DNA of 64,000 nucleotides from Capsulimonadaceae bacterium. Its GTDB lineage: Bacteria; Armatimonadota; Armatimonadia; Armatimonadales; Capsulimonadaceae. The notes under the pieces were generated by a model. It did not search any database, had not been told where the DNA came from, and saw only the letters and a list, made by a program, of their open reading frames with translations. The translations under genes were made by a program, and so were the position numbers. The stretch covers positions 2,592,001-2,656,000 of the forward strand of contig OZ244065.1 in the NCBI GenBank assembly GCA_965215505.1. The letters are read 5' to 3'. Each line of letters begins with the position of its first letter. The stretch's first letter is position 1. Shown here in pieces: positions 1 to 64,000 of this stretch.

Positions 1-870
1 CGTCTCGGTCTTGGAGGGGAACAGGAACAGGTCAGAAGCCTGGTACAGCGGGTCCAGCTTGGTCCGGCCCAGGAACCCGGCGAAGCGGGTCCTGCGGTGG
101 ATGCCGAGCGTGCGGGTGCGGGCCTCCAGCGCCCCCCGGCTCTTGCCGCTGCCGGCGAGGATCAGGTAAGTGTCGTTGGTCTTCTCGGCGATCAGGGCGA
201 AGGCGCGCAGCAGCAGATCCAGGTTCTTCTCGGGGGCCAGGCGTCCGACATATAGCAGCAGGCGGGCGTCGGGCGGCAGGCCGAACTCGCGCTTGGTTTC
301 GGGCGGGCGCTGGAGCAGGTAGGGCGGGGCGGGGATGGCGGTCGGGACGACCGAAACGGGCGTCCGGACCCCGTACCCTTCCAGCACGCTCTGGGTGAGG
401 CGCGAGGGGGCCAGGACGCGGTCGCAGGTGTCATAAAAGCCGCGCATCCAGCGGACCAGCATCCAGCGCGTCGCCCCGACCGTCGGCAGGGGCAGATAGT
501 GGGCGTATTCGGTATAGAGGGTGTGGTTGGTGGCGACGTGCGGCAGTCCGAGCGACCGGGCGACGCGCCGGGCGAGCAGGCCCAGGAAGAAGGGTGAGTG
601 GGAGTGGACGATGTCCAGCCCCAATCCGGGGATGGCGCGGGCGATGCGCGGCGAGAAGGTGATCGGCAGGACATAGTCCGGCTCGACGAGGGCGTTGACG
701 GAGGGGAACCGGAAGACGCCGGGGCGCTCGTCCCGGTAGCGCGGGTAGCGGGAGGTGAAGACGAACACCTCATGCCCCGCCTGTTCCAGGTGGGCCGTGA
801 GGGTCTGGACGGACGTGCTGACGCCGTTGATGAGGGGCGGGTAGCTTTCGGTGAAAATTCCGACGCGCAT
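1..870 (-). CDS. GT4 family glycosyltransferase (diacylglycerol glucosyltransferase-like), 3' end outside window
   Basis: Not in the ORF track because it runs off the edge. Manual translation from ATG 870 gives MRVGIFTESYPPLINGVSTSV...DIVHSHSPF...LLYVGRLAPEKNLDLL...DLFLFPSKTET, which are GT4 motifs. Confidence 0.88.
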   Translation of the reverse strand, partial: MRVGIFTESYPPLINGVSTSVQTLTAHLEQAGHEVFVFTSRYPRYRDERPGVFRFPSVNALVEPDYVLPITFSPRIARAIPGLGLDIVHSHSPFFLGLLARRVARSLGLPHVATNHTLYTEYAHYLPLPTVGATRWMLVRWMRGFYDTCDRVLAPSRLTQSVLEGYGVRTPVSVVPTAIPAPPYLLQRPPETKREFGLPPDARLLLYVGRLAPEKNLDLLLRAFALIAEKTNDTYLILAGSGKSRGALEARTRTLGIHRRTRFAGFLGRTKLDPLYQASDLFLFPSKTET

Positions 871-879
871 GAGGCGGCC

Positions 880-1299
880 TTATCCCTCCGGGGCCCGATC
901 GTCTTGGGCATCTTGGGGCTTCTGCTGGTCTTCTTTGAAGGCCAGGACGCTGGACAGCTTGAAGCGACGCTGGTTGCCCGCCGACCGCTCGTGGGGGAGG
1001 ATACCCCGGTTGGTGTAGCGGCGGACGGTAGTCGGGCAGACCTCCAGAATGCAGGCGGTCTCTTCCAGAGTCAGGGTCGGGTCCACCAGACGCCGCAGCA
1101 GCTCCTCGCGCGTCTCTTCTTTGCGCGGTCCGCGCGCCTTGCGCGGCGGAGCCTGCCGGGGCGGGGCTTCGTCGGGGGGGCTTGGGGGCGAGGCACGCAC
1201 CGGCTCGAAGCCGTTCCGGGGGGCGGGGGGCGCTTTTTTGGCGACCGCCTTCCCCAGCATGTCCACATACTTGTTCCAGTCCTGAACGTTACGCAACAA
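880..1299 (-). CDS. Excisionase-like (HTH_17/MerR-type) DNA-binding protein
   Basis: LTLEETACILEVCPTTVRRYTNRGILPHERSAGNQRRFKLSSV is a typical HTH_17 pattern. Co-oriented with queA and the GT4 gene. Confidence 0.75.
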   Translation of the reverse strand: MLRNVQDWNKYVDMLGKAVAKKAPPAPRNGFEPVRASPPSPPDEAPPRQAPPRKARGPRKEETREELLRRLVDPTLTLEETACILEVCPTTVRRYTNRGILPHERSAGNQRRFKLSSVLAFKEDQQKPQDAQDDRAPEG

Positions 1300-1320
1300 C
1301 GAGATCCTCCCCGGCGGCCC

Positions 1321-2376
1321 TCAGATAATCAGCATGGCGTCGCCGAACGACAAAAAGCGGTAGCCCTCGTCCAATGCCTCGCGGTAGGCGCGGCGGATGG
1401 CGTCCGACCCTGCCAGCGCGCTGACCAGCAGCAGCAGCGTGGAGCGCGGCATGTGGAAGTTCGTCACCAGCCCGTCCACGGCCTGGAACCGGTAGCCCGG
1501 CGTCACATACAGGGACGTCTCGCCGTCCATGGGCGCGATGCGGCGCGGGCCGACGGCGGCGCTCTCCAGAGTCCGCGCCGAGGTCGTCCCGACCGCGATG
1601 ACGCGGCCCCGCGCGGCGTTGACGATCTCGGCGGCCTCGGGGGTGACGGTGACGCGCTCGGCGTGCATCTGGTGGGCCAGGACGTCTTCGGACTCGATTG
1701 GCCGGAAGGTCCCCAGCCCGACATGGAGGGTGACGCGGGCGAGGGTGACGCCGCGCGCCTCGATCCAGGCGAGCAATTCGGGAGTGAAGTGCAGCCCCGC
1801 CGTGGGCGCGGCGGCCGACCCGCCTGCGTCGGCGTAGACCGTCTGATACCGCTCGCGCCGGCCTGACGGCAGCGGAATCCCGATGTAGGGTGGCAGTGGG
1901 GCGGAGGACCGGGCCGCGATGGCGTCTTCCACGAAGACGCCGGGCGGCGCGTGGAACTGGAGAAGACGCCCGCCACGATCATCGGTCTTCTCGACGACGA
2001 GGGCCGAAAGCCCATCGCCAAACTCGACCAGGGTGTCCGGCAGCATCTTTTTTCCCGGACGCACCAGCGCGCGCCACAGGCCGTCGGCGACCCGGTGGGT
2101 CAGGAACGCCTCGATGCGCTCGTCGGGGCGGCCGGGCCGCGCGCCGAAGAGGCGCTGGGCGGTCACGCGCGTGTCGTTGAGTACCAGCACGTCGCCGGGG
2201 CTGAGGTAGTCGGGTAGGTCGAAAAAATGCCGGTGCGCCATCGTCGCCGCGCCCCGGTCCAGCACCAGCAGCCGCGAGCCGTCGCGCGGCTCCAGCGGCG
2301 TCTGCGCGATCCGGTCGGCGGGAAGGGGGTAGTCAAAGTCGGAAAGGCGCAGGGCTGGCGTGGGTTGTTCTTCCAT
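1321..2376 (-). CDS. queA: S-adenosylmethionine:tRNA ribosyltransferase-isomerase
   Basis: SDFDYPLP, LPPYI, RYQTVYA, AAPTAGLHFT, TLHVGLGTF, TNFHMPRSTL, YRFLSFGDAMLI. Confidence 0.98.
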   Translation of the reverse strand: MEEQPTPALRLSDFDYPLPADRIAQTPLEPRDGSRLLVLDRGAATMAHRHFFDLPDYLSPGDVLVLNDTRVTAQRLFGARPGRPDERIEAFLTHRVADGLWRALVRPGKKMLPDTLVEFGDGLSALVVEKTDDRGGRLLQFHAPPGVFVEDAIAARSSAPLPPYIGIPLPSGRRERYQTVYADAGGSAAAPTAGLHFTPELLAWIEARGVTLARVTLHVGLGTFRPIESEDVLAHQMHAERVTVTPEAAEIVNAARGRVIAVGTTSARTLESAAVGPRRIAPMDGETSLYVTPGYRFQAVDGLVTNFHMPRSTLLLLVSALAGSDAIRRAYREALDEGYRFLSFGDAMLII

Positions 2377-2458
2377 AGGGTGCGGGCGTAACGGGCCACA
2401 CCACTATTGTAGCGGAAGGGGGGGGTGCTGTCAAGGGGCTGCCGGAGAAGAAGGGCCG

Positions 2459-2896
2459 TCAGGGGAGGCGTTTACGGAGGTGAGCCACCATGCCCGCCCC
2501 GTTGTGGTGCAGCTCCACCTGATCCATCAGGGCCTGCATCAGATGGATGCCGCGCCCGCCGAGGGCGTCCGTGTCCTCCGCCCCGTGCTGCGCGGCAGGG
2601 TCGAAACCGTGTCCCTGGTCGCGCACCTCAATGAAGAACGCGCCGTCGCCCAAGCCGATGACGATGACGATGGGGCTGGCCGCGCTGGGCGAGCCGTACA
2701 GGATGGCATTGGTGACGGCCTCGCCCGCCGCGATCTCCACGTCGGCCAGGTCCAGGCCGCTGAGGCCAGCCCGCACCGCCAGCGCCCGCACCCGTTCCCG
2801 TGCCTGCCCAGCGCTCTGCGGATGGGCGGTGATCTCGAATTGCTCGTGGAAATCGTTCAAAAAAGTCCTCGCGGCAAAAGCTCTGCGGCGTTCCAT
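2459..2896 (-). CDS. RsbW-like anti-sigma factor / HATPase_c_2 protein
   Basis: EIAAGEAVTNAILYG, IEVRDQGHGFDP, GGRGIHLMQALMDQV. Confidence 0.88.
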   Translation of the reverse strand: MERRRAFAARTFLNDFHEQFEITAHPQSAGQARERVRALAVRAGLSGLDLADVEIAAGEAVTNAILYGSPSAASPIVIVIGLGDGAFFIEVRDQGHGFDPAAQHGAEDTDALGGRGIHLMQALMDQVELHHNGAGMVAHLRKRLP

Positions 2897-2931
2897 GGTT
2901 GACCGGCGCGGAAGGCTGGCATATCCGGCAG

Positions 2932-2958
2932 ATTACCCGGAAAGCATGAACGCCAAAC
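2932..2958 (-). promoter_or_regulatory. Candidate SigB/SigF-type promoter of the RsbW-like gene
   Basis: Minus strand GTTTGG-N14-GGGTAAT about 35 bp upstream of the start codon. Confidence 0.35.
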
Positions 2959-3039
2959 GCGGCACAAAATGTTTCATAAGAAGCCAACCCGAAAGCAGGC
3001 ACTTTCCCGCCGCTCGCGTGGTTACTGGTATCGTCCGCG

Positions 3040-3069
3040 TTGACAGAGGCGTGCCCGCCAAAGTATAAT
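3040..3069 (+). promoter_or_regulatory. Sigma70 promoter of the nitrite/sulfite reductase
   Basis: TTGACA-N18-TATAAT. Confidence 0.7.
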
Positions 3070-3122
3070 GGTGTATTGGCAACCAGTTTGCTAGGGAATC
3101 GGCGATTAGCAGGGAACTTCAC

Positions 3123-4793
3123 ATGAGCGACGTCAAGAGCGAGATCAAGATCACCAAAGAAGAGCGGCTGAAGAAGGAAAAGGCGGGCCTGGACGTTCTG
3201 GCCGACATCTACCGGTACGCCGAGACCGGATTCGACGCCATCGAGCCGGGCGACTTCATGCGCTTCAAATGGTACGGCGTGTACCAGCAGCGGCCCAACG
3301 AGGGCCACTTCATGATGCGGATCAAGGTCCCCGGTGGGCGCATGACGAGCGAGCAGCTCCGCACCGTCGCCGACCTGACCGAGACCTACGCGCGCGGCAT
3401 CGGCGACATCACCACCCGCCAGACCATCCAGCTCCACTGGCTGACCATCCAGGACATGCCGGACATCTTCGCCCGGCTCAATGCAGTCGGCGTGACCACA
3501 GCCGGTGCCTGCGGCGACATCACCCGCAACCTGACTTCGTCCCCGGCGGCGGGCTTCGACCCGCAGGAGCTTGTTGACACCCGGCCCGCCGTGGACGCCA
3601 TCCAGGACTTCTTCCACCTGAACCGCGACTTCGGCGACCTGCCGCGCAAGTTCAAGATCGCCGTGGAAGGCTCCCCCGTCCAGAGTACGCTGCCGCAGAT
3701 CAACGACGCCTCGCTGATCGCCCACAGGCGCGAGTCCGACGGCGTGGTCGGCTACCACTTCTTCGTCGGCGGCGGGCTGTCCCTCCAGCCCTTCTTCGGG
3801 CAGATGATCGACGTCTTCGTTCCCGCCACCGAACTCGACAAGATCGTGGACGTCATGCGGGCCATCGCCGAGTGCTACCGGGACGCCGAGCAGCTCCGCG
3901 CCAAGCGCACCCGCGCCCGGCTGAAGTACCTGATGGCCGAGTGGGGGCCGGAGAAGTTCACCGCCGAGGTCCGCGCCAAGCTCGACTGGACGCCCGACTC
4001 GGCCGCGCCGGGCTTTGAATTCTCCGATGAGACCTACCGGGACCATATCGGCGTCCACGCCCAGTCCCAGCCGGGCCTGAATTGGATCGGCCTGTGCGTC
4101 CTGGCCGGCCGGCTCACCGACACGCAGATGCGCCTGGCCGCCGACGTCGCCGCCAAGTACGGCGGCGGCGAGGTCCGCACGACGAACGTCCAGAACCTGC
4201 TGATCCCGCACATCACGACCGAGGACCTGCCCGCCGCTCAGGCGGAGCTTGCGGCGGGCGGCTTCGCCTGGGACGTGCCCAACATCCGGCGCGGGGCCAT
4301 CGCCTGTACGGGCATCGAGTTCTGCAACCTGGCGATCACCGAAACCAAGCTGCGGATCAAGGAGGTCCTCGTCCACCTGGAAGAGGTCGCCCCGAACCCC
4401 TACGAGCGCGGCCTGAAGATCAACATGAACGGCTGCCCGAACTCCTGCGCCCAGCACCACGTCGGCGACATCGGCCTCCAGGGCTGCCTCGCCCGGCTCG
4501 ACGACGGCTCCCAGGTGGAGGCTTACGATGTCCACCTGGGCGGCGATCTGGGCGCGCACCCGTCCTTCACCCGCGCCATCCACCGCAAGGTGCCCGCCGA
4601 GAAGGTCAAGTACGCCCTGGGCAACGTCATCCGGCGCTTCCAAGAAACCCGCGAGGGCGAGGAGCGGTTCGCGCAGTGGGCGCACCGCCACACCAACGAG
4701 GAACTGGACGCTTACCTTGGCGTCGAAACCATCGTCGGTGCCCCCGACCTGCCGGCCTCGGCCCAGGGGGCAGGCGTGACGACTTGGCGGTAG
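3123..4793 (+). CDS. Ferredoxin-dependent nitrite/sulfite reductase (siroheme, NirA/Sir family)
   Basis: FKWYGVYQQR, ITTRQTIQLH, GACGDITRN, LPRKFKIA, ACTGIEFCNLA and NGCPNSCAQH (siroheme/4Fe-4S ligands). Confidence 0.93.
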   Translation: MSDVKSEIKITKEERLKKEKAGLDVLADIYRYAETGFDAIEPGDFMRFKWYGVYQQRPNEGHFMMRIKVPGGRMTSEQLRTVADLTETYARGIGDITTRQTIQLHWLTIQDMPDIFARLNAVGVTTAGACGDITRNLTSSPAAGFDPQELVDTRPAVDAIQDFFHLNRDFGDLPRKFKIAVEGSPVQSTLPQINDASLIAHRRESDGVVGYHFFVGGGLSLQPFFGQMIDVFVPATELDKIVDVMRAIAECYRDAEQLRAKRTRARLKYLMAEWGPEKFTAEVRAKLDWTPDSAAPGFEFSDETYRDHIGVHAQSQPGLNWIGLCVLAGRLTDTQMRLAADVAAKYGGGEVRTTNVQNLLIPHITTEDLPAAQAELAAGGFAWDVPNIRRGAIACTGIEFCNLAITETKLRIKEVLVHLEEVAPNPYERGLKINMNGCPNSCAQHHVGDIGLQGCLARLDDGSQVEAYDVHLGGDLGAHPSFTRAIHRKVPAEKVKYALGNVIRRFQETREGEERFAQWAHRHTNEELDAYLGVETIVGAPDLPASAQGAGVTTWR

Positions 4794-4796
4794 GTT
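4747..4796 (+). repeat. Direct repeat copy 1: reductase 3' end
   Basis: 44/50 identical to 7627-7676 (offset 2880); encodes LPASAQGAGVTTWR*. Confidence 0.9.
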
Positions 4797-4803
4797 ACAG
4801 AAG

Positions 4804-4843
4804 TAGGAGAGGCCGCCGGGGATACTCCCGGCGGCCTCTCCTA
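4804..4843 (+). terminator. Hairpin/terminator after the reductase
   Basis: 17-bp perfect stem TAGGAGAGGCCGCCGGG / CCCGGCGGCCTCTCCTA. Confidence 0.75.
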
Positions 4844-5068
4844 TGCTCAGAAGTAGAGGCTACCTTGCCTTTTCTGACCGGTCTTGTTATAATAGGCCTA
4901 GAGCTATCCTCAGCCCAAAATGTTCAGCATATCGTCTGACATATCGCAGGAAGTACAACAGAACTTTCCTAAGACTTGCGAACAGGTTCAAGCGGGCTGG
5001 TGCGGCTCTTTGGAGCACATTCCAAGCAAGACGTTTCGTAACGGTATATACCCCCGGTGTAACAAATC

Positions 5069-7507
5069 ATGGCTTGGAAATCTCCGTCACAGATCAAGAA
5101 ATTTTTGCAGGAATATGATAAGGCGGGGCGATTAGAACAATTATTCGCCTTGAGCGAGTTCGGGAAGTGGGCGATCTTCCCACTCGATTATGTCGCATCA
5201 CCTCGTTGGGTCGAGTTGGTTGAACTGACAGAAGCGGGGAAAAGCCTGCTCGCCCGAGATCCCGGAATATACGACGATGTCGCAATTGGCGACATATACT
5301 TCGCAATCTTTGGCCTCTTCTATGCCCAAGACATTCTGATTGATGTAGAGGGAAGCGACTTGGAAGGCATAAGGGCCGTTCTAGATGTAGAAGCCCTCAA
5401 AGGCCGGATCAGGTGGCCTTACAGATTTGGGCGTCTTCTCTATAATAAATACAATTCCCAGTTTCCGGAGGGGGAGATCGCTTTTCTTATTTCAGAGCAA
5501 ATTGCTGAGTTTCTGAATGATACTCCTCAAGGTGTCTATCAGATTGGAACGCTCCTATCAGGCCCACTCGGTTTTCTTACAAGCAGAGAGAACAGATTCA
5601 TTCCCCCATCGCTAGAAATGCCTTTATGGCACTGCTCTGACCCAGGATGCTCGCGGTTTCATACAGTGGGCTTTCTCCCACCAAACATAGCACCTGTTGT
5701 TGAAGCATATGCACGTCTGGATGAGGGCGCAAGAAAACTCGGCCCTCCCTCTCCATGGAGATCACAGTTGGCTCGTCTTGGTCGAAAGGATAAAGTAGTC
5801 GAGGCCGATGGTAGGCTTTATGCAGACCTCCCGGCTGTTCTTGGAGGAAACATCGTTGGAGTAGAACGGACGAAGCTATTGGCAAGGGTGCTAAAATCAG
5901 AGCATGCTTCTTGGCTTCGTCAAATCATTGGTGCGCCTCCGCGCCGAAAGCAACAGGCAGAGGGTATTGCCGAAGACGTTGCTTCTAAACTGAGTGAGGC
6001 AGAGCAAGTGCAATTGCTCCTCCTGTTGCCAGACAGTGATTTAGTTACTCAGATTGACCAAGCCATATTCAGCCGCGAAATACCCATCCCTCCTAACGAG
6101 GTAAGGAAATCGGATGCCACACAAGTTGTTTGGCGGAATGACCCTTCAAGTGAGGTTTCTTCATTAGGGATACGCGCAGCAAGGACGCGACCTTTGATCA
6201 CTTTGTTCTCCGTTGTTTGGGAGGCGTATCAGGCGCTCAACCTTGTCGATGAGTTGGATTGGAAGCTTCACAAAGGCCCAGAGAGGTCTTCTCGCGACGC
6301 TTTGGCTAGTTATGTCGAAGGCGCGGGTCCAGCGGCGGCTGTCCGCCAACTCATCATGTCTAGTAAGCCAATCAGCCTAAGGATCAGTGATGAGCTGGGG
6401 TTGGCATTAAATGAGCAGGACGATCCTGATGTATTAGCTGATAGGTTCCTATGGAAATTAGGGTTTAGTCCCTTCCGTTACGACACGGAGTACAGTGTTC
6501 TGCGCGCACGCATGAATCAGTTCCGGGAGACTTTGCTCCAGATAGGAGAAATCAAAAGTGAAGCGAGTCGTGAAGCGATTCGCAGCACCGGGGTAAACCT
6601 TTTTGTATCTGTTGAACATTTTCTAGAACATTTGATTGCCTTCAATATTTGGCTCCTTGTCTCGGACCATTTTCTCAAAACTCGCTTTGTTTACGAAGCA
6701 GAAGCGGCTGTCGCTTCAGTCAGCTCCGCTCTGGAACCAATCAACACCACAGAAGGGCAATCTATCCAGTGGAACAAGAACGGTGGTAACACACTTGGTG
6801 TACTCCTTGCCTATCTGAGCCAGGCTGTGAAGTGGATTGAGGCACTGCCCGAGCGGGAACGGCACCCTTTGGCAAGGGAAGAGCATGATATTCCTAGTTA
6901 CGCCAACAGTAGCGAGCGTGTCTTTCCACTGAAACACTATGAGATGTGGGCGGATAGCGACTCAAGAGAGTTATCGCTTTTTGCACACGGCTTCAAGACA
7001 GTAGCGAATCAGCTTTCCAGAGCCAATCTTGCATCCATAAGGAACGGCCTTGACCACCATCGTTCAGAGGATGCCTTTCCAACAGCGGAAGGCATGATTG
7101 CTTGTGTGACTTGGCTGAAAGACGGTTTGGACTATGCTGACCTACATCGCTACATCCCAAAAACGTTTTGGCTTCAGTCGCGCAGTGAGGATCAATTTGG
7201 AGGACGGCAATACATGTTGCAAGATTATTTAGACCGCCCACTAGCATTACGAGGACCATCGATATTGACTGGAGTGCCGCTCGCGACATTCAACAAGCCT
7301 CTAATAATCGCGCCTGGAAATCTTCTCGGCTTACCAAATGCAGAACTGAAGTTTCGTGTAGAAGATCGTAGCGCGTTCTCTAAATATTGGGAGGGTTTCC
7401 CACTTAGGCGTCAAGTAGAAAAGAAAGGTTCTGATCCAGACGAAAACCTGGATAACACGCCTCTAGTGAACGATGCGGAGGCAGGGGATTTGGTTCAACC
7501 TGTTTAG
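5069..7507 (+). CDS. Low-GC 812-aa protein, putative HEPN-domain defence protein
   Basis: Long intact ORF with much lower GC than its flanks (line 5401-5460 is 27/60 GC). R-X4-H motif IRNGLDH near the C-terminus; HCSDPGCSRFH metal-binding-like motif. Function is inference. Confidence 0.6.
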   Translation: MAWKSPSQIKKFLQEYDKAGRLEQLFALSEFGKWAIFPLDYVASPRWVELVELTEAGKSLLARDPGIYDDVAIGDIYFAIFGLFYAQDILIDVEGSDLEGIRAVLDVEALKGRIRWPYRFGRLLYNKYNSQFPEGEIAFLISEQIAEFLNDTPQGVYQIGTLLSGPLGFLTSRENRFIPPSLEMPLWHCSDPGCSRFHTVGFLPPNIAPVVEAYARLDEGARKLGPPSPWRSQLARLGRKDKVVEADGRLYADLPAVLGGNIVGVERTKLLARVLKSEHASWLRQIIGAPPRRKQQAEGIAEDVASKLSEAEQVQLLLLLPDSDLVTQIDQAIFSREIPIPPNEVRKSDATQVVWRNDPSSEVSSLGIRAARTRPLITLFSVVWEAYQALNLVDELDWKLHKGPERSSRDALASYVEGAGPAAAVRQLIMSSKPISLRISDELGLALNEQDDPDVLADRFLWKLGFSPFRYDTEYSVLRARMNQFRETLLQIGEIKSEASREAIRSTGVNLFVSVEHFLEHLIAFNIWLLVSDHFLKTRFVYEAEAAVASVSSALEPINTTEGQSIQWNKNGGNTLGVLLAYLSQAVKWIEALPERERHPLAREEHDIPSYANSSERVFPLKHYEMWADSDSRELSLFAHGFKTVANQLSRANLASIRNGLDHHRSEDAFPTAEGMIACVTWLKDGLDYADLHRYIPKTFWLQSRSEDQFGGRQYMLQDYLDRPLALRGPSILTGVPLATFNKPLIIAPGNLLGLPNAELKFRVEDRSAFSKYWEGFPLRRQVEKKGSDPDENLDNTPLVNDAEAGDLVQPV

Positions 7508-7626
7508 CAGGGCGGTTCTTCGCAACATACCCGCAATGAAAGATCGTATGATGGTTTACTCACTGTTATCAATTTGTGCAAGCAGTTATAACTACGGATA
7601 AATCAGTGAGAGTGCCATACGCTCGC

Positions 7627-7676
7627 ACCTGCCGACCTCGGCCCAGGGCGCGGGCGTGACGACGTGGCGGTGAGTT
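7627..7676 (+). repeat. Direct repeat copy 2: displaced reductase 3' end
   Basis: Encodes LPTSAQGAGVTTWR*; differences from copy 1 are mostly synonymous. Confidence 0.9.
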
Positions 7677-7683
7677 GATCCAC

Positions 7684-7714
7684 AAAGGGCGGGCCTTACG
7701 GCTCGCCCTTTTTT
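7684..7714 (+). terminator. Intrinsic terminator after the displaced 3' end
   Basis: AAAGGGCGGGCC-TTAC-GGCTCGCCCTTT followed by a T-run. Confidence 0.75.
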
Positions 7715-7743
7715 GTTGCCAGCCTTCGGGTAGAATACGCGCT

Positions 7744-8826
7744 ATGAAACTCGATAAGCTGACCATTCGCGGCTACAAGTCCATCAAAGAGTTGAAAGAC
7801 TTTGAGCTCCGCAACCTGAACGTACTCATCGGTGCAAATGGCGCGGGCAAGAGCAACCTCCTGAGCCTCTTCCGCTTGTTAAATGCGATAGCGGAAGGCA
7901 ATTTGCAGGTGTATATCCAAAAGCAAGGCGGGCCGGATGCGCTGCTGTTCGGCGGGCGCAAGCGCACAGCACAACTGGATGCTCTGTTCTACTTTGGTGA
8001 CAATGGGTATTGGATTAGGCTGGCTGCCACTGCCGATAACCGCCTTATCTTTGAGCGCGAAGAAACACTATTCAAAGGGAAGATGAACCAAGTGAGTTAT
8101 CCACCCCTGGCTGGCTATCCAGAGGCATGGCTGCTGAACAATCTCACACCCGAAAGCCAGTCTGTCCGTCCCCCTTTGCAGCGCTGGCGGCTGTATCACT
8201 TCCAAGATGCAAGCGACGCAGCGGCAGTCAAGCAGCCCCACCCGAGTAATGACAACCTGCGATTGAAACCCGACGCAGCTAACCTTGCGGCGTTCCTGGC
8301 AAGCCTCCGCGCGGGCTTCCCAAGCGAATACAGGCGAATCGTAGAAACCATCCGGCTGGCTGCGCCGTTCTTCGGCGATTTCGTGATCCGCGACCCGCTG
8401 CCGCCGACTGTGGAACTGGAATGGACCGAGCGTGGAGACCCGGACACCCCCTACCGCGCCCATGTGCTGTCCGACGGCACCCTGCGCTTTATCTGCCTGA
8501 CGACCCTGCTGCTCCAGCCCCTCGCCCTGCGCCCCGACACGATCCTCATAGATGAGCCGGAGCTGGGACTGCACCCTTACGCCATCAACCTGCTGGCCGA
8601 GATGCTGAAACAAGCCTCCGCCGACAAACAGGTCATCGTCTCCACGCAGTCCGTCGAACTGCTCAACAACTTCACGCCCGAAGACGTGATCGTGGCGGAC
8701 CGTGAGGACGGCGCTTCTGTCTTCAAGCGGTTGGATGCGGATGAGTTAAAAGACTGGCTGGAAGACTACACCCTGGGCGAGTTGTGGAAGAAGAACATTC
8801 TGGGCGGGAGGCCGACGCGCACATGA
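7744..8826 (+). CDS. ABC/AAA_21 family ATPase
   Basis: IRGYKSIK, LIGANGAGKSN (Walker A), LSDGTLRF, ILIDEPELGLHP, VIVSTQS. Start taken at ATG 7744. Confidence 0.92.
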   Translation: MKLDKLTIRGYKSIKELKDFELRNLNVLIGANGAGKSNLLSLFRLLNAIAEGNLQVYIQKQGGPDALLFGGRKRTAQLDALFYFGDNGYWIRLAATADNRLIFEREETLFKGKMNQVSYPPLAGYPEAWLLNNLTPESQSVRPPLQRWRLYHFQDASDAAAVKQPHPSNDNLRLKPDAANLAAFLASLRAGFPSEYRRIVETIRLAAPFFGDFVIRDPLPPTVELEWTERGDPDTPYRAHVLSDGTLRFICLTTLLLQPLALRPDTILIDEPELGLHPYAINLLAEMLKQASADKQVIVSTQSVELLNNFTPEDVIVADREDGASVFKRLDADELKDWLEDYTLGELWKKNILGGRPTRT

Positions 8827-9527
8827 ACGCCCCCATGCGCCTGGTGTTCGTGGTGTGCGAGGGGCAGACCGAAGAAACATTCGTGCGCGACGTGCTGGCA
8901 CCCGCGTTTTATCCTCAGCTTAACCTTATCGGGCAGATCATCGAGACTTCGCCGGGTCATAAGGGCGGCGGCCTCTCGTATCAGCGGGTGCTGAGGCATC
9001 TGCGGGACACGCTCCGCCAGTCGAGCGCGCCGTTCGTGACCACGCTGTTTGATCTATACCAATTGGACACCGACTTTCCTGGTCACCGCGAGGCGACGGG
9101 AAAACCTCTAGAGCAACGGCTCAACCTTCTGAACGCCAGCCTCCATAGAGCTGTCGTTGCTGCCACAGGCTGTCAGCCCGACCGCTTCCTGCCCTACATC
9201 CAGCCTTACGAGTTTGAAGCCTTGCTGTTCAGTGATGTGGCGGCTTTGACCGGCCTGAACGACACTTGGGCGGGCGCAGAGGCGAAGCTGCAAGCCATCC
9301 GAGACAGTGCCGAGACGCCGGAGCATATTGATGACGGACCGACCACGAAACCTGCGGCCCATCTAGAGCGGCATCTGACACAACCGAACTACAGCAAGAG
9401 GCTGGATGGGCCGAGGGCTATATCAAGGATCGGCCTCGCCAAGATCGAGCAGGAGTGCCGCTACTTTGCCGCGTGGCTCGCCTCGTTGCGTGAACTCGCC
9501 GCTCTGGAAGCGGCTGGGATGGACTGA
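8823..9527 (+). CDS. DUF4276 family protein (TOPRIM-like)
   Basis: VVCEGQTEETFV, TTLFDLY, PYIQPYEFEALLFSD, PEHIDDG, ECRYFAAWL; ATGA overlap with the ATPase stop. Confidence 0.85.
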   Translation: MNAPMRLVFVVCEGQTEETFVRDVLAPAFYPQLNLIGQIIETSPGHKGGGLSYQRVLRHLRDTLRQSSAPFVTTLFDLYQLDTDFPGHREATGKPLEQRLNLLNASLHRAVVAATGCQPDRFLPYIQPYEFEALLFSDVAALTGLNDTWAGAEAKLQAIRDSAETPEHIDDGPTTKPAAHLERHLTQPNYSKRLDGPRAISRIGLAKIEQECRYFAAWLASLRELAALEAAGMD

Positions 9528-9560
9528 GACGCTTTACGCAACAGGCACACCAACCCAGGG

Positions 9561-9590
9561 AGGCCGCCGGGGGTGTCCCCGGCGGCCTTT
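9561..9590. terminator. Hairpin between convergent genes, similar to 4809-4837
   Basis: AGGCCGCCGGGG-GTGT-CCCCGGCGGCCT; 25/29 identical to the hairpin after the reductase. Confidence 0.7.
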
Positions 9591-9601
9591 GTCATGCGAC
9601 C

Positions 9602-10105
9602 CTACCGCAAGTCTTGGAGTGCCGCTGCGCCGTCGCTCATCCGCCCACGATAGCTGCCCAGGCTTTGCGGGTAGTGAACGGGCAAGATCGTCCCCAGGAA
9701 CTGGAAGAGGTTCGCCAGGGAGAACAGCAGGCAGAGCATCCGCAGCGGCGGGCGCAGACGTACCCTGCGGCGGAACACGATCCCGAACGACAGCGCCAGC
9801 AGGAGCGAGACACACGGCCCCGCCAGATTGATCAGCGCCCGCCGCTGACGGCTCACGCCACGCCGGTCGTAGTCGGAGAACCCGTAAATGGCCGGCAGCG
9901 GTGCCAGGTGTATGTGGAGCCTGCCCACGGAGAAATCGAGTCCCCTTTGCCCGAACCCGGTGTTCAGCGTCACGTTCCCGCGCGTCGTGAGCAGAGCCAT
10001 CGCCGCGTGGCCGCCCTCGTGCAGCGTGGTATCCAGGGGAAACACGAGAAGCAGGAGTGCGAGTAAGATGAGGGCAAAGCGAGCTGCGAAGCGGACTGGT
10101 TTCAT
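9602..10105 (-). CDS. Membrane metallopeptidase, M50-like
   Basis: TTLHEGGHA (HEXXH), INLAGP, SDG, several hydrophobic segments. Confidence 0.75.
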   Translation of the reverse strand: MKPVRFAARFALILLALLLLVFPLDTTLHEGGHAAMALLTTRGNVTLNTGFGQRGLDFSVGRLHIHLAPLPAIYGFSDYDRRGVSRQRRALINLAGPCVSLLLALSFGIVFRRRVRLRPPLRMLCLLFSLANLFQFLGTILPVHYPQSLGSYRGRMSDGAAALQDLR

Positions 10106-10187
10106 GGACCAAGCGAGGAGGATACTGACTTCAGGCAGCAGTGGACCTGCCTCCTGTTTGCCGCAGTCTCCCCTCAGACCTCCCGTT

Positions 10188-11462
10188 TTAGTGAACGGCT
10201 GAAGTAGACGGCTGACGTTCAGCCAGCGCTTCCCGGAGCGCCGGGCAAAGCAGTGGCGGGTCGGATTGACGGATCACGATCTCCGGCGTGCCGTGCCACC
10301 GCGCCAGCGGAGCCAGCACCCCCGCAAGTCCATGAACCAGTGCTTCGGTCATGGGTGTGGCCTCCTCAAGATGAATTGACTTGACCTCAAACAACCCCTC
10401 GCGCCGATGCGCTTTCGCGTCCAGGCGTCCGACAAGGCCGCCCCGGTGCAGGATGGGAAGGCTGAAGTATCCATGGCGACGATGCGCGGCGGGCGTATAG
10501 ATTTCGATCCGGTAGGCGAAGCCGAACAGTGACAAGGCGCGCGCACGGTCAGACACAATGGGGTCGAACGGGGACAGCAGCGTTGTCACTGTGGAGCGAA
10601 GCGCCCCGGCGGTGGCCTGCTCCAACAAAGCCCGATTATCCCGGTGGACATAGACCGGCCCAGGCAAACCCTCCACCGCGACGGTAAAAACTTCGCCTGT
10701 ACGGGAGGCTTCTTCCAGCGTGGCCCGGATGTCCCGTGCGGACGTCCGGGAGCGCAGGAAGTCGGGGAAGTAGGGCGACAGCCAGACATCCCGTGCGAGG
10801 CCAAGCGCGCGGACGGCTTTGAGGACCAGTGCCTTCTGCCCTTCCTCCCGCGCAAGAGCGTGGGCGTCATCCCAGCCAGGCAGCACTCGTTCGCGCAGGT
10901 CGTACACGCGCTGGAACCCTTCCCGGCGGGCGATCATCAGGGCGCCCGCATTGAACAGGTGTTCCAGCGCGGCTTTCTCCGGCTTCCAATCAAACCAGGC
11001 CCGCGCCCTCTTGTCGGTCCTCTCGAAGTCTGCGGAACGGACAGCCCCCTTCTCCCGGATACGTTCGAGTACGCTCTGGGTCGCGGCTTCCTGTTCCGCA
11101 TCACGGCCGTTCAGGTAAGCGTCGCCGCCCGCATAGTCCAGCATCCGACGCCGGTAGATGCCGAAGTCTTCGATGGGCAGGAAGCAGGCAGCGTGCGACC
11201 AATACTCAAACAGCGCGCCTTCCGCCAGCAGCTCGTCCAGCCAGCGCGGTTCGTAGTCCCCGACACGGCTCCACAGCACCAGATAAGGACTGCGGGCGAC
11301 TACACTGATGGTGTCGATTTGCAGCAGGCCCATCCGCCGGATGGCCGTCAGGCAGTCCTGCTTCTGAGCCGGGGCAGAGGGGCGTCCCTCGACCGCCTTG
11401 ATTCCTTGTGCCGCAAGCAGGAGTTCTCGCGCGGCTGTCAAGGAAAGTGACACTTCCTTCAA
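10188..11462 (-). CDS. YcaQ/AlkZ-family crosslink-repair DNA glycosylase (winged helix)
   Basis: LLQIDTISVVARSPYLVLWSR, LFEYWSHAAC, LLSPFDP, YRIEIYTPAAHRRHGYF. Confidence 0.9.
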   Translation of the reverse strand: MKEVSLSLTAARELLLAAQGIKAVEGRPSAPAQKQDCLTAIRRMGLLQIDTISVVARSPYLVLWSRVGDYEPRWLDELLAEGALFEYWSHAACFLPIEDFGIYRRRMLDYAGGDAYLNGRDAEQEAATQSVLERIREKGAVRSADFERTDKRARAWFDWKPEKAALEHLFNAGALMIARREGFQRVYDLRERVLPGWDDAHALAREEGQKALVLKAVRALGLARDVWLSPYFPDFLRSRTSARDIRATLEEASRTGEVFTVAVEGLPGPVYVHRDNRALLEQATAGALRSTVTTLLSPFDPIVSDRARALSLFGFAYRIEIYTPAAHRRHGYFSLPILHRGGLVGRLDAKAHRREGLFEVKSIHLEEATPMTEALVHGLAGVLAPLARWHGTPEIVIRQSDPPLLCPALREALAERQPSTSAVH

Positions 11463-11628
11463 TACGGCCTTCCTTCTGAGCGGCTCGCTCTATTGGCTTG
11501 ATTGTTCCACGCCCCACGTCCCGGTTCCTTCCCCGCCTGCTACGCCGGACGCCTGCATGGCGGCAGAAAGCCATCCGCGTCTTTTTTCACAAACGCCGCC
11601 GCCCGAGCAGGATTCCTTCCTCCCCGCC

Positions 11629-11657
11629 TTGAACTGACCCGCGCGATATGGTACAAT
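11629..11657 (+). promoter_or_regulatory. Sigma70 promoter with extended -10
   Basis: TTGAAC-N17-TACAAT preceded by TG. Confidence 0.55.
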
Positions 11658-11706
11658 GCTGGAAACAACACGGCTCTCGCGCATAGCAAGGACGGGCCTC
11701 CCCCTT

Positions 11707-13671
11707 ATGGCTGAAGAAAAGCAGACACCCTACCGGGTCAAAGTCCCGGACATCGACTACTGGCGCGGCAAGATCGGCTGCCAGACCGGCTGCCCCGTCA
11801 AGACCGACGCGCGCGGCTACGTCATCGCCATCGCCGAGGGGCGCTACAACGACGCCTACGCCATCGCGCGCGCCCCGAACCCCTTCGCCTCCATGTGCGG
11901 GCGCATCTGCGGCGCCCCCTGCGAGGTCAAATGTACGCGCGGCAACATCGGGACGGACACGTCCGGCCCGGTCGCCATCCGCGCCCTGAAGCGATTCGCG
12001 ACCGAGCAATACGGCGTCGAGAACCTGCACGACCTGCACAAGTCTCTGGAGTACTCTAACGCGCGCGGCTCGGCCTACCCCATCCTGGACAAAGAGAAGA
12101 TCGCGGTCGTCGGCGCGGGTGTGGCCGGCATGACGGCGGCCCACGACCTGGCCCGGCTGGGCTACCGCGTGACGGTCTTCGAGGAACTGCCCGTGCCGGG
12201 CGGGCAGATGGCGACCGGCGTCCCCATCTACCGGCTGTCGCGCGAGCTGATGAACCTCGAAAATGCGGCCATCTGCGAGCTGGGAGTGGACCTGCGGCTG
12301 GGCGTCTCGGTCGGCAAGGATGTCACCATCCCGCAGCTGCGCGAGGAGGGCTACAAGGCCTTCATCATTGCGGCGGGCTTCATGCTGGGGCGGCCATTGA
12401 CCATCCCCGGCGCGGACAAGAAGGGCGTCCACATCGGCGTGGACCTGCTGCGTGAGGTCAACCTCGGCCACGAGTACCATGTCGGCGAGAAGTGCGTCGT
12501 CATCGGCGGCGGCAACGTCGCCATGGACGTGGTCCGTATGACCGTCCGGACGCCGGTCGTGCCGGGCCTGTCCAACCTGGCGAAGCCCAAGAATTACGCC
12601 ATGACCGACATCGCCCGGACACTGGCGCTGACCGCCAAGTCCATTGACTGCATCTTCGGCGAGTCGCGCGCCCAGATGAACGCCGACGAGTACGAGATCG
12701 AAGAGGCCGTGCTGGAAGGCGTCAAGCTCTGGCCGAAGCGCCTGCCGGTCGAGATCTTGGGTGAGGAGAGCGTCACCGGCGTCAAGACCAAGAAAGTCTC
12801 GTCGCTGATCGACGCCCAGGGCCGGTTCAACCCGCAGTACATTGACGGCAGCGAAGAGGTCTTCGACTGCGACTCGGTGATCGTCTCCATCGGCCAGATG
12901 GTCAACTGGAACTTCCTCACCGGCGTCGAGGACCTGAAGCGGACGCCGCGCGGGACGGTCGAGGTGGACCCGGAAACGCTGCAATCTACGTCCCACCCGG
13001 ACATCTTCGCGGTCGGCGACATCGCCCTGGGCGCGCGGCTGTTCATCGACGGCATCGCGTCCGCCCAGAAGTGCGCGGTGGGCGTGGACGAGCATTTGTC
13101 GGGCGTCACGCAGAAGCTGGTCAAGCGCGGCTACATGCGCGCCCTGCCCATCGTCAACTACTCCATGCCGACGAAGTACGACAACTTCATCCGGCAGGAG
13201 CCGCCGGAGCGCGAGATCACCAACCGCTCGGCGGGCTTCGACCTCGTGGAGTTCAACTACACCGAGAAGGCCGCGCGGGAACAAGGCATGCGCTGTTTGC
13301 GTTGTCATGTTAACGTGGTCTTCGACGCCGAGAAGTGCATCCTCTGCGGCCTGTGCATCAACATCTGCCCCGAGAGCATCCTGAAGATGGTCCCGGTGAC
13401 CGATGTGGTGGGCGACGAGGAGGTGGCCCGGCTGATCGAGGCCAAGTACGGGGTCCCGCAGGAAGAGCTGCGGCCCGATGACGGCACCATCATGCTGATG
13501 GATGGGACGAAGTGCATCCGGTGCGCTTTGTGTGCCAAGATCTGCCCGATGGACTGCATCTCGATGGAGGCCTTCGAGTACGAGGAGGAGCTGGTCCCGG
13601 TCAGCACCCCCACCCGGACGGTGACGCCGCCCGAGCCGTCCCTGATCGGCTACAAGTCCGTCGGGGTATAA
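11707..13671 (+). CDS. GltD/DsrL-like FAD-dependent oxidoreductase with C-terminal 2x[4Fe-4S] ferredoxin domain
   Basis: CQTGCP, MCGRICGAPCEVKC, VVGAGVAG, VIGGGNVAMD, RCLRC, CILCGLCINICP, CIRCALCAKICP. Confidence 0.88.
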   Translation: MAEEKQTPYRVKVPDIDYWRGKIGCQTGCPVKTDARGYVIAIAEGRYNDAYAIARAPNPFASMCGRICGAPCEVKCTRGNIGTDTSGPVAIRALKRFATEQYGVENLHDLHKSLEYSNARGSAYPILDKEKIAVVGAGVAGMTAAHDLARLGYRVTVFEELPVPGGQMATGVPIYRLSRELMNLENAAICELGVDLRLGVSVGKDVTIPQLREEGYKAFIIAAGFMLGRPLTIPGADKKGVHIGVDLLREVNLGHEYHVGEKCVVIGGGNVAMDVVRMTVRTPVVPGLSNLAKPKNYAMTDIARTLALTAKSIDCIFGESRAQMNADEYEIEEAVLEGVKLWPKRLPVEILGEESVTGVKTKKVSSLIDAQGRFNPQYIDGSEEVFDCDSVIVSIGQMVNWNFLTGVEDLKRTPRGTVEVDPETLQSTSHPDIFAVGDIALGARLFIDGIASAQKCAVGVDEHLSGVTQKLVKRGYMRALPIVNYSMPTKYDNFIRQEPPEREITNRSAGFDLVEFNYTEKAAREQGMRCLRCHVNVVFDAEKCILCGLCINICPESILKMVPVTDVVGDEEVARLIEAKYGVPQEELRPDDGTIMLMDGTKCIRCALCAKICPMDCISMEAFEYEEELVPVSTPTRTVTPPEPSLIGYKSVGV

Positions 13672-13743
13672 CACATGGGACGCCGCTCCCATTCAACCGC
13701 ATCATCACCAGCGGGCCTTGAACCCGCACAGGAGAATTAGAAA

Positions 13744-14190
13744 ATGCCCGCAACGCTCGAAATGCCGACCACGGCACCCGAATCCATGGTCCAGACCTCC
13801 CCACTGACCCTGACCGACGCCGCCGCGCTGGAAGTCAAGTCGCTCATCGAGCAGCAGGACCGCGACGACCTCGCCCTGCGCGTCTATGTCGCCGGCGGCG
13901 GCTGCTCCGGCCTCCAGTACGGCATGGCGCTCGACGAGAACATCGAACCCGGCGACGAAACCTTCCAGGTTTCGGGCGTCAGCCTCGTCGTAGACTCCAC
14001 CTCGCTGAAGTACCTCGTCGGCGCGGTCGTGGACTACATCCACACCGACCTCGGCGGCGGCTTCAAGATCGAGAACCCCAACGCCACCAAGTCCTGCGGC
14101 TGCGGCTCTTCTTTCTCCGCCGGTGATGACGAAGCTTCCGGCCTCGACACCCGGCAGGGCGGCGGCTGCGGCTCCTGCGGCAGCCACTAG
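13744..14190 (+). CDS. HesB/IscA/ErpA iron-sulfur cluster insertion protein
   Basis: GGGCSGLQY, FKIENPNATKSCGCGSSF. Confidence 0.95.
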   Translation: MPATLEMPTTAPESMVQTSPLTLTDAAALEVKSLIEQQDRDDLALRVYVAGGGCSGLQYGMALDENIEPGDETFQVSGVSLVVDSTSLKYLVGAVVDYIHTDLGGGFKIENPNATKSCGCGSSFSAGDDEASGLDTRQGGGCGSCGSH

Positions 14191-14202
14191 TCGTTAGGTG
14201 GG

Positions 14203-14235
14203 AACAGGGGCGGGCCATCTGGCCCGCCCCTGTTT
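14203..14235 (+). terminator. Intrinsic terminator
   Basis: AACAGGGGCGGGCCA / TGGCCCGCCCCTGTT inverted repeat. Confidence 0.75.
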
Positions 14236-14255
14236 CGGTTTATGGAGGCATTATC

Positions 14256-14585
14256 ATGTCGCAGACTTTGGAACAACCCACAGCGAAGGAACTGTTCGCA
14301 CCGCGAGTCCTTCCTGACGACTACTGGGAGGGTGAAATCGTCGCGCACAACGATCTCCGCTTTGGTGTCGTCTCGGCGAACCTAGAGCGCGTTAGTGGAA
14401 CGCCTTGCTTCGTTGGGACCCGTGTGCCGATCCGAAATCTTTGGGACTACTTGGAAGAAGGCCCAAGCATGGATGAGTTCCTAGACAGCTTTCCTGGCGT
14501 TACACATGAACAGGCCAAGGCGGCGCTCCGTCTGGCCTGTGAGCGGCTTTTGGAAGGCCTGCCCCCGGACACCTGCCACCCATGA
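14256..14585 (+). CDS. DUF433 antitoxin
   Basis: SGTPCFVGTRVPIRNLWDYLEEG...EFLDSFPGVTHEQAKAAL. Confidence 0.9.
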   Translation: MSQTLEQPTAKELFAPRVLPDDYWEGEIVAHNDLRFGVVSANLERVSGTPCFVGTRVPIRNLWDYLEEGPSMDEFLDSFPGVTHEQAKAALRLACERLLEGLPPDTCHP

Positions 14586-14926
14586 GAGTCCTGCTGGATC
14601 ACTGCCTCAACTGGCGACTAAAACGACACCTGCCAGGCCATGTAGTGCAGGCCACGTCCGAATTGGGCTGGGACGCAATCAGGAATGGGCGTCTGTTGAC
14701 GCTCGCGGAAGCCGAGTTCGACGTGTTCCTGACCGTGGACAAAGGGATCAAGTATCAGCAGAACTTCGCCGGGCGCAACATCGCGGTCATTACCCTACGC
14801 GGCATTAATAACAGGATCGCGACCCACGTCCCGCTCATGCCCCAGGTCCTCGCGCTCCTGCCCACCGTCGAGCCGGGCCGCGTCTACGTCGTGCCGACGG
14901 GCGACGAGGACGGCCCGGAGCCTTGA
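14582..14926 (+). CDS. DUF5615 PIN-like toxin
   Basis: MRVLLDHCL, LGWDAIRNGRLL, FDVFLTVDKGIKYQQN; ATGA overlap with DUF433. Confidence 0.88.
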   Translation: MRVLLDHCLNWRLKRHLPGHVVQATSELGWDAIRNGRLLTLAEAEFDVFLTVDKGIKYQQNFAGRNIAVITLRGINNRIATHVPLMPQVLALLPTVEPGRVYVVPTGDEDGPEP

Positions 14927-14996
14927 TTTTCTCCTGCTGCAATGAGGCCAGACAGGAACATCAGAACACCGTTCTTATCGAAAGGAAGCCTCATTC

Positions 14997-16703
14997 ATGC
15001 TCCGGGATTTTGTTCGCCTCGCCCGCCCTTTCTGGACCTCGGAGGAGCGTGTCAAGGCCCGGTGGACGGCGGCCCTCCTCGCCGTCTTGACCTTGATGCT
15101 CGTCGGCGTGTCTGTGGTCCTGGTTCAACTCGGCGGCGGCATCTTCGACGCGATCCAGAACTACAACTTCAAGGCGTTCCTGCGCGCGCTGGAGTTGTGG
15201 TCCCTCGGGGCCTTCCTGTACTGCATCGTGGGCGTGTACCAGAGCTACGTCGGCATGGCGCTCACCATCCGCTGGCGGCGCTGGATGACCGACCACTTCG
15301 TGGGGCAGTGGCTCGGCGGCAAGGCCTTCTACTTCTGGCAGATCTCAGGCCAGCCCTCCGACAACCCGGACCAGCGCATCTCGGAGGACGTCCGCGACTT
15401 CATCGGCACCAGTGACGGCCTGAGCGGCACCATCCCACTCGCCTTAGGCCTGCTCCGGCAGATCGCGACCCTGCTGGCGTTCGTCGCCCTGCTCTGGAAG
15501 ATCGGCGGTGCCCTGCCGCTGATGCACGGGCACCTGCTCGTCCACGGCTACCTCGTGTGGTGTGCGCTGCTCTACGCGGGCCTCGGCTCCGGCCTGATGG
15601 CGTGGATCGGCTTCCCGATCATCCGCCTCAACTTCAGCCAGCAGCGCTACGAGGCCGACTTCCGGTTCGGTCTGGTTCGCCTGCGCGAGAACGGCGAGAG
15701 TGTCGCCCTCAGCGACGGCGAACCCACCGAAAAGGCGGACCTGATGGGCCGCTTCGGCGGCATTTATGAGAACTACCGAAGGATCATGAGCCGGTCCAAG
15801 AAGATCAACGGCTTCAGCATCGGCTACCAGCAGGTCGCCAACATCATCCCCTACTTCCTCTGCGCGCCCATCTATTTCGCCCACCACATGACCCTTGGCG
15901 GCCTGAACCAGTCCGCGCAGGCCTTCGCCTATGTCCAGGGCGCGGTTTCGTTCTTCATCACCTCTTATGCCGCCATCGCCCTGTGGCGGTCCACCATCCA
16001 GCGGCTTTCCGGGTTTACGCAGGCCGTGGAAGCCGCCCGCGCCCTGTCCGAGCAGCCCGCCGCCGCCCGCCACGCCGGGCGGAACGGGACGCTGGCCTTA
16101 GACGGCCTGACGCTGGCCCTGCCGGGCGGGCGGACGCTGTTCCACGGTCTGGACCTGACACTTGAAGAGGGCCGCTCCGCGCTTATCAGCGGCCCCTCTG
16201 GCAGCGGCAAGAGTACACTGCTCCGGGCAATCTTCGGCCTGTGGCCCTACGCCGGCGGCGACATCCGCCTGCCCGCCGACTTCAGCCCAATGGTGCTGCC
16301 GCAGAAGCCCTATCTGCCCATCGGTTCGTTGCGCGCCGCCCTTACCTACCCCGCCGCCCCCGACCGCTTCCCGGAGTCAGAGGTACAGGATGCCCTTGCC
16401 CGCGTGCGCCTGCCCGTCTTCGCGGACCGGCTGGACGAGTCGCTGAACTGGGCGCTCCAGCTCTCGCCGGGCGAGCAGCAGCGGGTCGCCCTGGCCCGCG
16501 CCTTCCTGCACCGGCCTCGGTGGCTGTTCCTGGACGAAGCCACGTCCGCCCTGGACGAGCCGACCGAGACGGCTCTTTACAAGGAACTCGCCGCCGCCCT
16601 GCCCGGCACCACCGTGGTCAGCATCGGCCACCGGGGCAGCCTCCACGCCCTGCATGATGTCTCGCACCGGCTCACGCCGACAGCCGAGGCGGTCCCTGCT
16701 TGA
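14997..16703 (+). CDS. ABC transporter fused permease/ATPase (YddA/SbmA-BacA-like)
   Basis: DNPDQRISED, YEADFRFGLVRLRENGE, GPSGSGKSTL, LSPGEQQR, LFLDEATSALD. Confidence 0.92.
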   Translation: MLRDFVRLARPFWTSEERVKARWTAALLAVLTLMLVGVSVVLVQLGGGIFDAIQNYNFKAFLRALELWSLGAFLYCIVGVYQSYVGMALTIRWRRWMTDHFVGQWLGGKAFYFWQISGQPSDNPDQRISEDVRDFIGTSDGLSGTIPLALGLLRQIATLLAFVALLWKIGGALPLMHGHLLVHGYLVWCALLYAGLGSGLMAWIGFPIIRLNFSQQRYEADFRFGLVRLRENGESVALSDGEPTEKADLMGRFGGIYENYRRIMSRSKKINGFSIGYQQVANIIPYFLCAPIYFAHHMTLGGLNQSAQAFAYVQGAVSFFITSYAAIALWRSTIQRLSGFTQAVEAARALSEQPAAARHAGRNGTLALDGLTLALPGGRTLFHGLDLTLEEGRSALISGPSGSGKSTLLRAIFGLWPYAGGDIRLPADFSPMVLPQKPYLPIGSLRAALTYPAAPDRFPESEVQDALARVRLPVFADRLDESLNWALQLSPGEQQRVALARAFLHRPRWLFLDEATSALDEPTETALYKELAAALPGTTVVSIGHRGSLHALHDVSHRLTPTAEAVPA

Positions 16704-16744
16704 CAGAAGAGAGGGGCAGGCCGCGCGGTCTTCCCCTCTTTATC

Positions 16745-17548
16745 CTAAAGACTTCGTGATCCCCGACATTTTGGAAACGCTCGACAACTCCAGAACTCAT
16801 TCCCAGCGTTCCCGCCTCGGCTTGCGAGTTTCTTTAACATTGGGCCTCCACACCTGGGGCATGAAGGCTCATTCTTTTCGCTCACAACTTCCATCTTAGT
16901 TGTAGGCACCGCTGCTGAGACTACTTCCGGGGGGTGAGATTTCTCCTGCTGGGGTTCGGTGTTCTTGGTCTGCACGTCCTGAACCAGCTTCAGTAATTTA
17001 GGACCATCAATCAGTTCGAGCGGTTGCCCTTGAGACTCAGCAAGTGCCTCATGCGTGAAACTGCCGCTAATAACAAAAATGCCCCGTGTCGCCTTCTCCC
17101 TAGCAACAACCCCCCGAAGCTCCCGCACAGGAGAGACACCTACTCTTTGCGTCTTCCACTGTTTGCACTGTACTATGACTTTTTCTGAGCGCTTGTGAAG
17201 CACGAGGTCAATTCCACCATCTGCGGCAGCCCCACCCCGTTCAACAACGATATATCCCTGACGACGGAACGCTTCACCCACCATCAACTCAAAGTCGCGC
17301 CAATCCATGTCACGGATTGCTTTTATATCGGTTACGCTGGCTAGGAGTTCGTTTCTCTTCCATTTTACGAAAGGGAGAACCAGGCCAATAAACACAAATA
17401 TGCAGGCCCACTCTAGAGCCACCAACACTGAATAGCGAGCCAGAACCGCATAAGCGCCTCCCGCAAGCAGAAAAGGGACCCACCAAGGAAGAAGCATCGT
17501 GAGTGCGAAGAAAAGATCGTCAGACTTCCGGTTGTTACGTCTTGCCAT
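16745..17548 (-). CDS. Mrr-like restriction endonuclease with N-terminal TM helices and C-terminal topoisomerase-type zinc ribbon
   Basis: WRDFELMVGEAFRRQGY, ADGGIDL, VQCKQWK, ELIDGPKL, CPRCGGPM...FWSCRAFPKCRG; low GC. Confidence 0.9.
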   Translation of the reverse strand: MARRNNRKSDDLFFALTMLLPWWVPFLLAGGAYAVLARYSVLVALEWACIFVFIGLVLPFVKWKRNELLASVTDIKAIRDMDWRDFELMVGEAFRRQGYIVVERGGAAADGGIDLVLHKRSEKVIVQCKQWKTQRVGVSPVRELRGVVAREKATRGIFVISGSFTHEALAESQGQPLELIDGPKLLKLVQDVQTKNTEPQQEKSHPPEVVSAAVPTTKMEVVSEKNEPSCPRCGGPMLKKLASRGGNAGNEFWSCRAFPKCRGSRSL

Positions 17549-17781
17549 TCCAGCCTCCTTTCACACCACTTCTTCTACTGGTTCTATTCAGTTTCCTCCT
17601 CGCATTGGGGAATGTCACCGGCGTTCTATGCGGCAGGTGCATTTCGACCGTATGCCCCAGTCACCCGGCGGGCCGGACCCCCACATCGCTGGTTAGCGGT
17701 GGATATTCGGAGGAAAACGGCTTTGCTTCCTCGTCAGGGGACCTGAGACAACGACCAGACAAAAATCCCGACAAGGACCGG

Positions 17782-17805
17782 AGGGCAGGGGGAACCCGCC
17801 CTTAC
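17782..17805 (-). repeat. GTAG-type REP (GTAA variant)
   Basis: Minus strand GTAAGGGCGGGTTCCCCCTGCCCT, similar to the REPs at 24751-24941. Confidence 0.55.
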
Positions 17806-17824
17806 ACAATCATATCCTCTGCCT

Positions 17825-20338
17825 TCACGTCTTATCTTCCGTCCCCTGGACGCTGGGCTTTTCGGTGCCTCCCCCCAATAGAGCCTGGGTTTCAACCCGT
17901 GGCTCCTTCATCTCATCCTTCTTCTCCTCTTCGTCCTTCTCTGCCGCCGGCACTTCGAGCGTAACGGGGGGGAAGTCGCGGAAGCGGAACTGGTAGGTCC
18001 CGCCGGTCTTGGGCAGGCGGAAGGTGACGGCCAAGGGCGCGGCGAGGGCGCGGTCGTCCTTGGCGGGGGCGAAGCGGAAGGACCAGCCGGTTCCTTCGGC
18101 GAGGGCGGTCTGGCCCAGGACGACGACGGGGAGGCCGACGGGGCGGGCGGGGCGGCCCGGCGGGGCGGCGCGGGTGAGCGACAAGTCGGCAGGGGTGACG
18201 GTCAGCGTCCGGCGCGTCTCCGTCGTGTCGCGCAGGGTCAGGGCGACCTCGACGTGGCGGCGGCCCTCGTCGTCGCGCCCGGCGTAGGTCTCCAGTGTGG
18301 CCCCGGTCATGGTCAGCTCCCAGCCGTCGTGGACGATCTTGTCGCCGGCTCGGAAGGCGGTCTTCTGGCCCGCGCCGTGCAGGTGCTTGTCGAACCAGGC
18401 GAGGCAGCGGCGCAGCTCGTCCAGGCGGTGCTGCGGCTCGCCCAGGCCGTGGCCTTCGCGCGGGTAGTGGACGTATTCGACCGTTTTTCCCAGCAGGCGG
18501 AGGGCCTGGTACATCTCCTGGGAGTTCGCGATGAACGTATTCGGGTCGCCCTCGCCGTGCAGGATCAGCACGGGCGTGTTGATGTCCTGGAGGTAGGTGG
18601 AGGGGGAACGCTCGGCGTACAGCGCTGGCTCCTCCCAGGGGTAGCCGCCGAGATATTCGGTTTCCCAGCGCGGGGCCTGGGAGTTGGAGAAGTCCGTCAC
18701 GAGGGAGAAGATGCCGAACTGGGACACGGCGGCCTGGAAACGGTTCGTCCGGCTGATGAGCCAGTTGACGAGGTAGCCGCCGTAGGACGATCCGATGACG
18801 GCCACTTTGGAGCCGTCGGCGACGCCCTCTTTGATGACTTCGTCGATGCCGGCCAGCACGTCCACGGCGTCCCCGCCGCCCAGATCCTGGCGGCTGGCGG
18901 TGCTGAAGGCGTTGCCGTAGCCCTCGCTGCCCCGGTAGTTGGGGGACAGGACGGCGTAGCCCTCGGCGGCCCAGATTTGGGAGGCGGTGTAAGGCGAGAG
19001 TGCCTGGACGGTGCGGCCGTGCGGCCCGCCGTGCAGGGAGACGACGAGGGGGCATTTGGTGCCTTCCTCATAGTCCGGCGGCAGGGTCAGTAGGCCCTCG
19101 ATTGTCAGACCGTCGGGCGTCTCCCAGGTCAAGATGTCGGTGGGGGCGATGGCGTGGCCGTCCGCCCAATCGCCGTTGAGGTCGGTCAGGGCCTCGGCCT
19201 CTTTGGCACCCGGCGCGAGCCAGAGCAGCTCGGGGACGTCCGCTGCGCCGCTTGCGACCAGGGCCAGGCCGCCGTTGGGCGCGACGTGGTAGTCGTGGAG
19301 GTGCTGGTCGTCATCCGTCACCTGCTCCCACTGACCGCTCTCCGGGGCGGGGTCCAGGCGGAACACGACGGTCATGGTGCCGACGGCGGCGAGGGCGTAG
19401 ATGCGGCCCGCGCCGTCGGTCCAGACGCCGTGCCAGCCGGTCAGGTCGTGCGGGAAGTCCTGGGTCAGATTGACGGGGTGGCCGCCCTCGAGTGGCACGG
19501 CGTAGAGGTTCGGCTGGGAATACGAGAGGTCGGGGTCGAGCGGGGCGATGTAAAGGACCCGGTCGCCATCCCTGGTCCAAACAGGATGGAACTTGCCGCC
19601 CGGCCCGTCGGCGACCGGACGCGCCGCGCCGCTGCCGATGTCCACCACCCAGACGTCGCTCTTGTGGTAGTCGTTGACCTCGCCGGTGTAGTTTGTCGTG
19701 AAGGCGACGGTTTTGCCGTCGGGCGAGGCGGCGATCTCGCCGACGCCGTAGTCGCCCGCATGAACAAGTTTGGCCTTCTTCTTGTCCCGGTCTATCCGCC
19801 AGATCTGCTGCCTGAACTTTTCGAATCGCTCCACGACGGCATCGTCCTTGCGCTCCTGCTTGTCGTCGTGTTCGGTCTGCAAGGGCTTGGGGCGCGGCTC
19901 CTGGGCCAAATAGACGATGCCGGAGGAGTCGGGCAGCCAGTCGTAGTCCCCCACCCCTTCGGGCGCGTCGGTCAGCTTCTCGGACTCGCCGCCCCCGCCG
20001 TCCATCGGCAGCAGCCAGACCTGGACCTTCGGGTCGTCCTCGTCATAGTCGTCGCCCGCGTCCTCGTCCTCGCGGCTCGTGAGGAAGGCCAGCCACTTGC
20101 CGTCGGGGGACCAGCGCGGGTCGGTTTCGCTGTCCCGCCCGCGCGTCACCTGCCGGGGTTCGGCCTCGTCGCCTACCTTCGCGACGTACAGGTGCTGCAC
20201 GACGCTGTTGTCTTCCCAATCCGTCTCGCTGACGCCGTAGGCGATACGGACGCCGTCCGGCGCGGCCTGTACGTCACCCGGCATCTTCAGTTCCAGCAGT
20301 GCGCGCGGGGTGATCTTCTGCTTCCGTCGTTTTGCCAT
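17825..20338 (-). CDS. S9 family (acylaminoacyl/dipeptidyl) peptidase with extra C-terminal domain
   Basis: WSPDG propeller repeats, HGGPH, PNYRGSEGYG, GSSYGG nucleophile, ILHGEGD, YPREGH. Confidence 0.93.
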   Translation of the reverse strand: MAKRRKQKITPRALLELKMPGDVQAAPDGVRIAYGVSETDWEDNSVVQHLYVAKVGDEAEPRQVTRGRDSETDPRWSPDGKWLAFLTSREDEDAGDDYDEDDPKVQVWLLPMDGGGGESEKLTDAPEGVGDYDWLPDSSGIVYLAQEPRPKPLQTEHDDKQERKDDAVVERFEKFRQQIWRIDRDKKKAKLVHAGDYGVGEIAASPDGKTVAFTTNYTGEVNDYHKSDVWVVDIGSGAARPVADGPGGKFHPVWTRDGDRVLYIAPLDPDLSYSQPNLYAVPLEGGHPVNLTQDFPHDLTGWHGVWTDGAGRIYALAAVGTMTVVFRLDPAPESGQWEQVTDDDQHLHDYHVAPNGGLALVASGAADVPELLWLAPGAKEAEALTDLNGDWADGHAIAPTDILTWETPDGLTIEGLLTLPPDYEEGTKCPLVVSLHGGPHGRTVQALSPYTASQIWAAEGYAVLSPNYRGSEGYGNAFSTASRQDLGGGDAVDVLAGIDEVIKEGVADGSKVAVIGSSYGGYLVNWLISRTNRFQAAVSQFGIFSLVTDFSNSQAPRWETEYLGGYPWEEPALYAERSPSTYLQDINTPVLILHGEGDPNTFIANSQEMYQALRLLGKTVEYVHYPREGHGLGEPQHRLDELRRCLAWFDKHLHGAGQKTAFRAGDKIVHDGWELTMTGATLETYAGRDDEGRRHVEVALTLRDTTETRRTLTVTPADLSLTRAAPPGRPARPVGLPVVVLGQTALAEGTGWSFRFAPAKDDRALAAPLAVTFRLPKTGGTYQFRFRDFPPVTLEVPAAEKDEEEKKDEMKEPRVETQALLGGGTEKPSVQGTEDKT
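17841..17905 (-). repeat. TTGAAA-loop REP half element inside the peptidase 3' end
   Basis: Minus strand GAGCCACGGGTTGAAACCCAGGCTC plus inner motif GTCCCCTGGAC (17841-17851), which also occurs at 33874-33884. Confidence 0.6.
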
Positions 20339-20398
20339 AGGGGGAGATTGTACCCGCTTCCAGGCCCTGCCAGCACGACCCGCCCTGAATAGGCCGGG

Positions 20399-21592
20399 TC
20401 ACACCTGGTCCAGCGGCGCGACGTAGGGCTGCCGGGCGGGGAACAGGCGGTCCGCTAGGGCCAGGGTCGCGGGCGAGTCGCAGGCGATCAGGCCCCGCTC
20501 GGCGGCCTCGGAGGCGCTGCGGTAGCCAAGGTAGAGCTGGGCGAGGATGCGGATGTCGGCGCGCAGCCAGGCCGCATCGTGGTTCGTACCGAGGGCGACG
20601 CCGTCCGGGGCCAGGCGCAAGGGGCGCGTATTGGCGGGGCGGCCCGTATCCGTGGCGCGGATCGTCAGTGTGCGGCCCGCCTCGGCCAAGGCAGGAGCGT
20701 AGAGGGCGGGGTGGACGGCGGCGAGTGCGGCGGCGAGGTCCACGATCCGCAGCATAACGCCCGGCTCGGACGACCCGCCGCCCGGCAAGCCGGAGCGTTC
20801 CAGGAGGGCGGGGGCGGCGGGCCACTCGACGATCGGCTCGGGGCGGCAGGCGAGGTGGCCGGCCAGCCCGCGCCGGGCGGCCGGCGTCAGGCCGTGCATC
20901 TCCAGCAGGAACAGGCTCTCACGCCGCTCCCAGATCAGGTAGCCGAGGATTCGGAGGCCTTCACAATAAACGAACGTCTCGCGGCCCGGCACGGGCAGGC
21001 CGATCAGACGCCAGCGGCGGTCGTCGCGGACACTCGCCCCGGTCTCGGTGCAGGTCAGCTCGGCCTGGATTCGCCGGATCGCAGGCCAGTCGGATTGGGC
21101 GGCGGGCCGGACACGGGCGGCCTCGGGGTGCCGGGGTAGGGCGGAGGGCACGGCAGTCCAGCGGAGTGTCCGGGACGCGGTTTCCCAGCCGAAGCGGCGG
21201 TAGAAGGGGGCGGAAACGGGGTGCAGTTGGGACAGCGGGTAGCCCAGCTCGTCCCACAGGGCGGGCACGGTGGCTTCCAGGAGGGCGGCGGCGTGGCCCC
21301 GGCGGCGATATTCGGGCCGGGTGGCGACCCCGGCGATGCCGCCCGCCCCGACGGAGACGCCGCCGACCAGCAGCAGGGCGGGCACGACGGTGAGGCAGGA
21401 GACGATCCCCTCCGAGGGGGTGACGAGGACCCGCTTATGGGTCAGGTCGTAGTAAGGGTCGGCATGGAAGATGGGCCAGGCGGCCTCGGCGTTCAGGTCG
21501 AAAGCGGCGCAGAGGGTTTCGAGGACGGCTTCGGCTTCGGCGGGCCGGGCGGCGCGCGCGACCGGCGCTAGGGCGTGGTGGAGGCGGGCCAT
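20399..21592 (-). CDS. Eis-like GNAT acetyltransferase with SCP2-like C-terminus
   Basis: GIAGVATRPEYRRRGHA, FYRRFGWE, MLRIVD, LAQLYLGYRSA. Confidence 0.88.
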   Translation of the reverse strand: MARLHHALAPVARAARPAEAEAVLETLCAAFDLNAEAAWPIFHADPYYDLTHKRVLVTPSEGIVSCLTVVPALLLVGGVSVGAGGIAGVATRPEYRRRGHAAALLEATVPALWDELGYPLSQLHPVSAPFYRRFGWETASRTLRWTAVPSALPRHPEAARVRPAAQSDWPAIRRIQAELTCTETGASVRDDRRWRLIGLPVPGRETFVYCEGLRILGYLIWERRESLFLLEMHGLTPAARRGLAGHLACRPEPIVEWPAAPALLERSGLPGGGSSEPGVMLRIVDLAAALAAVHPALYAPALAEAGRTLTIRATDTGRPANTRPLRLAPDGVALGTNHDAAWLRADIRILAQLYLGYRSASEAAERGLIACDSPATLALADRLFPARQPYVAPLDQV

Positions 21593-22164
21593 TGGCTCAG
21601 GAACTGGGACGAGAGGGCGTCCCGCCGCAGAAGCAGAGTGGGATCATTGGTATAGAAGGAGAAGGCTTCGGCAAACCCTTCCTCGACGTCCGTCTGGGCA
21701 TAGGGAGTGACAAGGCGGCGCGCGGCCTTCTGCTTCCGGTAAAGGCCCTCGTAGCGCCGCCGGTCGTCCCGACTCAACAGGTTGAACCAGACGTAGTGCC
21801 CGTACTCGTGGGCGAAAGTGTACAGATCAGGCTGGCCCGAGGCGGGGATGCGGAGGGTGATGCGGTCCGGGTCCGGCTCGAAGACGCCGTCTATCTCGCC
21901 GTCGTCGGCGTGCGAACTCTGGTCCGGGCTGTCGTCACCGTCCCGGAGGTACGCCGCCATCTCGTCGTCGTTCAGGGGGCGGACTTCAAATCGCCCGCGT
22001 GCGGCGAAACGGGCGGGGATGTGGTGGGCGAACCAGCCCGTCAGCGACCGGGACGTGGGCGTGGCGGGGCCGGTAACGACGATCTGCGCCCCGGCCGCAT
22101 GCGCGGAGAACAGGAGGCCGGCCGCCAGGAGCGGGACGATGATCTGCGGGGGGACGCGCGACAT
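21568..22164 (-). CDS. Secreted zinc metallopeptidase (lethal-factor-like HEXXH)
   Basis: Signal peptide MSRVPPQIIVPLLAAGLLFSAHAAGA; FAHEYGHY; YAQTDVEEGFAEAF. This is the C-terminal part of the 550-aa track ORF. Confidence 0.78.
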   Translation of the reverse strand: MSRVPPQIIVPLLAAGLLFSAHAAGAQIVVTGPATPTSRSLTGWFAHHIPARFAARGRFEVRPLNDDEMAAYLRDGDDSPDQSSHADDGEIDGVFEPDPDRITLRIPASGQPDLYTFAHEYGHYVWFNLLSRDDRRRYEGLYRKQKAARRLVTPYAQTDVEEGFAEAFSFYTNDPTLLLRRDALSSQFLSQWPASTTP

Positions 22165-22362
22165 GCTTGATTTTACCATAGGTGTGCCGGTTACGCAAGA
22201 AGAATTACAAGAATTGTCGGGCCGACGGGGGCAGAAGTTCAGGGGACGCCGACGCCCTTGCGCGCGGGCGTAAGGCGTGGTACAATGGCACAAGCAAGCA
22301 ATCCGCACCACGCTTGGCTCCCCCCGGTCGTGCAGAGTCCCGCTCCGAGAAGGGTGGCCGAC

Positions 22363-22737
22363 ATGCCCAAGTCTTTTTTCTCCGATGACCCGCTGGCGGC
22401 AGCCGCTGAAGGCCGCCGCCCCGCCTCCGTCCTGCTCCTCCTGGTCGTCCCCTTCCTGGGGTTCATCCTGCTGGGCTTCGGGATGCATGCCCGGCCCGGT
22501 GCGGGCGCGTCGCCCCTGGCCCTGTCCGTGGACAGGCCGAGCCGCTGTGAGGGCCGGGCGCATCAGCTCGCCGCCATCGAGACGGCCCGCAGGAACGTCC
22601 TCCACTGGCGGCAGGAGAACTGCGGCAGCGCATCCAGTCCGCACAGCCGGGCGAAGCTGCGGGCCTGGGAAGACAACTACCGGGGGCGTCTCGAACTTTA
22701 TGCGCGCATGTACCCGCCACGGCGACATTCGGAATAG
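22363..22737 (+). CDS. Hypothetical single-TM protein
   Basis: Hydrophobic VLLLLVVPFLGFILLGFG; upstream TGGTACAAT -10; lies directly before recQ. Confidence 0.55.
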   Translation: MPKSFFSDDPLAAAAEGRRPASVLLLLVVPFLGFILLGFGMHARPGAGASPLALSVDRPSRCEGRAHQLAAIETARRNVLHWRQENCGSASSPHSRAKLRAWEDNYRGRLELYARMYPPRRHSE

Positions 22738-22761
22738 GCAACACTCGGAATAGGCAACACC

Positions 22762-24702
<1,941 letters not shown>

Positions 24703-24750
24703 GAAGGCGGGGGCAGGGCATCAGGAGCAGACAGGGCGGGGTCGGAAAGA

Positions 24751-24941
24751 AGGGCGGGGGGACCCCGCCCCTACACGGATGTGAAGGCATTGCGTAGGGA
24801 CAGGGCTTATCCTACCTTTTCGCTTGACGCAAGGCGGTTGCACATGACTGGGGGCAGGAGCAACCATAAGGGAGGGCAACCACAGGGGGGTTGCCCCTAC
24901 CGGGACTGGACTGCGTAGGGGCAGGCCCCCGTGCCTGCCCT
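24751..24941. repeat. Cluster of four GTAG-type REP elements in alternating orientation
   Basis: 24751-24774 (-) GTAGGGGCGGGGTCCCCCCGCCCT; 24794-24817 (+, degenerate); 24873-24900 (-) GTAGGGGCAACCCCCCTGTGGTTGCCCT; 24915-24941 (+) GTAGGGGCAGGCCCCCGTGCCTGCCCT. Confidence 0.8.
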
Positions 24942-24973
24942 TCCTTGCCCGTGTTTGCCGGACAACAGCCTCG

Positions 24974-27169
24974 TCACCGCCCAGCCGCCAGCGTCGCCGT
25001 CGGGGCGGGCAGGACGGCGGGTGGGGCGGAGGCTTGGGCGGTGGAGACGCCCTTCTCGCCGGGCGCGGGCGGGGCGATGCGCCACATTCCGTAGCACTGG
25101 CCGTTCACCCAGGCTTCGCGCGTGACGGGGTGAACGCGGATGGCGGAAACCTCGTGCGGGCCGTCGGCGAGGCCGGGGCGGAGGGGCGTGGTGACGGTCA
25201 GGTTCTCCCAGGTTTGGCCGCCGTCGAGGGAGCGGCAGACGGTGGATTTGTCGGCGTAGGTGTTGCGCGGGCCGCCGACGTAGACGACATTCGGGGCCTG
25301 CGGGTCGGTCGCCACTGTCCACACGCGGCTGTTGCCGAACTGGTCGCGGGGCGTGTCCAGGGTGGTCCAGGCGGTGCCGTCCCAGACCTTCAGCTTGTCC
25401 GACGAGGCGGCGTAGACCCGGTGCGCCTTCTCGTCTACGGCCAGGTCGGTCAGGCCGCCTTCCACGTCGGCGACCTTTTGCCAGGTCGCGCCGTGGTCGG
25501 CGGAGCGCACGACGCTGTCCCCCTTCTTGCCGTAGAGCGCCTGGGTGATGGGGCCGGAGATGAACACGCCGTCGCAGCCCGGCATCGGCAGCCAGGTCAG
25601 GCCCTTGTCGCCGGAGCGGAGGTTTGAGGCGAACAGGACGTTCGCGTCGGCGGGGTCACTCAGGGAGACGTCCGGGCCGGAGAAGGCGAGCGGCTTGCCG
25701 CCGGGGCCGGGGACGAACGCCCAGGTCTTGCCAGCGTCGCGCGACAGGCGCAGGCGGCGGGGGGGACCCCAGGATTCGGAATCGCCGCACCACATCACCT
25801 GGGCGTCCACGGCGTGCGCGCCGTACTCCTGGCCGCCCCAGCCCTTGCCGGAGATGTCCCGGTAGTTCCAGGTCTTACCGCCGTCGGTCGTGAACGCGCC
25901 GTTGTAGTCCTGGAAGCCGAGGAAAACGGTGTCGGGGGCGTGCGCGCTGAAGTTGAACAGGCCGCCGACCATGACGCCGTTGTAGCCGTTGTTGGACCAG
26001 TGAAAGGTCTTGCCGCCGTCAACCGACTTCGTCACCCAGTCCCCGCCCAGGCTGTAGGCGACGTTCGGGTCGGACGGACTCCAGGTGGCGTACCCCTGGC
26101 GGGCATTGTACGGCAGGGCGGCGTTCGCGCTGTCCAGGGTCACTTTCGCGAACGTCGCGCCGCCGTCCTGAGAGACGTAGCGCGTCCACTGCCAGTTGTC
26201 GCCGGCCACCCAGCAGAGCATCCGGCGCGGGTCGGCGGGCGAGACGGCGAGGTTCTGGACGGGCTTGCCGCCCAGGGTGTCCAGCCCGGCGCAGGCCAGG
26301 GCGGTCCAGGTCTTGCCGCCGTCGCGCGAAACGGCGGCTCGGTCCGCGCCGCTCGCGTAGACCGCGCCATCCGGCGCGAGCGACAGGCCGAAGGTGTCGG
26401 ACTCGCGGACGTGCGCCCAGGTCTGCCCTTTGTCGCGCGACAGGAAGACGCCGCCCGCGCCGCCGATCCAGACCGCCCCCGTTTGACCATTCACGGCCAG
26501 GCTCGCGGTTAGCCCGCCGCCCGCCGTCCAGTCCCGGTCCTTGATGCCGGGCGTCGGGCCGTCCCCGAGCCGCGCCCAGGACGCCCCGCCGTCGTCCGAC
26601 CGGAACAGGCCCTGGTGGGGGGCGAGGTAGTAGGCGGTCAGGCAATAGCCCCGCGTTGTGCTGTAGGAATGGGCGTCGTAGGCGACGGCCCCGCCGACGC
26701 CGGGTGTCGCAGACAGGACGTGCCGCCAGGACGCGGCCTTGTCTGTGGACAGGTACAGGCCGTGCGGGGAGGGTCCCCAGCCCCCATTCCACTCCATCGA
26801 GTTGCTGGCGACGCCGATGGCCCGGCGGGCGTTCTTGGGGTCAATGGCGAAGGCATTCGCGCCGCGCGCGTCCCACCCCACCATGCTGACCTCCCAGTGC
26901 GCGCCGCCGTCGAGACTGCGGTACAGGCCGCCGACATCAATGGGCAACAGCAGGAAGTTGGGGTCGGCGGGCGAGACGGCGACCGGCCCGCGCGGCCACT
27001 GCGCCCCCTCGCCGCCGGGGAAGACCCCCGCCGCCTTGGCCTGGGGCGTGAGGATGGGCATCTTGGTCCAGTGGGGGACGAAGGCGGGGGGCGGCGCGGG
27101 AGGCGCGGCGAGGGCGGGGGTGAGTGTCAGCCCCAGCAGCGCCATCGAGAGTGCAAGTGTCGCGTTCAT
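24974..27169 (-). CDS. Secreted BNR/Asp-box beta-propeller protein (GH74/sialidase-like)
   Basis: Signal peptide; many S-x-D-G-G-x-T/S-W repeats; IDVGGLYRS. Confidence 0.85.
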   Translation of the reverse strand: MNATLALSMALLGLTLTPALAAPPAPPPAFVPHWTKMPILTPQAKAAGVFPGGEGAQWPRGPVAVSPADPNFLLLPIDVGGLYRSLDGGAHWEVSMVGWDARGANAFAIDPKNARRAIGVASNSMEWNGGWGPSPHGLYLSTDKAASWRHVLSATPGVGGAVAYDAHSYSTTRGYCLTAYYLAPHQGLFRSDDGGASWARLGDGPTPGIKDRDWTAGGGLTASLAVNGQTGAVWIGGAGGVFLSRDKGQTWAHVRESDTFGLSLAPDGAVYASGADRAAVSRDGGKTWTALACAGLDTLGGKPVQNLAVSPADPRRMLCWVAGDNWQWTRYVSQDGGATFAKVTLDSANAALPYNARQGYATWSPSDPNVAYSLGGDWVTKSVDGGKTFHWSNNGYNGVMVGGLFNFSAHAPDTVFLGFQDYNGAFTTDGGKTWNYRDISGKGWGGQEYGAHAVDAQVMWCGDSESWGPPRRLRLSRDAGKTWAFVPGPGGKPLAFSGPDVSLSDPADANVLFASNLRSGDKGLTWLPMPGCDGVFISGPITQALYGKKGDSVVRSADHGATWQKVADVEGGLTDLAVDEKAHRVYAASSDKLKVWDGTAWTTLDTPRDQFGNSRVWTVATDPQAPNVVYVGGPRNTYADKSTVCRSLDGGQTWENLTVTTPLRPGLADGPHEVSAIRVHPVTREAWVNGQCYGMWRIAPPAPGEKGVSTAQASAPPAVLPAPTATLAAGR

Positions 27170-27258
27170 GCACCGATTTTATCAGCGTGGCGGGATTTTG
27201 TCAAGGCGGGCGGTTGAAACCGCGCCATGCGGTTCGGGCCGCGTCGGGCCATGCGGTC

Positions 27259-27358
27259 CGGGCCGTGCCGCGTCGGGCCGTGCCGCGTCGGGCCGTGCCG
27301 CGTCGGGCCGTGCCGCGTCGGGCCGTGCCGCGTCGGGCCGTGCCGCGTCGGGCCGTGC
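27259..27358 (+). repeat. Tandem repeat, 15-bp unit x6 plus partial
   Basis: CGGGCCGTGCCGCGT six perfect copies, running into the left arm of the REP doublet. Confidence 0.95.
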
Positions 27359-27494
27359 GTTGAAACGCACGGCTAGACGGCGAAGACGCCACGAAGTACC
27401 GCTTCGCGGCACTAGGAACGACCATCCTTAGCCCCGCGAAGCGCGGGCTTGTCGGCGTCCGCGCCGTTTAGCCGTGCGTTTCAACGCATGGTCC
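27350..27494. repeat. TTGAAA-loop REP doublet (REPIN/MITE-like hairpin)
   Basis: Left GCCGTGCGTTGAAACGCACGGCTAGACGGCG; right CGCCGTTTAGCCGTGCGTTTCAACGCATGG; inner CCGCTTCGCGG / CCGCGAAGCG. Confidence 0.85.
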
Positions 27495-27557
27495 CGCACC
27501 CCATTTTGTAATGCGCCGCCCCGCGTGGTATAATAGCCCAATCTTTCCGCGCGCATC

Positions 27558-29207
27558 GTGCCGCATCCCGACAGGAGTGACCTTCTTTTGACCTCCCGCT
27601 TTCGCCTGACCCCTCTGCTGCTGATCGCCACGGGCCTGACCCTCGCCGCCGGCTGCGGCCACAAGGACGGCGCGGCCACGGGCGGCACGGGCAACGTCTT
27701 CCGCTACCCGATCAAGACCTCGCCCACGACTTTTGACCCCGCCATGGTGCAGGATGGGGACACGATTGACCTGCTCCAGCAGGCATTTGAAGGGCTGGTG
27801 CAGTGGTCGCCGGATAATAAAGTCGTGCCGTGCCTGGCCGCCAAGTGGGACGTGAGCAAGGACGGCCTCACTTACACCTTCCACCTGCGCCCGAATGTCA
27901 AGTTCCAGGATGGGGCATCCGTTTCCGCCTCGGACGTGGCGTACTCCATGACGCGCGCGCTTAACCCGAAGCTCGGCTCGCCGGTCGCCCTCAACTATTT
28001 GGGAGACATCGTGGGGGCCAAAGAGGTCAGCACGGGCAAGGCGGCGGACCTGAAGGGCGTCAAGGTGGTTGACCCTATGACGGTCGCCATCACGATCACC
28101 AAGCCCAAAGCCTACTGGATCTACACGCTGACCTACCCCACCGACTATGTGGTGTCCAAGGCCGAGGCGCGGCCCGACGCCGCCCTGACCGACGCGGACC
28201 TTGCCAAAGGGCCGGGGACGGGGCCGTTCAAGGTGACGAACTATGTGCGCGACTCCAAAGTGACCCTCGCCGCGAACCCCGCGTATTGGGACGGGGCACC
28301 GAAGATCGCGGGCATCGAGCGGCCCGTCGTGGTGGATGCCGGGACGCGGCACGACATGTACGTCAAGGGCGACGTGGACATGCTCCAGTTCGTCTCGCCG
28401 GGCGACCTGGACAACGACGCCAAGGACCCCGCCTTGAAGGACCAGGTGAAGCTGTTCCCCCGCGCTGCCACCTACTACATCGGCCTGAACCAGAAGGCGT
28501 ACCCGGCCTTCAAGGACGTGCGCGTCCGGCAGGCCCTGGCCTACGCCACCGACAAGCAGAAGATCATCCAAGTGGTCTTCGCGGGCAAGCGCGATCTGGC
28601 CGAGGACATCCTGCCCAAAGGCATCCCCGGCTTCGACCCCGCCTTCAAGGGCCTGCCCTATGACCCGGCCAAGGCCAAAGCCCTGCTGGCGGCGGCGGGC
28701 TACCCGAACGGGAAGGGCCTGCCGCCCGTCCCAGTCTTCTACCGCCAGTCCCAGCCCGAGCTGCAAAAGACGGTCGCCCTGGTCCAGCAGATGTGGAGCG
28801 ACAATCTGGGCGTCGAGGTCAAGGCCCAGGTGACCGAATGGGGTTCCATGCTCGACCAGGAGAACAAGAACGCGCTCCCGTGCTACCACATGCGCTGGGC
28901 CGCCGACTATCTGGACCCCCAGGACTATTATTCGGTCCTGCTGCGGACGGCGGCCCCCGAGGACCATGTCGTCTACTCCAACCCCAAGTTCGACGCCCTC
29001 TGCGACGCCGCCGATGTCTCGCAGAACCCCGCGCAGCGCAGCGCCCTCTACCGCCAGGCCGCCCGCATCGCCGCCGACGAGGTGCCGATGATCCCGCTCT
29101 ACTACCAGCAGGACGTCGAGCTGATCAAGCCCGGCGTCTCCGGGATTGATGACGGCCTGATGGGACACCTCCCGTACAAACACCTCACCCTCGCAACGGC
29201 GCGATAG
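27558..29207 (+). CDS. Oligopeptide ABC transporter substrate-binding lipoprotein (OppA-like)
   Basis: LAAGC lipobox, FEGLVQW, WDVSKDGLTYTFHLR, GTGPFK, WAADYLDPQD. Confidence 0.93.
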   Translation: MPHPDRSDLLLTSRFRLTPLLLIATGLTLAAGCGHKDGAATGGTGNVFRYPIKTSPTTFDPAMVQDGDTIDLLQQAFEGLVQWSPDNKVVPCLAAKWDVSKDGLTYTFHLRPNVKFQDGASVSASDVAYSMTRALNPKLGSPVALNYLGDIVGAKEVSTGKAADLKGVKVVDPMTVAITITKPKAYWIYTLTYPTDYVVSKAEARPDAALTDADLAKGPGTGPFKVTNYVRDSKVTLAANPAYWDGAPKIAGIERPVVVDAGTRHDMYVKGDVDMLQFVSPGDLDNDAKDPALKDQVKLFPRAATYYIGLNQKAYPAFKDVRVRQALAYATDKQKIIQVVFAGKRDLAEDILPKGIPGFDPAFKGLPYDPAKAKALLAAAGYPNGKGLPPVPVFYRQSQPELQKTVALVQQMWSDNLGVEVKAQVTEWGSMLDQENKNALPCYHMRWAADYLDPQDYYSVLLRTAAPEDHVVYSNPKFDALCDAADVSQNPAQRSALYRQAARIAADEVPMIPLYYQQDVELIKPGVSGIDDGLMGHLPYKHLTLATAR

Positions 29208-29232
29208 TTCCGACCCGACAGAAAGACGTGCC

Positions 29233-30963
29233 ATGTTTCGCGCATTCGGGCGAGGGGTTGAAAACCCTCTCGCTAGGAGAAGCACCCTCCGGGTGTGGGA
29301 GGGGGTTTCTCGTCGTCCGCAGGACGCCCCTCCTAGCGAGCGGTTTTCAACCGCTCGTCTCATCTTCGCTCCCTTGCTCCCCGCCGCCCTGCTGGCACTG
29401 ACCGGCTGCGGCCACCACGGCGGCACGTCCGCCGGCGCGGGGGGCGGGAACGTCCTGCACGTCGCCATGGCGACCGCCCCCGTCACCTTCGACCCGGCCA
29501 TGTGCCAGGACGTCGAGACCACCCAGATGCTCCAACAGACCTATGAAGGGCTGGTGCAGTACGGCCCGAAAAATACGGTCGTTCCGTGTCTCGCCGAGAA
29601 GTGGGACGTGAGCAAGGACGGCCTCACCTATACCTTCCACCTGCGCCCCGCGACCTTCCAGAACGGCATGCCCGTCACTGCCGATGACGTGGCGTTTTCG
29701 CTGCGCCGCGCCCTGGACCCCAAGCTGTCCTCTCCCGTCGCCGCCCAATACCTCGGGGACATCGCGGGCGCTCTGGACGTCTTCAACGGCAAGGCGACCG
29801 ACCTGAAAGGCGTGAAAGTCGTTGACCCGAAGACGGTCGCCATTACCATCACCAAGCCCAAGGCCTACTGGGTGGACACGCTCACCTACCCGACCGGATG
29901 GGTCGTCTGCAAGGCCATCGCCGTCAAGGACGGGACGAACCCGATGACCGAGGCCGATGCGGAGGCCGGCGCGGCGAGCGGGGCGTTCAAGATCACCCGC
30001 TTCCTGAAAGACCAGGAAGTAGACATGGACGCCAACCCGCACTACTGGGATGGTGCGCCGAAGATCGCCGGGCAGGTGGAGCGCGTCCTGCTCGACCCGA
30101 CCACGCGCCACGCCGAGTTCGCCGACGGGCAGATCGAGGTCATGCGCGCCCTGCAAGTGGGGGACCTGGACAGCGACCGCAAGGACTCGAAGCTCAAGGA
30201 CCGGATCAAGATCTGGCCGCGCGCCGGCATCAACTATCTCGGGCTGAACGAGGCCGTTTACCCGCCCTTCAAAGACCCGCGCGTCCGGCAGGCCTTCGCC
30301 TATGCCACCGACAAGCAGAAGATCATCAGCGTCGTGACCGAGGGCGTCTACCCCGCCGCCCCGGACCTGCTGCCGGCGGGCATTCCGGGCGGCGACCCGG
30401 ACTACAAGGGCATCCCTTATGATCCGGAGAAGGCGAAGCAACTGCTGGCGGCGGCGGGCTTCCCCGGCGGGCGCGGGCTGCCCCCGCTGGAGGTCTACGG
30501 CAACGAGAAGAACCCACTGTCGGAGAAGACCGTGGACGTCCTGCGCCAGATGTACGGCACGACTTTGGGCGTCCCCATCAGCGTCCGTCAGATGGAACTC
30601 GGCTCATTAATCGCCGCCATCAACAAGAATACGACCGTCCCGTGCTTCGTCCTGGGCTGGTACGCTGATTATCTAGACCCGCAGGACTTTTACAGCCTGC
30701 TGCTGTCCTCGCAAAGTCCCGAGAACCACACCGGCTACCGCAACCCGACTTTTGATGCCCTCTGCACCCGCGCCGACACCGAGCAGAACCCGGCCGCCCG
30801 GACCGCCCTGTACCGTAAGGCGGCGCAGATCGCCGGGGCCGAGCCGGACCGCATCCCGCTCTACTACGCCGTAGACCCCGAGCTGATCAGCCCGCGCGTC
30901 CAGGGGCTGGAGGACTGCCTGATGGGGCACCTGCCCTACAAGCGGCTGACGCTGACCCACTGA
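29233..30963 (+). CDS. Second OppA-like substrate-binding lipoprotein
   Basis: LTGC lipobox; paralogous to 27558-29207 throughout; N-terminus contains an in-frame REP doublet. Confidence 0.92.
   Translation: MFRAFGRGVENPLARRSTLRVWEGVSRRPQDAPPSERFSTARLIFAPLLPAALLALTGCGHHGGTSAGAGGGNVLHVAMATAPVTFDPAMCQDVETTQMLQQTYEGLVQYGPKNTVVPCLAEKWDVSKDGLTYTFHLRPATFQNGMPVTADDVAFSLRRALDPKLSSPVAAQYLGDIAGALDVFNGKATDLKGVKVVDPKTVAITITKPKAYWVDTLTYPTGWVVCKAIAVKDGTNPMTEADAEAGAASGAFKITRFLKDQEVDMDANPHYWDGAPKIAGQVERVLLDPTTRHAEFADGQIEVMRALQVGDLDSDRKDSKLKDRIKIWPRAGINYLGLNEAVYPPFKDPRVRQAFAYATDKQKIISVVTEGVYPAAPDLLPAGIPGGDPDYKGIPYDPEKAKQLLAAAGFPGGRGLPPLEVYGNEKNPLSEKTVDVLRQMYGTTLGVPISVRQMELGSLIAAINKNTTVPCFVLGWYADYLDPQDFYSLLLSSQSPENHTGYRNPTFDALCTRADTEQNPAARTALYRKAAQIAGAEPDRIPLYYAVDPELISPRVQGLEDCLMGHLPYKRLTLTH
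29251..29357. repeat. TTGAAA-loop REP doublet within the oppA2 5' coding region
   Basis: CGAGGGGTTGAAAACCCTCTCGCTAGGAG ... CTCCTAGCGAGCGGTTTTCAACCGCTCG. Confidence 0.85.
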
Positions 30964-30973
30964 AGACATTACT

Positions 30974-31903
<930 letters not shown>

Positions 31904-31907
31904 ACCG

Positions 31908-32813
31908 ATGAGCATCACACTGGAACAAGAGCGCGAGGAGTTGATGGAGCTGGGGGAGGCTGCGCCGAGTCCGACCCGGCAGGTCTGGCACCAGATGCGC
32001 CGCAACCCGCTGGCGATGGCGAGCCTGGTCGTCCTGACTTTGATCGTCCTGCTGGCCGTCTTCTACCCTATGGTTTCGCCCTACCGCTACGACCATCAGA
32101 CGAACGATTACAGCGCGCCCTCTTCGGCGCGGCACTGGCTGGGGACCGACGATTCGGGCTATGACACCCTGACCCGGCTGGCAGCGGGCGCGCGCATCTC
32201 ACTGATCGTCGGGGCGGGGGTGGAGGCGTTGGTACTGCTGGTGGGGGTGCCCATCGGCCTGATCGCGGGCTACTACGGCAAGTGGCTGGACGTCGGGCTG
32301 ATGCGGCTGACCGACATGATGTTCGCCTTCCCGGACATCCTTCTGGCGATCCTGATTATGGCGATTCGGGGGCCGAGCCTGCTGAACATCTTCATCGCGC
32401 TGGGCATCACCGGCTGGCCCGGACTGGCCCGGCTGGTGCGCGGGCAGGCGCTCACCCTGCGCGGGCGGGAGTATGTGGAGGCGGCGCGCGCCCTGGGTGT
32501 GCCGAGCGGGCAGATCATCACGCGCCACCTGCTGCCCAACCTGCTCTCGCCCATCGTCGTCGCCGCCACCATCGACATCGCGGGCGTCATCATCGCCGAG
32601 GCGACTCTGTCGTTCCTGGGCATCGGCGTCCAGGACCCCGTTCCGTCTTGGGGCAAGATGATCTCCGTGCCGCTCGAATCGGGCTACTACCGCTCACACC
32701 CGGAACTCGTTATTTACCCCGCGCTCTGCCTGTCGCTGACCGTCCTGAGCCTGAACTTCCTCGGCGACGCCCTGCGCGACGCGCTGGACCCGCGCACGGA
32801 GAAGGGGGGCTAG
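31908..32813 (+). CDS. Oligopeptide ABC permease (OppC/DppC)
   Basis: HWLGTD, GARISL, EYVEAARALG, HLLPN, EATLSFLGIG, GDALRDALDP. Confidence 0.93.
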   Translation: MSITLEQEREELMELGEAAPSPTRQVWHQMRRNPLAMASLVVLTLIVLLAVFYPMVSPYRYDHQTNDYSAPSSARHWLGTDDSGYDTLTRLAAGARISLIVGAGVEALVLLVGVPIGLIAGYYGKWLDVGLMRLTDMMFAFPDILLAILIMAIRGPSLLNIFIALGITGWPGLARLVRGQALTLRGREYVEAARALGVPSGQIITRHLLPNLLSPIVVAATIDIAGVIIAEATLSFLGIGVQDPVPSWGKMISVPLESGYYRSHPELVIYPALCLSLTVLSLNFLGDALRDALDPRTEKGG

Positions 32814-32913
32814 AGGGGACGAGTGACTGAAATCAGTCGCTGACGGGGACCTGTCCAGGGGACAGGAGCAGGACAAGGAACGGGGCCTTTAGAGTACGTT
32901 GAGAAAGTCTGCG

Positions 32914-33809
32914 TCATGCCTTTCTGGGCTTGGGTTTGAGCCTACGGACCATCAGGTGACACATCGCCAGGCGGATCATCGCCTCGCTGCTCTCGGTCAG
33001 GAACTCGTAGTCGCGCACCAGGCGGCGGTACTTGCACAGCCACGCGAACGTGCGCTCCACGATCCAGCGGTGCGGCTGAACCGCGAAGCCCTTGACGTCC
33101 TTTTGGTCTTCGGACTTCCTGACGATCTCCAGCGTCCAGCCGTAGGACGATCTCCAGCGTCCAGCCGTAGGACGATCTCCAGCGTCCAGCCGTAGGACGA
33201 TCTCCAGCGTCCAGCCGTAGCAGGAGGCGACCCAGTCCACCAACTCGCCCCCGTAGGCGGCGTCCGCCCACACCACAGACAGGCGCGGGTAGGTGCCCTT
33301 GCAGTAGGAGAGCACTTCTTTGGCCCCGTCACGGTCCTGCACATCGCCCGCCTGGACGGAGACGGCCAGCAGGAAGCCCTGCGTGTCCACCATCAGGTGC
33401 CGCCTGCGGCCCTTGATCTTCTTGTTGGCATCATAGCCGAGGGTGCCAGGCGGCCCCCTTTTTCGCCCGCCTTGACCGTCTGGCTGTCCAGGACGGCGGC
33501 GGACGGGCTGGCCTCGCGGCCCTGCTGCTTGCGGGCCTGGTCGCGCAGGTTGTCGTGCAGGCACTCGATGGTGCCGTCGTCGCGCCATCTGCGGAACTGG
33601 TCATAGACCGTGGCCCAGGGCGGCAGATCGTGGGGCAGATCGCGCCAGGGGCAGCCCGTCCGCAGTTGGTAGAACAGGCCGTTGACGACTTCGCGCAGCG
33701 GGTGCTTGCGGCGTCGGCCCGTGCGCCCGTTGCGGGCTTTGGGCAGGCACTCTTGTAGCTTCTGCCACTGGTCGTCGGTCAGGTCGGTAGAATAGGCTCG
33801 GCGTTCCAT
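32914..33809 (-). CDS. IS5 transposase in two frames joined at an A5G5 slippery site
   Basis: YSTDLTDDQW, RTGCPWRDLP, AVLDSQTVK; then GYDANKKIKGRRRHLMVDTQG, WADAAY, RWIVERTFAWL. AAAAAGGGGG at 33454-33463 (minus strand). Confidence 0.9.
33121..33220. repeat. Tandem repeat, 25-bp unit x4, inside the transposase
   Basis: GACGATCTCCAGCGTCCAGCCGTAG four perfect copies. Confidence 0.97.
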
Positions 33810-33933
33810 AACTACAGTGTACTTGAACGACCAAGACTTTTTCAACATACTCTTAGAATCATCCCATTCCCTTGTCCCCTGGACAAATCCTGCCATAGCG
33901 AGTGATTTCAATCACTCGTCCTCATGTCTCCAG

Positions 33934-34527
33934 TCACGCCTTTGCCGGCGCGGCGGGCGTGCTGTCCGAGGGCTTGACCGCCTCAGCGGCTTTGGCGGCG
34001 GCCTCGGCAGCCTTCTTGTCGTCCTCAGCCTTCTTCGCGGCGGCCTCGGCGGTCACGATCTTGTTGACTTCGTCCGTAAGCATCGCCCGCATCCCATCCA
34101 TCGCTTGACCGTCCTCGCCCATGATCTTGTGCAGGACTCGCCCCGTCCGCCCGGACACCAGGTACAGGCTCGGCAGGTTGGAGACGCCCCACTGCCGCGT
34201 CTGGTACAGGTCGTGGTCCACGACCAGCGTGACGGCGTCCAGCCCGCGCGCCTCGGCGAACCGGGCCAGCTCCGCCCGGTCCCCGTCGCCCACGCCCAGG
34301 GCGGTCCACTTCTGCGTCGGCAGGTCCGCCGTCCAGGTCTGCACCGCCTCCAGGGCGCGCACCGAGGGGGCCGAGTCGAGGGCATAGAAGACCACGACCA
34401 GCAGCCCCTTCGCCCGCAGCTTGGCCGTGTACTGGTAGTTGCCTTTGAGGTCGGTCAGGCCGAAGTCCTGGATGGCCCGCCCTGTCCCCGCCGTGTTCGC
34501 CCCGTAAAACCGTTCCGTTACTGACAT
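33934..34527 (-). CDS. Redoxin/TlpA-like thioredoxin-fold protein without cysteines
   Basis: DFGLTDLKG, LVVVFYALDSAPS, WGVSNLPSLYLVS; Ala/Lys-rich tail. Confidence 0.75.
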   Translation of the reverse strand: MSVTERFYGANTAGTGRAIQDFGLTDLKGNYQYTAKLRAKGLLVVVFYALDSAPSVRALEAVQTWTADLPTQKWTALGVGDGDRAELARFAEARGLDAVTLVVDHDLYQTRQWGVSNLPSLYLVSGRTGRVLHKIMGEDGQAMDGMRAMLTDEVNKIVTAEAAAKKAEDDKKAAEAAAKAAEAVKPSDSTPAAPAKA

Positions 34528-34673
34528 GCGTGTCTCCCGAGTGTGTCATGAGTTGGACGCTCTTGACTGTATGTGCGCTCATTGTACCCGCAATCTTTCC
34601 CGCATCCGCTTCCCTCTTGGCCTTTGCTCTGGAACGTGCTATAATCAGGCACTCACCCACCCGGAGAAGCCTG

Positions 34674-35360
34674 ATGCCCCCGAACCAGCCCGACCCCACC
34701 CGACCGGAGCCTGCCGTCTGGCCGGAAGCCCCCGACGCCTGGCCTCGCATGGCCGACGCTCTGGCGATGGAGGCGCGGCGCATCGGCCCGCGCGTCGTTT
34801 TCCTGGGCGACTCGATCACGCAGGGCTGGGGCGGCGAGGGCCGGGCCGAATGGGAAACCCGCTTCGCGCCTCTGGGCGCGGCAAACCTGGGCATCGGCGG
34901 GGACCGGACGCAGAACATCTTGTGGCGTATCGCGCACGGCGCGCTGGACGGCCTGCGCCCGGAACTCGTCGTGCTGAAGATCGGCGTCAACAATTTATGG
35001 GCGGAGGTGCAGGAGTGCGGCACGGACCAAGTCGCGAACGGCGTGGCGGCCTGCGCCGCCGCCATTCGTGCCGAATGCCCCGATGCCAGGCTGCTTGTCC
35101 TGGGCATCCTGCCGACGCAGGCCGCGCCTGACAACCCGCTGCGCGCCGTCGTCCGCGCCGTCAACGCCCGCAGCGCCGCGCTCGTGTCCGCGATGGGCGG
35201 CCGGGTCAATTTCGCCGACATCGGCGCGGCGTTCCTGGAGCCGGACGGGCGGATCTCCACAGACATCATGCCGGACGGCTGCCACCTCTCGCCGGGCGGC
35301 TACGCCCTCTTCGCCGACGCCCTGGAGCCTCTGGTCCGGGGACTGCTGAACTCACGCTAG
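34674..35360 (+). CDS. SGNH/GDSL hydrolase (PAF-acetylhydrolase-like)
   Basis: VFLGDSITQGW, NLGIGGDRTQNILWR, IGVNN, MPDGCHLS; TGCTATAAT upstream. Confidence 0.92.
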   Translation: MPPNQPDPTRPEPAVWPEAPDAWPRMADALAMEARRIGPRVVFLGDSITQGWGGEGRAEWETRFAPLGAANLGIGGDRTQNILWRIAHGALDGLRPELVVLKIGVNNLWAEVQECGTDQVANGVAACAAAIRAECPDARLLVLGILPTQAAPDNPLRAVVRAVNARSAALVSAMGGRVNFADIGAAFLEPDGRISTDIMPDGCHLSPGGYALFADALEPLVRGLLNSR

Positions 35361-35372
35361 GAGACACCGCTG

Positions 35373-36200
35373 TTGGAACCGAAGCACCCCACCCCTTTAG
35401 ACGACTTCCTATTTGACCTGAACGGCTACCTCATCCTGAGAAACGCCGTCGAGCCGGCCCTGGTGTCTGACCTGAACCGCGCGTTTGACGACTTCCCGCC
35501 GCTCCAGCCGATGGAGTGGTGGGGGAACACGCAGCGGCGCGACTATACCGCCGAAACCGGCTTCGAGCTGCACAACTGCGTCGAGGCCGGTGCCCCGTTC
35601 GAGGCGCTGATCGACCACCCCGGCTGGGTGAGCCATGTCCGGCGGTACTGCGGGGAGCAGGACTCCTACGTCGAGGGCCTGTTTATCGATGAAACCATCG
35701 CCTCCATCCGCCGGTCCGGGGGGCATCACCCCGTCCACTCGGGCGGCTACAAGGGCGCGCTGCGCGGGGCCTACCATTTCAAGGACGGCGAGTTCCGGTG
35801 CGGCCAGTGCAACGTCATCCTCGCCCTCACCGACATCGGGGAGGGCGACGGGCCGACGATGGTGGTCCCCGGCAGCCACAAGTCCAACTTCCCCCACCCG
35901 CTGGCGGGCGACTACGAGCGCGGCGACCGCATGGACGACCTGCCGGGCGCGGTCCCCGTCTACCTCAGCAAAGGCGACGCCGTGCTGTTCTGCGACGGCC
36001 TGATGCACGGCGGCAGCAGCCGGACTCGGGAGGGCGGCGAGCGGCGCGTCACGATCTACCGCTACGGGCCGGTCTGGGGCGCGACCCGCTTCGGCTATGA
36101 GTATTCCCCCGCCCTGCTTGCCCGGCTGACACCCGAGCGACGCCGCATCTTGCAGCCCGTGGTCCCTGCCCGACCGCCTGCCTCCCAAAAAAGCGCTTGA
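35373..36200 (+). CDS. Phytanoyl-CoA dioxygenase (PhyH) family Fe/2OG enzyme
   Basis: FDLNGYLIL, VHSG, GPTMVVPGSHKS, GDAVLF..LMHG; TTG start after GGAG. Confidence 0.85.
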   Translation: MEPKHPTPLDDFLFDLNGYLILRNAVEPALVSDLNRAFDDFPPLQPMEWWGNTQRRDYTAETGFELHNCVEAGAPFEALIDHPGWVSHVRRYCGEQDSYVEGLFIDETIASIRRSGGHHPVHSGGYKGALRGAYHFKDGEFRCGQCNVILALTDIGEGDGPTMVVPGSHKSNFPHPLAGDYERGDRMDDLPGAVPVYLSKGDAVLFCDGLMHGGSSRTREGGERRVTIYRYGPVWGATRFGYEYSPALLARLTPERRRILQPVVPARPPASQKSA

Positions 36201-36225
36201 CTTTTCGCCGGGCCTGTGTTACCAT
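36186..36225 (+). promoter_or_regulatory. Promoter / direct repeat copy 1 overlapping the phyH stop codon
   Basis: TTGACT-N17-TACCAT with TG extension; 36186-36221 is 34/36 identical to 39556-39591. Confidence 0.85.
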
Positions 36226-36260
36226 GGTAGCAGTCGCCACAAACAAGCCGGGTCGAAGTC

Positions 36261-38255
36261 GTGCCGCAAGGAAAATGTCATGTCGCCTTGTCCGCTGCCG
36301 TCCGCCGTGCCGCCCTGCTGTGTGTCTTTTTTGCTGCCACCTTCGCGTCCGGCACCATCCTCTCTCCACATGCTTCCGCGCAACAGCCCGGCGGCGGTGG
36401 ATCGCCGGGCGGTGGCAGCTCCCCCGACGGATCTGCCGCCGGCTGGGTCCCACAGCCCCGCCCCGGCGTGACCGATCCTCAGTCATACGGTGACTACGAC
36501 TGGACCGGCCTTGATGGCAGCGTCATCCGCACCCCCTTCACCGGATCATACCCGCCGGAGATTTACCACGACTACGGCGGCAGTGAAGGCTTCAGCACCG
36601 GCGGCAGCTACTTCATGGAGTACCCCTTCAACGGCACCGGCGGGACCGGCAATACGCTCGCCGAGGTCTACACCCAGTTCAGCGGGACGACCACCTACAA
36701 GTGGAAGTGGGTGCCGCCCAACAACGCGGCGGGCCAGCCCGACACAGCGAACTTCCCCGCCCCGACCTTGTTCACGCTTTACGACATGTATGCGACGCTC
36801 GGGACGCAGTTGTGGAGTCCGCCCTACAACGCGGGCTTGGCGGCTTCGGGGACCGTTTCGGATGGCGCTCCCGACAATTGGACTTCCTCGGTGTCTACGG
36901 TGCCGCAGGTAATCACGGATGTCTTCCCGCGCCAGATGGTGCTGCCCGGCTCGGCCCCGGACTCTGGAGGCGTTTCCTCGGTGGCGATGGCACTCTCGGG
37001 GAACCTTGACGTGACGGGGAAGCAGTCGGTGGTGGTGGGCGGGTACACGGGGACGGGTGCCATGTGCATCAGCGCGACGACCGTGAACGGCCAGGCCTAC
37101 CCCATCACGCTGGCCGCCCCCGACCCTCTGACCAACCCCCTGCTGGGTGATGGCACCAACCAGTATGTCTACGATACGGAGCAGCCTGACGGCTACCTTG
37201 CGGTCCCCGCCTCCGTAAGCGTCCCCGGCGCGGGAACCGCCGACACAGCCTTCCTCCTGCCGCACGTCGCGCTCTCCGTCGCCCCCGCCATGCAGACGGG
37301 GGCGCAGCCCTTCCAGTGGACGAACTCCGGCTCCCAGATGTACGTCTACACGTCGGGCAGCTATCCAAGCGGCACCAGCTACCCCTCGGCGGCCTTCGTC
37401 TACAAGGGCCTGCCGCCCAATAACAGCTACTTCGGCAACCACACCATGACCATGAAGGTAGACGGCACGGTTTCGCAGACGGCCAACTACCAGTTGTTTT
37501 TCAACGCCACCACTAACAACTATCCAGGGGCGTTAGAATATGATAATCAAGGTGCCCTGAGCTACACCGGAATCCCGGATTGGTACTTCTATTATAACCA
37601 AGTGTATCCCGCGCCTGGTGGCTACAAGATGGGAAAAAGTTCCGAATATAATCCTGACGCCAATACGATTGACATATCAGATGACGCTCACGGCGTCTAC
37701 ACAATGCGTATCTTTCACCTTAATTCTTCTACGAACAAGGTTGAATATCTCGGTTCTTTGTCACTGGCTGGGCTTCATACCTACATAGAAGTCATTGGGC
37801 ACGAGTTAGGGCACAAGTATGCGGCAAACCACAACATAGAAGTTTCTAACTCAACTGCATCTCACCCTGATCACGACAACGACGGTTTGGATGACAACTG
37901 GGAACTATTGAATGGTTTCGATCCTAATAAATCTGACACTACCGGGGCCTATGCCAACATACCTTCGACCGACGCAGACTTCGGAAAAGGTGATCGCGAG
38001 TGCGTTGCGGATATACAAGCTTTGGGGGCATTGTTAACGCCTACAGCATCGGGTACCGTCAAGAGCCTTTGGAAACAGGATTGGGCGAACGATGGCTCAC
38101 AGTGGGGTACATGGAATCAGCATACTCCAGCCCTAAATCCCTCTGCGCCTTATTGGCCCTGGTACTTCGCTTCATCGGTTAATGGAGCGAGAGCAGCCGA
38201 CCCACCTTCTGATGCATTGTCAAAACTAACTCAATTACCGAACAATGGTAACTGA
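36261..38255 (+). CDS. Secreted protein with C-terminal HEXXH metallopeptidase and Ca-binding (TSP3-like) motif; polymorphic-toxin-like
   Basis: Signal peptide ending ASA; VIGHELGHK; DHDNDGLDDNWELLNGFDPNKSDT; GC falls sharply near 37510. Confidence 0.65.
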   Translation: MPQGKCHVALSAAVRRAALLCVFFAATFASGTILSPHASAQQPGGGGSPGGGSSPDGSAAGWVPQPRPGVTDPQSYGDYDWTGLDGSVIRTPFTGSYPPEIYHDYGGSEGFSTGGSYFMEYPFNGTGGTGNTLAEVYTQFSGTTTYKWKWVPPNNAAGQPDTANFPAPTLFTLYDMYATLGTQLWSPPYNAGLAASGTVSDGAPDNWTSSVSTVPQVITDVFPRQMVLPGSAPDSGGVSSVAMALSGNLDVTGKQSVVVGGYTGTGAMCISATTVNGQAYPITLAAPDPLTNPLLGDGTNQYVYDTEQPDGYLAVPASVSVPGAGTADTAFLLPHVALSVAPAMQTGAQPFQWTNSGSQMYVYTSGSYPSGTSYPSAAFVYKGLPPNNSYFGNHTMTMKVDGTVSQTANYQLFFNATTNNYPGALEYDNQGALSYTGIPDWYFYYNQVYPAPGGYKMGKSSEYNPDANTIDISDDAHGVYTMRIFHLNSSTNKVEYLGSLSLAGLHTYIEVIGHELGHKYAANHNIEVSNSTASHPDHDNDGLDDNWELLNGFDPNKSDTTGAYANIPSTDADFGKGDRECVADIQALGALLTPTASGTVKSLWKQDWANDGSQWGTWNQHTPALNPSAPYWPWYFASSVNGARAADPPSDALSKLTQLPNNGN

Positions 38256-38289
38256 GTACAGCCTTCTGAGACGCCAGAAAAGCACAACT

Positions 38290-39366
38290 ATGAAACTCTT
38301 AACGGCTTTCTTTTCTATCGTTGGCATTTGTGGATTCTTCCTAGTGATGTCTGTCATGCAGGCAGTACCAATGCCAGGAGCCAGACTCGCCCCAGCACAA
38401 GTGCCAGATCTCTCAGCCCGACTCTTCGGTTCCTCTGCGCCGGTGAAACAATGGAGATATTCCTCCGCGAAACCTGCTGCTCCCTCGTCGCCGGATGAAT
38501 ACGATTATTTAGCAGGCATCCGAGTGGCGGGATTAAATAGGGACTCATCTCGCTTGGCTGATATGGTTGCCTGTTTGAAAAGCACTGACCCAGCTTCTGT
38601 TGCCACTGGCTTACACGCGCTCGCGCACCTGGGAGATGAGCGGGCCATACCTGATGTGGAACAGGTCGTACAAAACTACCCTGCCGGATACATACGCGCG
38701 GAGGCTAAATCAGCACGCGCGAGGCTACTTGCAGAATCTACAGGTCGGAGCCTTACTATACCCGGTGATCGCGCGGGTGTGAAAACAACAAAGTTCATGT
38801 CTGAGGAGGGGATAGACGCCACTATACTCAACGCGGGGGTTTTGGCCTACTATAGTTCATCCGGTGAAGGTCAAGGATTGCCCCATGAAGTAGACTCCTT
38901 GCGGGAACTCGCGGATATGGCATATCGGGAACCTGATGCCGACTATCTGGCCCTGCCACTGCTACAGAAGATAAACTTCAGCCAAGACCCCGGTTCGACC
39001 CTAAAGATCAAACTGGCGGTCATGCCGAAAGCAGCCAGAGTCCCCTGGATGATTAACGAACTAGCGCATAAGACCATCCTCCACAAAGAGGATGCATTAT
39101 TGACTCAACTAGCGGTCGATGAAGGCACATCGTCTAGCCAGCAAGTCGCCATCAAGTTAACAGAAATGGATGCTCAAAGGGACCAGTATACATACACTGG
39201 ATTTTCAGCGCTATTTGATGTTTTACGCGGCATAGGGGATAGCCGGCAGGCACCAACTGTTGAGCATTTCCTAAACGACAAAGACACCTGGGTGGCTTAC
39301 TATGCACAACAGGTTTATCCAGACGTAAAAAGAGGGCTACGTCGGCAGTATGCCATTGGCTACTGA
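38290..39366 (+). CDS. Exported HEAT-like repeat protein, candidate cognate immunity/inhibitor
   Basis: Signal/TM MKLLTAFFSIVGICGFFLVMSVMQA; ALAHLGDERAIPDV and LRGIGDSRQAPTVEHFLNDKDTWVAYYA; low GC like the upstream C-terminus. Confidence 0.6.
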   Translation: MKLLTAFFSIVGICGFFLVMSVMQAVPMPGARLAPAQVPDLSARLFGSSAPVKQWRYSSAKPAAPSSPDEYDYLAGIRVAGLNRDSSRLADMVACLKSTDPASVATGLHALAHLGDERAIPDVEQVVQNYPAGYIRAEAKSARARLLAESTGRSLTIPGDRAGVKTTKFMSEEGIDATILNAGVLAYYSSSGEGQGLPHEVDSLRELADMAYREPDADYLALPLLQKINFSQDPGSTLKIKLAVMPKAARVPWMINELAHKTILHKEDALLTQLAVDEGTSSSQQVAIKLTEMDAQRDQYTYTGFSALFDVLRGIGDSRQAPTVEHFLNDKDTWVAYYAQQVYPDVKRGLRRQYAIGY

Positions 39367-39555
39367 TGGAACGCCCTCCGGAATAGTGTCTTACCGCTCC
39401 GTAGAAGCCATTCGCCGTGTCTAACGGGGCAGGCACTATGATAACCCATAAACTTCTACAGAGCGCTCAACACCCTCTAGCCTCCTCCCTGACAGCAACC
39501 ACCTCGACAATCGAAAGATGCGGAAATCCTACGGAACACGAAGAGCAAAGCGGCA

Positions 39556-39595
39556 CAAAAAACTGCTTGACTTTTCGCCGGGCCTGTGTTAAAGT
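39556..39595 (+). promoter_or_regulatory. Promoter / direct repeat copy 2
   Basis: Same 27-bp core GCTTGACTTTTCGCCGGGCCTGTGTTA with -10 TAAAGT. Confidence 0.85.
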
Positions 39596-39716
39596 AGGGG
39601 AACACCGAATTCCGGCCATGAACTCCGGCCCCGAACCTGCCGAACACACAACCCACCGACGTGTCATAAACCGTTCACGCGCTATGGCCCGATCCCCCTT
39701 GCCTGGAGGCGTTTGC

Positions 39717-41576
39717 ATGAAACTCTGTCTGAAGGACCTGACCGGCGCGGCGACGATGCTGGCCGCCGCGCTCGGCCTGAGCCTCTTCGGCCCCCACCGG
39801 GCCTACGCCGCGCCCGGCGGAATCACCGCCCCCGGCGAGAGCGAGCTGGACGTCAAGGTCCTCAGCCCCGACCCGCACACGCCGCTCGTCGGCCTGAAGC
39901 CCGTAGACATCTCCGCCTTCTACCAGGGCACGCCCGGCAACCAGATCGTCGCCGTGGAGCTGTACCTGGACGGAAGGAAGGTGGCGGCCCGGACTCTGGA
40001 CGTGCCCGAGACGCGCGGCGTGGTCTCGTTCCTCGTGGACGCTTCCCAGATCACGCCGGGCGCGCACAAGGTCGTGGTCAGGGTGACGGCGGCCGACCAG
40101 GAAGTCAAGTCTGTCCGCTCCGTCTTCCAGTTCGGCGAGCCGGCCCCGGACAGCCCCGCAACGGGCAGCCTCCCCGGACTCTCGCCCACCGCGCCCGGCA
40201 TCGGGGCCGGGGCCGCCCCCACACTGCGCCTGTTCGACCCGTCGGAGAACGGCAAGGTGCAGGGGACCGTGACCATCAAGGTCAAGGCGACCGACCCGAG
40301 CGGCAAAAATCCTTACGTCTCGCTGTTCATTGACAAGAAGTTCGAGACGCTGCGGAACTACGCCCCCTACGAGTTCGAGTGGGACACGACGGCCTACCCT
40401 AACGGCTACCACACGATCGAGGTGTCCGGCTACAACGAGTCCTCGCCGGGCAGCAGCGAGTCGAAGAGCCTGCGCCTGTATATCAACAACCCCGGCGGCG
40501 AAACCTCCATCCGGCGTGACCTGATGGACGGCGTCAAGCCTGCCAAGACGCGCGCCCCCCGGACATCCGCCCCCCGGAAGAGCGTCGGCCGGCCCCTGCC
40601 GCTGCGCCGCCCCGACCTGCTGACGGCGGACGAGCGCCGGGCGGACAAGGATAATGCACAGCGCGTGGCCTCGGTCATGCCCCGGCACATCCAGTCCACG
40701 CGCGAGGTCGTTCAGCATCTGGTGCGCGGGGCCGGCTCGCTCCGCTTCGGCCCGATTGACGCCGCGACCGAACTGTCCGCGCCGTTCGCCGCAGAGACGC
40801 CCGCCGCGCCCGTCCTGAACGAGAGCGCCCCGCACATCGCGCCGCCCCGCATCGCCCGGACCATGCGGGCAGGCGGCCACAAGCCCATGCCCGCCGCTGT
40901 CGCCGCCGCCGCGCCGGACGTTGACCCGAACACGGCTGCCCTGGCCGACCTGACCCGCTCCGCACGCCGCGTGTCGGGCAAGATCGCCCGCCTCCAGCGC
41001 ATGGCCGGGCTGCGCCTGCCGGACAGCGACCTGGCCTCGCCCTTCCTGGCGGCCCCGCGCGCCCAGCCGCTCCCCGCCGCCACGGTCGTCAAGATCGCCG
41101 CCTACCAGGCCCGGATACAGGCGACCGAGCGGATCACCCATTCGGCGATCAAGCCGGTGATGCGGATGCACCCGCTGCGGGTCCACCTCCCTACGGGCCT
41201 TGGCAACCTCCTGCGGAGCGTCGGGCAGACCTCCATCGTGTTCAACCATACGACGGTGCGGATAGACCGGCCCCTGGCCGCGTCGGGCGGCGTCCTCTTC
41301 GGCCCGCTGCGCCAGATCTTCGAGCAGGGCGGCGGCACCCTCACCTGGGAGTCCCGGACGGGGATCGTCCGCGCCAAAAGCGCGACGAAGGACATCCAGC
41401 TCACCATCGGCAAGAACAAGGCCGTGATTAACGCGAAGGCCGTCTCGCTGGACGGCAAGCCGTACCTGCTCATGGGCCGGACGATGGTCCCGCTGTCGTT
41501 CGTGACGGCGGCCATGGACGCGGACGTGCAGTACGACGCCGCGACGGGCCACCTGCTGATCACGAGCCGCAAGTAG
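39717..41576 (+). CDS. Secreted protein with Ig-like domains and C-terminal copper-amine-oxidase-like stalk domain
   Basis: GGAGG RBS; signal peptide; VELYLDG, PYEFEWDTTAYPNGYHTIEV; GRTMVPLSFVTAAMDADVQYD. Confidence 0.8.
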   Translation: MKLCLKDLTGAATMLAAALGLSLFGPHRAYAAPGGITAPGESELDVKVLSPDPHTPLVGLKPVDISAFYQGTPGNQIVAVELYLDGRKVAARTLDVPETRGVVSFLVDASQITPGAHKVVVRVTAADQEVKSVRSVFQFGEPAPDSPATGSLPGLSPTAPGIGAGAAPTLRLFDPSENGKVQGTVTIKVKATDPSGKNPYVSLFIDKKFETLRNYAPYEFEWDTTAYPNGYHTIEVSGYNESSPGSSESKSLRLYINNPGGETSIRRDLMDGVKPAKTRAPRTSAPRKSVGRPLPLRRPDLLTADERRADKDNAQRVASVMPRHIQSTREVVQHLVRGAGSLRFGPIDAATELSAPFAAETPAAPVLNESAPHIAPPRIARTMRAGGHKPMPAAVAAAAPDVDPNTAALADLTRSARRVSGKIARLQRMAGLRLPDSDLASPFLAAPRAQPLPAATVVKIAAYQARIQATERITHSAIKPVMRMHPLRVHLPTGLGNLLRSVGQTSIVFNHTTVRIDRPLAASGGVLFGPLRQIFEQGGGTLTWESRTGIVRAKSATKDIQLTIGKNKAVINAKAVSLDGKPYLLMGRTMVPLSFVTAAMDADVQYDAATGHLLITSRK

Positions 41577-41591
41577 TCGCTTCTTCGGTCC

Positions 41592-41628
41592 ACAAAGCCC
41601 CCGTACCGCACTGGTGCGGGGGCTTTGT
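41592..41628 (+). terminator. Intrinsic terminator
   Basis: ACAAAGCCCCCGTACC / GGTGCGGGGGCTTTGT. Confidence 0.75.
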
Positions 41629-41658
41629 CTTTGAGGCCTGGGTGATTTGAGGCCCCCC

Positions 41659-44199
41659 GTGAACCGCTGCTGCCGAGTCCTTGCGGTCATTACCATCTTG
41701 CTGGCCCTTCTCCTGCCTGACGCCCCCTGCCGGGCGCAGAAGACGGGCGCGCTCCAGAAGGCCGGGTGGCGTCTCACCTTCGATGACGAGTTCTCGGGGT
41801 CCGCCCTGGACACGCGCAAGTGGACGGCAAGCGAAGGCACCTTCGAGAATCGCTCCGCGCCGATCCAGTACTTCCTGCCGTCCGAGGTGAGCGTCGCGCA
41901 GGGACACCTCACCCTCACCAGCGAGCAGCGTTCCAGCCACGGGTACGGGTACACGTCGGGCGAGATTCGCACCCTGGACAAGTTCTGCCAGCTCTACGGC
42001 CGGCTCGAAGTCCGCTGCCGCTTCCCCACCGTGCCGGGCGTTTGGCCCGCCGTCTATTTGCTCCCGGCGGACGACAGTTGGCCGCCGGAGATCGACGTCG
42101 CCGAGTTCATCGGGCGCACCCCCGATAAGGTCTATCTGACGAACCACTGGCTGGACGGCTACGGCGCACACAAGCAGATGAACTGTGACTGGGCGGACCC
42201 GGCCACCGACTGGGGGGCCTGGCACACCTACGCCACCGAGTGGCAGCCGGGCGGCGTCCGCTGGTATGTTGACGGCGTCCTGCGCGGCACGGACCTGGGG
42301 CCGGTGTCCAGGGTGCCGATGTACATCCGCGTGAACCTCATGGTCGGCGGCGACTTCGCGGGCATCCCGCAGCCGGGCGCGTGGCCGCAGACGTTCGCGC
42401 TGGACTATGTCCGCATGTACCAGCGCAAGGGCGGACCCGCGCCCATTCTGAGGCCGGTCCCCCGCTTCGTGCCGCCCCCGCCGCCGCCTTCATATTCCCC
42501 ACCGCCACCCGAGCCGGCACCCGTCGATGATCAGGGCGGGGAGGGCGGGACGGACGGCTGGGGCCTCTTCTTCCTGCTGGCCCCCCCGCTCCTGGTCTGG
42601 TGGTGGATGGGGGGGTTGGTGGGGTCGCGGGCGGCGCGGACGGCCGCCCTGGCGTCGGGCGTGTGGGTGAGCGCGGGGGGCTACCTGCTGTTCCGGATCC
42701 AGGTCATCCACTGGGCGGCCTGGTGGATCGCGCTGCCGCTGCTCCTCGCCGAGATGCACGGGCTGCTGCACACCCTGGGGCTGCAATACACGCTCTGGCC
42801 GCGCCCGGCCCCGGTGGTTCATGCCGAGCAAGACCCTTCCCTGCGGCCCGTCTTCATCCTCATCCCCACCGTGAACGAAGGCCCGGACGTGCTGGGGCTG
42901 ACGGTGGAGGGCGCGCTGCGGACCCGCGCCCATTACCTCGAACGCTTCCCCGAAGCGCGGGTCACGGTCGTCGTCTGCAACGACGGGTATGTGGCGGGTT
43001 ACCCGGAGTGGTACGCCGCCGAGAAGCTGGCGGAGCGGCTCGGCGTGGTCTGCGTCACCCGCGCGGTCGGGGGCGGCGCGAAGGCGGGCAACATCGAGTG
43101 GGCGCGGCAGACGGTGGGGGCGGTCGGGGATGCGCTCATTGTCCTGTTCGACGCCGACCAGGTCGCCGAGGAAGACTTCCTGGCGCAGACGGCCCTCCCC
43201 TTCGCGGACCCGTCCATCGGCTGGGTGCAGACCGGCCAGTATTACCGCAACCTGGAGAACCCGGTCGCGCGCTGGGCCAACGACCAGCAGGGCCTGTTCT
43301 ACCAGGTCCTCTGCCCCGGCAAGGCGGCCCTGAACGCGGCATTCATCTGCGGCACGAACGTCATGCTGCGGGCCGAGGCGCTGGACGAGATCGGCGGGCT
43401 GCCGCAGGACTCGGTGACGGAGGATTTCGCCGCCTCACTCCAACTTCACCCGCGCTGGCGCAGCCTGTTTCTGCCAGACGTGCTGGCGCAGGGCCTGGGG
43501 CCGATGGACCTGAAATCCTACTTCGCCCAGCAGGGCCGCTGGGCGACCGGGACCTTGGGCGTCCTGCGCCGACACTGGCGGATGCTGCTCCTGCCGGGCA
43601 AGGGTGGCCTGAGCCTGCCCCAGCGCGTCCAATACGGGCTGGCCTGCACCCACTATCTGTCGGGCCTGCGCGACCTGGTCTACCTGCTGGTGCCGTTCCT
43701 CTTCCTGCTCCTGGGCGTTTCGGCCCTGCGCGGCGCGGACATGCCGACATTCCTGGGCCGCTTCCTGCCCTACTTCGTGTTCTCCCAGGTCGCCTTCTGG
43801 CACGCCGCCGCGCGCAAGACGACCTGGCGCGGGCTGGTCCTGAGCTTCGGCAGCTTTCCGGTCCTGCTGGCGAGCCTGATGCTGGTCGTTCTGGGCCAGA
43901 AGACGCGCTTCGCGATCACCCCCAAGCGCCGCAGCGGGGTCCGGGCAAGCCCCCCGCTGCTGCCACAAATCCTGGCCGGGGCCGCCTGCCTGGTCGGCTT
44001 GGTCATGGCCGCCGCCTCGCCCGAGGACAAGACCCTGGTCCTGCTGAGTGCGCTCTGGCTGCTCGTCATGCTGCTGATGCTGGCGGGCGTGCTGTGGCTG
44101 GGATTACAGGACCGTCGAGAGGAAAAGGGCATTCGCATCGGTTTAGAGGCTGGTGGCGAACCTCATCGGGGCGAGGGGGTGGGAAGAGACGAGGTTTGA
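41659..44199 (+). CDS. GH16 glycoside hydrolase fused to GT2 processive (cellulose-synthase-like) glycosyltransferase
   Basis: FDDEFSG, YTSGEI, WPPEIDVAE, WHTYATEW; Pro linker; TM helices; AKAGN, FDAD, VQTGQ, VTEDF, QQGRW. Confidence 0.88.
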   Translation: MNRCCRVLAVITILLALLLPDAPCRAQKTGALQKAGWRLTFDDEFSGSALDTRKWTASEGTFENRSAPIQYFLPSEVSVAQGHLTLTSEQRSSHGYGYTSGEIRTLDKFCQLYGRLEVRCRFPTVPGVWPAVYLLPADDSWPPEIDVAEFIGRTPDKVYLTNHWLDGYGAHKQMNCDWADPATDWGAWHTYATEWQPGGVRWYVDGVLRGTDLGPVSRVPMYIRVNLMVGGDFAGIPQPGAWPQTFALDYVRMYQRKGGPAPILRPVPRFVPPPPPPSYSPPPPEPAPVDDQGGEGGTDGWGLFFLLAPPLLVWWWMGGLVGSRAARTAALASGVWVSAGGYLLFRIQVIHWAAWWIALPLLLAEMHGLLHTLGLQYTLWPRPAPVVHAEQDPSLRPVFILIPTVNEGPDVLGLTVEGALRTRAHYLERFPEARVTVVVCNDGYVAGYPEWYAAEKLAERLGVVCVTRAVGGGAKAGNIEWARQTVGAVGDALIVLFDADQVAEEDFLAQTALPFADPSIGWVQTGQYYRNLENPVARWANDQQGLFYQVLCPGKAALNAAFICGTNVMLRAEALDEIGGLPQDSVTEDFAASLQLHPRWRSLFLPDVLAQGLGPMDLKSYFAQQGRWATGTLGVLRRHWRMLLLPGKGGLSLPQRVQYGLACTHYLSGLRDLVYLLVPFLFLLLGVSALRGADMPTFLGRFLPYFVFSQVAFWHAAARKTTWRGLVLSFGSFPVLLASLMLVVLGQKTRFAITPKRRSGVRASPPLLPQILAGAACLVGLVMAAASPEDKTLVLLSALWLLVMLLMLAGVLWLGLQDRREEKGIRIGLEAGGEPHRGEGVGRDEV

Positions 44200-44217
44200 G
44201 CTATTTTTAAGAATCGC

Positions 44218-44246
44218 TTGACATTTAGTGCGCTTTGGGATAAAAT
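44218..44246 (+). promoter_or_regulatory. Sigma70 promoter of the LacI/pilin locus
   Basis: TTGACA-N17-TAAAAT. Confidence 0.75.
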
Positions 44247-44259
44247 AAATAACAGTATG

Positions 44260-44315
44260 ATTTAACGATAGGTTAGATCGGTTTTCGTTTCTCATCATTG
44301 ACCTAACGCTAGGTT
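44260..44315 (+). promoter_or_regulatory. Two candidate LacI-type operators
   Basis: ATTTAACGATAGGT (44260-44273) and ACCTAACGCTAGGT (44301-44314): CG-centred imperfect palindromes downstream of the -10. Confidence 0.55.
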
Positions 44316-44324
44316 TTAAATCTT

Positions 44325-45383
44325 ATGGCAAGCAACAAAGTTACATTGGCCGAGGTCGCGCGTCAGGCGGGCACAAGCCCGATGGCGGTTTCCGTCACTC
44401 TGAACGGCGCGCGTTCCAACACCCGCGTCTCCAGCGCGACCCGGCAGCGGATCATGGCGGTCGCGGCCGACTTGAACTATTCCCCGAATGCCGTGGCGCA
44501 GGGACTGAAGCGCCGGTACACCAGCACAATCGGCGTCTTGTTCAACTGGGCGGGGCCGACCACGGTCCACGACTTGTTCTCCACAGCCCTGCTGGACGGC
44601 ATCGTCGCCGGAGCGGCGACGGCGGGATACCACATCTTGCTTTATACCAAATCGTGGCGCGATGCCGCGACCTCCTCTCCGATGTTCTCGGATCGTCGTA
44701 CCGACGGGGTCATCGTGGTCGCGCCGGAGGAAGCCTCCGATGTCGTCCCCAGCCTCACCGCGCTGGGCGTCCCGACGGTGCTGCTGTCAGCCGCCACGGA
44801 CGTCCCCGGCGTTCATTTCGTGAAAACGGACAATTCTTTGGGCGTCTCGCTGGCACTAGATCATCTGTGGGACCTGGGGCACCGGCAGATCGCCTTTGCC
44901 AGCCAGGGGCGGACGCGGTACTCCATGCGGGAACGTAGTTTGGCCTATCATGCTTGGATGGCACGGCACGGCCTCCCGATTCCGGATGGGTACGTCCTGG
45001 AGGACCTCGATTCGAACCACGAGCCGATCAACATGGCCCGATTGGAAAAACTGCTGAGGCACCCGAAGCGCCCGACGGCCGTGTTCGCCGCCACGGATGA
45101 TCTGGCCGTGGACGTTCTGGAGGCCGCCCGCATCGTCGGCCTCGGCGTGCCGGGACGGCTCTCCGTGGTCGGCTTCGACGATGTGCTTGTGGCCTCTCTC
45201 ACGGTGCCGAAGCTGACTACGGTCCGCCAGCCGCTCCATGAGATGGGGCGGCGAGCCGCGCATCTGCTGATCGCGAACATCAAAGGAGAGGAGGAAACTA
45301 CCGCAGGACCGACAAGCCATGTGACCGTACCGGAACTCATCGTGCGGGACTCGACGGCACCGCCAACCACCGTCCTCGGATGA
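44325..45383 (+). CDS. LacI family transcriptional regulator
   Basis: [50 protein letters not shown]. Confidence 0.95.
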
Positions 45384-45445
45384 CGGCCCATTTCGCCCCG
45401 ACCCGCCTGCCGTCATGGCAGACCCTCTTCGGCCAAAGGAAGGAC

Positions 45446-46363
45446 ATGACAATGTTCTCTGTCATTCAGCACCCCGTCAGTCGCCGGCGACCGGCGCTAT
45501 CGCCCGCGAGGCCCTCCTCCGGATTCACTCTGATAGAACTACTCGTGGTTATTGCTATAATCGCTATATTGGCGGCGATCCTGTTCCCCGTCTTCCAGAA
45601 GGTCCGCGAGAACGCGCGCCGGACCGCCTGCCTTTCCAACACCAAACAGATGGGGTTGGCCGTCATGCAGTACATCCAGGACGCCGACGAAACCTACCCG
45701 AACGGCAACTACAACTACAACGCGATCGGCGGGTGGGCCGGCCAGATCTTCCCCTATGTCAAGAGTACCGGGGCGTACCGGTGCCCGGACGACTACAAGG
45801 TGGTTTCCGCCGCCGACAACCCCAGTTCCTTCGGCATGAACAGCAACTTCGGCCGACAGGGGAACCCCAGCGGCGGCGTCCCGAACGTCTCCCGCACCCT
45901 GGCCTCGATGAACGCCGCCAGCAGAACGGTGATGCTGTTCGAGGTGGAGGGCAACACGGGCATTGATGTCACCAGACTGCTCGAGGGACCCTACAGCAAG
46001 AACTACAACTCGTCGCCCTTTGGGAACGGGGGGGTGTACGGCTACAGCCCCTCCGGTGGGGGGACGTTCGGCGGCTGCCCGGCGGCGGCGGGCCAGACGC
46101 TGAAGTACGCCACCGGCTATATGGGGGGACGTGACCCCGGCCCACTCGCCTGCCACTATACCGGCGCGACGGGCAGGCACAACGGCGGGGCGAACTACCT
46201 GATGGGCGACGGCCACGCCAAGTGGTTTCGGTCCGAGGTGGTGTCCTCCGGGTCCAACGCCGTCAATGAAACCGACGCGCAGACCAGCGGCACTGGCGTC
46301 GCCGCCGGGACCGGGGGGACCATCGGCGGCGCTCCCGCCGCCGCGACGTTCAGCATCAACTAG
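45446..46363 (+). CDS. Prepilin-type DUF1559 protein with H-X9-DG motif
   Basis: [58 protein letters not shown]. Confidence 0.93.
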
Positions 46364-46425
46364 GCCCATCCCTGGAGCGAAAGACATAAAGCTGGGCATG
46401 AAGCTGGGGCGGAACGGGTTGTCCC

Positions 46426-46504
46426 GCCCCAGGCTCAACGTGCCCCAGGCTCAACGTGCCCCAGGCTCAACGTGCCCCAGGCTCAACGTGCCCCAGGCTC
46501 AACG
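46426..46504 (+). repeat. Tandem repeat, 16-bp unit x5
   Basis: GCCCCAGGCTCAACGT four full copies plus 15/16; starts in the 3' arm of hairpin CTGGGGCGG...CCGCCCCAG. Confidence 0.95.
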
Positions 46505-46536
46505 CGAACGCAACGGACTCACGAAAGCCTCAACCT

Positions 46537-48456
46537 ATGACGCGCTCTCTCTCAAATGTCCTACTCGTCTCCGCCGTCCTGGCCCTTGTGGCCGGCCGAG
46601 TTCCGCAAGCCCTCGGGGCGGCCCCCCACGGCGGGCCGCTGCTCCGGCAGGACTTCAATCAGCCCGGTTCCTGGCCCGGTCTCACCGCCGCCCCCGCCCT
46701 GGCGGGCGTGGCCGTCGTGGCCGAGCGGGCGTCAGTCGGCACGGTGGATGCCGCCGGATCGGCCACACCCTCCGGCGCGATCCGGCTGACCGTCCGCCGC
46801 AGGGCGAGCAGGGGCACATGGAGCGCGGGGATGACCAGCGGCCTGCTGACCGTCCATACGGCGGAGAAGGATCTGGGCAAGCTGACCCTCAGCTTCGACC
46901 ACTCGATTTCCTTGGTGCGCCCCGTGACGGTGCGGGTCGAATCGTTCGACGCCCGCAGGCACCGCACCGGGGGGCGTGAGGGCACGGTCTATCCCGCCGC
47001 ACCCGACTTCTACCTCCGGGCCGCGCTGGAACTCTCGGCGATGCGCCCGTCCGGCGGGGGCGTGTTCCGGCCAGCCGATCCGTTCGTGCGAATCACCTTC
47101 CAGATAAGCCGCCTGCCCGCCGAGGCGGCGGACGCGGGGCTGGTAGAGCTTCGCATCGACAACGTGTGCTATGCCAGCCCCGCTTACTACGTCAGCCCCC
47201 AGGGCAGCGACGCCGGCGACGGTCGGACGGAGGCGACGGCTTTCGCCACGCCGCAGAAGGCCGTGGATGCCGCCCAGCCGGGCGACATCATCCTGGTCAT
47301 GGACGGGACTTACCTGCCGCACTCAGACCAGGAAGGGGTGGCCGCCTTCCGGCGTCCCGGCAGCCCGGCGGCATGGATCACGCTGAAAAATTATCCCGGT
47401 CAGCATCCGGTATTCTCCACGGTCGGTGCCTGGAACGCGGTGCGGATCGGGCAGCGGGGGACGAACGCCGTCCCCTCCCCGCTGCCCGCGCTCGCCTATC
47501 TTGAGGTGAGGGGGCTGCACTTCCGGGGGGACGCCGATGTCGCGAAGCAGAAATACCCCGATCTGGTCGGCAAGTCCGACGCGCACACAAACGGCAACGG
47601 GGTCAGCATCACAGGCGTCGCCGAAACCCACCGCGCCCACCACATCCGAATCGCGGACAACGTCGCCGACTACTGCGCCGGCGGCGGAATCAGCGCCATC
47701 CAGGCGGACTGGATCACGATTGAGAACAACGTCGTCCGTAACAACTGCTGGTGGACGGTCTATGCCGGGTCCGGGATCTCGCTGCTCGACTCCGCAAACT
47801 TCGACGCCGGGACGAACGTCTACAAGTGTCTGATTCGCGGCAACCAGTCCAGCGGGAATCGGTGCTTCGTTCCGTGGGGGCAGGTCAAGCGGATCTCCGA
47901 CGGCAACGGGATCATCATTGACACCAACAACGCCCCCGCCCAGCGCCATGTCTATCTTGGGCGGACCCTGGTACAGAACAACCTGTCCTTCAACAACGGC
48001 GGGTCGGGCATCCATGCCTTCAAGAGCCATCAGATAGACATCATCAACAACACCGCCTACCACAACGGCGCGTCCCCGGAACTGAACTGGGGACAGATCT
48101 TCGTCCAGGTCGCCGACGACGTGCGGATCATGAACAACATCCTGGTGTCGCGTCCCGGTCAGCCGATCAACTCGGTCGGCCCCGACGGCGGCGACCAGAA
48201 CAGCACCCGCGTCACGCGCGCCCACAACCTCTACTTCGGCGGGCTGGCCCCGAAACTCACCGGGGCGGGCGACGTGACAGGCGACCCGCAGTTCGTGAAC
48301 GCCTCCGCCGACCCCGCCGACGCCGACTTCCGTCTGAAGCCCGGCAGCCCGGCGCTGAGATCGGGCGTGCCGGGAGAGATAGTCCCATTGCTCGACATGG
48401 ACGGCAGACCGCGCCCGACCGGCACCACGCCTGACAGGGGAGCCTACCAGAAGTAA
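46537..48456 (+). CDS. Secreted right-handed beta-helix (pectate-lyase-fold) protein
   Basis: Signal peptide; YYVSPQGSD...AFATPQKAVDAAQPGDIILVMDGTY; repeated I-x-NN motifs; GDPQFV...DFRLKPGSPA...PDRGAYQ. Confidence 0.85.
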   Translation: MTRSLSNVLLVSAVLALVAGRVPQALGAAPHGGPLLRQDFNQPGSWPGLTAAPALAGVAVVAERASVGTVDAAGSATPSGAIRLTVRRRASRGTWSAGMTSGLLTVHTAEKDLGKLTLSFDHSISLVRPVTVRVESFDARRHRTGGREGTVYPAAPDFYLRAALELSAMRPSGGGVFRPADPFVRITFQISRLPAEAADAGLVELRIDNVCYASPAYYVSPQGSDAGDGRTEATAFATPQKAVDAAQPGDIILVMDGTYLPHSDQEGVAAFRRPGSPAAWITLKNYPGQHPVFSTVGAWNAVRIGQRGTNAVPSPLPALAYLEVRGLHFRGDADVAKQKYPDLVGKSDAHTNGNGVSITGVAETHRAHHIRIADNVADYCAGGGISAIQADWITIENNVVRNNCWWTVYAGSGISLLDSANFDAGTNVYKCLIRGNQSSGNRCFVPWGQVKRISDGNGIIIDTNNAPAQRHVYLGRTLVQNNLSFNNGGSGIHAFKSHQIDIINNTAYHNGASPELNWGQIFVQVADDVRIMNNILVSRPGQPINSVGPDGGDQNSTRVTRAHNLYFGGLAPKLTGAGDVTGDPQFVNASADPADADFRLKPGSPALRSGVPGEIVPLLDMDGRPRPTGTTPDRGAYQK

Positions 48457-48530
48457 CGCGGAAGCCCATATTCCCCAGTTCTCTGCTCCCCGGCGAGTAC
48501 ATAAGCGCGAAAGAAAGCGTTCCCAGCAAG

Positions 48531-48563
48531 ACAGGCAGCCTCCCCTACCGGGAGGCTGCCTGT
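48531..48563. terminator. Bidirectional terminator hairpin
   Basis: ACAGGCAGCCTCCC / GGGAGGCTGCCTGT between convergent genes. Confidence 0.8.
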
Positions 48564-48585
48564 TTGTGGTAAACTGAGGCGGGTG

Positions 48586-48936
48586 CTAGGAGGCCGCAGG
48601 CGCGGGCGCTTTCGTTTCGGCCTTCGTTTCCGTCTTGACCGCCTCGGACTTCGCCTCGGGCTTCGACTCGGTCTTTGCCTCCGACTTCACCTCACCACTT
48701 GGCGCAACGGCCTCGGAGGAAGACGCGGGGGCACTGCCCTCGGACGCGCCGCTGGGCTTGGCGGCGTAGTCGTTGACGTAGAAGCCGGACCCCTTGAAGG
48801 AGATGCCGACGGGGTAGATGCGCTTGCGGAGCTTGCCGCCGCACGTCTCGCAGGTCGTCAAGGCGTCGTCTTTGATGCTCTGGAAGATCTCAAACTGGTT
48901 GTCGCAGGAAAGACACTCGTAACCATAGGTCGGCAT
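48586..48936 (-). CDS. FmdB family zinc-ribbon protein
   Basis: MPTYGYECLSC...CETCGGKL...FKGSGFYVNDY. Confidence 0.92.
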   Translation of the reverse strand: MPTYGYECLSCDNQFEIFQSIKDDALTTCETCGGKLRKRIYPVGISFKGSGFYVNDYAAKPSGASEGSAPASSSEAVAPSGEVKSEAKTESKPEAKSEAVKTETKAETKAPAPAAS

Positions 48937-49044
48937 AGGAAAGCACACCTCACAAATCGCTGTAGTAGTTTGTTGTCGTAGTTGATTGTACCACCATCAT
49001 AACACGTTTTTCTCCCAACACGTTTCCCCGAAAGGCGAGTTCCC

Positions 49045-49965
49045 TTGATACCGACCGACCCACGCACGCTGACGACGGAGTTGCTGACGACCGAAGCCAT
49101 CAACCCCGCCCTGGCCGACATTGACGCCCTGGACACCGAGACGCGCCTGCGGCTCATCAACGCCGAGGACGCAACGGTCGCCGCCGCCGTCGGGCTGGAG
49201 GTCCCGCAGATCGCCCGCGCCGTGCAGCGGGCGGCGGCTTCGCTCCGGGCGGGGGGCAGGCTGATCTATGTGGGCGCGGGGACCAGCGGGCGACTGGGCG
49301 TACTGGACGCCGCCGAGTGCCCCCCGACGTTCGGCGTCTCGCCGCAGACCGTGCTGGGGCTGATCGCGGGCGGCGAGGGGGCGATGTTCCGGGCCGTGGA
49401 AGGGGCCGAAGACGACCCCGACCTGGGCGCGGCGGCAATCATCGGGGCGGACGTCAGCGAGCGGGACACCGTGGTCGGCATCAGCGCCTCCGGCCAGGCC
49501 CCGTTCGTGCTGGGCGCGTTGCGGCAGGCGGTCAAGCGCGGTGCGGCGACGGTCGCCGTCACCAACAACCGTCCCTCCGAGGTGGAAGCAGTCGCCGCCG
49601 TCACCATCGCCGTTGTCGTCGGCCCCGAAGTCCTAGCCGGCTCGACCCGGCTGAAAAGCGGCACGGCGCAGAAAATGGTGCTGAACATGATCTCGACGGG
49701 CGCAATGATCGAGACCGGCAAGACCTACGGCAACCTGATGGTGGACGTCCAGGCCACCAACCGGAAGCTCCAGGCGCGCGCCGTCCGCATCATCCGCCAG
49801 GTTACCGGGGACACGCGGGAGCGCGCCGAGGCGGCCCTTGCGGCGGCAGGCGGGTCGGCCAAAGTCGCCATCGTGACGCTCCAGACCGGGGCGACGCCCG
49901 ACGAGGCGCGGCAGCGGCTCAGTCACGCGGGCGGCTTCCTGCGCCGCGCCCTGGCGGAAGAGTGA
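49045..49965 (+). CDS. murQ: N-acetylmuramic acid 6-phosphate etherase
   Basis: GAGTSGRLGVLDAAECPPTF, AVEGAED, GSTRLKSGTAQKMVLNMIST, GNLMVDV. Confidence 0.97.
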   Translation: MIPTDPRTLTTELLTTEAINPALADIDALDTETRLRLINAEDATVAAAVGLEVPQIARAVQRAAASLRAGGRLIYVGAGTSGRLGVLDAAECPPTFGVSPQTVLGLIAGGEGAMFRAVEGAEDDPDLGAAAIIGADVSERDTVVGISASGQAPFVLGALRQAVKRGAATVAVTNNRPSEVEAVAAVTIAVVVGPEVLAGSTRLKSGTAQKMVLNMISTGAMIETGKTYGNLMVDVQATNRKLQARAVRIIRQVTGDTRERAEAALAAAGGSAKVAIVTLQTGATPDEARQRLSHAGGFLRRALAEE

Positions 49966-49968
49966 GCC

Positions 49969-50679
49969 GTGGATGACCCTCTCGTACAGTCGCTCGCCCC
50001 GGAAGCGGCCCTGCTCTGGCGGCAATGCCTCTTGGCCGAGTCGCGGGGGCAGCGCGCGCGTACACTTGCGGCGCTGAGGGAGTTCGTGGGGGCGCTTCAA
50101 GCAGGCCCGGAGGAGCAGCGCCGCCGGTTCTCGGAGGCGTTCTGCCGCCAAGTGGCGGACGACGGGGCTGCACTGCCATTGCGGGAGCCGCTTTTCGCCG
50201 GCATCATCGGCCCCTACCTTGTTACGGCCTACCAGAAGGGGGAGACGGATGCCGGGCGCTGGCTGGCTTACTTTCACCTGCACTTTCTGAACATGCCGCC
50301 ATCTCGAAAGTTAATTGATCTGGTTGACTCTTTATCACCAATAGCCTTGCTGACTGATGCGTTTAGACGTGACCCCGATGACGCCCGCACACTGGACCAG
50401 CTCATTCAACTGCTGGACGGGCATTTCTCTTATGCTGTTCATGAGTTGCCGTCCGGCGTCCTATATGGTGCTAATGGCGCGACGGTGGAAGAGTGCCGGG
50501 AATGGGAGGCTGATCTGGCGCTCTTCCGTGAGGTAGTGCAGAAACGTGATGTGGCCGAAAAGTACGAGGCGGCGACGCGCTACTGGGGCTTCCACTTCTA
50601 CGGGTACGCAGACTACCTGATCCACCGGGAGCAGTACGGGAGCTATGCGGAGTACATCAAGCGCCACTGGCAGGAGTGA
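49969..50679 (+). CDS. Hypothetical alpha-helical protein
   Basis: Intact ORF 3 bp after murQ; no motif recognised. Confidence 0.65.
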   Translation: MDDPLVQSLAPEAALLWRQCLLAESRGQRARTLAALREFVGALQAGPEEQRRRFSEAFCRQVADDGAALPLREPLFAGIIGPYLVTAYQKGETDAGRWLAYFHLHFLNMPPSRKLIDLVDSLSPIALLTDAFRRDPDDARTLDQLIQLLDGHFSYAVHELPSGVLYGANGATVEECREWEADLALFREVVQKRDVAEKYEAATRYWGFHFYGYADYLIHREQYGSYAEYIKRHWQE

Positions 50680-50733
50680 CTTATGAGGCTGACGAGCGCG
50701 GATGAGGTATGATGGAGTCAGGGGGGGAGCGTC

Positions 50734-50991
50734 ATGGCAACACAAGTTCTGGAAGGCACCTGGGAAGAGATCGCCGCGCACGCCGATGAACTGGCGGGCA
50801 AGCGCGTCAGAGTGAGCGTGGAAATGGATGCGCCATCGGCGGCTGTTCAGCCCAACTTGAAGATGCTGGACGCGATGCGCGCGGCGGAAGAGATACAGCG
50901 CGGGATGAACCCGAAGCCGGACAGTGACGGGGTGGCGATCATCCGCGAGGGACGCCAAGGAGCCATGTATGGCGATGATCCTGCCGAATAA
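50734..50991 (+). CDS. Putative antitoxin
   Basis: Small ORF (VLEGTWEEI...LAGKRVRV) overlapping the PIN gene. Confidence 0.7.
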   Translation: MATQVLEGTWEEIAAHADELAGKRVRVSVEMDAPSAAVQPNLKMLDAMRAAEEIQRGMNPKPDSDGVAIIREGRQGAMYGDDPAE

Positions 50992-51448
50992 TCCTTCCTG
51001 CGTCGTCGTGGATGCGAACGTAATGGTCGCGCTGTGCGCCAAGGAGCCGCAGCGTTTCGTCGCGCTGACGGCGGAAGTGGAAAGTTATGCTCGGGCGGGG
51101 AGCCTCTTCTACGCGCCAAACGTAATCGTCGGCGAGTCGCTATACACATTGCGCCGCAAGTTGACGGACGGAATCTTGAACGCCACGGAACACGCACAGG
51201 CCGTGCAGAGCCTGCGAGTACGCATGACGGCCATCCTCCTGCCTCTTGGCGGCGAAGCATCACTCATCCTGCGCGCCGATCAGATCTGTGATGGTTATGG
51301 GTACAGCCGCTCCGACGACGCGCTCCACATCGCTCTGGCCGAGGAGCTTTCGCGGACTTACACCACGCGCCTGCTGACGTTCGACCAGGGCGTACCCAAT
51401 CAAGCCGCCCGCCATGCGCCGCTCGTTACCGTCCACCTGCTGACATGA
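50969..51448 (+). CDS. VapC/PIN-domain toxin
   Basis: VVVDANVMVA, APNVIVGE, DALHIALAE, LLTFD. Confidence 0.88.
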   Translation: MAMILPNNPSCVVVDANVMVALCAKEPQRFVALTAEVESYARAGSLFYAPNVIVGESLYTLRRKLTDGILNATEHAQAVQSLRVRMTAILLPLGGEASLILRADQICDGYGYSRSDDALHIALAEELSRTYTTRLLTFDQGVPNQAARHAPLVTVHLLT

Positions 51449-51460
51449 CCGCTGCTTGAC

Positions 51461-52180
51461 ATGATACCCACCCCACCCACCATTCCGATCCGCCTGCTCC
51501 GGGGCCTCGCCCAACTGGTCATCCTCGGCGGCGCGGCGGGCGTGCTGGCGGGGGCGCTCAGTCCGTGGGCGACGTTCCGGGTCTTCCACAACATTGAGGT
51601 CAACCTGCCCGGCCTCGTCTTCCCCACGGGCGGGCTTTGCCTCGCCGTCGCCGCCCTGGTCTTCCTGGGGGTGCGCCGGTCGCCCATCCTGTGCCTGCTG
51701 GGCGCGCTCTTCGTTCTGCACGAGACGGCGGAAGCACGGGTGCGCGTCCCGGAGCGGGTCAAGTTCCAGCTCGCCGGGTCGCAGCTCGAACTTTCGGCCT
51801 CCATTAACCGCCTGCTGGATCAGTTCCACATCCCCGACATCGAGGTCGCCAACCTCAACACCCCCAGCCCGGACCTGCTCGGCGAAGGGCTGGGCTGGAC
51901 GGCGGACGGGGCCTACCTGCTGCTGCTGGGTGGGCTAGTCGGGCTGCCCGCCGACCCGGTCGCCGTCTGGGCCTTCAGGCACACCGTCCGCGTCCGGTGC
52001 CGCGCCTGCGGCGCGCGGCGGCTCCTGGCGCGTCCCGCCCCCTTCTGCCCGAACTGCGGGGTTTCCACCCTGCCCCGGAGTGTCCGGCTCTGCCCGCACT
52101 GCCGGACGCGGGCGCGGCGCGGCGACCGGCACTGCGCCGCCTGCGGGACGGCGCTTCCCCTGGCAGCAAAGACCGCTTGA
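51461..52180 (+). CDS. Membrane protein with C-terminal double zinc ribbon
   Basis: TM segments; CRAC, FCPNCG, CPHC, HCAACG. Confidence 0.75.
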   Translation: MIPTPPTIPIRLLRGLAQLVILGGAAGVLAGALSPWATFRVFHNIEVNLPGLVFPTGGLCLAVAALVFLGVRRSPILCLLGALFVLHETAEARVRVPERVKFQLAGSQLELSASINRLLDQFHIPDIEVANLNTPSPDLLGEGLGWTADGAYLLLLGGLVGLPADPVAVWAFRHTVRVRCRACGARRLLARPAPFCPNCGVSTLPRSVRLCPHCRTRARRGDRHCAACGTALPLAAKTA

Positions 52181-52205
52181 CAGGCGGGCGTGGGCGTGCT
52201 AAAAT
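52177..52205 (+). promoter_or_regulatory. Sigma70 promoter of the VOC gene
   Basis: TTGACA-N17-TAAAAT with TG extension; -35 overlaps the upstream stop codon. Confidence 0.7.
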
Positions 52206-52255
52206 GGGGCGAGGCAAACATAAGTTTGCCCCGCCCCAAAGGAGAAACACCCGCC

Positions 52256-52651
52256 ATGTTCCGCGCACCACATGTTCGCCTGCTCGTCTCCGACTTCCCC
52301 GCCTGCTTCCGCTTCTACCGTGACGTCCTAGGGTTTGAGGCCCAGTTCGGCTCCGAGGACGATGTCTATACAGAGTTTGGCGTCGGCGACCAGATGGTCG
52401 CCTTGTTCCGGCGCGACCTGATGACGATGGCCGTAGAAACCACCGACAAACCAACGAGCGCGGACGCGCAGGACCGCGTGGCGCTCGTCTTCGCGACGGA
52501 CGACGTGGATGCCGCCGCCGCTGAGGTGGTGGGGCGCGGCATCCCCCTCGTAGCGGGGCCGCAGGACCGGCCCGACTGGATGATCCGCACGGCGCACTTC
52601 CGCGACCCGGACGGCAACCTGATCGAGATCAACAGCGCCATGAGGGCGTAG
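52256..52651 (+). CDS. VOC/glyoxalase family protein
   Basis: HVRLLVSDF..FYRDVLGF, DDVDAA, FRDPDGNLIEI. Confidence 0.92.
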   Translation: MFRAPHVRLLVSDFPACFRFYRDVLGFEAQFGSEDDVYTEFGVGDQMVALFRRDLMTMAVETTDKPTSADAQDRVALVFATDDVDAAAAEVVGRGIPLVAGPQDRPDWMIRTAHFRDPDGNLIEINSAMRA

Positions 52652-52670
52652 CCACCGTCGAGCCTGCCGC

Positions 52671-52919
52671 CTAGCGGACGTAGGGCAGGCTAGACTCCTC
52701 CCAGTAGTCGGTCAGGCTCCGGTGTGCGAAGCAGTTTTCGTGCGGCTGCACGATGACTTCCCTTTGGGTCTTCTGCGACAGCAGGCCGCAGCGCCAGACG
52801 GCGGCGGTCTGCTTGCCGCTGGGCGCGGTCAAATACACACGGTTCTTGTGGCCGCACGTCGCGCACTCGTGCTGGGTTTCAGCCGCTGGGGTCGGTCGTT
52901 CCAGTAGTTCCAGGGTCAT
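52671..52919 (-). CDS. Small Cys/His-containing hypothetical protein
   Basis: AAGGAG RBS; CATC...WRC...NCFAH. Confidence 0.6.
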   Translation of the reverse strand: MTLELLERPTPAAETQHECATCGHKNRVYLTAPSGKQTAAVWRCGLLSQKTQREVIVQPHENCFAHRSLTDYWEESSLPYVR

Positions 52920-53109
52920 GCGTTTCTCCTTGAAGTCGTAAACATCCTCTCCATCAACGTCATTCTACCAGGGTTGGTTCCAGTTTTATATAAAATTATA
53001 TGGGATTTTTGCCCACAAAACTCACCTGTCAGTGCCGGGGCTGACACGGACGCGGGCCGCGCCGGGGATGGTCAAGTCCATTCGGCGCGGCCCGCGTTCG
53101 GTTGAGTGA

Positions 53110-53173
53110 TGCTTTAGCTGGTGCTTTAGTTGGTGCTTTAGTTGGTGCTTTAGTTGGTGCTTTAGTTGGTGCT
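53110..53173. repeat. Tandem repeat, 12-bp unit x5, copying the pilin stop-codon region
   Basis: TGCTTTAGTTGG x5 (one mismatch in the first copy); minus strand AGCACCAACTAA = S-T-N-stop. Confidence 0.93.
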
Positions 53174-54085
53174 GAAGGTGCCGACGACGGAGGCGCTATG
53201 GCCGGTGTCCAGGTACATGGTGTCGGTGGCCGCCGCACGGTAGTTACCGCGCCCGCTGGTGGCGGTGGCGGTCGCCTGGTCCTGGCCGGAAGTCCCATTG
53301 TGGCCCGACGAGACCTGGACGGGCTTCAGCCACTTCACATGGCCGTCGCCGAACAGGAAGTTGGAGCCGTCTGCGTGGATTCCGGTCGGCCCGGTGTAGT
53401 AGCTCGTGAAGGGCGGCCCGTAGGGGTCAACGCCACTCAGGCCGGCCGCCATGTCTCCCGTCGCGAGTTTCAAGTCGGGACCCAGCCCGTCAACGCCGTC
53501 CGTCAGGGAGCCGCCGAAGGCGTTGGCGTAGTCCGGCAGGCCGTTCGTGGCCGGGGAAAGGTCGTGGTAGGTCCCCGCCGACAGGCCCTCGTCGGGCTGG
53601 TCTATCTGCGCACTGGCACCATAAACCTCGCAGACCATGATGGTGGCCGCAGAAGAGTTAAAAGCCGACAGGGGCTTGCCGCCAGCGTTCGTGTTCAGGG
53701 CGTAGGAGATCGGGTAGTCGGTGAACCCGTTGAAAGTCCCCTGATTCGTGCCGTCGTCGGGGCACTTGTAGACGCCGGTACTCTTGACATAGGTGAAGGT
53801 CTGGCCTGCCCACCCCTGGCTGTAGCGCGCGCCGCGCACGGGAACGCCAAGAGGGTAGCGCTCATCATAGTCCTGGGTGTACTGGGTCAGGGCCAGCCCT
53901 ATCTGTTTCAGGTTGGACTGGCAGGAGGCGCGGCGGGCGTTCTCCCGGACCTTCTGGAAGACCGGGAAGAGTATCGCCGCGAGAATCGCGATGATGGCGA
54001 TGACGACGAGCAGTTCGATCAGCGTAAACGCTCGGGTGAAGCCGAGCGGATTGGCTCGGGCTGAGGACATTCGTTTCTTTGACAT
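53162..54085 (-). CDS. Prepilin-type DUF1559 protein with H-X9-DG motif
   Basis: [58 protein letters not shown]. Confidence 0.93.
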
Positions 54086-54150
54086 GGGCGTTCTCCTTGT
54101 TTGCATTTTCCCGATGGCTGGACCGAGACTGGAAGCCGTTCCGGCCTCCT

Positions 54151-54882
54151 TCAGCCGGTGGTGTCATCTATCTGCTGGATGCTATAGGCCGGCGTTGCCG
54201 ACACCGTCGGCTCGACGACGAACAGCGTGTAAACCTGGCCGGAACTCAGACCCAGCGTCTGCGAGGGGACCAGGACAGTGCCGGTGCCGGTCTGGTTGAC
54301 CTGGATGGTCACATTGCCGGACGGCTGACTGAACAGGGAACTGACGCCCTTGTATGTCGCGCCGGTGGCGACGACGATGCCGTTGATCAGGACATCCACC
54401 GGGCCGGCATCGGGCGCAGCATAAACCAGCCGCACGGCGGCCTGTGAGGTATACGACGTGTTGAAGGCGTCCTGGATGGCAATGACAGTGGGGTAGCGCG
54501 GGTCGGTCGGCGACGTGACATCGGACCGGCCGACGAGGACCAGCGAGTAGTAGTTCGACACCAGGAAGTTCTGGGAGACGGCAGGGTAGCTGGTGCCCGA
54601 GTCGGCGCTCATGCTGAACGTGACCGAGGCCGGACCGCCCCCGAAACTCTGGTAGCCGGTCACATTGGAATAGCCCTGGCTGCCGCCGATCTGGGTGCCG
54701 TTTACATAAACGGAGGTCGTACCGCCGTTCGCGCTGACGTCTATAGCTCGGATTTGAGCATTGGTGGTATTGTTGCTGCCACCGCCGCAGCCGGACAGCA
54801 GCATCATGCCGCCGAGTGCGGCCAGGGCAGAGAGTGCGATGCCACGCCCCGGTGCTGAGAATGTGAGTCGCAAAGAGCGCAT
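54151..54882 (-). CDS. DUF4397-like lipoprotein
   Basis: LSGC lipobox; [20 protein letters not shown]; two related halves. Confidence 0.8.
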
Positions 54883-54898
54883 CCGAAAGAATCCTGTC

Positions 54899-55873
54899 TT
54901 AGTCGCGGGACGTTAGGGGAGGGTCCACCTGGGTGTAGCCCGCCGGGAGCTGGAACAGCGCGTCATCGAGCGGGGCCTGCGAGAAAGCCGTCACCTGCGT
55001 GGCCGTCGTCTCCGTCCGCTCTGGGGACGCCGACGCGGGCTGCCCGCCGTCCGCCTGGTTGGCACCGCGCGCCCGCCGCGCCGCCCGGATTTCCGTGATC
55101 CGGCTGTAGAGCGGCAGCAGCTTCATCTTGTTGAGGTCGTCGGTCAGCGGTTTCAGGGCCGGACCGCCCCCGGCGAAGAGCAGCCGTGCCGACGGCAGTG
55201 CGGTCGCTTTCTTGTCGTCGGGCAACCGCGCGGCGTCGGACAGCCAGACCTCGCCGGTGATCTCCGTCCGGGCCGCCTGCCCCCCGCCCTGTCTGCCTTC
55301 CGTGCCGCCCCCGCCGCGACGCCCACGGCGCCCCCCGCCGCCGGGGAAGCCTCCGCCGCCGCCGGGGAACCCGCCGCCGAAAATGCCGCCGAGCGGGCCA
55401 CCCGACCGGCCCTCCCTGGGCCTCGCGCTGATCGAGCCGGTGACGTTGTATTCCTTGGCGGTCAGGCCGACGTAGGGCCGCGTTTCCGCGCCGTCAGGCG
55501 ATTTGAGGTCCACCTTGACGTCCAGGTTTGAGTCCCCAGCATCGGCCAATCCCTGGCCCTCCTGCACCTGCTTCAAGGGGAGGACGTAATAAGTTCTGGC
55601 GGCTGGGTCGAGCGTGTAGACCCGGCCCGCATCGTCGTTGTACAAGGTGACCGGCCCGCCGGCCACCTCCACGCGGGCGTAGCGGCCCTTGTAGTAGGTG
55701 GTCACCGTCTGGGTTGCGGGGACGCCGGAGTCCCCGCCGTCGCTGGACTGCCGGGTGACGGTGACGTCCGAGACGATCTTGACGTCGGCCCGTGCCGACA
55801 CGGCGGGGAAGGCCAGTCCCAGGACGGAAAGCATCAGACAGGCGCGGCGCGCATCGAGAACTTCAGCGTGCAT
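54899..55873 (-). CDS. Secreted DUF4412-like protein with Gly-rich loop
   Basis: AAGGAG RBS; signal peptide ending ARA; TTYYKG, LDPAARTY, LFQLPAGYTQV. Confidence 0.65.
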   Translation of the reverse strand: MHAEVLDARRACLMLSVLGLAFPAVSARADVKIVSDVTVTRQSSDGGDSGVPATQTVTTYYKGRYARVEVAGGPVTLYNDDAGRVYTLDPAARTYYVLPLKQVQEGQGLADAGDSNLDVKVDLKSPDGAETRPYVGLTAKEYNVTGSISARPREGRSGGPLGGIFGGGFPGGGGGFPGGGGRRGRRGGGGTEGRQGGGQAARTEITGEVWLSDAARLPDDKKATALPSARLLFAGGGPALKPLTDDLNKMKLLPLYSRITEIRAARRARGANQADGGQPASASPERTETTATQVTAFSQAPLDDALFQLPAGYTQVDPPLTSRD

Positions 55874-56042
55874 AAAGAACTCCTTAGTCTGTTGTTGCCG
55901 GTGAGAATACCGGGGCAACATGAAAACCACATTAAAGCGGGGCAGTATCGCTAGGCTCGCCGTCTTTCCCCGTTGGCACGTCAATGGCCGCCGAAGCGCC
56001 GCACTCAGGTATCGGTCCGCACTCAGGTATAATGAAGGCAAT

Positions 56043-57851
56043 ATGGAAGACCACCAGAAGAACATCCGCAACTTTTGCATCATCGCCCACATCGACCACG
56101 GCAAATCGACTTTAGCCGACCGGCTCCTGGAGTTCACCGGGACCGTCCAGCGGCGGCACATGCAGGAGCAGCTACTGGACTCGATGGACATCGAACGCGA
56201 GCGCGGCATCACGATCAAGATGGCCGCCGTCCGGCTGAACTACAAGGCCCTGGACGGGCAGGAGTACGAGCTGAACCTGATTGACACGCCCGGTCATGTG
56301 GACTTCACCTACGAGGTTTCCCGGTCTCTGGCCGCCTGCGAAGGGGCCGTCCTGGTCGTGGATGCCGCCCAGGGGGTCGAGGCGCAGACGCTGGCGAACG
56401 TCAACCTCGCCATGAACAACCATCTGGAGATCGTCCCGGTCATCAACAAGATAGACCTGCCCGCCGCCGATCCCGACCGCGTGGCCGAAGAGATCGAGGA
56501 GGTGCTGGCGATTGACGCCACCGAGGCCATCCGCGCCTCGGCCAAGGAAGGCATCGGGACGCTGGAGATTCTCGAGTCCATCGTCCGTCGTGTCCCGCCG
56601 CCGCAGGGCGACGCTCAGAAGCCGCTGCGGGCGCTCATCTTCGACAGCCACTTCGACGCGCACCTTGGCGTCGTGGCCTATGTGCGCGTCCGCGACGGCG
56701 AGATCGCGCCGGGCACACAGATCCGGGCGATGGCGAGCGGGAAGACCTTCGACGTGACCGGCGTCGGCATCTTCGCGCCGCGCATGAAGCCGGTGGCGAA
56801 GCTGATGACCGGCGAGGTCGGCTACATCACGGCCAGCGTCAAGACGGTCGGCGACTGCCGCGTAGGCGACACCCTGACGGTCGCGCACGGCGGCGCGACC
56901 GAAGCATTGGCGGGCTACCGGCAGGCCCTCCCGGTCGTCTTCTGCGGCCTGTACCCTGTAGACAGCAGCCAGTACCCCGAGCTGAAGGAGGCCTTGGGAA
57001 GGCTCCAGCTCAACGACGCCGCGCTGACCTTCGAGCCGGAATCCTCGGCGGCCCTGGGCTTCGGCTACCGCTGCGGGTTCCTCGGCCTGCTGCACCTGGA
57101 CATCGTGCAGGAGCGGCTGGAGCGCGAGTTCAACCTGACCCTGATCGCGACCGCCCCGAGCGTCATCTACAAGGTGCATCTGACCAGCGGCGAGCTGATT
57201 GAGGTGGACAACCCGGCAAACCTGCCGCCGCCTGGGGAGATCGCCAGCATGGACGAGCCGTATGTGACGGCCAGCATCATCATCCCCTCCACCTATGTCG
57301 GGACAGTCATGGACATGGCGCGCGAGCGGCGCGGCGTCTACCTCCGCACGGAATACCCTGCCAAGGAGCGGGTGATGATCTTCTACAAGCTGCCCCTGAA
57401 CGAGATCCTGATGGACTTCTTCGACCAGCTCAAGTCGCGGACGAAGGGCTACGCCTCGTTCGACTACGAGATGAGCGGCTACGAGCCGTCCAACCTGGTC
57501 AAGCTCGACGTCAAGATCAACGACGATCCCCTGGACGCCCTCTCGTTCATCACGCACCGGGATAAGGCGTATGAGCGGGGCCGGCAGCTCGTGGACAAGC
57601 TCAAAGAGGTCATCCCGCGCCAGCAGTTCGAGATCAAGTTGCAGGCGGCCGTCGGGGCCAAAGTGGTGGCCGCCGAGCGCATCTCCGCGCTCCGTAAGAA
57701 CGTCATCGCCAAGTGCTACGGCGGCGACATCTCCCGCAAGCGCAAGCTGCTGGAGAAGCAGAAGGAGGGCAAGAAGCGCATGAAGAGCATCGGCAGCGTC
57801 GAGATCCCGCAGGAGGCGTTCATGAGCGTCCTGAAGCTGGGGAGTGATTAG
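56043..57851 (+). CDS. lepA: Elongation factor 4
   Basis: [80 protein letters not shown]. Confidence 0.99.
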
Positions 57852-57879
57852 AGCTGGTCTGTAGCGGAAGGAAACAGTC

Positions 57880-58344
57880 ATGCCTTTTTATGATGAGGAA
57901 AGCTACCGGCGCATTCCGTATGAGGAATATAAAGCGATCAATGAGCTGATGCACGCGCATCTCCGCACGCACAACGGCAAACTCCGCGCGCTCGTCGCTT
58001 TCGGCGAGATAGTGACTCGCGGCGGCACCTACGACATTGATCTGCTGGAAGTCGTCGAAGGATGGGAGGGACCAAGCTCCGTCGCATTTTCCAGTTCGGA
58101 TGCACTGCCCCTGCGTGGTCAGCTCCGCCTCTACCTGCTGGCGCCGGAGCAGTTTGAAGGCACAGCCGCTGAAATATGGATGCCGGGAGAACGCCTGTTG
58201 GACCGCGTCCGAGAGGGCTACGACATCGTCTATGAGAATCCACCCGGCTATGCCCGGAACGTGTTCGCTCAACGGGTGAGGAACGGTCTGAGCAATAATC
58301 CTCTGGATTTCCTTGTCTCCGGCAATTCGGGCCAGGGGCAATGA
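57880..58344 (+). CDS. Minimal nucleotidyltransferase (MNT)-like antitoxin
   Basis: ALVAFGE...YDIDLLEVV...LLDRVREGYDIVYE; ATGA overlap with a HEPN gene. Confidence 0.65.
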   Translation: MPFYDEESYRRIPYEEYKAINELMHAHLRTHNGKLRALVAFGEIVTRGGTYDIDLLEVVEGWEGPSSVAFSSSDALPLRGQLRLYLLAPEQFEGTAAEIWMPGERLLDRVREGYDIVYENPPGYARNVFAQRVRNGLSNNPLDFLVSGNSGQGQ

Positions 58345-58918
58345 GCATCATATCGCCCTACCCTCGGTTTCCAGACGGCGATGCTTTAGCGCGAGCCTTC
58401 TTTGAAGAAGGAATACGGCATCTGGAAGATGCTCACGTTTTGCATGAGGCGGGCCGCTACCCGGCTGCCATTGCCTCAGCCATGAAGGCGGCGGAGTCGG
58501 AGTCAAAACGATTATCATCTTGGGTGGTGCAATGGGCTGGTGGGACAAGGTTTTCACGACGCATAGACCTCTCGATGACATCAACAGACTTGGCATATTT
58601 GAGCATCACATCAAGACAATCACCGCGTATAACGGGATTTTGGTATCAGATGTCAGGGAAATGGAGGGGCTATCTCCTGCAAAGCCCGGCGGTTCGTATG
58701 ACATCAGTTCTGGACAGAATCCTGAGTACCCATTTCTGTCGTACCAGAAGGCTACCGCCACTAGCCCAGGAGAGTTCCGTTTGAGCAAGCCTTCCACACA
58801 TTTTGGAGAGGCGGAAAGCAAAAGGTACTACAATACTGCACAGGACTTGCTGGCAGCAGTGACGGCTCAGTACGCAACAGTTAGCGGCTGGGGTTTAATG
58901 ATTCCAGGTGCCTTTTAG
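58341..58918 (+). pseudogene. HEPN-domain gene with a single-base frameshift
   Basis: FFEEGIRHLEDAHVLHEAGRYPAAIASAMKAAE, frameshift at about 58497, then GVKTIIILGGAMGWW...THRP...NPEYP. Confidence 0.75.
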
Positions 58919-58920
58919 CA

Positions 58921-59047
58921 ACGCAGACCCCCCTAGGCCTGCCTGGAAGCGTTGGAGTTGATGCGGCAGGTGATGTATGGCTGTGATTTTACTACCACCC
59001 GGCTTGAAAGACTTTTTGAGATTGCTCGGCTCAGGCGCATGGAGTAG
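58921..59047 (+). pseudogene. 5'-truncated remnant of a small antitoxin-like gene
   Basis: QTP..LEALELMRQVMYGCDFTTTRLERLFEIA resembles small proteins recalled as lying upstream of nucleotidyltransferase genes; no search run. Confidence 0.45.
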
Positions 59048-59069
59048 GTGCTAATGAGTGGATCATCCA

Positions 59070-59091
59070 AGGGCAGGCTTTAGCCTGCCCT
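59070..59091 (+). terminator. Terminator-like hairpin
   Basis: AGGGCAGGCT / AGCCTGCCCT. Confidence 0.6.
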
Positions 59092-59108
59092 GTTCGCTTT
59101 CTGACCCG

Positions 59109-59157
59109 CCCCGGTGTGACAACTTTCACACCGGGGTATCTTCTTTGCATACATAAT
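59109..59157 (+). promoter_or_regulatory. CRP/FNR-family site with class II promoter geometry
   Basis: CCCCGG-TGTGA-N6-TCACA-CCGGGG centred at 59122.5; -10-like CATAAT at 59152-59157. Confidence 0.65.
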
Positions 59158-59212
59158 AGGGATGGGCACAAGCAGACTGATGCCAGGCGAAATTAATCGT
59201 ATAAATAATGTG

Positions 59213-59734
59213 ATGTTTGATGCAGAGGACGCCGTACTAAAGGGTATCATAGCTTATCTCGGCGTCGGGACGAACCTAGGGGACCGGATGGGAAACATCC
59301 GAGGGGCCTTGCGAAAACTGGCGGACCTGCCGACAATGGAAGTCACGCACGTCTCGTCAGTGTATGAGACCGCGCCCGTCGGCATCACAGACCAGCCGGA
59401 CTTCCTAAATCTGGTCGCCGCCGTCCGGACCAGTCTGACGCCGCCCGCACTGCTGGGCGCTCTGCTGAACATTGAAAACCAAATGGGCCGGGTGCGAACC
59501 GAACGCTGGGGGCCGCGCGTTATAGATCTAGATCTGCTCCTTTACGGCAGTGAGCGGGTTTCGCTCCCTGAACTGACCGTTCCGCATCCGCGGTTACACG
59601 AGCGGGCCTTTGTCGTGATTCCACTGGCCGAGATCGCGCCGAATTTGGCACTGTCGGGGGATGAAAAAGAAGTGGCCGTCATCGCCGATTCTTTTTCGCG
59701 CGAGGGGAACATTCGGCGTGTCGGGCACGTCTAA
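59213..59734 (+). CDS. folK: 2-amino-4-hydroxy-6-hydroxymethyldihydropteridine diphosphokinase
   Basis: AYLGVGTNLGDR, YETAPVG, QPDFLN, RWGPRVIDLDLL, PHPRLHERAFV; start uncertain (59162-59213). Confidence 0.95.
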   Translation: MFDAEDAVLKGIIAYLGVGTNLGDRMGNIRGALRKLADLPTMEVTHVSSVYETAPVGITDQPDFLNLVAAVRTSLTPPALLGALLNIENQMGRVRTERWGPRVIDLDLLLYGSERVSLPELTVPHPRLHERAFVVIPLAEIAPNLALSGDEKEVAVIADSFSREGNIRRVGHV

Positions 59735-59794
59735 CAACGGCAAGGCCCCGTCCGCACCGCCGACCGCAGGCTATGACTAGCTTATGAACAGCTT

Positions 59795-61057
59795 ATGATC
59801 TACTCGTATCAAGCCAAAGACCGGACCGGGCGGACCGTCACCGGCTCGCTGGACGCGCCCGACGAGCGCCGTGCGGCCCAGGAGATCCGGGACATGGGGT
59901 ACTTCCCCATGCGCCTCGCGCCGCAGCAGGGCGGGGCGGCCACGCTCTCGCCCCAGAACGACCTGGCTTTCAACGGGTCGCCGCCGCGCCGCACCGTCGC
60001 GGGGGCCGCGCGGCAGGCGCCCCTCTCCGGCGGCTGGCTGCTGGCGCACCTCGTTTACCCCATCTGGTCCGGTGTCGGGCTGCGCGACCTGGCGCTGCTC
60101 TACCGGCAGTTCTCGGCCATGCTAAACGCGGGGGTGCCGATCTACCAGTGTCTCACCACGCTGACGCAGCAGACCGGGAACGCCCGCCTGCGGCGCTACC
60201 TGACCCGCATCAGTGCGCGCGTCTTGGAAGGGGCGATGCTGACCGAGGCGTTCGCCGAGTTCCCGTGGGTCTTCACCGACTTCCACCGGGCGATGATCGC
60301 GGCGGGCGAGCAGAGCGGGCGGCTGGACGTGATGATGTCCCGGCTGGCGTCCGCTCTGGAGCAGGAGTACGCGCTGCGGGCTGCGGTCAAGAAGGAGACT
60401 TGGTATCCGGCCGTAACGCTCCTGATGAGTTTTCTGCTCCCGCCCGTCGTGGACCTGATCATCCTGAAGGACGCGAAGCTTTATTACCAGGAGGCGATAC
60501 AGCCGCTGCTGATCTTCGGGGCCGTGGTCGTCGTCGGCTATGTCGTCACCCGGCTCCTATCGCAGTTCAAGGTGGCCTATGACTGGCTGATTGCCACGCT
60601 GCCGGGGATCGGCGGCGCGGTCCGGATGGTGGCTCTGGCACGGTTCGCCCGCGTGATCGCTTCGCTGTATGCGGCGGGTGTCTCGATCCCCGAGGCCCTG
60701 CGGGCGGCGGCGGCGGCGACCGGCAACGCCTACATGGAGCGCCGCATGGTCGCGGCGATCCCCGCCCTGCAAGGCGGGCACGGCATCGCTGAAGCGCTGG
60801 TCGCGACGCGCATCTTCCCGCCGATGGTCGTCTCCATGCTGGGGACCGGCGAGCAGACCGGCAGCCTGGACATGACGATGGACAAAGTCGCCGAGTATTA
60901 CGAGCAGGAGTCGGTGGTCCGCCTGCACCAACTGAGTGTGGCGCTCGGCGCGTTCGCCATGATCGTCGCCGGCATCCGGGTCGCCATCGTCGTCGGGAAC
61001 TTCTACACCGGCTACTTCAACAAGATGAACGATCAGGCGAACCCGGACGCCCCCTGA
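59795..61057 (+). CDS. Type II secretion F family / PilC platform protein
   Basis: YSYQAKDRTG, RQFSAMLNAGVP, AGEQSGRLD, GEQTGSLD. Confidence 0.92.
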   Translation: MIYSYQAKDRTGRTVTGSLDAPDERRAAQEIRDMGYFPMRLAPQQGGAATLSPQNDLAFNGSPPRRTVAGAARQAPLSGGWLLAHLVYPIWSGVGLRDLALLYRQFSAMLNAGVPIYQCLTTLTQQTGNARLRRYLTRISARVLEGAMLTEAFAEFPWVFTDFHRAMIAAGEQSGRLDVMMSRLASALEQEYALRAAVKKETWYPAVTLLMSFLLPPVVDLIILKDAKLYYQEAIQPLLIFGAVVVVGYVVTRLLSQFKVAYDWLIATLPGIGGAVRMVALARFARVIASLYAAGVSIPEALRAAAAATGNAYMERRMVAAIPALQGGHGIAEALVATRIFPPMVVSMLGTGEQTGSLDMTMDKVAEYYEQESVVRLHQLSVALGAFAMIVAGIRVAIVVGNFYTGYFNKMNDQANPDAP

Positions 61058-61203
61058 TCGGCACAGATAATGATCAAACGGCTCAGGACTGACGCGCGCC
61101 CTTATCATATGCTCTTTCGCGCGGACGTTCGGAAAGTGAGGGAAGAAAGTACGACCGTCTCAAGAAACCTGCATTCATATCATCCTGTTCGGAGCATATC
61201 ACG

Positions 61204-61980
61204 ATGAGCTTACAGCGAAATTATTACGAGGTCCTGGGCGTCCCGCAAGAGGCGACCACCGACCAGATCAAAAAGAAATACCGGGAACTGGCGCGTCGGT
61301 TCCATCCGGACGTGGTCCAGGATAAGGACCTGGGCCAGCGCGTCTTCTCGCAGATCAACCAGGCGTATCACATCCTGGGCGACAGGGACCTGCGCGCCAA
61401 GTATGATGCCACCCTGACAGCGGCAGCCGCGGCGGCCAGAGGGACGTCAGGCAACGGCTCCGCGCCCGCAGCGCAGGCCACCCGCCCCAATGGCGTCGCA
61501 CCCTATGCTAATGGGAACGGCACGACGCCCTATGGCAACGGTAATGGGGCGACACCTTACGGCAACGGGTCGGCTCCCGCGCCGCAGGCCGCGCCCGTCC
61601 CCCCGCAGAAGCTGGAGGCGATCGCGGGGCTTCTGAAACACGCGGACAACGCCATTATGGCCGGCAAGCCGGTCGAGGCGGGAGCGTTCTGCATGAAAGT
61701 GCTGGAGATTGATGCGCGCAACGTCCGCGCCCTGGACATCTTCGGGGACGCTCTGACCCAGCAGGGGAAGCGTGAGGATGCCGCCGTCCAGTACCGGAAG
61801 GCCCTCCAGGTTGCGCCCAGCCATTCCATTCAGGCCAAACTGAACCGACTGGTCCAGGCCGCCCCGTCCAACAGGACAAACCCGATCGGACAGCCCCCGC
61901 CGCCAAGCAAGCCCGATCCCGCGCCGAGCGGCGACAAAGCCGGCGGAGGCCTGCTCGGACGGTTCCTTGGGCGCAAATAG
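61204..61980 (+). CDS. J-domain protein with TPR
   Basis: NYYEVLGV, RFHPD, INQAYHILGD; PY(A/G)NG repeats; TPR-like helices. Confidence 0.88.
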   Translation: MSLQRNYYEVLGVPQEATTDQIKKKYRELARRFHPDVVQDKDLGQRVFSQINQAYHILGDRDLRAKYDATLTAAAAAARGTSGNGSAPAAQATRPNGVAPYANGNGTTPYGNGNGATPYGNGSAPAPQAAPVPPQKLEAIAGLLKHADNAIMAGKPVEAGAFCMKVLEIDARNVRALDIFGDALTQQGKREDAAVQYRKALQVAPSHSIQAKLNRLVQAAPSNRTNPIGQPPPPSKPDPAPSGDKAGGGLLGRFLGRK

Positions 61981-62003
61981 TGGCAGGCTCTCAGAGCGGA
62001 CGC

Positions 62004-62039
62004 GAAAAACGCGGGAGGCATCAGCCTCCCGCGTTTTTC
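62004..62039. terminator. Bidirectional intrinsic terminator
   Basis: GAAAAACGCGGGAGGC / GCCTCCCGCGTTTTTC. Confidence 0.85.
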
Positions 62040-62058
62040 TATGCCTGCCCTGGAGTCC

Positions 62059-63495
62059 CTAATCGCAGTGGCGCACGGCGGGGTCCAAAGGCAGCGTGTA
62101 CGGGAACAGGCCGAGGCGCAGGAGACGGGGCGGGCGCTCCGACATCTCGCGGGCGTAATCCTGGACTTCGTGCCGCCGCCCTCCCTGCATGTAAACGACA
62201 CGGATGATCGGTGTGGGCTGGGCCGTGCGGCAGAACAGCCGCAGCCCCTCGTGGAAGAAGTAGTCGGTATACTGCCACTGATCCGGCTGCCCCAGGCGCT
62301 CCAGGGCGGACGTCAATACCTCCCCCCAGTCTCCCCCGGCGATGTCCGGCAGGCCCTCGATGGACTCGATTCTGATGTAGCGCCCCGCCCCCAGCGGGCG
62401 CCAGCGCGCGGGCCAGAGCAGGTGGCTCCAGGGGTCGGGGCGCAGGTTGCTGAACATGGCGAAGCTGAAGTTGGTTTTGAGGCCGAGGTAGGGAGCCAGG
62501 CCATTCAGCAGAAAGGCCGACGTCAGCAGCAGCAGCAGCGCGCGCTGGTTCGGGCCGCCCCAGGCGAACGTGGCCCGCAGCGGCCCGGCGTGCAGCAGGG
62601 CCAGGCTGACGGCGAGGGCGGCGAGGAAGTAGACGCCGAAGAAGAGCTGGTGGCAGTAGGCGGGTACGCGGCGCTTGAAGCCGTAGCCCCCGAAGCGGTG
62701 GCCGATGTAGAGGCCGAGCAGGAGGTACAGGGCCATCCTGGTCCGGCTCAGGGCGAACGCCGAGGCCAGCAGGCGCGGCCAGTCGCCGGGCGCGACGAAC
62801 GCGGACAGCCCGGCGTACATGACGGCGGCGAAATGGACGTGAACCAGCAGCCCCAGAGGCAGGTGGAGCAGGACGGCCAGGAGGATGCCGAGCGGGCGGG
62901 TCGCCGGGAACAGGAACAGGAGCGGGATGATTCCTTCCAGGGCGAGGATGGCGTAGATGGAGAGGAAACCCTGAATTTTGAGCAGGCCGGGGTGGCGGAT
63001 GTTGACCCGGTACTCGAGGTACTCGCGGCCGAGATAGCTGCCGCAGCTCATGCAGGGCGACAGGTATTCCGGGTTCAGCTTGTGCAGGAAGGCCAGGGCA
63101 TAGGTCAGGCCGACCACGATTTGGACGCCGGACAGGAAGAAGGGCGTCGGCGATAGCCCGCGCCGCTCGGGGGCCTGGAACAGCAGATCCAGGCAAAGCA
63201 GCAGCCCCATGAACCAGGCCGCGACGAGGTGGTTGGACAGCCGGAGCGGGTAGGAGGCGATCAGCAGGGAGAGCGCCAGGAGCAGCAGAGGATACAGCTC
63301 CCATAGGGCGGGCCGGACGAGCAGGACCAGGCAAAGGCTAACCAGCCCGCCGTGCAGGGCGATCATCCCGCGCCGTGAGAGGTTCAGGCCCAGGGTGGGC
63401 AGGAAACAGGTCGTGAAATAGGCCCGGCCCTGGGTGAAGAGGCCCGTATTCTCGTGGAGGAGCAGGGCGAGGGCGAAGAGACGGACGAAGAGCAT
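62059..63495 (-). CDS. Multi-pass membrane protein, HTTM-like
   Basis: SNH, YALAFLHKLNPEY, PYLGLKTNFSFAMFSNLR; many TM segments. Confidence 0.7.
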   Translation of the reverse strand: MLFVRLFALALLLHENTGLFTQGRAYFTTCFLPTLGLNLSRRGMIALHGGLVSLCLVLLVRPALWELYPLLLLALSLLIASYPLRLSNHLVAAWFMGLLLCLDLLFQAPERRGLSPTPFFLSGVQIVVGLTYALAFLHKLNPEYLSPCMSCGSYLGREYLEYRVNIRHPGLLKIQGFLSIYAILALEGIIPLLFLFPATRPLGILLAVLLHLPLGLLVHVHFAAVMYAGLSAFVAPGDWPRLLASAFALSRTRMALYLLLGLYIGHRFGGYGFKRRVPAYCHQLFFGVYFLAALAVSLALLHAGPLRATFAWGGPNQRALLLLLTSAFLLNGLAPYLGLKTNFSFAMFSNLRPDPWSHLLWPARWRPLGAGRYIRIESIEGLPDIAGGDWGEVLTSALERLGQPDQWQYTDYFFHEGLRLFCRTAQPTPIIRVVYMQGGRRHEVQDYAREMSERPPRLLRLGLFPYTLPLDPAVRHCD

Positions 63496-63514
63496 CGTTG
63501 AAGTACACGATCCG

Positions 63515-64000
63515 TTAGAGTACGCGGCGGGGCAAGCGCGGCAGGCCGGGCTGATTCGAGACTATGCGGAGCGCGAAACGGCCCGCGCTCCGCAGCACGA
63601 GGCAGAGCCGCTCGGTCACGCGGGCACACCGGAACAGGATCGCCGCTCCCCTGCTGTAGCGCGTCCCGACCTGCGCGCGCACATGAGCGTCGGCCTCGAC
63701 GGTCGTCATGGCAAGCCCCGCCCGGTACAAGCGCGGCGTGGTCATCGCGACGTATTCACTGGCGATGCACAGCATCTGGGCGTCGGCGGGGATGTCCTTC
63801 CCGTGACGCCCGAAGGGGTAGCCGCTGCCGTCAAGATACTCGTGATGATACCGCACGGCGTCGGCGGCGGGACTGAGTACGGGGATAGCATCCAGGATGG
63901 CCGCGCCGACCCGGACGTAGTCGCGCAGGACGAAGCGGTCAGCGGGGCCGGGTGGACAGGCGGGGCTGTTCAGCAGACCGTAGGGGACGCTCACCTTGCC
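63515..64000 (-). CDS. HD-GYP domain protein (degenerate), 5' end outside window
   Basis: GKVSVP...VRYHHEYLDGSGYPFG...AMTTPRLYR. Confidence 0.8.
   Translation of the reverse strand, partial: GKVSVPYGLLNSPACPPGPADRFVLRDYVRVGAAILDAIPVLSPAADAVRYHHEYLDGSGYPFGRHGKDIPADAQMLCIASEYVAMTTPRLYRAGLAMTTVEADAHVRAQVGTRYSRGAAILFRCARVTERLCLVLRSAGRFALRIVSNQPGLPRLPRRVL

Follow-up and report, generated by a model that had tools for sequence, protein, structure and literature searches.

This study revealed that a foreign 2.88-kb unit lies at the 3' end of a nitrite/sulfite reductase gene in a Capsulimonadaceae bacterium (genome G000; the window, as used here, is the whole 64,000-nucleotide stretch analyzed), where it holds one gene, encodes no recombinase and is bounded by two copies of the reductase tail. 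Tentatively, and with somewhat less than even confidence, we interpret the unit as a recombinase-less, single-gene, CIME-like cassette that may have entered by one crossover through an integrase encoded elsewhere. In our assessment, an integrase acting in trans is slightly ahead of host homologous recombination as the explanation of the event in the window.

The target gene encodes a NirA/Sir-type nitrite/sulfite reductase of 556 aa (3123..4793, + strand; Pfam NIR_SIR 3.9e-48 and NIR_SIR_ferr 9.9e-42), whose top NCBIfam matches, ferredoxin-nitrite reductase and the NirA family, were both under the cut-off and which is present in 41/41 related genomes. Its translated end forms tail copy 1 (4747..4796, + strand), consisting of the last 15 codons, the stop TAG and three more bases; tail copy 2 (7627..7676, + strand), with the stop TGA, is an untranslated remnant of the reductase end that lacks the 5' part. 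The direct repeats are 44/50 identical at a start-to-start spacing of 2880 bp (88% identity over 47–50 nt), with a longest perfect run of 13 nt. The 36-nt degenerate core matched twice in the window, versus 0 matches in 100 shuffles, and exactly twice in the whole genome of 6,177,771 bases (6.18 Mb), confirming the repeat recognized in a preliminary description. Five codons differ between the copies: four preserve the amino acid or the termination signal (GGG/GGC, GCA/GCG, ACT/ACG and TAG/TGA), and the fifth gives Thr in copy 2 in place of Ala. Both copies look like functional gene ends, as had been proposed, judging from these protein-conserving differences and from the flanks, each of which follows a full-length reductase gene in a relative. 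An assembly chimera, named earlier as a possible refutation, was excluded, as contigs of two independent read assemblies span both copies with 0 differences (run X1, 3883 nt, covering 4725-8607; run X3, 3013 nt, covering 4739-7751). Both runs possibly derive from the source organism; in its contigs, the form of data analyzed, neither a circle nor an empty site appeared.

Downstream of copy 1, a hairpin with a perfect 19-bp stem and without a T-run (4803..4844, + strand; -43 kcal/mol, z -7.8) is single copy in the genome and aligned as homologous to the hairpin 3' of the reductase stop in the relative G011. It is followed by the promoter-like site P1 (4865..4893, + strand; TTGCCT, a 17-nt spacer and TATAAT with TG; 10/12 in a consensus scan), a truncated version of a membrane-protein gene promoter, as aligned with G011, G022 and a second copy at genome positions 2697082-2697114. 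Hairpin and promoter are collinear with the chromosomal spacer between the reductase and membrane-protein genes of G011. This homology ends directly after the -10 box, and the low-GC leader of the foreign segment (4894..5068, + strand; GC 0.51 for 4794-5068) showed no similarity to G011 past 4893 in the alignment. Since the hairpin and promoter are chromosomal in G011, copy 1 looks like the captured flank of a related strain. The preliminary description had called the incoming tail attP-like; its role as a replacement tail is kept in our reading, and that of an element-specific arm is not, since the tail continues into this G011-type chromosomal sequence.

At the other end, the trailer of the foreign segment (7508..7626, + strand; fold z -0.4; single copy in the genome) has no terminator-like site of its own according to a terminator scan. 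Copy 2 is followed by a canonical intrinsic terminator (7684..7711, + strand; 12-bp stem and T-run) that is homologous in G022 and G013, where the reductase transcript ends on such a terminator. Next comes the candidate defense pair HEC-01 (7744..9527, + strand), composed of an AAA_21 ATPase (7744-8826) and a DUF4276 protein (8784-9527); the PADLOC assignments (HEC-01A 1.6e-139, HEC-01B 5e-67) agree with the Pfam domains, and a pair with 77% and 62% aa identity lies directly 3' of the reductase in G013. Judged by this gene order, HEC-01 is a resident neighbor of the insertion site. The last accessory gene of the islet is AlkZ-like (10188..11462, - strand; Pfam 9.8e-65), with no DNA match in five relatives; the core genome resumes near 11570, and the sequence from 11573 onward matches G011 at 90%.

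Empty sites were found in relatives. The flank of copy 2, comprising the terminator, GGGTAGAAT and the HEC-01A start, stands directly 3' of the reductase stop in G013 and G022, the latter retaining HEC-01A as a remnant of 18 codons only, and run X4 yielded a contig in which 4789 is joined to 7685 with 14 other letters. Since copy 2 and its terminator run into HEC-01 as in these insert-free sequences, copy 2 is regarded as the displaced original tail, in agreement with the preliminary description, which had also proposed a search of relatives for empty sites and had named the presence of both copies with the same cargo in all of them as a refutation. No second tail occurred in the 19 downstream stretches and 23 genus genomes examined; in the latter, the tail was found once per genome, save an extra 1-mismatch match in G013, which ends in TGG.

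The only long ORF between the tail copies (5069..7507, + strand) encodes an 812-aa cargo protein. The gene is foreign: its GC is 0.50 (0.50–0.51 over 5001-8000) versus 0.65–0.70 to the left, and it is absent from the 70 other genomes of the order, being found in 1/71 (G000 only) and in 0/20 downstream stretches of relatives. The protein had no family match in Pfam, NCBIfam, PHROGs or PADLOC, no recombinase domain was found in profile searches of the first three, and it belongs to an uncharacterized family of 770 clusters at E<=1e-3. In its AF2 model (pLDDT 90), the N-terminal 468 residues are confidently predicted (pLDDT 92) without a known fold, and a helical domain at about 470-700 is weakly HEPN-like (VIA Z 6.4-7.4 to HEPN chains). 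Homolog alignments showed an invariant H-C-C-H cluster at residues 188-198, several invariant Arg residues and, in the helical domain, an invariant Rx4H motif (R658..H663). We infer that the cargo is most likely a stand-alone defense or abortive-infection type protein with a putative HEPN-like RNase domain.

This layout agrees with a single reciprocal crossover in which the chromosome recombined with a circle that bore the gene and its own tail copy. The incoming circle would have contained the 812-aa gene, a reductase tail and a flank of about 100 nt with the hairpin and near-consensus promoter, and the crossover would have occurred within the final ~47 nt of the reductase gene. After this, the reductase would read into the incoming tail (copy 1) with its protein unchanged, the enzyme remaining intact because a spare copy of its last codons was brought along. 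The captured promoter would point toward the cargo, and the resident tail (copy 2) would have been displaced 2880 bp downstream together with the terminator and the HEC-01 genes, the old reductase terminator now ending the cargo transcript. The enzyme responsible would be a site-specific integrase on an element now absent or lost. This proposal is consistent with the position of the truncated copy, which adjoins the foreign DNA on its right side, and with that of the intact reductase gene on the left. It also accords with the sole residue-changing difference, which falls within the left portion of copy 2; in this model, that portion would be circle-derived and never translated. Moreover, RecA-type recombination acts poorly on a 50-nt repeat with a longest perfect run of 13 nt.

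Counted against an integrase in trans, none adjoined any tail copy in G000 or the 23 genus genomes, so that the genome-wide search for neighboring recombinases suggested earlier came out negative, and no integrase element cognate to the window tail was found in the same genomes. Pfam, NCBIfam and PHROGs searches and tblastn detected no recombinase in or near the cassette (six integrases against window 4794-11700 by tblastn gave nothing, best E 0.76); the five Phage_integrase and five Resolvase-domain ORFs of G000 lie about 400 kb off at the nearest. The arm by copy 1, being collinear with the G011 spacer, is also not element-like.

Relatives of the cargo occupy similar tail-duplicating inserts in very different microbes. 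The family is the only gene in seven repeat-flanked units of 2.5–3.6 kb (the window, L061, L063, L072, L133, L135 and L150), although a flanking repeat of at least 30 nt was present at only 5/28 and 5/52 homolog loci and most loci are without one. Within the same protein family, L072 offers a precedent for integrase-mediated insertion; its unit lies between tRNA-Glu and a perfect 44-nt copy of the 3' part of the tRNA. This repeat begins with the first anticodon-loop base, a position reportedly typical of integrases, as Williams is said to have described in 2002. After the unit comes a 212-nt stretch that shares 91% identity with the left end of an 8.2-kb element of G102, the nearest relative, and includes the last ~100 nt of that element's tyrosine-integrase gene; G102 has an empty site for the L072 cassette and the intact integrase element in the same tRNA-Glu. 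This distant homolog, beside an integrase-element remnant, supports the earlier reading of the unit as a cassette. Counted on the other side, two cassettes inserted after rpoC have long repeats and no integrase: L061, with a 176-nt repeat, in which 5/5 differing codons among 58 rpoC codons conserve the protein, and L150, with a repeat of at least 195 nt, whose downstream copy holds 223 rpoC codons. Likewise, G079 carries a 7.4-kb insert with other cargo between rpoC tail copies of about 540 nt, also without an integrase.

A possible, if rather doubtful, alternative retains the circle and the one crossover in the tail, driven by homology through the host, with the two copies being reductase-end alleles of two related strains. 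The circle would have been excised from a strain with the gene behind the hairpin and promoter and would have re-entered through the shared tail; a cassette flanked by conserved gene-end copies could excise and enter any genome sharing that end, making an integrase unnecessary. Chromosomal-type flanks on both copies (G011 for copy 1; G022, G013 and X4 for copy 2) argue for this route, as do the protein-conserving differences in the window and L061, expected of two functional alleles, the wide range of repeat lengths (44, 50, 176, at least 195 and about 540 nt), the lack of conserved ends in a comparison of the cassettes, and the different cargo of G079. Further two-copy repeats in G000 (43–158 nt, 88–96% identical) surround low-GC inserts of 1–2 kb with unrelated cargo at unrelated sites, one of which, L165, is absent from relatives; they fit a general homology-driven route better. 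A hint comes from run X5, with cassette pieces 97–99% and reductase pieces 92–94% identical, the linkage of the pieces not being established. However, RecA would have to act on a very short stretch, 47–50 nt at 88%; the L072 repeat and its neighboring remnant point to site-specific recombination for at least one family member; and the initial capture of the flank would still require an illegitimate event.

It is unlikely that, without a circle, flank haplotypes were joined stepwise at a rearrangement-prone hotspot, for example by unequal or illegitimate recombination linked to the large rearrangement that parted the reductase and its former neighbor; copy 1, hairpin and promoter may then be resident, and the cargo, copy 2 and HEC-01 imported. 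In favor of this view, the membrane-protein gene adjoins the reductase in G011 and G022 but lies about 100 kb downstream in G000, with its own promoter copy, behind about 93 kb of single-copy core genes located elsewhere in relatives. The sequence 3' of the reductase stop varies in nearly all genus members, contigs of G002 fork exactly at the stop, G011 has a 21-nt partial tail copy in tandem, and the reduced HEC-01A of G022 points the same way. Such a history nevertheless takes more events than one crossover and leaves the tidy single-gene, tail-duplicating layout of the distant homologs unexplained, and reductase, terminator and HEC-01 form an intact resident haplotype in G022 and G013. Very unlikely is the view that the 812-aa protein itself acts as a recombinase of a new kind, which would make the cassette a minimal self-mobile element. 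Its family, sole gene of seven units at different targets, is co-oriented with the upstream gene wherever that gene is identifiable, namely with the duplicated gene end in the window, L061, L063, L072 and L150 and with an ORF in L135, where the repeat begins just past the ORF's stop; the N-terminal region without a known fold and the invariant H-C-C-H and Arg residues would also suit such an enzyme. Against these points, sequence and structure searches detected no fold or family typical of recombinases, transposases or nucleases, the conserved motif belongs to the RNase (HEPN) type, tail-duplicating inserts with unrelated cargo occur, an integrase remnant adjoins L072, and both the absence of common ends and the few loci with repeats are unfavorable. 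Finally, duplication of the tail in place followed by drift, or an assembly artifact, is close to refuted: duplications do occur, as the tandem copy in G011 illustrates without being specific to this case, but the bridging assemblies contradict an artifact, protein-conserving differences including an exchange of one stop for another are not expected in a dead copy, and the copies have different flanks, each homologous to that of a relative.

Returning to our preferred reading of an integrase in trans, the unit can be compared with several known systems. In the part of the source describing the insertion, e14 in the 3' end of Escherichia coli icd supplies the terminal codons with the protein almost unchanged and leaves the original 163-bp icd 3' end as a duplicated pseudo-icd' at its far side (PMC6379469). 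On that description, incoming DNA replaces the terminal codons and displaces the original end in both cases, but e14 is a prophage that encodes an integrase of its own, whereas the window unit is one gene without a recombinase whose replacement tail continues into the chromosomal-type flank of a relative. Phage 21 also integrates into the icd 3' end. CIMEs (ICE/IME families), known mainly from streptococci, resemble the unit in their att-like flanking repeats and absence of an own integrase, and the L072 cassette is likewise in tandem with an integrase-element remnant; they differ in that the window has no cognate integrase element in G000 or the 23 genus genomes, repeats of only 88% identity and a single gene. 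L072 and G102 recall tRNA island arrays, with an intact tRNA-Glu, an island and an incomplete copy of the tRNA 3' part (44 or 32 nt), and with different islands at the same site in close relatives, whereas in the window the target is the end of a protein-coding gene with no integrase nearby. In complex class 1 integrons, an ISCR1 circle made by the rolling-circle transposase, with cargo and part of the conserved segment, re-enters by homologous recombination and duplicates the 3'-conserved segment; this geometry is that of the host-recombination alternative, but the window unit has no rolling-circle transposase gene. Neisseria minimal mobile elements, in which different whole-gene cassettes lie between the same conserved genes across strains, resemble the variable stretch behind the reductase stop, but they are exchanged by double crossover in both flanks with no duplication left, unlike the window insert with its duplicated tail. 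In orphan rhs and cdiA-CT systems, as far as the relevant portions of the sources describe, recombination places a new 3' end on a conserved gene body and the old tip is displaced downstream, the orphan keeping a piece of the conserved region (PMC3967940, PMC4927057). Their new tip, on the same portions, alters the toxin and comes with an immunity gene, whereas the tip in the window keeps the protein the same and its payload is a separate gene.

This study showed that the tail duplication claimed for this locus in the preliminary description is real. The last 15 codons of the reductase gene (3123–4793, plus strand; a NIR_SIR/NirA-type enzyme), together with the stop codon and three further bases (copy 1, 4747–4796), recur at 7627–7676 (copy 2) with 44 of 50 positions identical. 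Five of the 15 codons differ between the copies, through G/A, G/C, A/G, T/G, and AG/GA mismatches, and four of these keep the residue or the stop (GGG/GGC, GCA/GCG, ACT/ACG, and TAG/TGA), so that both tails are protein-conserving as described; the remaining difference changes Ala to Thr in copy 2. A degenerate 36-mer of the repeat core matched twice in the window, compared with no match in 100 shuffles, and twice in the whole 6.18-Mb source genome (G000), and no third tail copy is present in either. Contigs from two public sequencing runs, both of which may derive from the source organism, bridge both copies (4725–8607 and 4739–7751) with zero differences to the window; therefore, an assembly chimera as the source of copy 2 was ruled out. 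The contigs of runs X1 and X3 contained neither a join of 4796 to 7677 nor a circle junction, which is uninformative because rare forms drop out of contigs. A DGR-type variable/template repeat pair was rejected, as Pfam revealed no RT domain and the mismatches are not confined to A. Behind copy 1 lies a perfect 19-bp hairpin that lacks a T-run (4803–4844; −43 kcal/mol, z −7.8), and behind copy 2 a canonical terminator (7684–7711). The hairpin and the cassette ends are single copy in the source genome and do not form a repeat family.

The only long ORF in the 2.88-kb cassette between the copies is the cargo gene (5069–7507), encoding an 812-aa protein that has no match in Pfam, PADLOC, NCBIfam, or PHROGs; integrase genes, transfer genes, and integrase remnants were not found in the cassette. 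The GC content is 0.50–0.51 over 5001–8000, compared with 0.65–0.70 on the left. On the 3' side of copy 2 lies HEC-01, a candidate defence pair of adjacent genes for an AAA_21 ATPase (HEC-01A) and a DUF4276 protein (HEC-01B), whose defence role is predicted from PADLOC (1.6e-139 and 5e-67) and Pfam (AAA_21 and DUF4276). A stretch without clear genes and then an AlkZ-like gene follow; the small ORFs at 9.5–10.2 kb gave only a sub-threshold M50-like match. As the DNA from ~11570 on is core genome (90% identity to the relative G011), the accessory islet extends from ~4894 to 11570.

Concerning the same site in relatives, the reductase was found in all 41 related genomes, and its downstream sequence was retrieved for 20 of them. 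The 812-aa protein is encoded in none of these 20 stretches and in none of 70 other genomes of the order, and no second tail copy was found within the 1.3–12 kb examined in 19 relatives, save for a partial tandem copy of 16–21 nt in G011. A pattern search for the tail gave a single match in each genome of the genus (n = 23) and two in the source genome only, the exception being one extra 1-mismatch match in G013 that ends in TGG. Rather than carrying both copies and the cargo throughout, the relatives include three empty sites. In G013, a homologous terminator, an identical GGGTAGAAT box, and HEC-01A/B (77% and 62% amino acid identity) come directly after the reductase stop; in G022, the same terminator is retained, plus the first 18 codons of HEC-01A; and a contig from run X4 of another study, belonging to a ~83%-identical relative, links 4789 to 7685 via 14 other letters. 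The flank of copy 2 is thus the normal continuation in all three, which bears out the earlier proposal that the original tail was displaced to 7627: copy 2 is best read, with good support, as the displaced original reductase tail.

In G022 (locus L033, G022:C638 ~29680–29740), codon 18 of HEC-01A is followed by a stop and then by a membrane-protein gene promoter, and the fragment is a deletion remnant of the HEC-01 pair. When the reductase was compared with those of G011 and G022 in steps of 150 nt to test for mosaicism, no clear switch appeared, G011 being slightly nearer at 4176–4625. In the relative G002, contigs C16 and C132 (L014 and L050) share an exact 141-nt overlap and diverge at the stop codon of the reductase; this branching of the assembly graph suggests that strains vary from the stop onwards.

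The arm beside copy 1 has a chromosomal counterpart. Behind the reductase stop of G011 come, in this order, a 21-nt partial tail copy, a hairpin homologous to 4803–4844, a promoter, and the gene for a 263-aa membrane protein. Window positions 4794–4893 are collinear with this hairpin and promoter, and the likeness ends right behind the −10 box at 4893, where the low-GC DNA starts. The arm thus looks like a chromosomal flank captured from a related strain and not an element-specific arm, at odds with the attP-like replacement tail proposed in the preliminary description. The partial tandem copy of G011 (L052, G011:C417) has two differences and could have arisen by replication slippage or be a scar left there by a previous insertion. 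The segment 4865–4893 is a sigma-70 promoter-like site (score 10/12, with a TG extension); the trailer 7508–7630, where an integron gene cassette would have its attC hairpin, folds no better than shuffles (z −0.4), and no terminator was found at 7508–7626. Therefore, the cargo has a borrowed promoter in front and the displaced terminator of the reductase behind. The membrane-protein gene adjoins the reductase in G011 and G022; in the source genome it lies ~100 kb downstream of the reductase, with a second promoter copy ahead of it, and the two genes are separated by ~93 kb of single-copy core genes that are positioned elsewhere in relatives. Thus, the wider region was rearranged, and the order of events is only partly resolvable.

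Homologs of the cargo gene were examined for the same layout. A flanking direct repeat of at least 30 nt was present in 5 of the 28 genome_contigs loci analysed (three of 31 were left out because a contig end cuts the match) and in 5 of 52 testable metagenome loci, many of whose contigs have very short flanks (53 of 80 were tabulated, 27 partial matches being left out). For comparison, 13 of 300 random 2.4-kb segments of the source genome had such a repeat, and among 21 long loci a repeat was found in 5 real cassettes vs. 0 upstream and 1 downstream pseudo-cassettes. In L061, the final 176 nt of rpoC including the stop, followed by its terminator, are repeated 3.0 kb downstream, and all 5 codon differences among 58 are residue-conserving. 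In L150, a repeat of the rpoC tail and terminator spans at least 195 nt (98%), the contig beginning within it, with the downstream copy comprising 223 rpoC codons and beginning ~40 nt past the cargo stop. In L072, the 3' part of tRNA-Glu is copied over 44 nt without a mismatch; the repeat of L063 (35–50 nt) comes from the tail of an upstream 143-aa ORF, that of L135 is the spacer immediately behind the upstream ORF, and that of L133 (78 nt) is of unknown nature. In every clean case, the unit contains this family's gene alone (2.5–3.6 kb), the 5'-truncated copy lies at the far side, and the cargo is co-oriented with the upstream gene wherever that gene is identifiable.

Some other repeats were not counted as tail duplications: those of L054 and L070 look like partial paralogs or large repeats, and those of L101 and L104 resemble palindromic repeat elements of a generic kind. 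A search of Rfam for an ncRNA nature of the repeats of L063, L101, L104, L133, L135, and others gave no match. A transposon with its own ends was rejected, since the 450 nt upstream and downstream of 29 loci share nothing but one 19–21-nt match (L071/L073). A same-strand tRNA lies just upstream in 4 of 28 genome loci and in 1 of 56 metagenome loci scanned, and no tRNA 3' repeat of at least 16 nt was found downstream of L056, L076, or L081. The nearest genome_contigs homolog (L056 6001–8420; 50% identity, from a Rubrobacteraceae MAG) lies 118 nt behind tRNA-His, and its frame is broken, remaining open for 561 aa only; the frames of L067 and L070 are also broken. In a Hymenobacter genome (L058), the homolog is located between resolvase-type serine recombinase genes (5361–5942 and 8989–9687), beside a DUF6602 gene.

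The L072 locus provides a link with an integrase. Its nearest relative, G102, whose flanks are 95–98% identical, has the empty site for the cassette and carries in the same tRNA-Glu an 8.2-kb element with a tyrosine integrase adjoining the tRNA, a Prim-Pol/DnaB-like protein, an HTH protein, a HigB-type pair, and, at its distal end, a tRNA copy of 32 nt. Behind the 44-nt copy of L072 come 212 nt with 91% identity to the left end of this element, including the final ~100 nt of the integrase gene, and then the chromosomal flank; therefore, the cassette stands in tandem with a remnant of an integrase element. The L072 repeat begins at the first base of the anticodon loop, a classical place of integrase crossover. 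This is the picture of a CIME, a unit flanked by att-like repeats without an integrase (PMC6323972).

The rpoC cases, with long repeats and no integrase, point the opposite way. Further, G079, which is related to the L061 genome, has ~540 nt of the rpoC end repeated 7.4 kb downstream at 90–100% identity (L208, G079:C15 138420–146390), the insert carrying unrelated cargo (an FHA/Trans_reg_C regulator, a Ser/Thr kinase with PD40 repeats, and unknown ORFs) and no integrase; a 141-nt tandem triple repeat lies behind this duplication (L208 8873–9295).

For the window, the insertion would be explained by a single reciprocal crossover between the chromosome, bringing the reductase, tail, terminator, and HEC-01, and a circle, bringing a tail copy, hairpin, promoter, and cargo. 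This geometry fits the truncated copy at the far side and the protein-conserving nature of both copies, and the lone residue change would fall within the circle-derived, never translated part of copy 2. As for the enzyme, we tentatively place an integrase acting in trans first by a small margin, because of the L072 precedent and because the window repeat would be too short and too mismatched for RecA. The trans-mobilised cassette of the preliminary description is thus plausible through its family precedent, and the integrase that it calls for was not encountered: no cognate-integrase element occupies the window site in the source genome or the 23 genomes of the genus, whereas one was found for L072 via G102. 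The source genome has five Phage_integrase and five Resolvase-domain ORFs, the nearest ~400 kb from the cassette, so none lies beside the tail as had been looked for. An integron integrase was not found in the source genome over the cut-off (TIGR02249, best 71.5 bits vs. 265), and tblastn with 5–6 integrases gave no remnant in 4794–11700 (best E 0.76) and no convincing one in L081 (best E 0.009).

Only slightly less likely is the host's own homology-driven recombination between two alleles, which would agree with the chromosomal-type arms, the variable repeat lengths, the finding that none of 24 genomes has an integrase for this site, and the existence of other such inserts, and against which the shortness and mismatches of the window repeat have to be set. 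A multi-step origin at a rearranged hotspot is unlikely, even with the ~93 kb of core genes that are positioned elsewhere in relatives, given that one crossover fits the observed geometry. That the cargo protein itself is the recombinase appears very improbable, even though its gene is the sole one of every clean unit, as none of its domain searches pointed to a recombinase family. An in-place duplication or an artefact would also yield two similar tails and deserves hardly any weight beside the contigs that bridge both copies and the protein-conserving nature of the mismatches. Run X5, a metagenome from another study, contained cassette pieces (4850–5503, 5795–6119, and 7104–7333) at 97–99% identity and reductase pieces at 92–94%, and the right junction (7495–7693) was kept. 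These identities hint at a recent spread of the cassette and are a lead, the pieces being short, of low depth, and unlinked.

One homolog search with the cargo protein gave 66 proteins of at most 50% identity, all unnamed or 'hypothetical' except for one odd UniRef label. In an exhaustive search, the number of clusters (at 50% identity) was 770 with E ≤ 1e-3, 663 with E ≤ 1e-10, and 442 with E ≤ 1e-30. Almost all of them are ~800 aa long and match once over the full length, and the loci are spread over many bacterial phyla and two archaeal MAGs. The GC content of the homolog is below that of the upstream flank in 26 of 28 genome_contigs loci (L055 is an exception and L074 has too little flank). 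No Pfam family was found for the 812-aa query or recurred among 37 members at E ≤ 1, the Protein Atlas returned unnamed clusters only, and a PDB sequence-profile search gave a single chance match (E 0.18). A phage origin was rejected, with 0 relatives in viral_contigs and no PHROG.

The AF2 model has a pLDDT of 90 overall and of 92 over residues 1–468, and Foldseek against the PDB found nothing at E ≤ 1e-3 for the whole protein or the N-terminal half. With VIA-align, residues ~470–700 matched HEPN chains (8xdj, 7ae2, 1wwp, 5yep, and 2hsb) at Z 6.4–7.4 over 115–127 residues at 2.8–3.3 Å, scores that unrelated 7-helix receptors equalled; VIA-wide reached at most Z 5.2 with the N-terminal half, limited to residues 374–468. 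R658 and H663 are invariant across 37 aligned sequences in an R-N-x-x-x-H pattern, that is, a HEPN-type Rx4H motif, and H188, C189, C194, and H198 are also invariant; no curated HEPN profile in Pfam or NCBIfam matched the protein. Judging from motif and model, the cargo is probably a HEPN-like RNase with a new sensor-like N-terminal region, of a stand-alone defence or abortive-infection kind. This uncharacterised family of 770 clusters, for which a new N-terminal fold is predicted with confidence and whose motif is likely that of an RNase, would be worth testing for function.

Other repeats and inserts were observed in the source genome. At five unrelated sites (L165–L169; 103232–104452, 492156–493182, 3251658–3252703, 4241323–4242798, and 5435153–5437545), two-copy direct repeats of 43–158 nt, 88–96% identical, surround low-GC inserts of 1–2 kb carrying unknown ORFs, small ORFs beside an RHS-repeat gene, a GT87 glycosyltransferase, or a TetR and alcohol dehydrogenase pair; the L165 insert is absent from relatives. 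Outside the window, L172 (4775250–4779700) has 4–6 copies of a 64–107-nt repeat with ~1 kb spacing and small low-GC ORFs of 118–208 aa without a Pfam family. The repeats have GCCTAAC ... GTTAGGC ends, which resemble integron attC core sites, and L172 may be an integrase-less cassette array. In the window, repeat families of ~70–140 nt (27353–27493, 24853–24960, and 17780–17916), with dozens of copies at 72–92% identity and present in all five relatives searched, look MITE- or REP-like; a 971-bp element at ~32887–33857, with 99.9%-identical copies at genome positions 2486628–2487598 and 4039958–4040928, is probably an insertion sequence; and further GC dips of 0.53–0.57 in a background of 0.65–0.72 (17001–18000, 37001–40000, and 58001–59000) may be other foreign inserts.

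If our reading of the window holds, a single accessory gene can be added behind an assimilation gene at no cost to the latter, and the added gene takes its promoter from one flank and uses the displaced terminator at the other, its own recombinase being unnecessary. As the layout also occurs after rpoC, in a tRNA, around other cargo in the source genome, and in G079, tail-duplicating entry may be a common and overlooked route for small defence-type genes, for which a truncated, protein-conserving second copy of a gene end is the search signature. A bolder generalisation, which we consider doubtful, is that the ~800-aa HEPN-like family (770 clusters) would be the usual payload of widespread, undescribed minimal single-gene mobile cassettes without a recombinase or conserved ends, whose homing arm would be the 3' end of a conserved host gene (rpoC, tRNA, or reductase), and which would pop out at the repeats and re-enter genomes sharing that end while leaving the target intact; the reductase cassette would then be a live example, and the other two-copy repeats of the source genome would be examples with other cargo.

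The kind of event is already known from e14/icd, CIMEs, and tandem islands. The part of PMC6379469 that treats e14, an E. coli prophage, in icd describes an element that supplies the 3' codons and leaves a 163-bp pseudo-icd'; likewise, our cassette replaces the 3' end by a protein-conserving copy and displaces the original. However, an e14-type element encodes its own integrase, whereas none was found in the window cassette with Pfam, NCBIfam, PHROGs, or tblastn. The cassette resembles CIMEs in having no integration or transfer genes, and its direct repeats (44/50) may or may not be the attL and attR of a site-specific integrase that flank a CIME. What is new compared with these systems is the combination of a single-gene, recombinase-less unit in the end of a reductase gene, a cargo family that is large and uncharacterised, and a tail-duplicating layout that recurs across phyla.

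Follow-up and report, generated by a model that had tools for sequence, protein, structure and literature searches.

A candidate peptidase-inhibitor gene pair of Armatimonadota: a zincin-like, probably exported protein and its HEAT-repeat partner, inherited module by module

In the Rhs and CdiA modules, a drop in base composition starts inside the large gene and extends through the immunity gene, and a conserved stretch immediately upstream of the variable part is the crossover point. Other polymorphic toxin systems, such as MafB/MafI and SitA/SitI, are exported by a plain signal peptide, and the protease AprA exits the cell by a dedicated type I exporter. The survey of polymorphic toxin systems by Zhang et al. 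(2012; PMC3482391) describes export by signal peptide, immunity proteins built of HEAT repeats, toxin domains that carry HExxH, and homogeneous polyimmunity loci; its catalogue lists the HEAT immunity alongside a toxin of restriction-endonuclease fold and not alongside a peptidase. Proteases can also be encoded beside their inhibitors. In Serratia proteamaculans the zinc metalloprotease protealysin and its inhibitor emfourin are encoded in one operon, and the authors liken them to toxin-immunity pairs (PMC9505478). Likewise, the gene of the secreted metalloprotease AprA lies next to that of AprI, a high-affinity inhibitor located in the periplasm and believed to shield the producing cell (PMC4070987), and in Listeria a secreted metzincin is accompanied, at a locus derived from a mobile element, by the gene for an exported putative inhibitor, a TIMP-like lipoprotein (PMC8235301).

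Here we consider a pair of adjoining genes, referred to as A and B, in a window of 64,000 nucleotides (the whole stretch of DNA that was analysed) from a Capsulimonadaceae bacterium; the parts of the cassette and its flanking repeats are given on its forward strand. Gene A (36261-38255) is an open reading frame of 664 amino acids whose product appears to be modular and exported, with a zincin-like HExxH domain at its C-terminal end. Gene B (38245-39366) comprises 373 amino acids when counted from its first ATG, but translation more probably starts at M16 (38290), 35 nucleotides past the stop of A; the product is a putative HEAT-repeat protein, exported or membrane-anchored. A non-coding low-GC tail, recognized by its composition, completes the cassette (39367-39555), and tblastn found no remnant of A or B in 39367-39716 (all matches at E>=0.05). 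Each gene gave one match in its own genome, with no second copy.

The composition of the DNA changes within A. In 300-nt windows the GC content is 0.64-0.69 until about 37450, 0.45-0.55 until about 39650 and at least 0.68 thereafter. At third codon positions (GC3) the values are 0.81-0.88 for aa 1-400 of A, 0.48 for aa 431-664 and 0.50 for B, with 0.83-0.93 in three adjoining genes; in 30-codon windows the switch falls at about nt 37520, from 87% at aa 391-420 to 50% at aa 421-450. These windows, together with metagenome contigs discussed below, define a switch zone at 37521-37547 that is also the site of one recombination junction. A first-pass annotation of the window had noticed this drop inside A and its continuation through B, and its counts (44/60 at 37081-37140 and 27/60 at 37681-37740) are exact. 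The drop is not a one-off swap in this genome, because the low GC3 of the same C-terminal domain and B recurs in five of the six homologous pairs profiled (G011, G021, G013, G017a and G016; in the sixth, G054, the drop is not clear). Only one other stretch of the window, at about 4800-8300, has a similarly low GC over 2 kb; its ORF at 5069-7507 was considered as a relative of A and rejected (hhalign E 0.85).

The product of A begins with a predicted Sec signal peptide (36261-36380, aa 1-40), located by hydropathy and a scan for AxA sites and reading as a hydrophobic core followed by an A-S-A|Q site; translation might alternatively begin at an in-frame TTG at 36288. The protein would thereby have the N-terminal trafficking signal that is one of the marks of a polymorphic toxin. 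A hydrophobic N-terminal segment is present in 9 of 16 aligned members of the family, and of the seven members without it, six have their first residue far into the alignment, whereas P0016 lacks the segment although it starts close to the N-terminal end. The region that follows (36381-37100, aa 41-280) is the one in which homologues are least alike (5-30% identity over aa 160-270 in most rows), and its GC3 of 0.81 is at the native level. It is modelled as beta strands at low confidence, the full-length model being poor (mean pLDDT 57.5), and Foldseek with that model gave weak beta-sandwich matches of a jelly-roll or lectin-like kind (TM <=0.41). The central region (37101-37520, aa 281-420) holds most of the invariant columns and is the best-conserved part of the family, with identities of 60-85% over aa 281-400 in most rows and the motifs PITLAAP, GDGTNQYVYD and GLPPNNSYFGNH; it is also the portion common to distant phyla.

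The C-terminal domain (37548-38252, aa 430-664) was characterized by invariant residues, a domain model (pLDDT 79, pTM 0.77) and structural comparison with VIA-align. Within it, and within the low-GC part as the first-pass annotation had said, lie HELGH (aa 514-518, nt 37800-37814) and DHDNDG, which resembles a calcium site (aa 537-542, nt 37869-37886); further motifs are DTTGAY (37935-37952) and QDWA (38076-38087). H514, E515, H518, D541, D578, D607 and W608 are invariant across all 26 C-domain sequences, and HELGH is predicted to sit on helix 76-94 of the domain model (aa 505-523), so that the domain would have what is expected of a zincin, an HExxH motif on a helix and conserved across the family. 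Candidate third zinc ligands are D541, E548, D559 and D578. In our best reading, the HExxH motif, the invariant acidic residues and the calcium site of thrombospondin type 3 character point to a domain that is zinc-peptidase-like. The best VIA-align match of the model to known structures is weak (Z 3.9), with many zincin peptidases among the chains listed; Foldseek of the model against the PDB gave no match at E<=1e-3, the domain profile gave none against PDB sequences at E<=1, and the Atlas search was uninformative (best score 0.75). At E<=0.1, the sole Pfam-A matches of A were Reprolysin_2, at 16.2 bits against a cut-off of 27, and TSP3_bac, at 14 bits against 25, and the toxin metallopeptidase families of Pfam (Tox-MPTase1-5, HopH1, lethal-factor-like) gave no match at that threshold. 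A metzincin or reprolysin (M12B) identity was rejected, the profile score lying under the Pfam cut-off; also rejected was the metzincin motif HExxHxxGxxH, of which the window protein has the third-position H, in a column that is not conserved among homologues.

Pfam HEAT_2 (PF13646) matches aa 81-156 of B at 31.0 bits (E 3e-7), above the gathering cut-off of 27.7, and the Atlas neighbours of B are HEAT clusters (score 0.91). An N-terminal hydrophobic segment, found also in 21 of 26 members of the B family, suggests export or anchoring, much as the first-pass annotation had described the next gene; with the ORF starts given, the orphan B genes of G004 and G007 have no hydrophobic N-terminus. 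The C-terminal end of the B family is conserved as G-Y. In one orthologous pair, dN/dS was 0.12 for the central part of A, 0.21 for its C-domain and 0.57 for the poorly aligned N-terminal stretch, and B gave 0.19 (one pair). These values indicate that the central part and C-domain of A are under purifying selection, and so is B; gene-wide dN/dS gave no sign of positive selection in the single measurable pair.

The association of the two genes extends across the phylum. In 401 Armatimonadota genomes, 20 of the 23 strong A places (E<=1e-20; counts read from two match tables) are followed within 1.3 kb by a B match in the same orientation, and these come from eight families; three have no B match nearby. 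Among 60 relatives, A occurs in eight genomes, all of which also have B, and B occurs alone in four, in genomes that are 75-92% complete. More than one B copy lies behind A at seven loci. In G018, six tandem copies stand behind a broken A, and one of them, B4, clusters with B genes of other genomes (support 95/90) and not with its array neighbours. As to position, and position only, B thus occurs as immunity genes do: directly downstream, in arrays and as orphans. At 11 distant A-like loci, a HEAT ORF that passes the Pfam cut-off lies downstream in two (one in Verrucomicrobiia and one in Sedimentisphaerales); the B profile matched the downstream ORFs of none of the 11 with HMMER, and hhalign gave one marginal match (L040, E 3.8e-4, prob 36).

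The C-domain and B move together as one low-GC3 module that is recombined onto different N-terminal and central parts. This is shown by identity in sliding windows, by trees that disagree, by an AU test and by contigs from metagenomes. The identities of G000 to P0004/P0026 are 40% in the central region, 82% in the C-domain and 80% in B; those to G011 are 72%, 38% and 41%, respectively. In P0002, identity is 88-100% over aa 1-330, 65% in the window from aa 321 and 18-57% from aa 341 on. The tree of the central part places G000 with P0002 and P0009 (support 96) and that of the C-domain places it with P0004 (support 96); for the C-domain columns, the AU test rejects the grouping of G000, P0002 and P0009 (p=0.0013). 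In metagenome run X7 the module is 99.9% identical (two differences over 37574-39593) and a contig of the N-terminal part, which ends at 37506, is 91.6% identical; in run X6 an identity of 99.6% from 37133 on stands against 89.7% upstream. The breakpoints seen, at about aa 295, 335 and 416-440, fall in the conserved central region, and not at the single fixed junction near aa 415 that the first-pass annotation had assumed.

The same annotation had proposed a swapped C-terminus, and this holds in part: the C-domain and the partner gene are an exchangeable module, but no differing toxin domains are involved. All aligned homologues of A are collinear and the top profile matches mostly full-length, contrary to what was expected of a swapping family, while the linkage to a partner that was expected along with it held up. 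The HExxH domain is shared and collinear in 15 of 16 aligned homologues, the sixteenth being cut before the domain, and in all 26 C-domain sequences. Since every C-terminus is this one homologous zincin-like domain, unrelated toxin folds are not swapped, diverse unrelated toxin domains on a constant N-terminal part were not found, and the variation is allelic within one family (18-57% identity). In distant members the central region and the HExxH domain co-occur, and recombination falls within the stretch that is conserved from phylum to phylum; for these reasons the central region may be a component of the enzyme rather than of a delivery part.

Compared with the polymorphic toxins of Zhang et al. 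(PMC3482391), A and B resemble the systems described there in having a predicted signal peptide, a variable, putatively enzymatic C-terminal part and a small partner gene directly after it, in the joint exchange of that part and the partner by recombination, and in the occurrence of partners in arrays and as orphans. They differ from them in that the putatively toxic C-termini of A are all one homologous domain with allelic polymorphism. The Pfam scan at E<=0.1 found no RHS, FilH, MafB-N, PAAR, LXG or TPS domain in A, which bears out the first-pass remark that RHS, CDI, LXG and MafB features are absent. The resemblance to Rhs and CdiA lies in the intragenic composition drop that continues through the partner and in the conserved stretch used as a crossover point. 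Unlike those proteins, A is much shorter and lacks both Rhs/YD and haemagglutinin repeats; genes of a T5SS or T6SS are absent from its vicinity, and its conserved stretch is a domain of about 140 amino acids that may be part of an enzyme.

The cassette is flanked by two copies of a 36-nt promoter repeat, identical at 34 of 36 positions. The left copy (36186-36221), found by a repeat search and a promoter-like scan, appears to supply the -35 box and spacer for a promoter of sigma-70 type that reads into A (TTGACT-17-TACCAT at 36197-36225); the right copy (39556-39591), identified by the repeat search and by alignment with the single-copy site of G011, appears to supply them for the promoter native to the next gene downstream (TTGACT-17-TAAAGT at 39567-39595). 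The 26-nt core of the repeat occurs exactly twice in the 6.18-Mb genome and in 0 of 100 shuffles. In the close relative G011 a single copy lies between the same flanking genes, and no cassette is found there, which makes the cassette an insertion/deletion polymorphism. Contigs of four metagenome runs include none that joins 36221 to 39592 as the empty site would, an uninformative result, as contigs drop rare variants. The PhyH/Big_7 interval was considered as an insertion hot spot, and this idea was dropped because in G012 the genes found in that interval, one for an ordinary glycoside hydrolase and one for PhyH, have native GC. No secretion system, lysis or mobility gene adjoins A and B in the five flank contexts checked, so that these suggest no route by which A would leave a diderm cell.

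The explanation that we consider best, and in which belief and doubt are about evenly balanced, is that A and B constitute a small operon, passed horizontally between genomes, that encodes a cognate peptidase-inhibitor pair resembling a toxin and its immunity protein. A would be exported by its signal peptide, and B would be exported or anchored by its N-terminal hydrophobic segment, so that its HEAT body comes to lie in the same compartment as A. There B would bind the C-domain of its own A and block it, protecting the envelope of the producer while A is made and released. The pairing of the genes, their linkage, the export signals as read from the sequences, the conserved catalytic motif, the inheritance by module and the insertion/deletion polymorphism are observed; we infer the binding and inhibition, as we do the proteolytic activity of A, a target for it and its passage out of the cell. 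Against the proposal stand the single homologous domain at all C-termini, the position of the recombination zone, the five flank contexts with no delivery, lysis or mobility gene, the dN/dS of the one measurable pair, the closer agreement of B identity with the central region than with the C-domain, the orphan B genes of G004 and G007, the three A places and the distant loci with no matching partner, and the weak fold match to zincins. Under this proposal the C-domain and B must be co-inherited, because a given B would block the C-domain of its own A. The conserved central region would be the zone of homologous crossover through which the module passes between genomes, and extra copies of B, in arrays or as orphans, would guard against the A variants of neighbours.

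It is worth considering that A may instead be a secreted protease with a self-protecting inhibitor and not an interbacterial weapon; the enzyme would serve in feeding, matrix turnover or attack on eukaryotes, and B would silence it in the periplasm of the producer. The linkage, the export signals and the catalytic motif fit this too, long members of the A family carry fn3, Ig-like or CARDB-like N-terminal domains, which are typical of secreted enzymes, and no delivery machinery is nearby. Operons of this kind are documented, for AprI with the alkaline protease (PMC4070987) and for emfourin with protealysin (PMC9505478). A and B are like the latter in combining, in one operon, a zinc-peptidase-like gene with that of a putative inhibitor; they differ in that protealysin is an M4 thermolysin-like enzyme described as intracellular, and in that the passages on the pair in that paper mention neither HEAT repeats in emfourin nor module swapping or arrays (PMC9505478). 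The likeness to AprA and AprI is that an apparently exported, metallopeptidase-like protein adjoins a putative exported inhibitor, and the difference is that AprA is a serralysin (PMC4070987), that the putative inhibitor B would be a HEAT solenoid of about 330 amino acids and that both A and B have predicted N-terminal signals. The Listeria pair, as described, has another protease family, another inhibitor fold and a phage-remnant context with XRE regulators (PMC8235301). A self-protected exoprotease would leave unexplained the divergent tandem arrays and orphans of B, as well as the exchange between genomes of a C-domain and B of foreign composition, and we regard it as unlikely, while still giving it real weight.

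No greater weight falls to a second possibility, that B helps A, whether by bringing it substrates as an adaptor, by chaperoning its export or folding, or by anchoring it to the cell surface, and that the pair is one ordinary envelope enzyme. HEAT and TPR scaffolds often recruit substrates, a tight operon and co-inheritance suit any obligate complex, and the purifying selection on B and on the central and C-terminal parts of A is of the kind such a complex would show. Furthermore, over 55 pairs the identity of B follows that of the central region (Spearman 0.57) more than that of the C-domain (0.30). The adaptor of a single enzyme would nonetheless be odd as a B without A, as in 4 of 60 relatives, or as up to six copies behind a broken A. 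The pair is also patchy, A being present in 7 of 23 congeneric genomes, and the cassette occupies different insertion sites in different genomes, which argues against a core envelope function.

It is quite improbable, in our view, that A and B are a recognition system in which the variable C-domain and B match one another as labels on the cell surface, serving adhesion or the discrimination of kin, and HExxH is structural. The allelic diversity with matched partners and the predicted extracytoplasmic location of both products would suit such labels; against this, the invariance in all 26 C-domains of the motif residues and of four other columns (D541, D578, D607 and W608) argues for catalysis. 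That the GC break is an artefact or one-off without functional meaning, from an assembly chimera or a single recent transfer ending inside the gene, is scarcely credible: a sharp switch within an ORF might suggest it, but a contig from another sample of the same study, whose independence from the source is uncertain, spans 36074-39594 with 0 differences, the frame is intact and collinear with full-length homologues, and in five of the six other genomes that were profiled GC3 drops at this same point of the gene.

Little work has been done on Armatimonadota, and literature searches turned up no paper on the A family or on toxin systems in this phylum. Searches of Pfam, NCBIfam, PADLOC and PDB sequences returned no family name for A; NCBIfam gave only a 14-bit match to CglD, on the calcium-site motif, and PADLOC matched neither A nor B to any family at E<=0.1. 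A nonetheless has 24 homologues by word index and 816 cluster representatives by profile at E<=1e-3, and judged by these searches it belongs to a large protein family described by no searched library, as the first-pass annotation had suspected. One can imagine, tentatively and at less than even belief, that the pair is an undescribed and widespread Sec-exported module of antagonism or kin discrimination in Armatimonadota and the PVC group, with matched alleles of zincin and HEAT immunity protein, a central domain that is a built-in crossover handle for swapping the targeting N-terminal part and the toxin-immunity module, and HEAT arrays collected against the alleles of neighbours. An intragenic step in GC3 can also mark a standing recombination boundary, and not only a single transfer. 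If B is the cognate inhibitor of A, the pair would represent a new peptidase family and a new family of protein inhibitors, and would provide a natural set of matched enzymes and inhibitors for studies of specificity; the logic of toxin and immunity would then extend to one allelically diversifying catalytic fold that has no dedicated injection machine.

The exported zinc-peptidase-like gene A (36261-38255, forward strand, 664 aa) and the gene for its HEAT-repeat partner B (38245-39366, forward strand, 373 aa) are as the first-pass annotation had described them, and its GC counts (44/60 at 37081-37140 and 27/60 at 37681-37740) are exact. In 300-nt windows, GC is 0.64-0.69 until about 37450, then 0.45-0.55 as far as about 39650, and at least 0.68 beyond. 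The main seat of this drop is the third codon position: GC3 is 0.81-0.88 in aa 1-400 of A, 0.48 in aa 431-664 and 0.50 in B, with 0.83-0.93 in three neighbouring genes. The GC3 step falls at about nt 37520, with 87% in the window of aa 391-420 and 50% in that of aa 421-450. The HELGH (aa 514-518) and DHDNDG (aa 537-542) motifs both lie within the low-GC part of A, as had been said; B scores above the Pfam HEAT_2 threshold, in keeping with its description as HEAT-like, and a Pfam scan upheld the absence of RHS, CDI, LXG and MafB families.

Judged from its sequence matches, A is a member of a large family. A word-index search gave 24 homologues, five of which span 92-98% of A, and a profile run against 1.84 billion representatives matched 816 at E≤1e-3, of which 132 reach E≤1e-30, the best being mostly full-length and collinear. 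The family is unnamed in Pfam, where only sub-threshold Reprolysin_2 and TSP3_bac matches fall on the motifs, and NCBIfam, PADLOC and the PDB (by sequence) hold no family for A. The alignment and sliding identities divide A into four parts: a predicted N-terminal signal peptide with a hydrophobic core and an A-S-A|Q site, a beta-rich N-part with little conservation (aa 41-280), a central region that is strongly conserved (aa 281-420), and a C-domain of moderate conservation (aa 430-664), in which H514, E515, H518, D541, D578, D607 and W608 are invariant across 26 sequences. Modelled alone, the C-domain is predicted confidently (pLDDT 79, pTM 0.77). Structural matches to it are weak (best Z 3.9), with zincin peptidases making up many of the listed chains, and a Foldseek search with the model gave none at E≤1e-3; because fold matches are weak or absent, we call the domain zincin-like by motif and its zincin fold putative. 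Longer relatives of A are extended at the N-terminus by fn3, Ig-like or CARDB-like domains; the homologue in genome G016 has 1092 aa, much longer than A, and some homologues have large ORFs ahead of them that match W_rich_C and PepSY weakly (loci considered: L031, 1610-5649, and L011, 1321-4599). Such long or extended forms suggest alternative N-terminal architectures. According to record titles of related loci, the core of the family is Armatimonadota and Capsulimonadaceae-like, with distant A-like genes in Verrucomicrobiota, Kiritimatiellia, Acidobacteriota, Planctomycetota and Lentisphaerae.

B belongs to the HEAT-repeat proteins. A hydrophobic segment stands at the N-terminus of 21 of 26 family members, and the C-terminus ends in a conserved G-Y, Y or F being last in 22 of 26 rows (39355-39366, alignment A4 of the B family). 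An L-x-x-L-P motif is likewise frequent in A proteins a few residues before the stop (38210-38252, alignment A1 of the A family), and either of these might serve for contact or sorting.

The proposed linkage of the partner gene to A homologues is borne out. Of 401 genomes in the phylum survey, 33 have A-profile matches and 48 have B-profile matches, many of the weak B matches being generic HEAT stretches; when the two match tables are read together, 20 of the 23 A places at E≤1e-20, spread over eight families, have a B match at most 1.3 kb downstream on the same strand. The three others are G274, where B is on a different contig of an assembly of 1060 contigs, G089:C59 and G175. Among 60 relatives, A is present in eight, all of which also have B; in seven, B comes straight after A on the same strand, and in the eighth the contig stops within A. 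Four more of the 60, with completeness of 75-92%, have B and no detectable A. Two orphan B genes, L021 (G007:C367) and L022 (G004:C50), cluster with each other in the tree and, given the ORF starts taken, lack the N-terminal hydrophobic segment; the one in G007 adjoins an opposite-strand PhyH homologue. At seven loci at least two B copies stand behind one A. In genome G018 (L033, G018:C28, 3497-11418), six tandem, mutually divergent B genes follow an A gene broken into three overlapping ORFs, and these copies do not form one clade, B4 grouping with the B genes of G017 and G021 (95/90). The split A gene and its B array sit directly behind the flagellar genes FlgK, FlgL and FliW. At 11 of 11 distant-phylum loci the A-like gene is also followed by a same-strand ORF, in most cases with an N-terminal hydrophobic stretch by eye; two of the 11 ORFs are above the Pfam HEAT_2 cut-off and one is weak, one matches the B profile marginally by hhalign, and none is matched by the B HMM. 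On a Pontiella-labelled contig (L036, 1036-2715), a tandem pair of exported paralogues (ORFs of 272 and 260 aa, neither with a Pfam match) follows a distant A-like gene and may be a different partner family at B's position.

A drop in GC or GC3 from the C-terminal part of A through B is also present in G011, G021, G013, G017a and G016, where the flanks regain high GC; in G054, the sixth pair profiled, it is not clear. This recurrence in five of six pairs rules out the step as the scar of a single transfer into the source genome. The module of C-domain and B retains foreign composition wherever it is located, as would fit a unit often exchanged horizontally. In the single orthologous pair for which there is DNA (G013 versus G017a), the central region has a dN/dS of 0.12, the C-domain 0.21 and B 0.19, with 0.13-0.30 in flanking genes and 0.57 in a poorly aligned N-terminal stretch of A; purifying selection acts on the central region, the C-domain and B, and the same comparison showed no gene-wide positive selection.

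A 36-nt direct repeat (36186-36221 and 39556-39591) is 34/36 identical, and its 26-nt core occurs nowhere else in the 6.18-Mb genome; each copy has a predicted -35 box and 17-nt spacer, with a separate -10 box behind it. In G011, the PhyH gene (87% identical) and the Big_7/Cu_amine_oxidN1 gene (79%) that flank the cassette here lie side by side, with one copy of the promoter and the cassette absent, so the entire 3.3-kb A-B unit, high-GC N-part included, reflects either insertion at the promoter with duplication or deletion in G011 between the repeats. Other genomes have the pair amid unrelated housekeeping genes (GDH/6PGD/G6PD, VWA/PAP2, FlgK/FlgL/FliW, MreB), and no secretion-system or mobility gene adjoins it in those contexts. 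Within the window, an IS4/IS5-type transposase (32914-33911, reverse strand; two overlapping ORFs, DUF4096 then DDE_Tnp_1) lies about 2.3 kb upstream of the cassette, not adjoining it, and an 850-aa ORF (41647-44199, forward strand) fuses an N-terminal GH16/SKN1-like glucanase to a cellulose-synthase-like family-2 glycosyltransferase domain with membrane segments. A second low-GC stretch (5069-8826; 2-kb GC about 0.50, roughly 4800-8300) holds an 812-aa ORF without a Pfam match and a 383-aa AAA_21/AbiEii-like ATPase ORF; it may be a defence island, and a relationship to gene A was rejected (hhalign E 0.85).

Of the refuting pattern named in the first-pass annotation, full-length collinear homologues that lack C-terminal swapping, one half is seen: homologues are collinear, but C-termini are swapped. 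Identity to A in the homologue P0002 is 88-100% over aa 1-330, 65% in the window from aa 321 and 18-57% from aa 341; in P0004 it is 10-48% as far as aa 420, rising to 65-95% from aa 441. The closest relative of B is P0026 (73%), which we infer to share a contig with P0004 (both contigs being 46264 long). Against P0004/P0026, the source genome has 40% identity in the central region, 82% in the C-domain and 80% in B; against G011 the values are 72%, 38% and 41%. The central-region and C-domain trees are discordant with support of 96 in each, and in AU tests of groups chosen after the trees were seen, the C-domain columns reject the central-region grouping (p=0.0013), the converse being marginal (p=0.06). 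Contigs from public metagenome runs are independent support for module swapping. An X7 contig fits 37574-39593 with 2 differences, and its 716 nt upstream do not fit; a second fits 36149-37506 with 114 differences and then ends; X6 has 7 differences over 37133-38892 versus 48 within the 468 nt immediately upstream. An X4 contig fits 36581-39591 with 54 differences; among the difference rows listed, positions range over 36243-37085. The sliding identities and the X7 and X6 contigs place breakpoints at about aa 295, 335 and 416-440, all of them within the conserved central region or at its edge. What speaks against a simple modular picture is that B identity across 55 pairs tracks the central region (Spearman 0.57) better than the C-domain (0.30).

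We give roughly even chances to B being the cognate inhibitor of A's peptidase domain in a toxin-immunity-like pair, with binding, inhibition, activity, target and release all putative; B would then block the peptidase domain of its own A, as an immunity protein does its toxin. This reading best accounts for the conserved catalytic motif, the two extracytoplasmic products and the tight operon, together with the matched inheritance of C-domain and B, the extra and orphan B genes, the near-absence of A without B, and a patchy, mobile distribution. The polymorphic toxin catalogue has entries for export by signal peptide, for HExxH toxin domains, for HEAT-repeat immunity proteins and for homogeneous polyimmunity loci (PMC3482391). 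The A-B locus follows the logic of those systems, although it is without the diversity of unrelated C-terminal domains that defines them there (PMC3482391), and a Pfam scan matched it to no named toxin family. The first-pass observation stands, and its toxin-type interpretation is supported in part: C-terminal swapping and partner linkage hold, different toxin domains at the C-terminus do not. It is rather improbable that B merely protects its producer as the inhibitor of an ordinary exoprotease; protealysin-emfourin (PMC9505478) and AprA-AprI (PMC4070987), both protease-inhibitor operons, are functional analogues of A-B whose folds differ. We consider it just as unlikely that B is a helper or adaptor of A. 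Paper searches gave no work on the A/B family or on such systems in Armatimonadota. The A-B pair is an uncharacterised family of zincin-like proteins with HEAT partners, and its population genetics are toxin-immunity-like.
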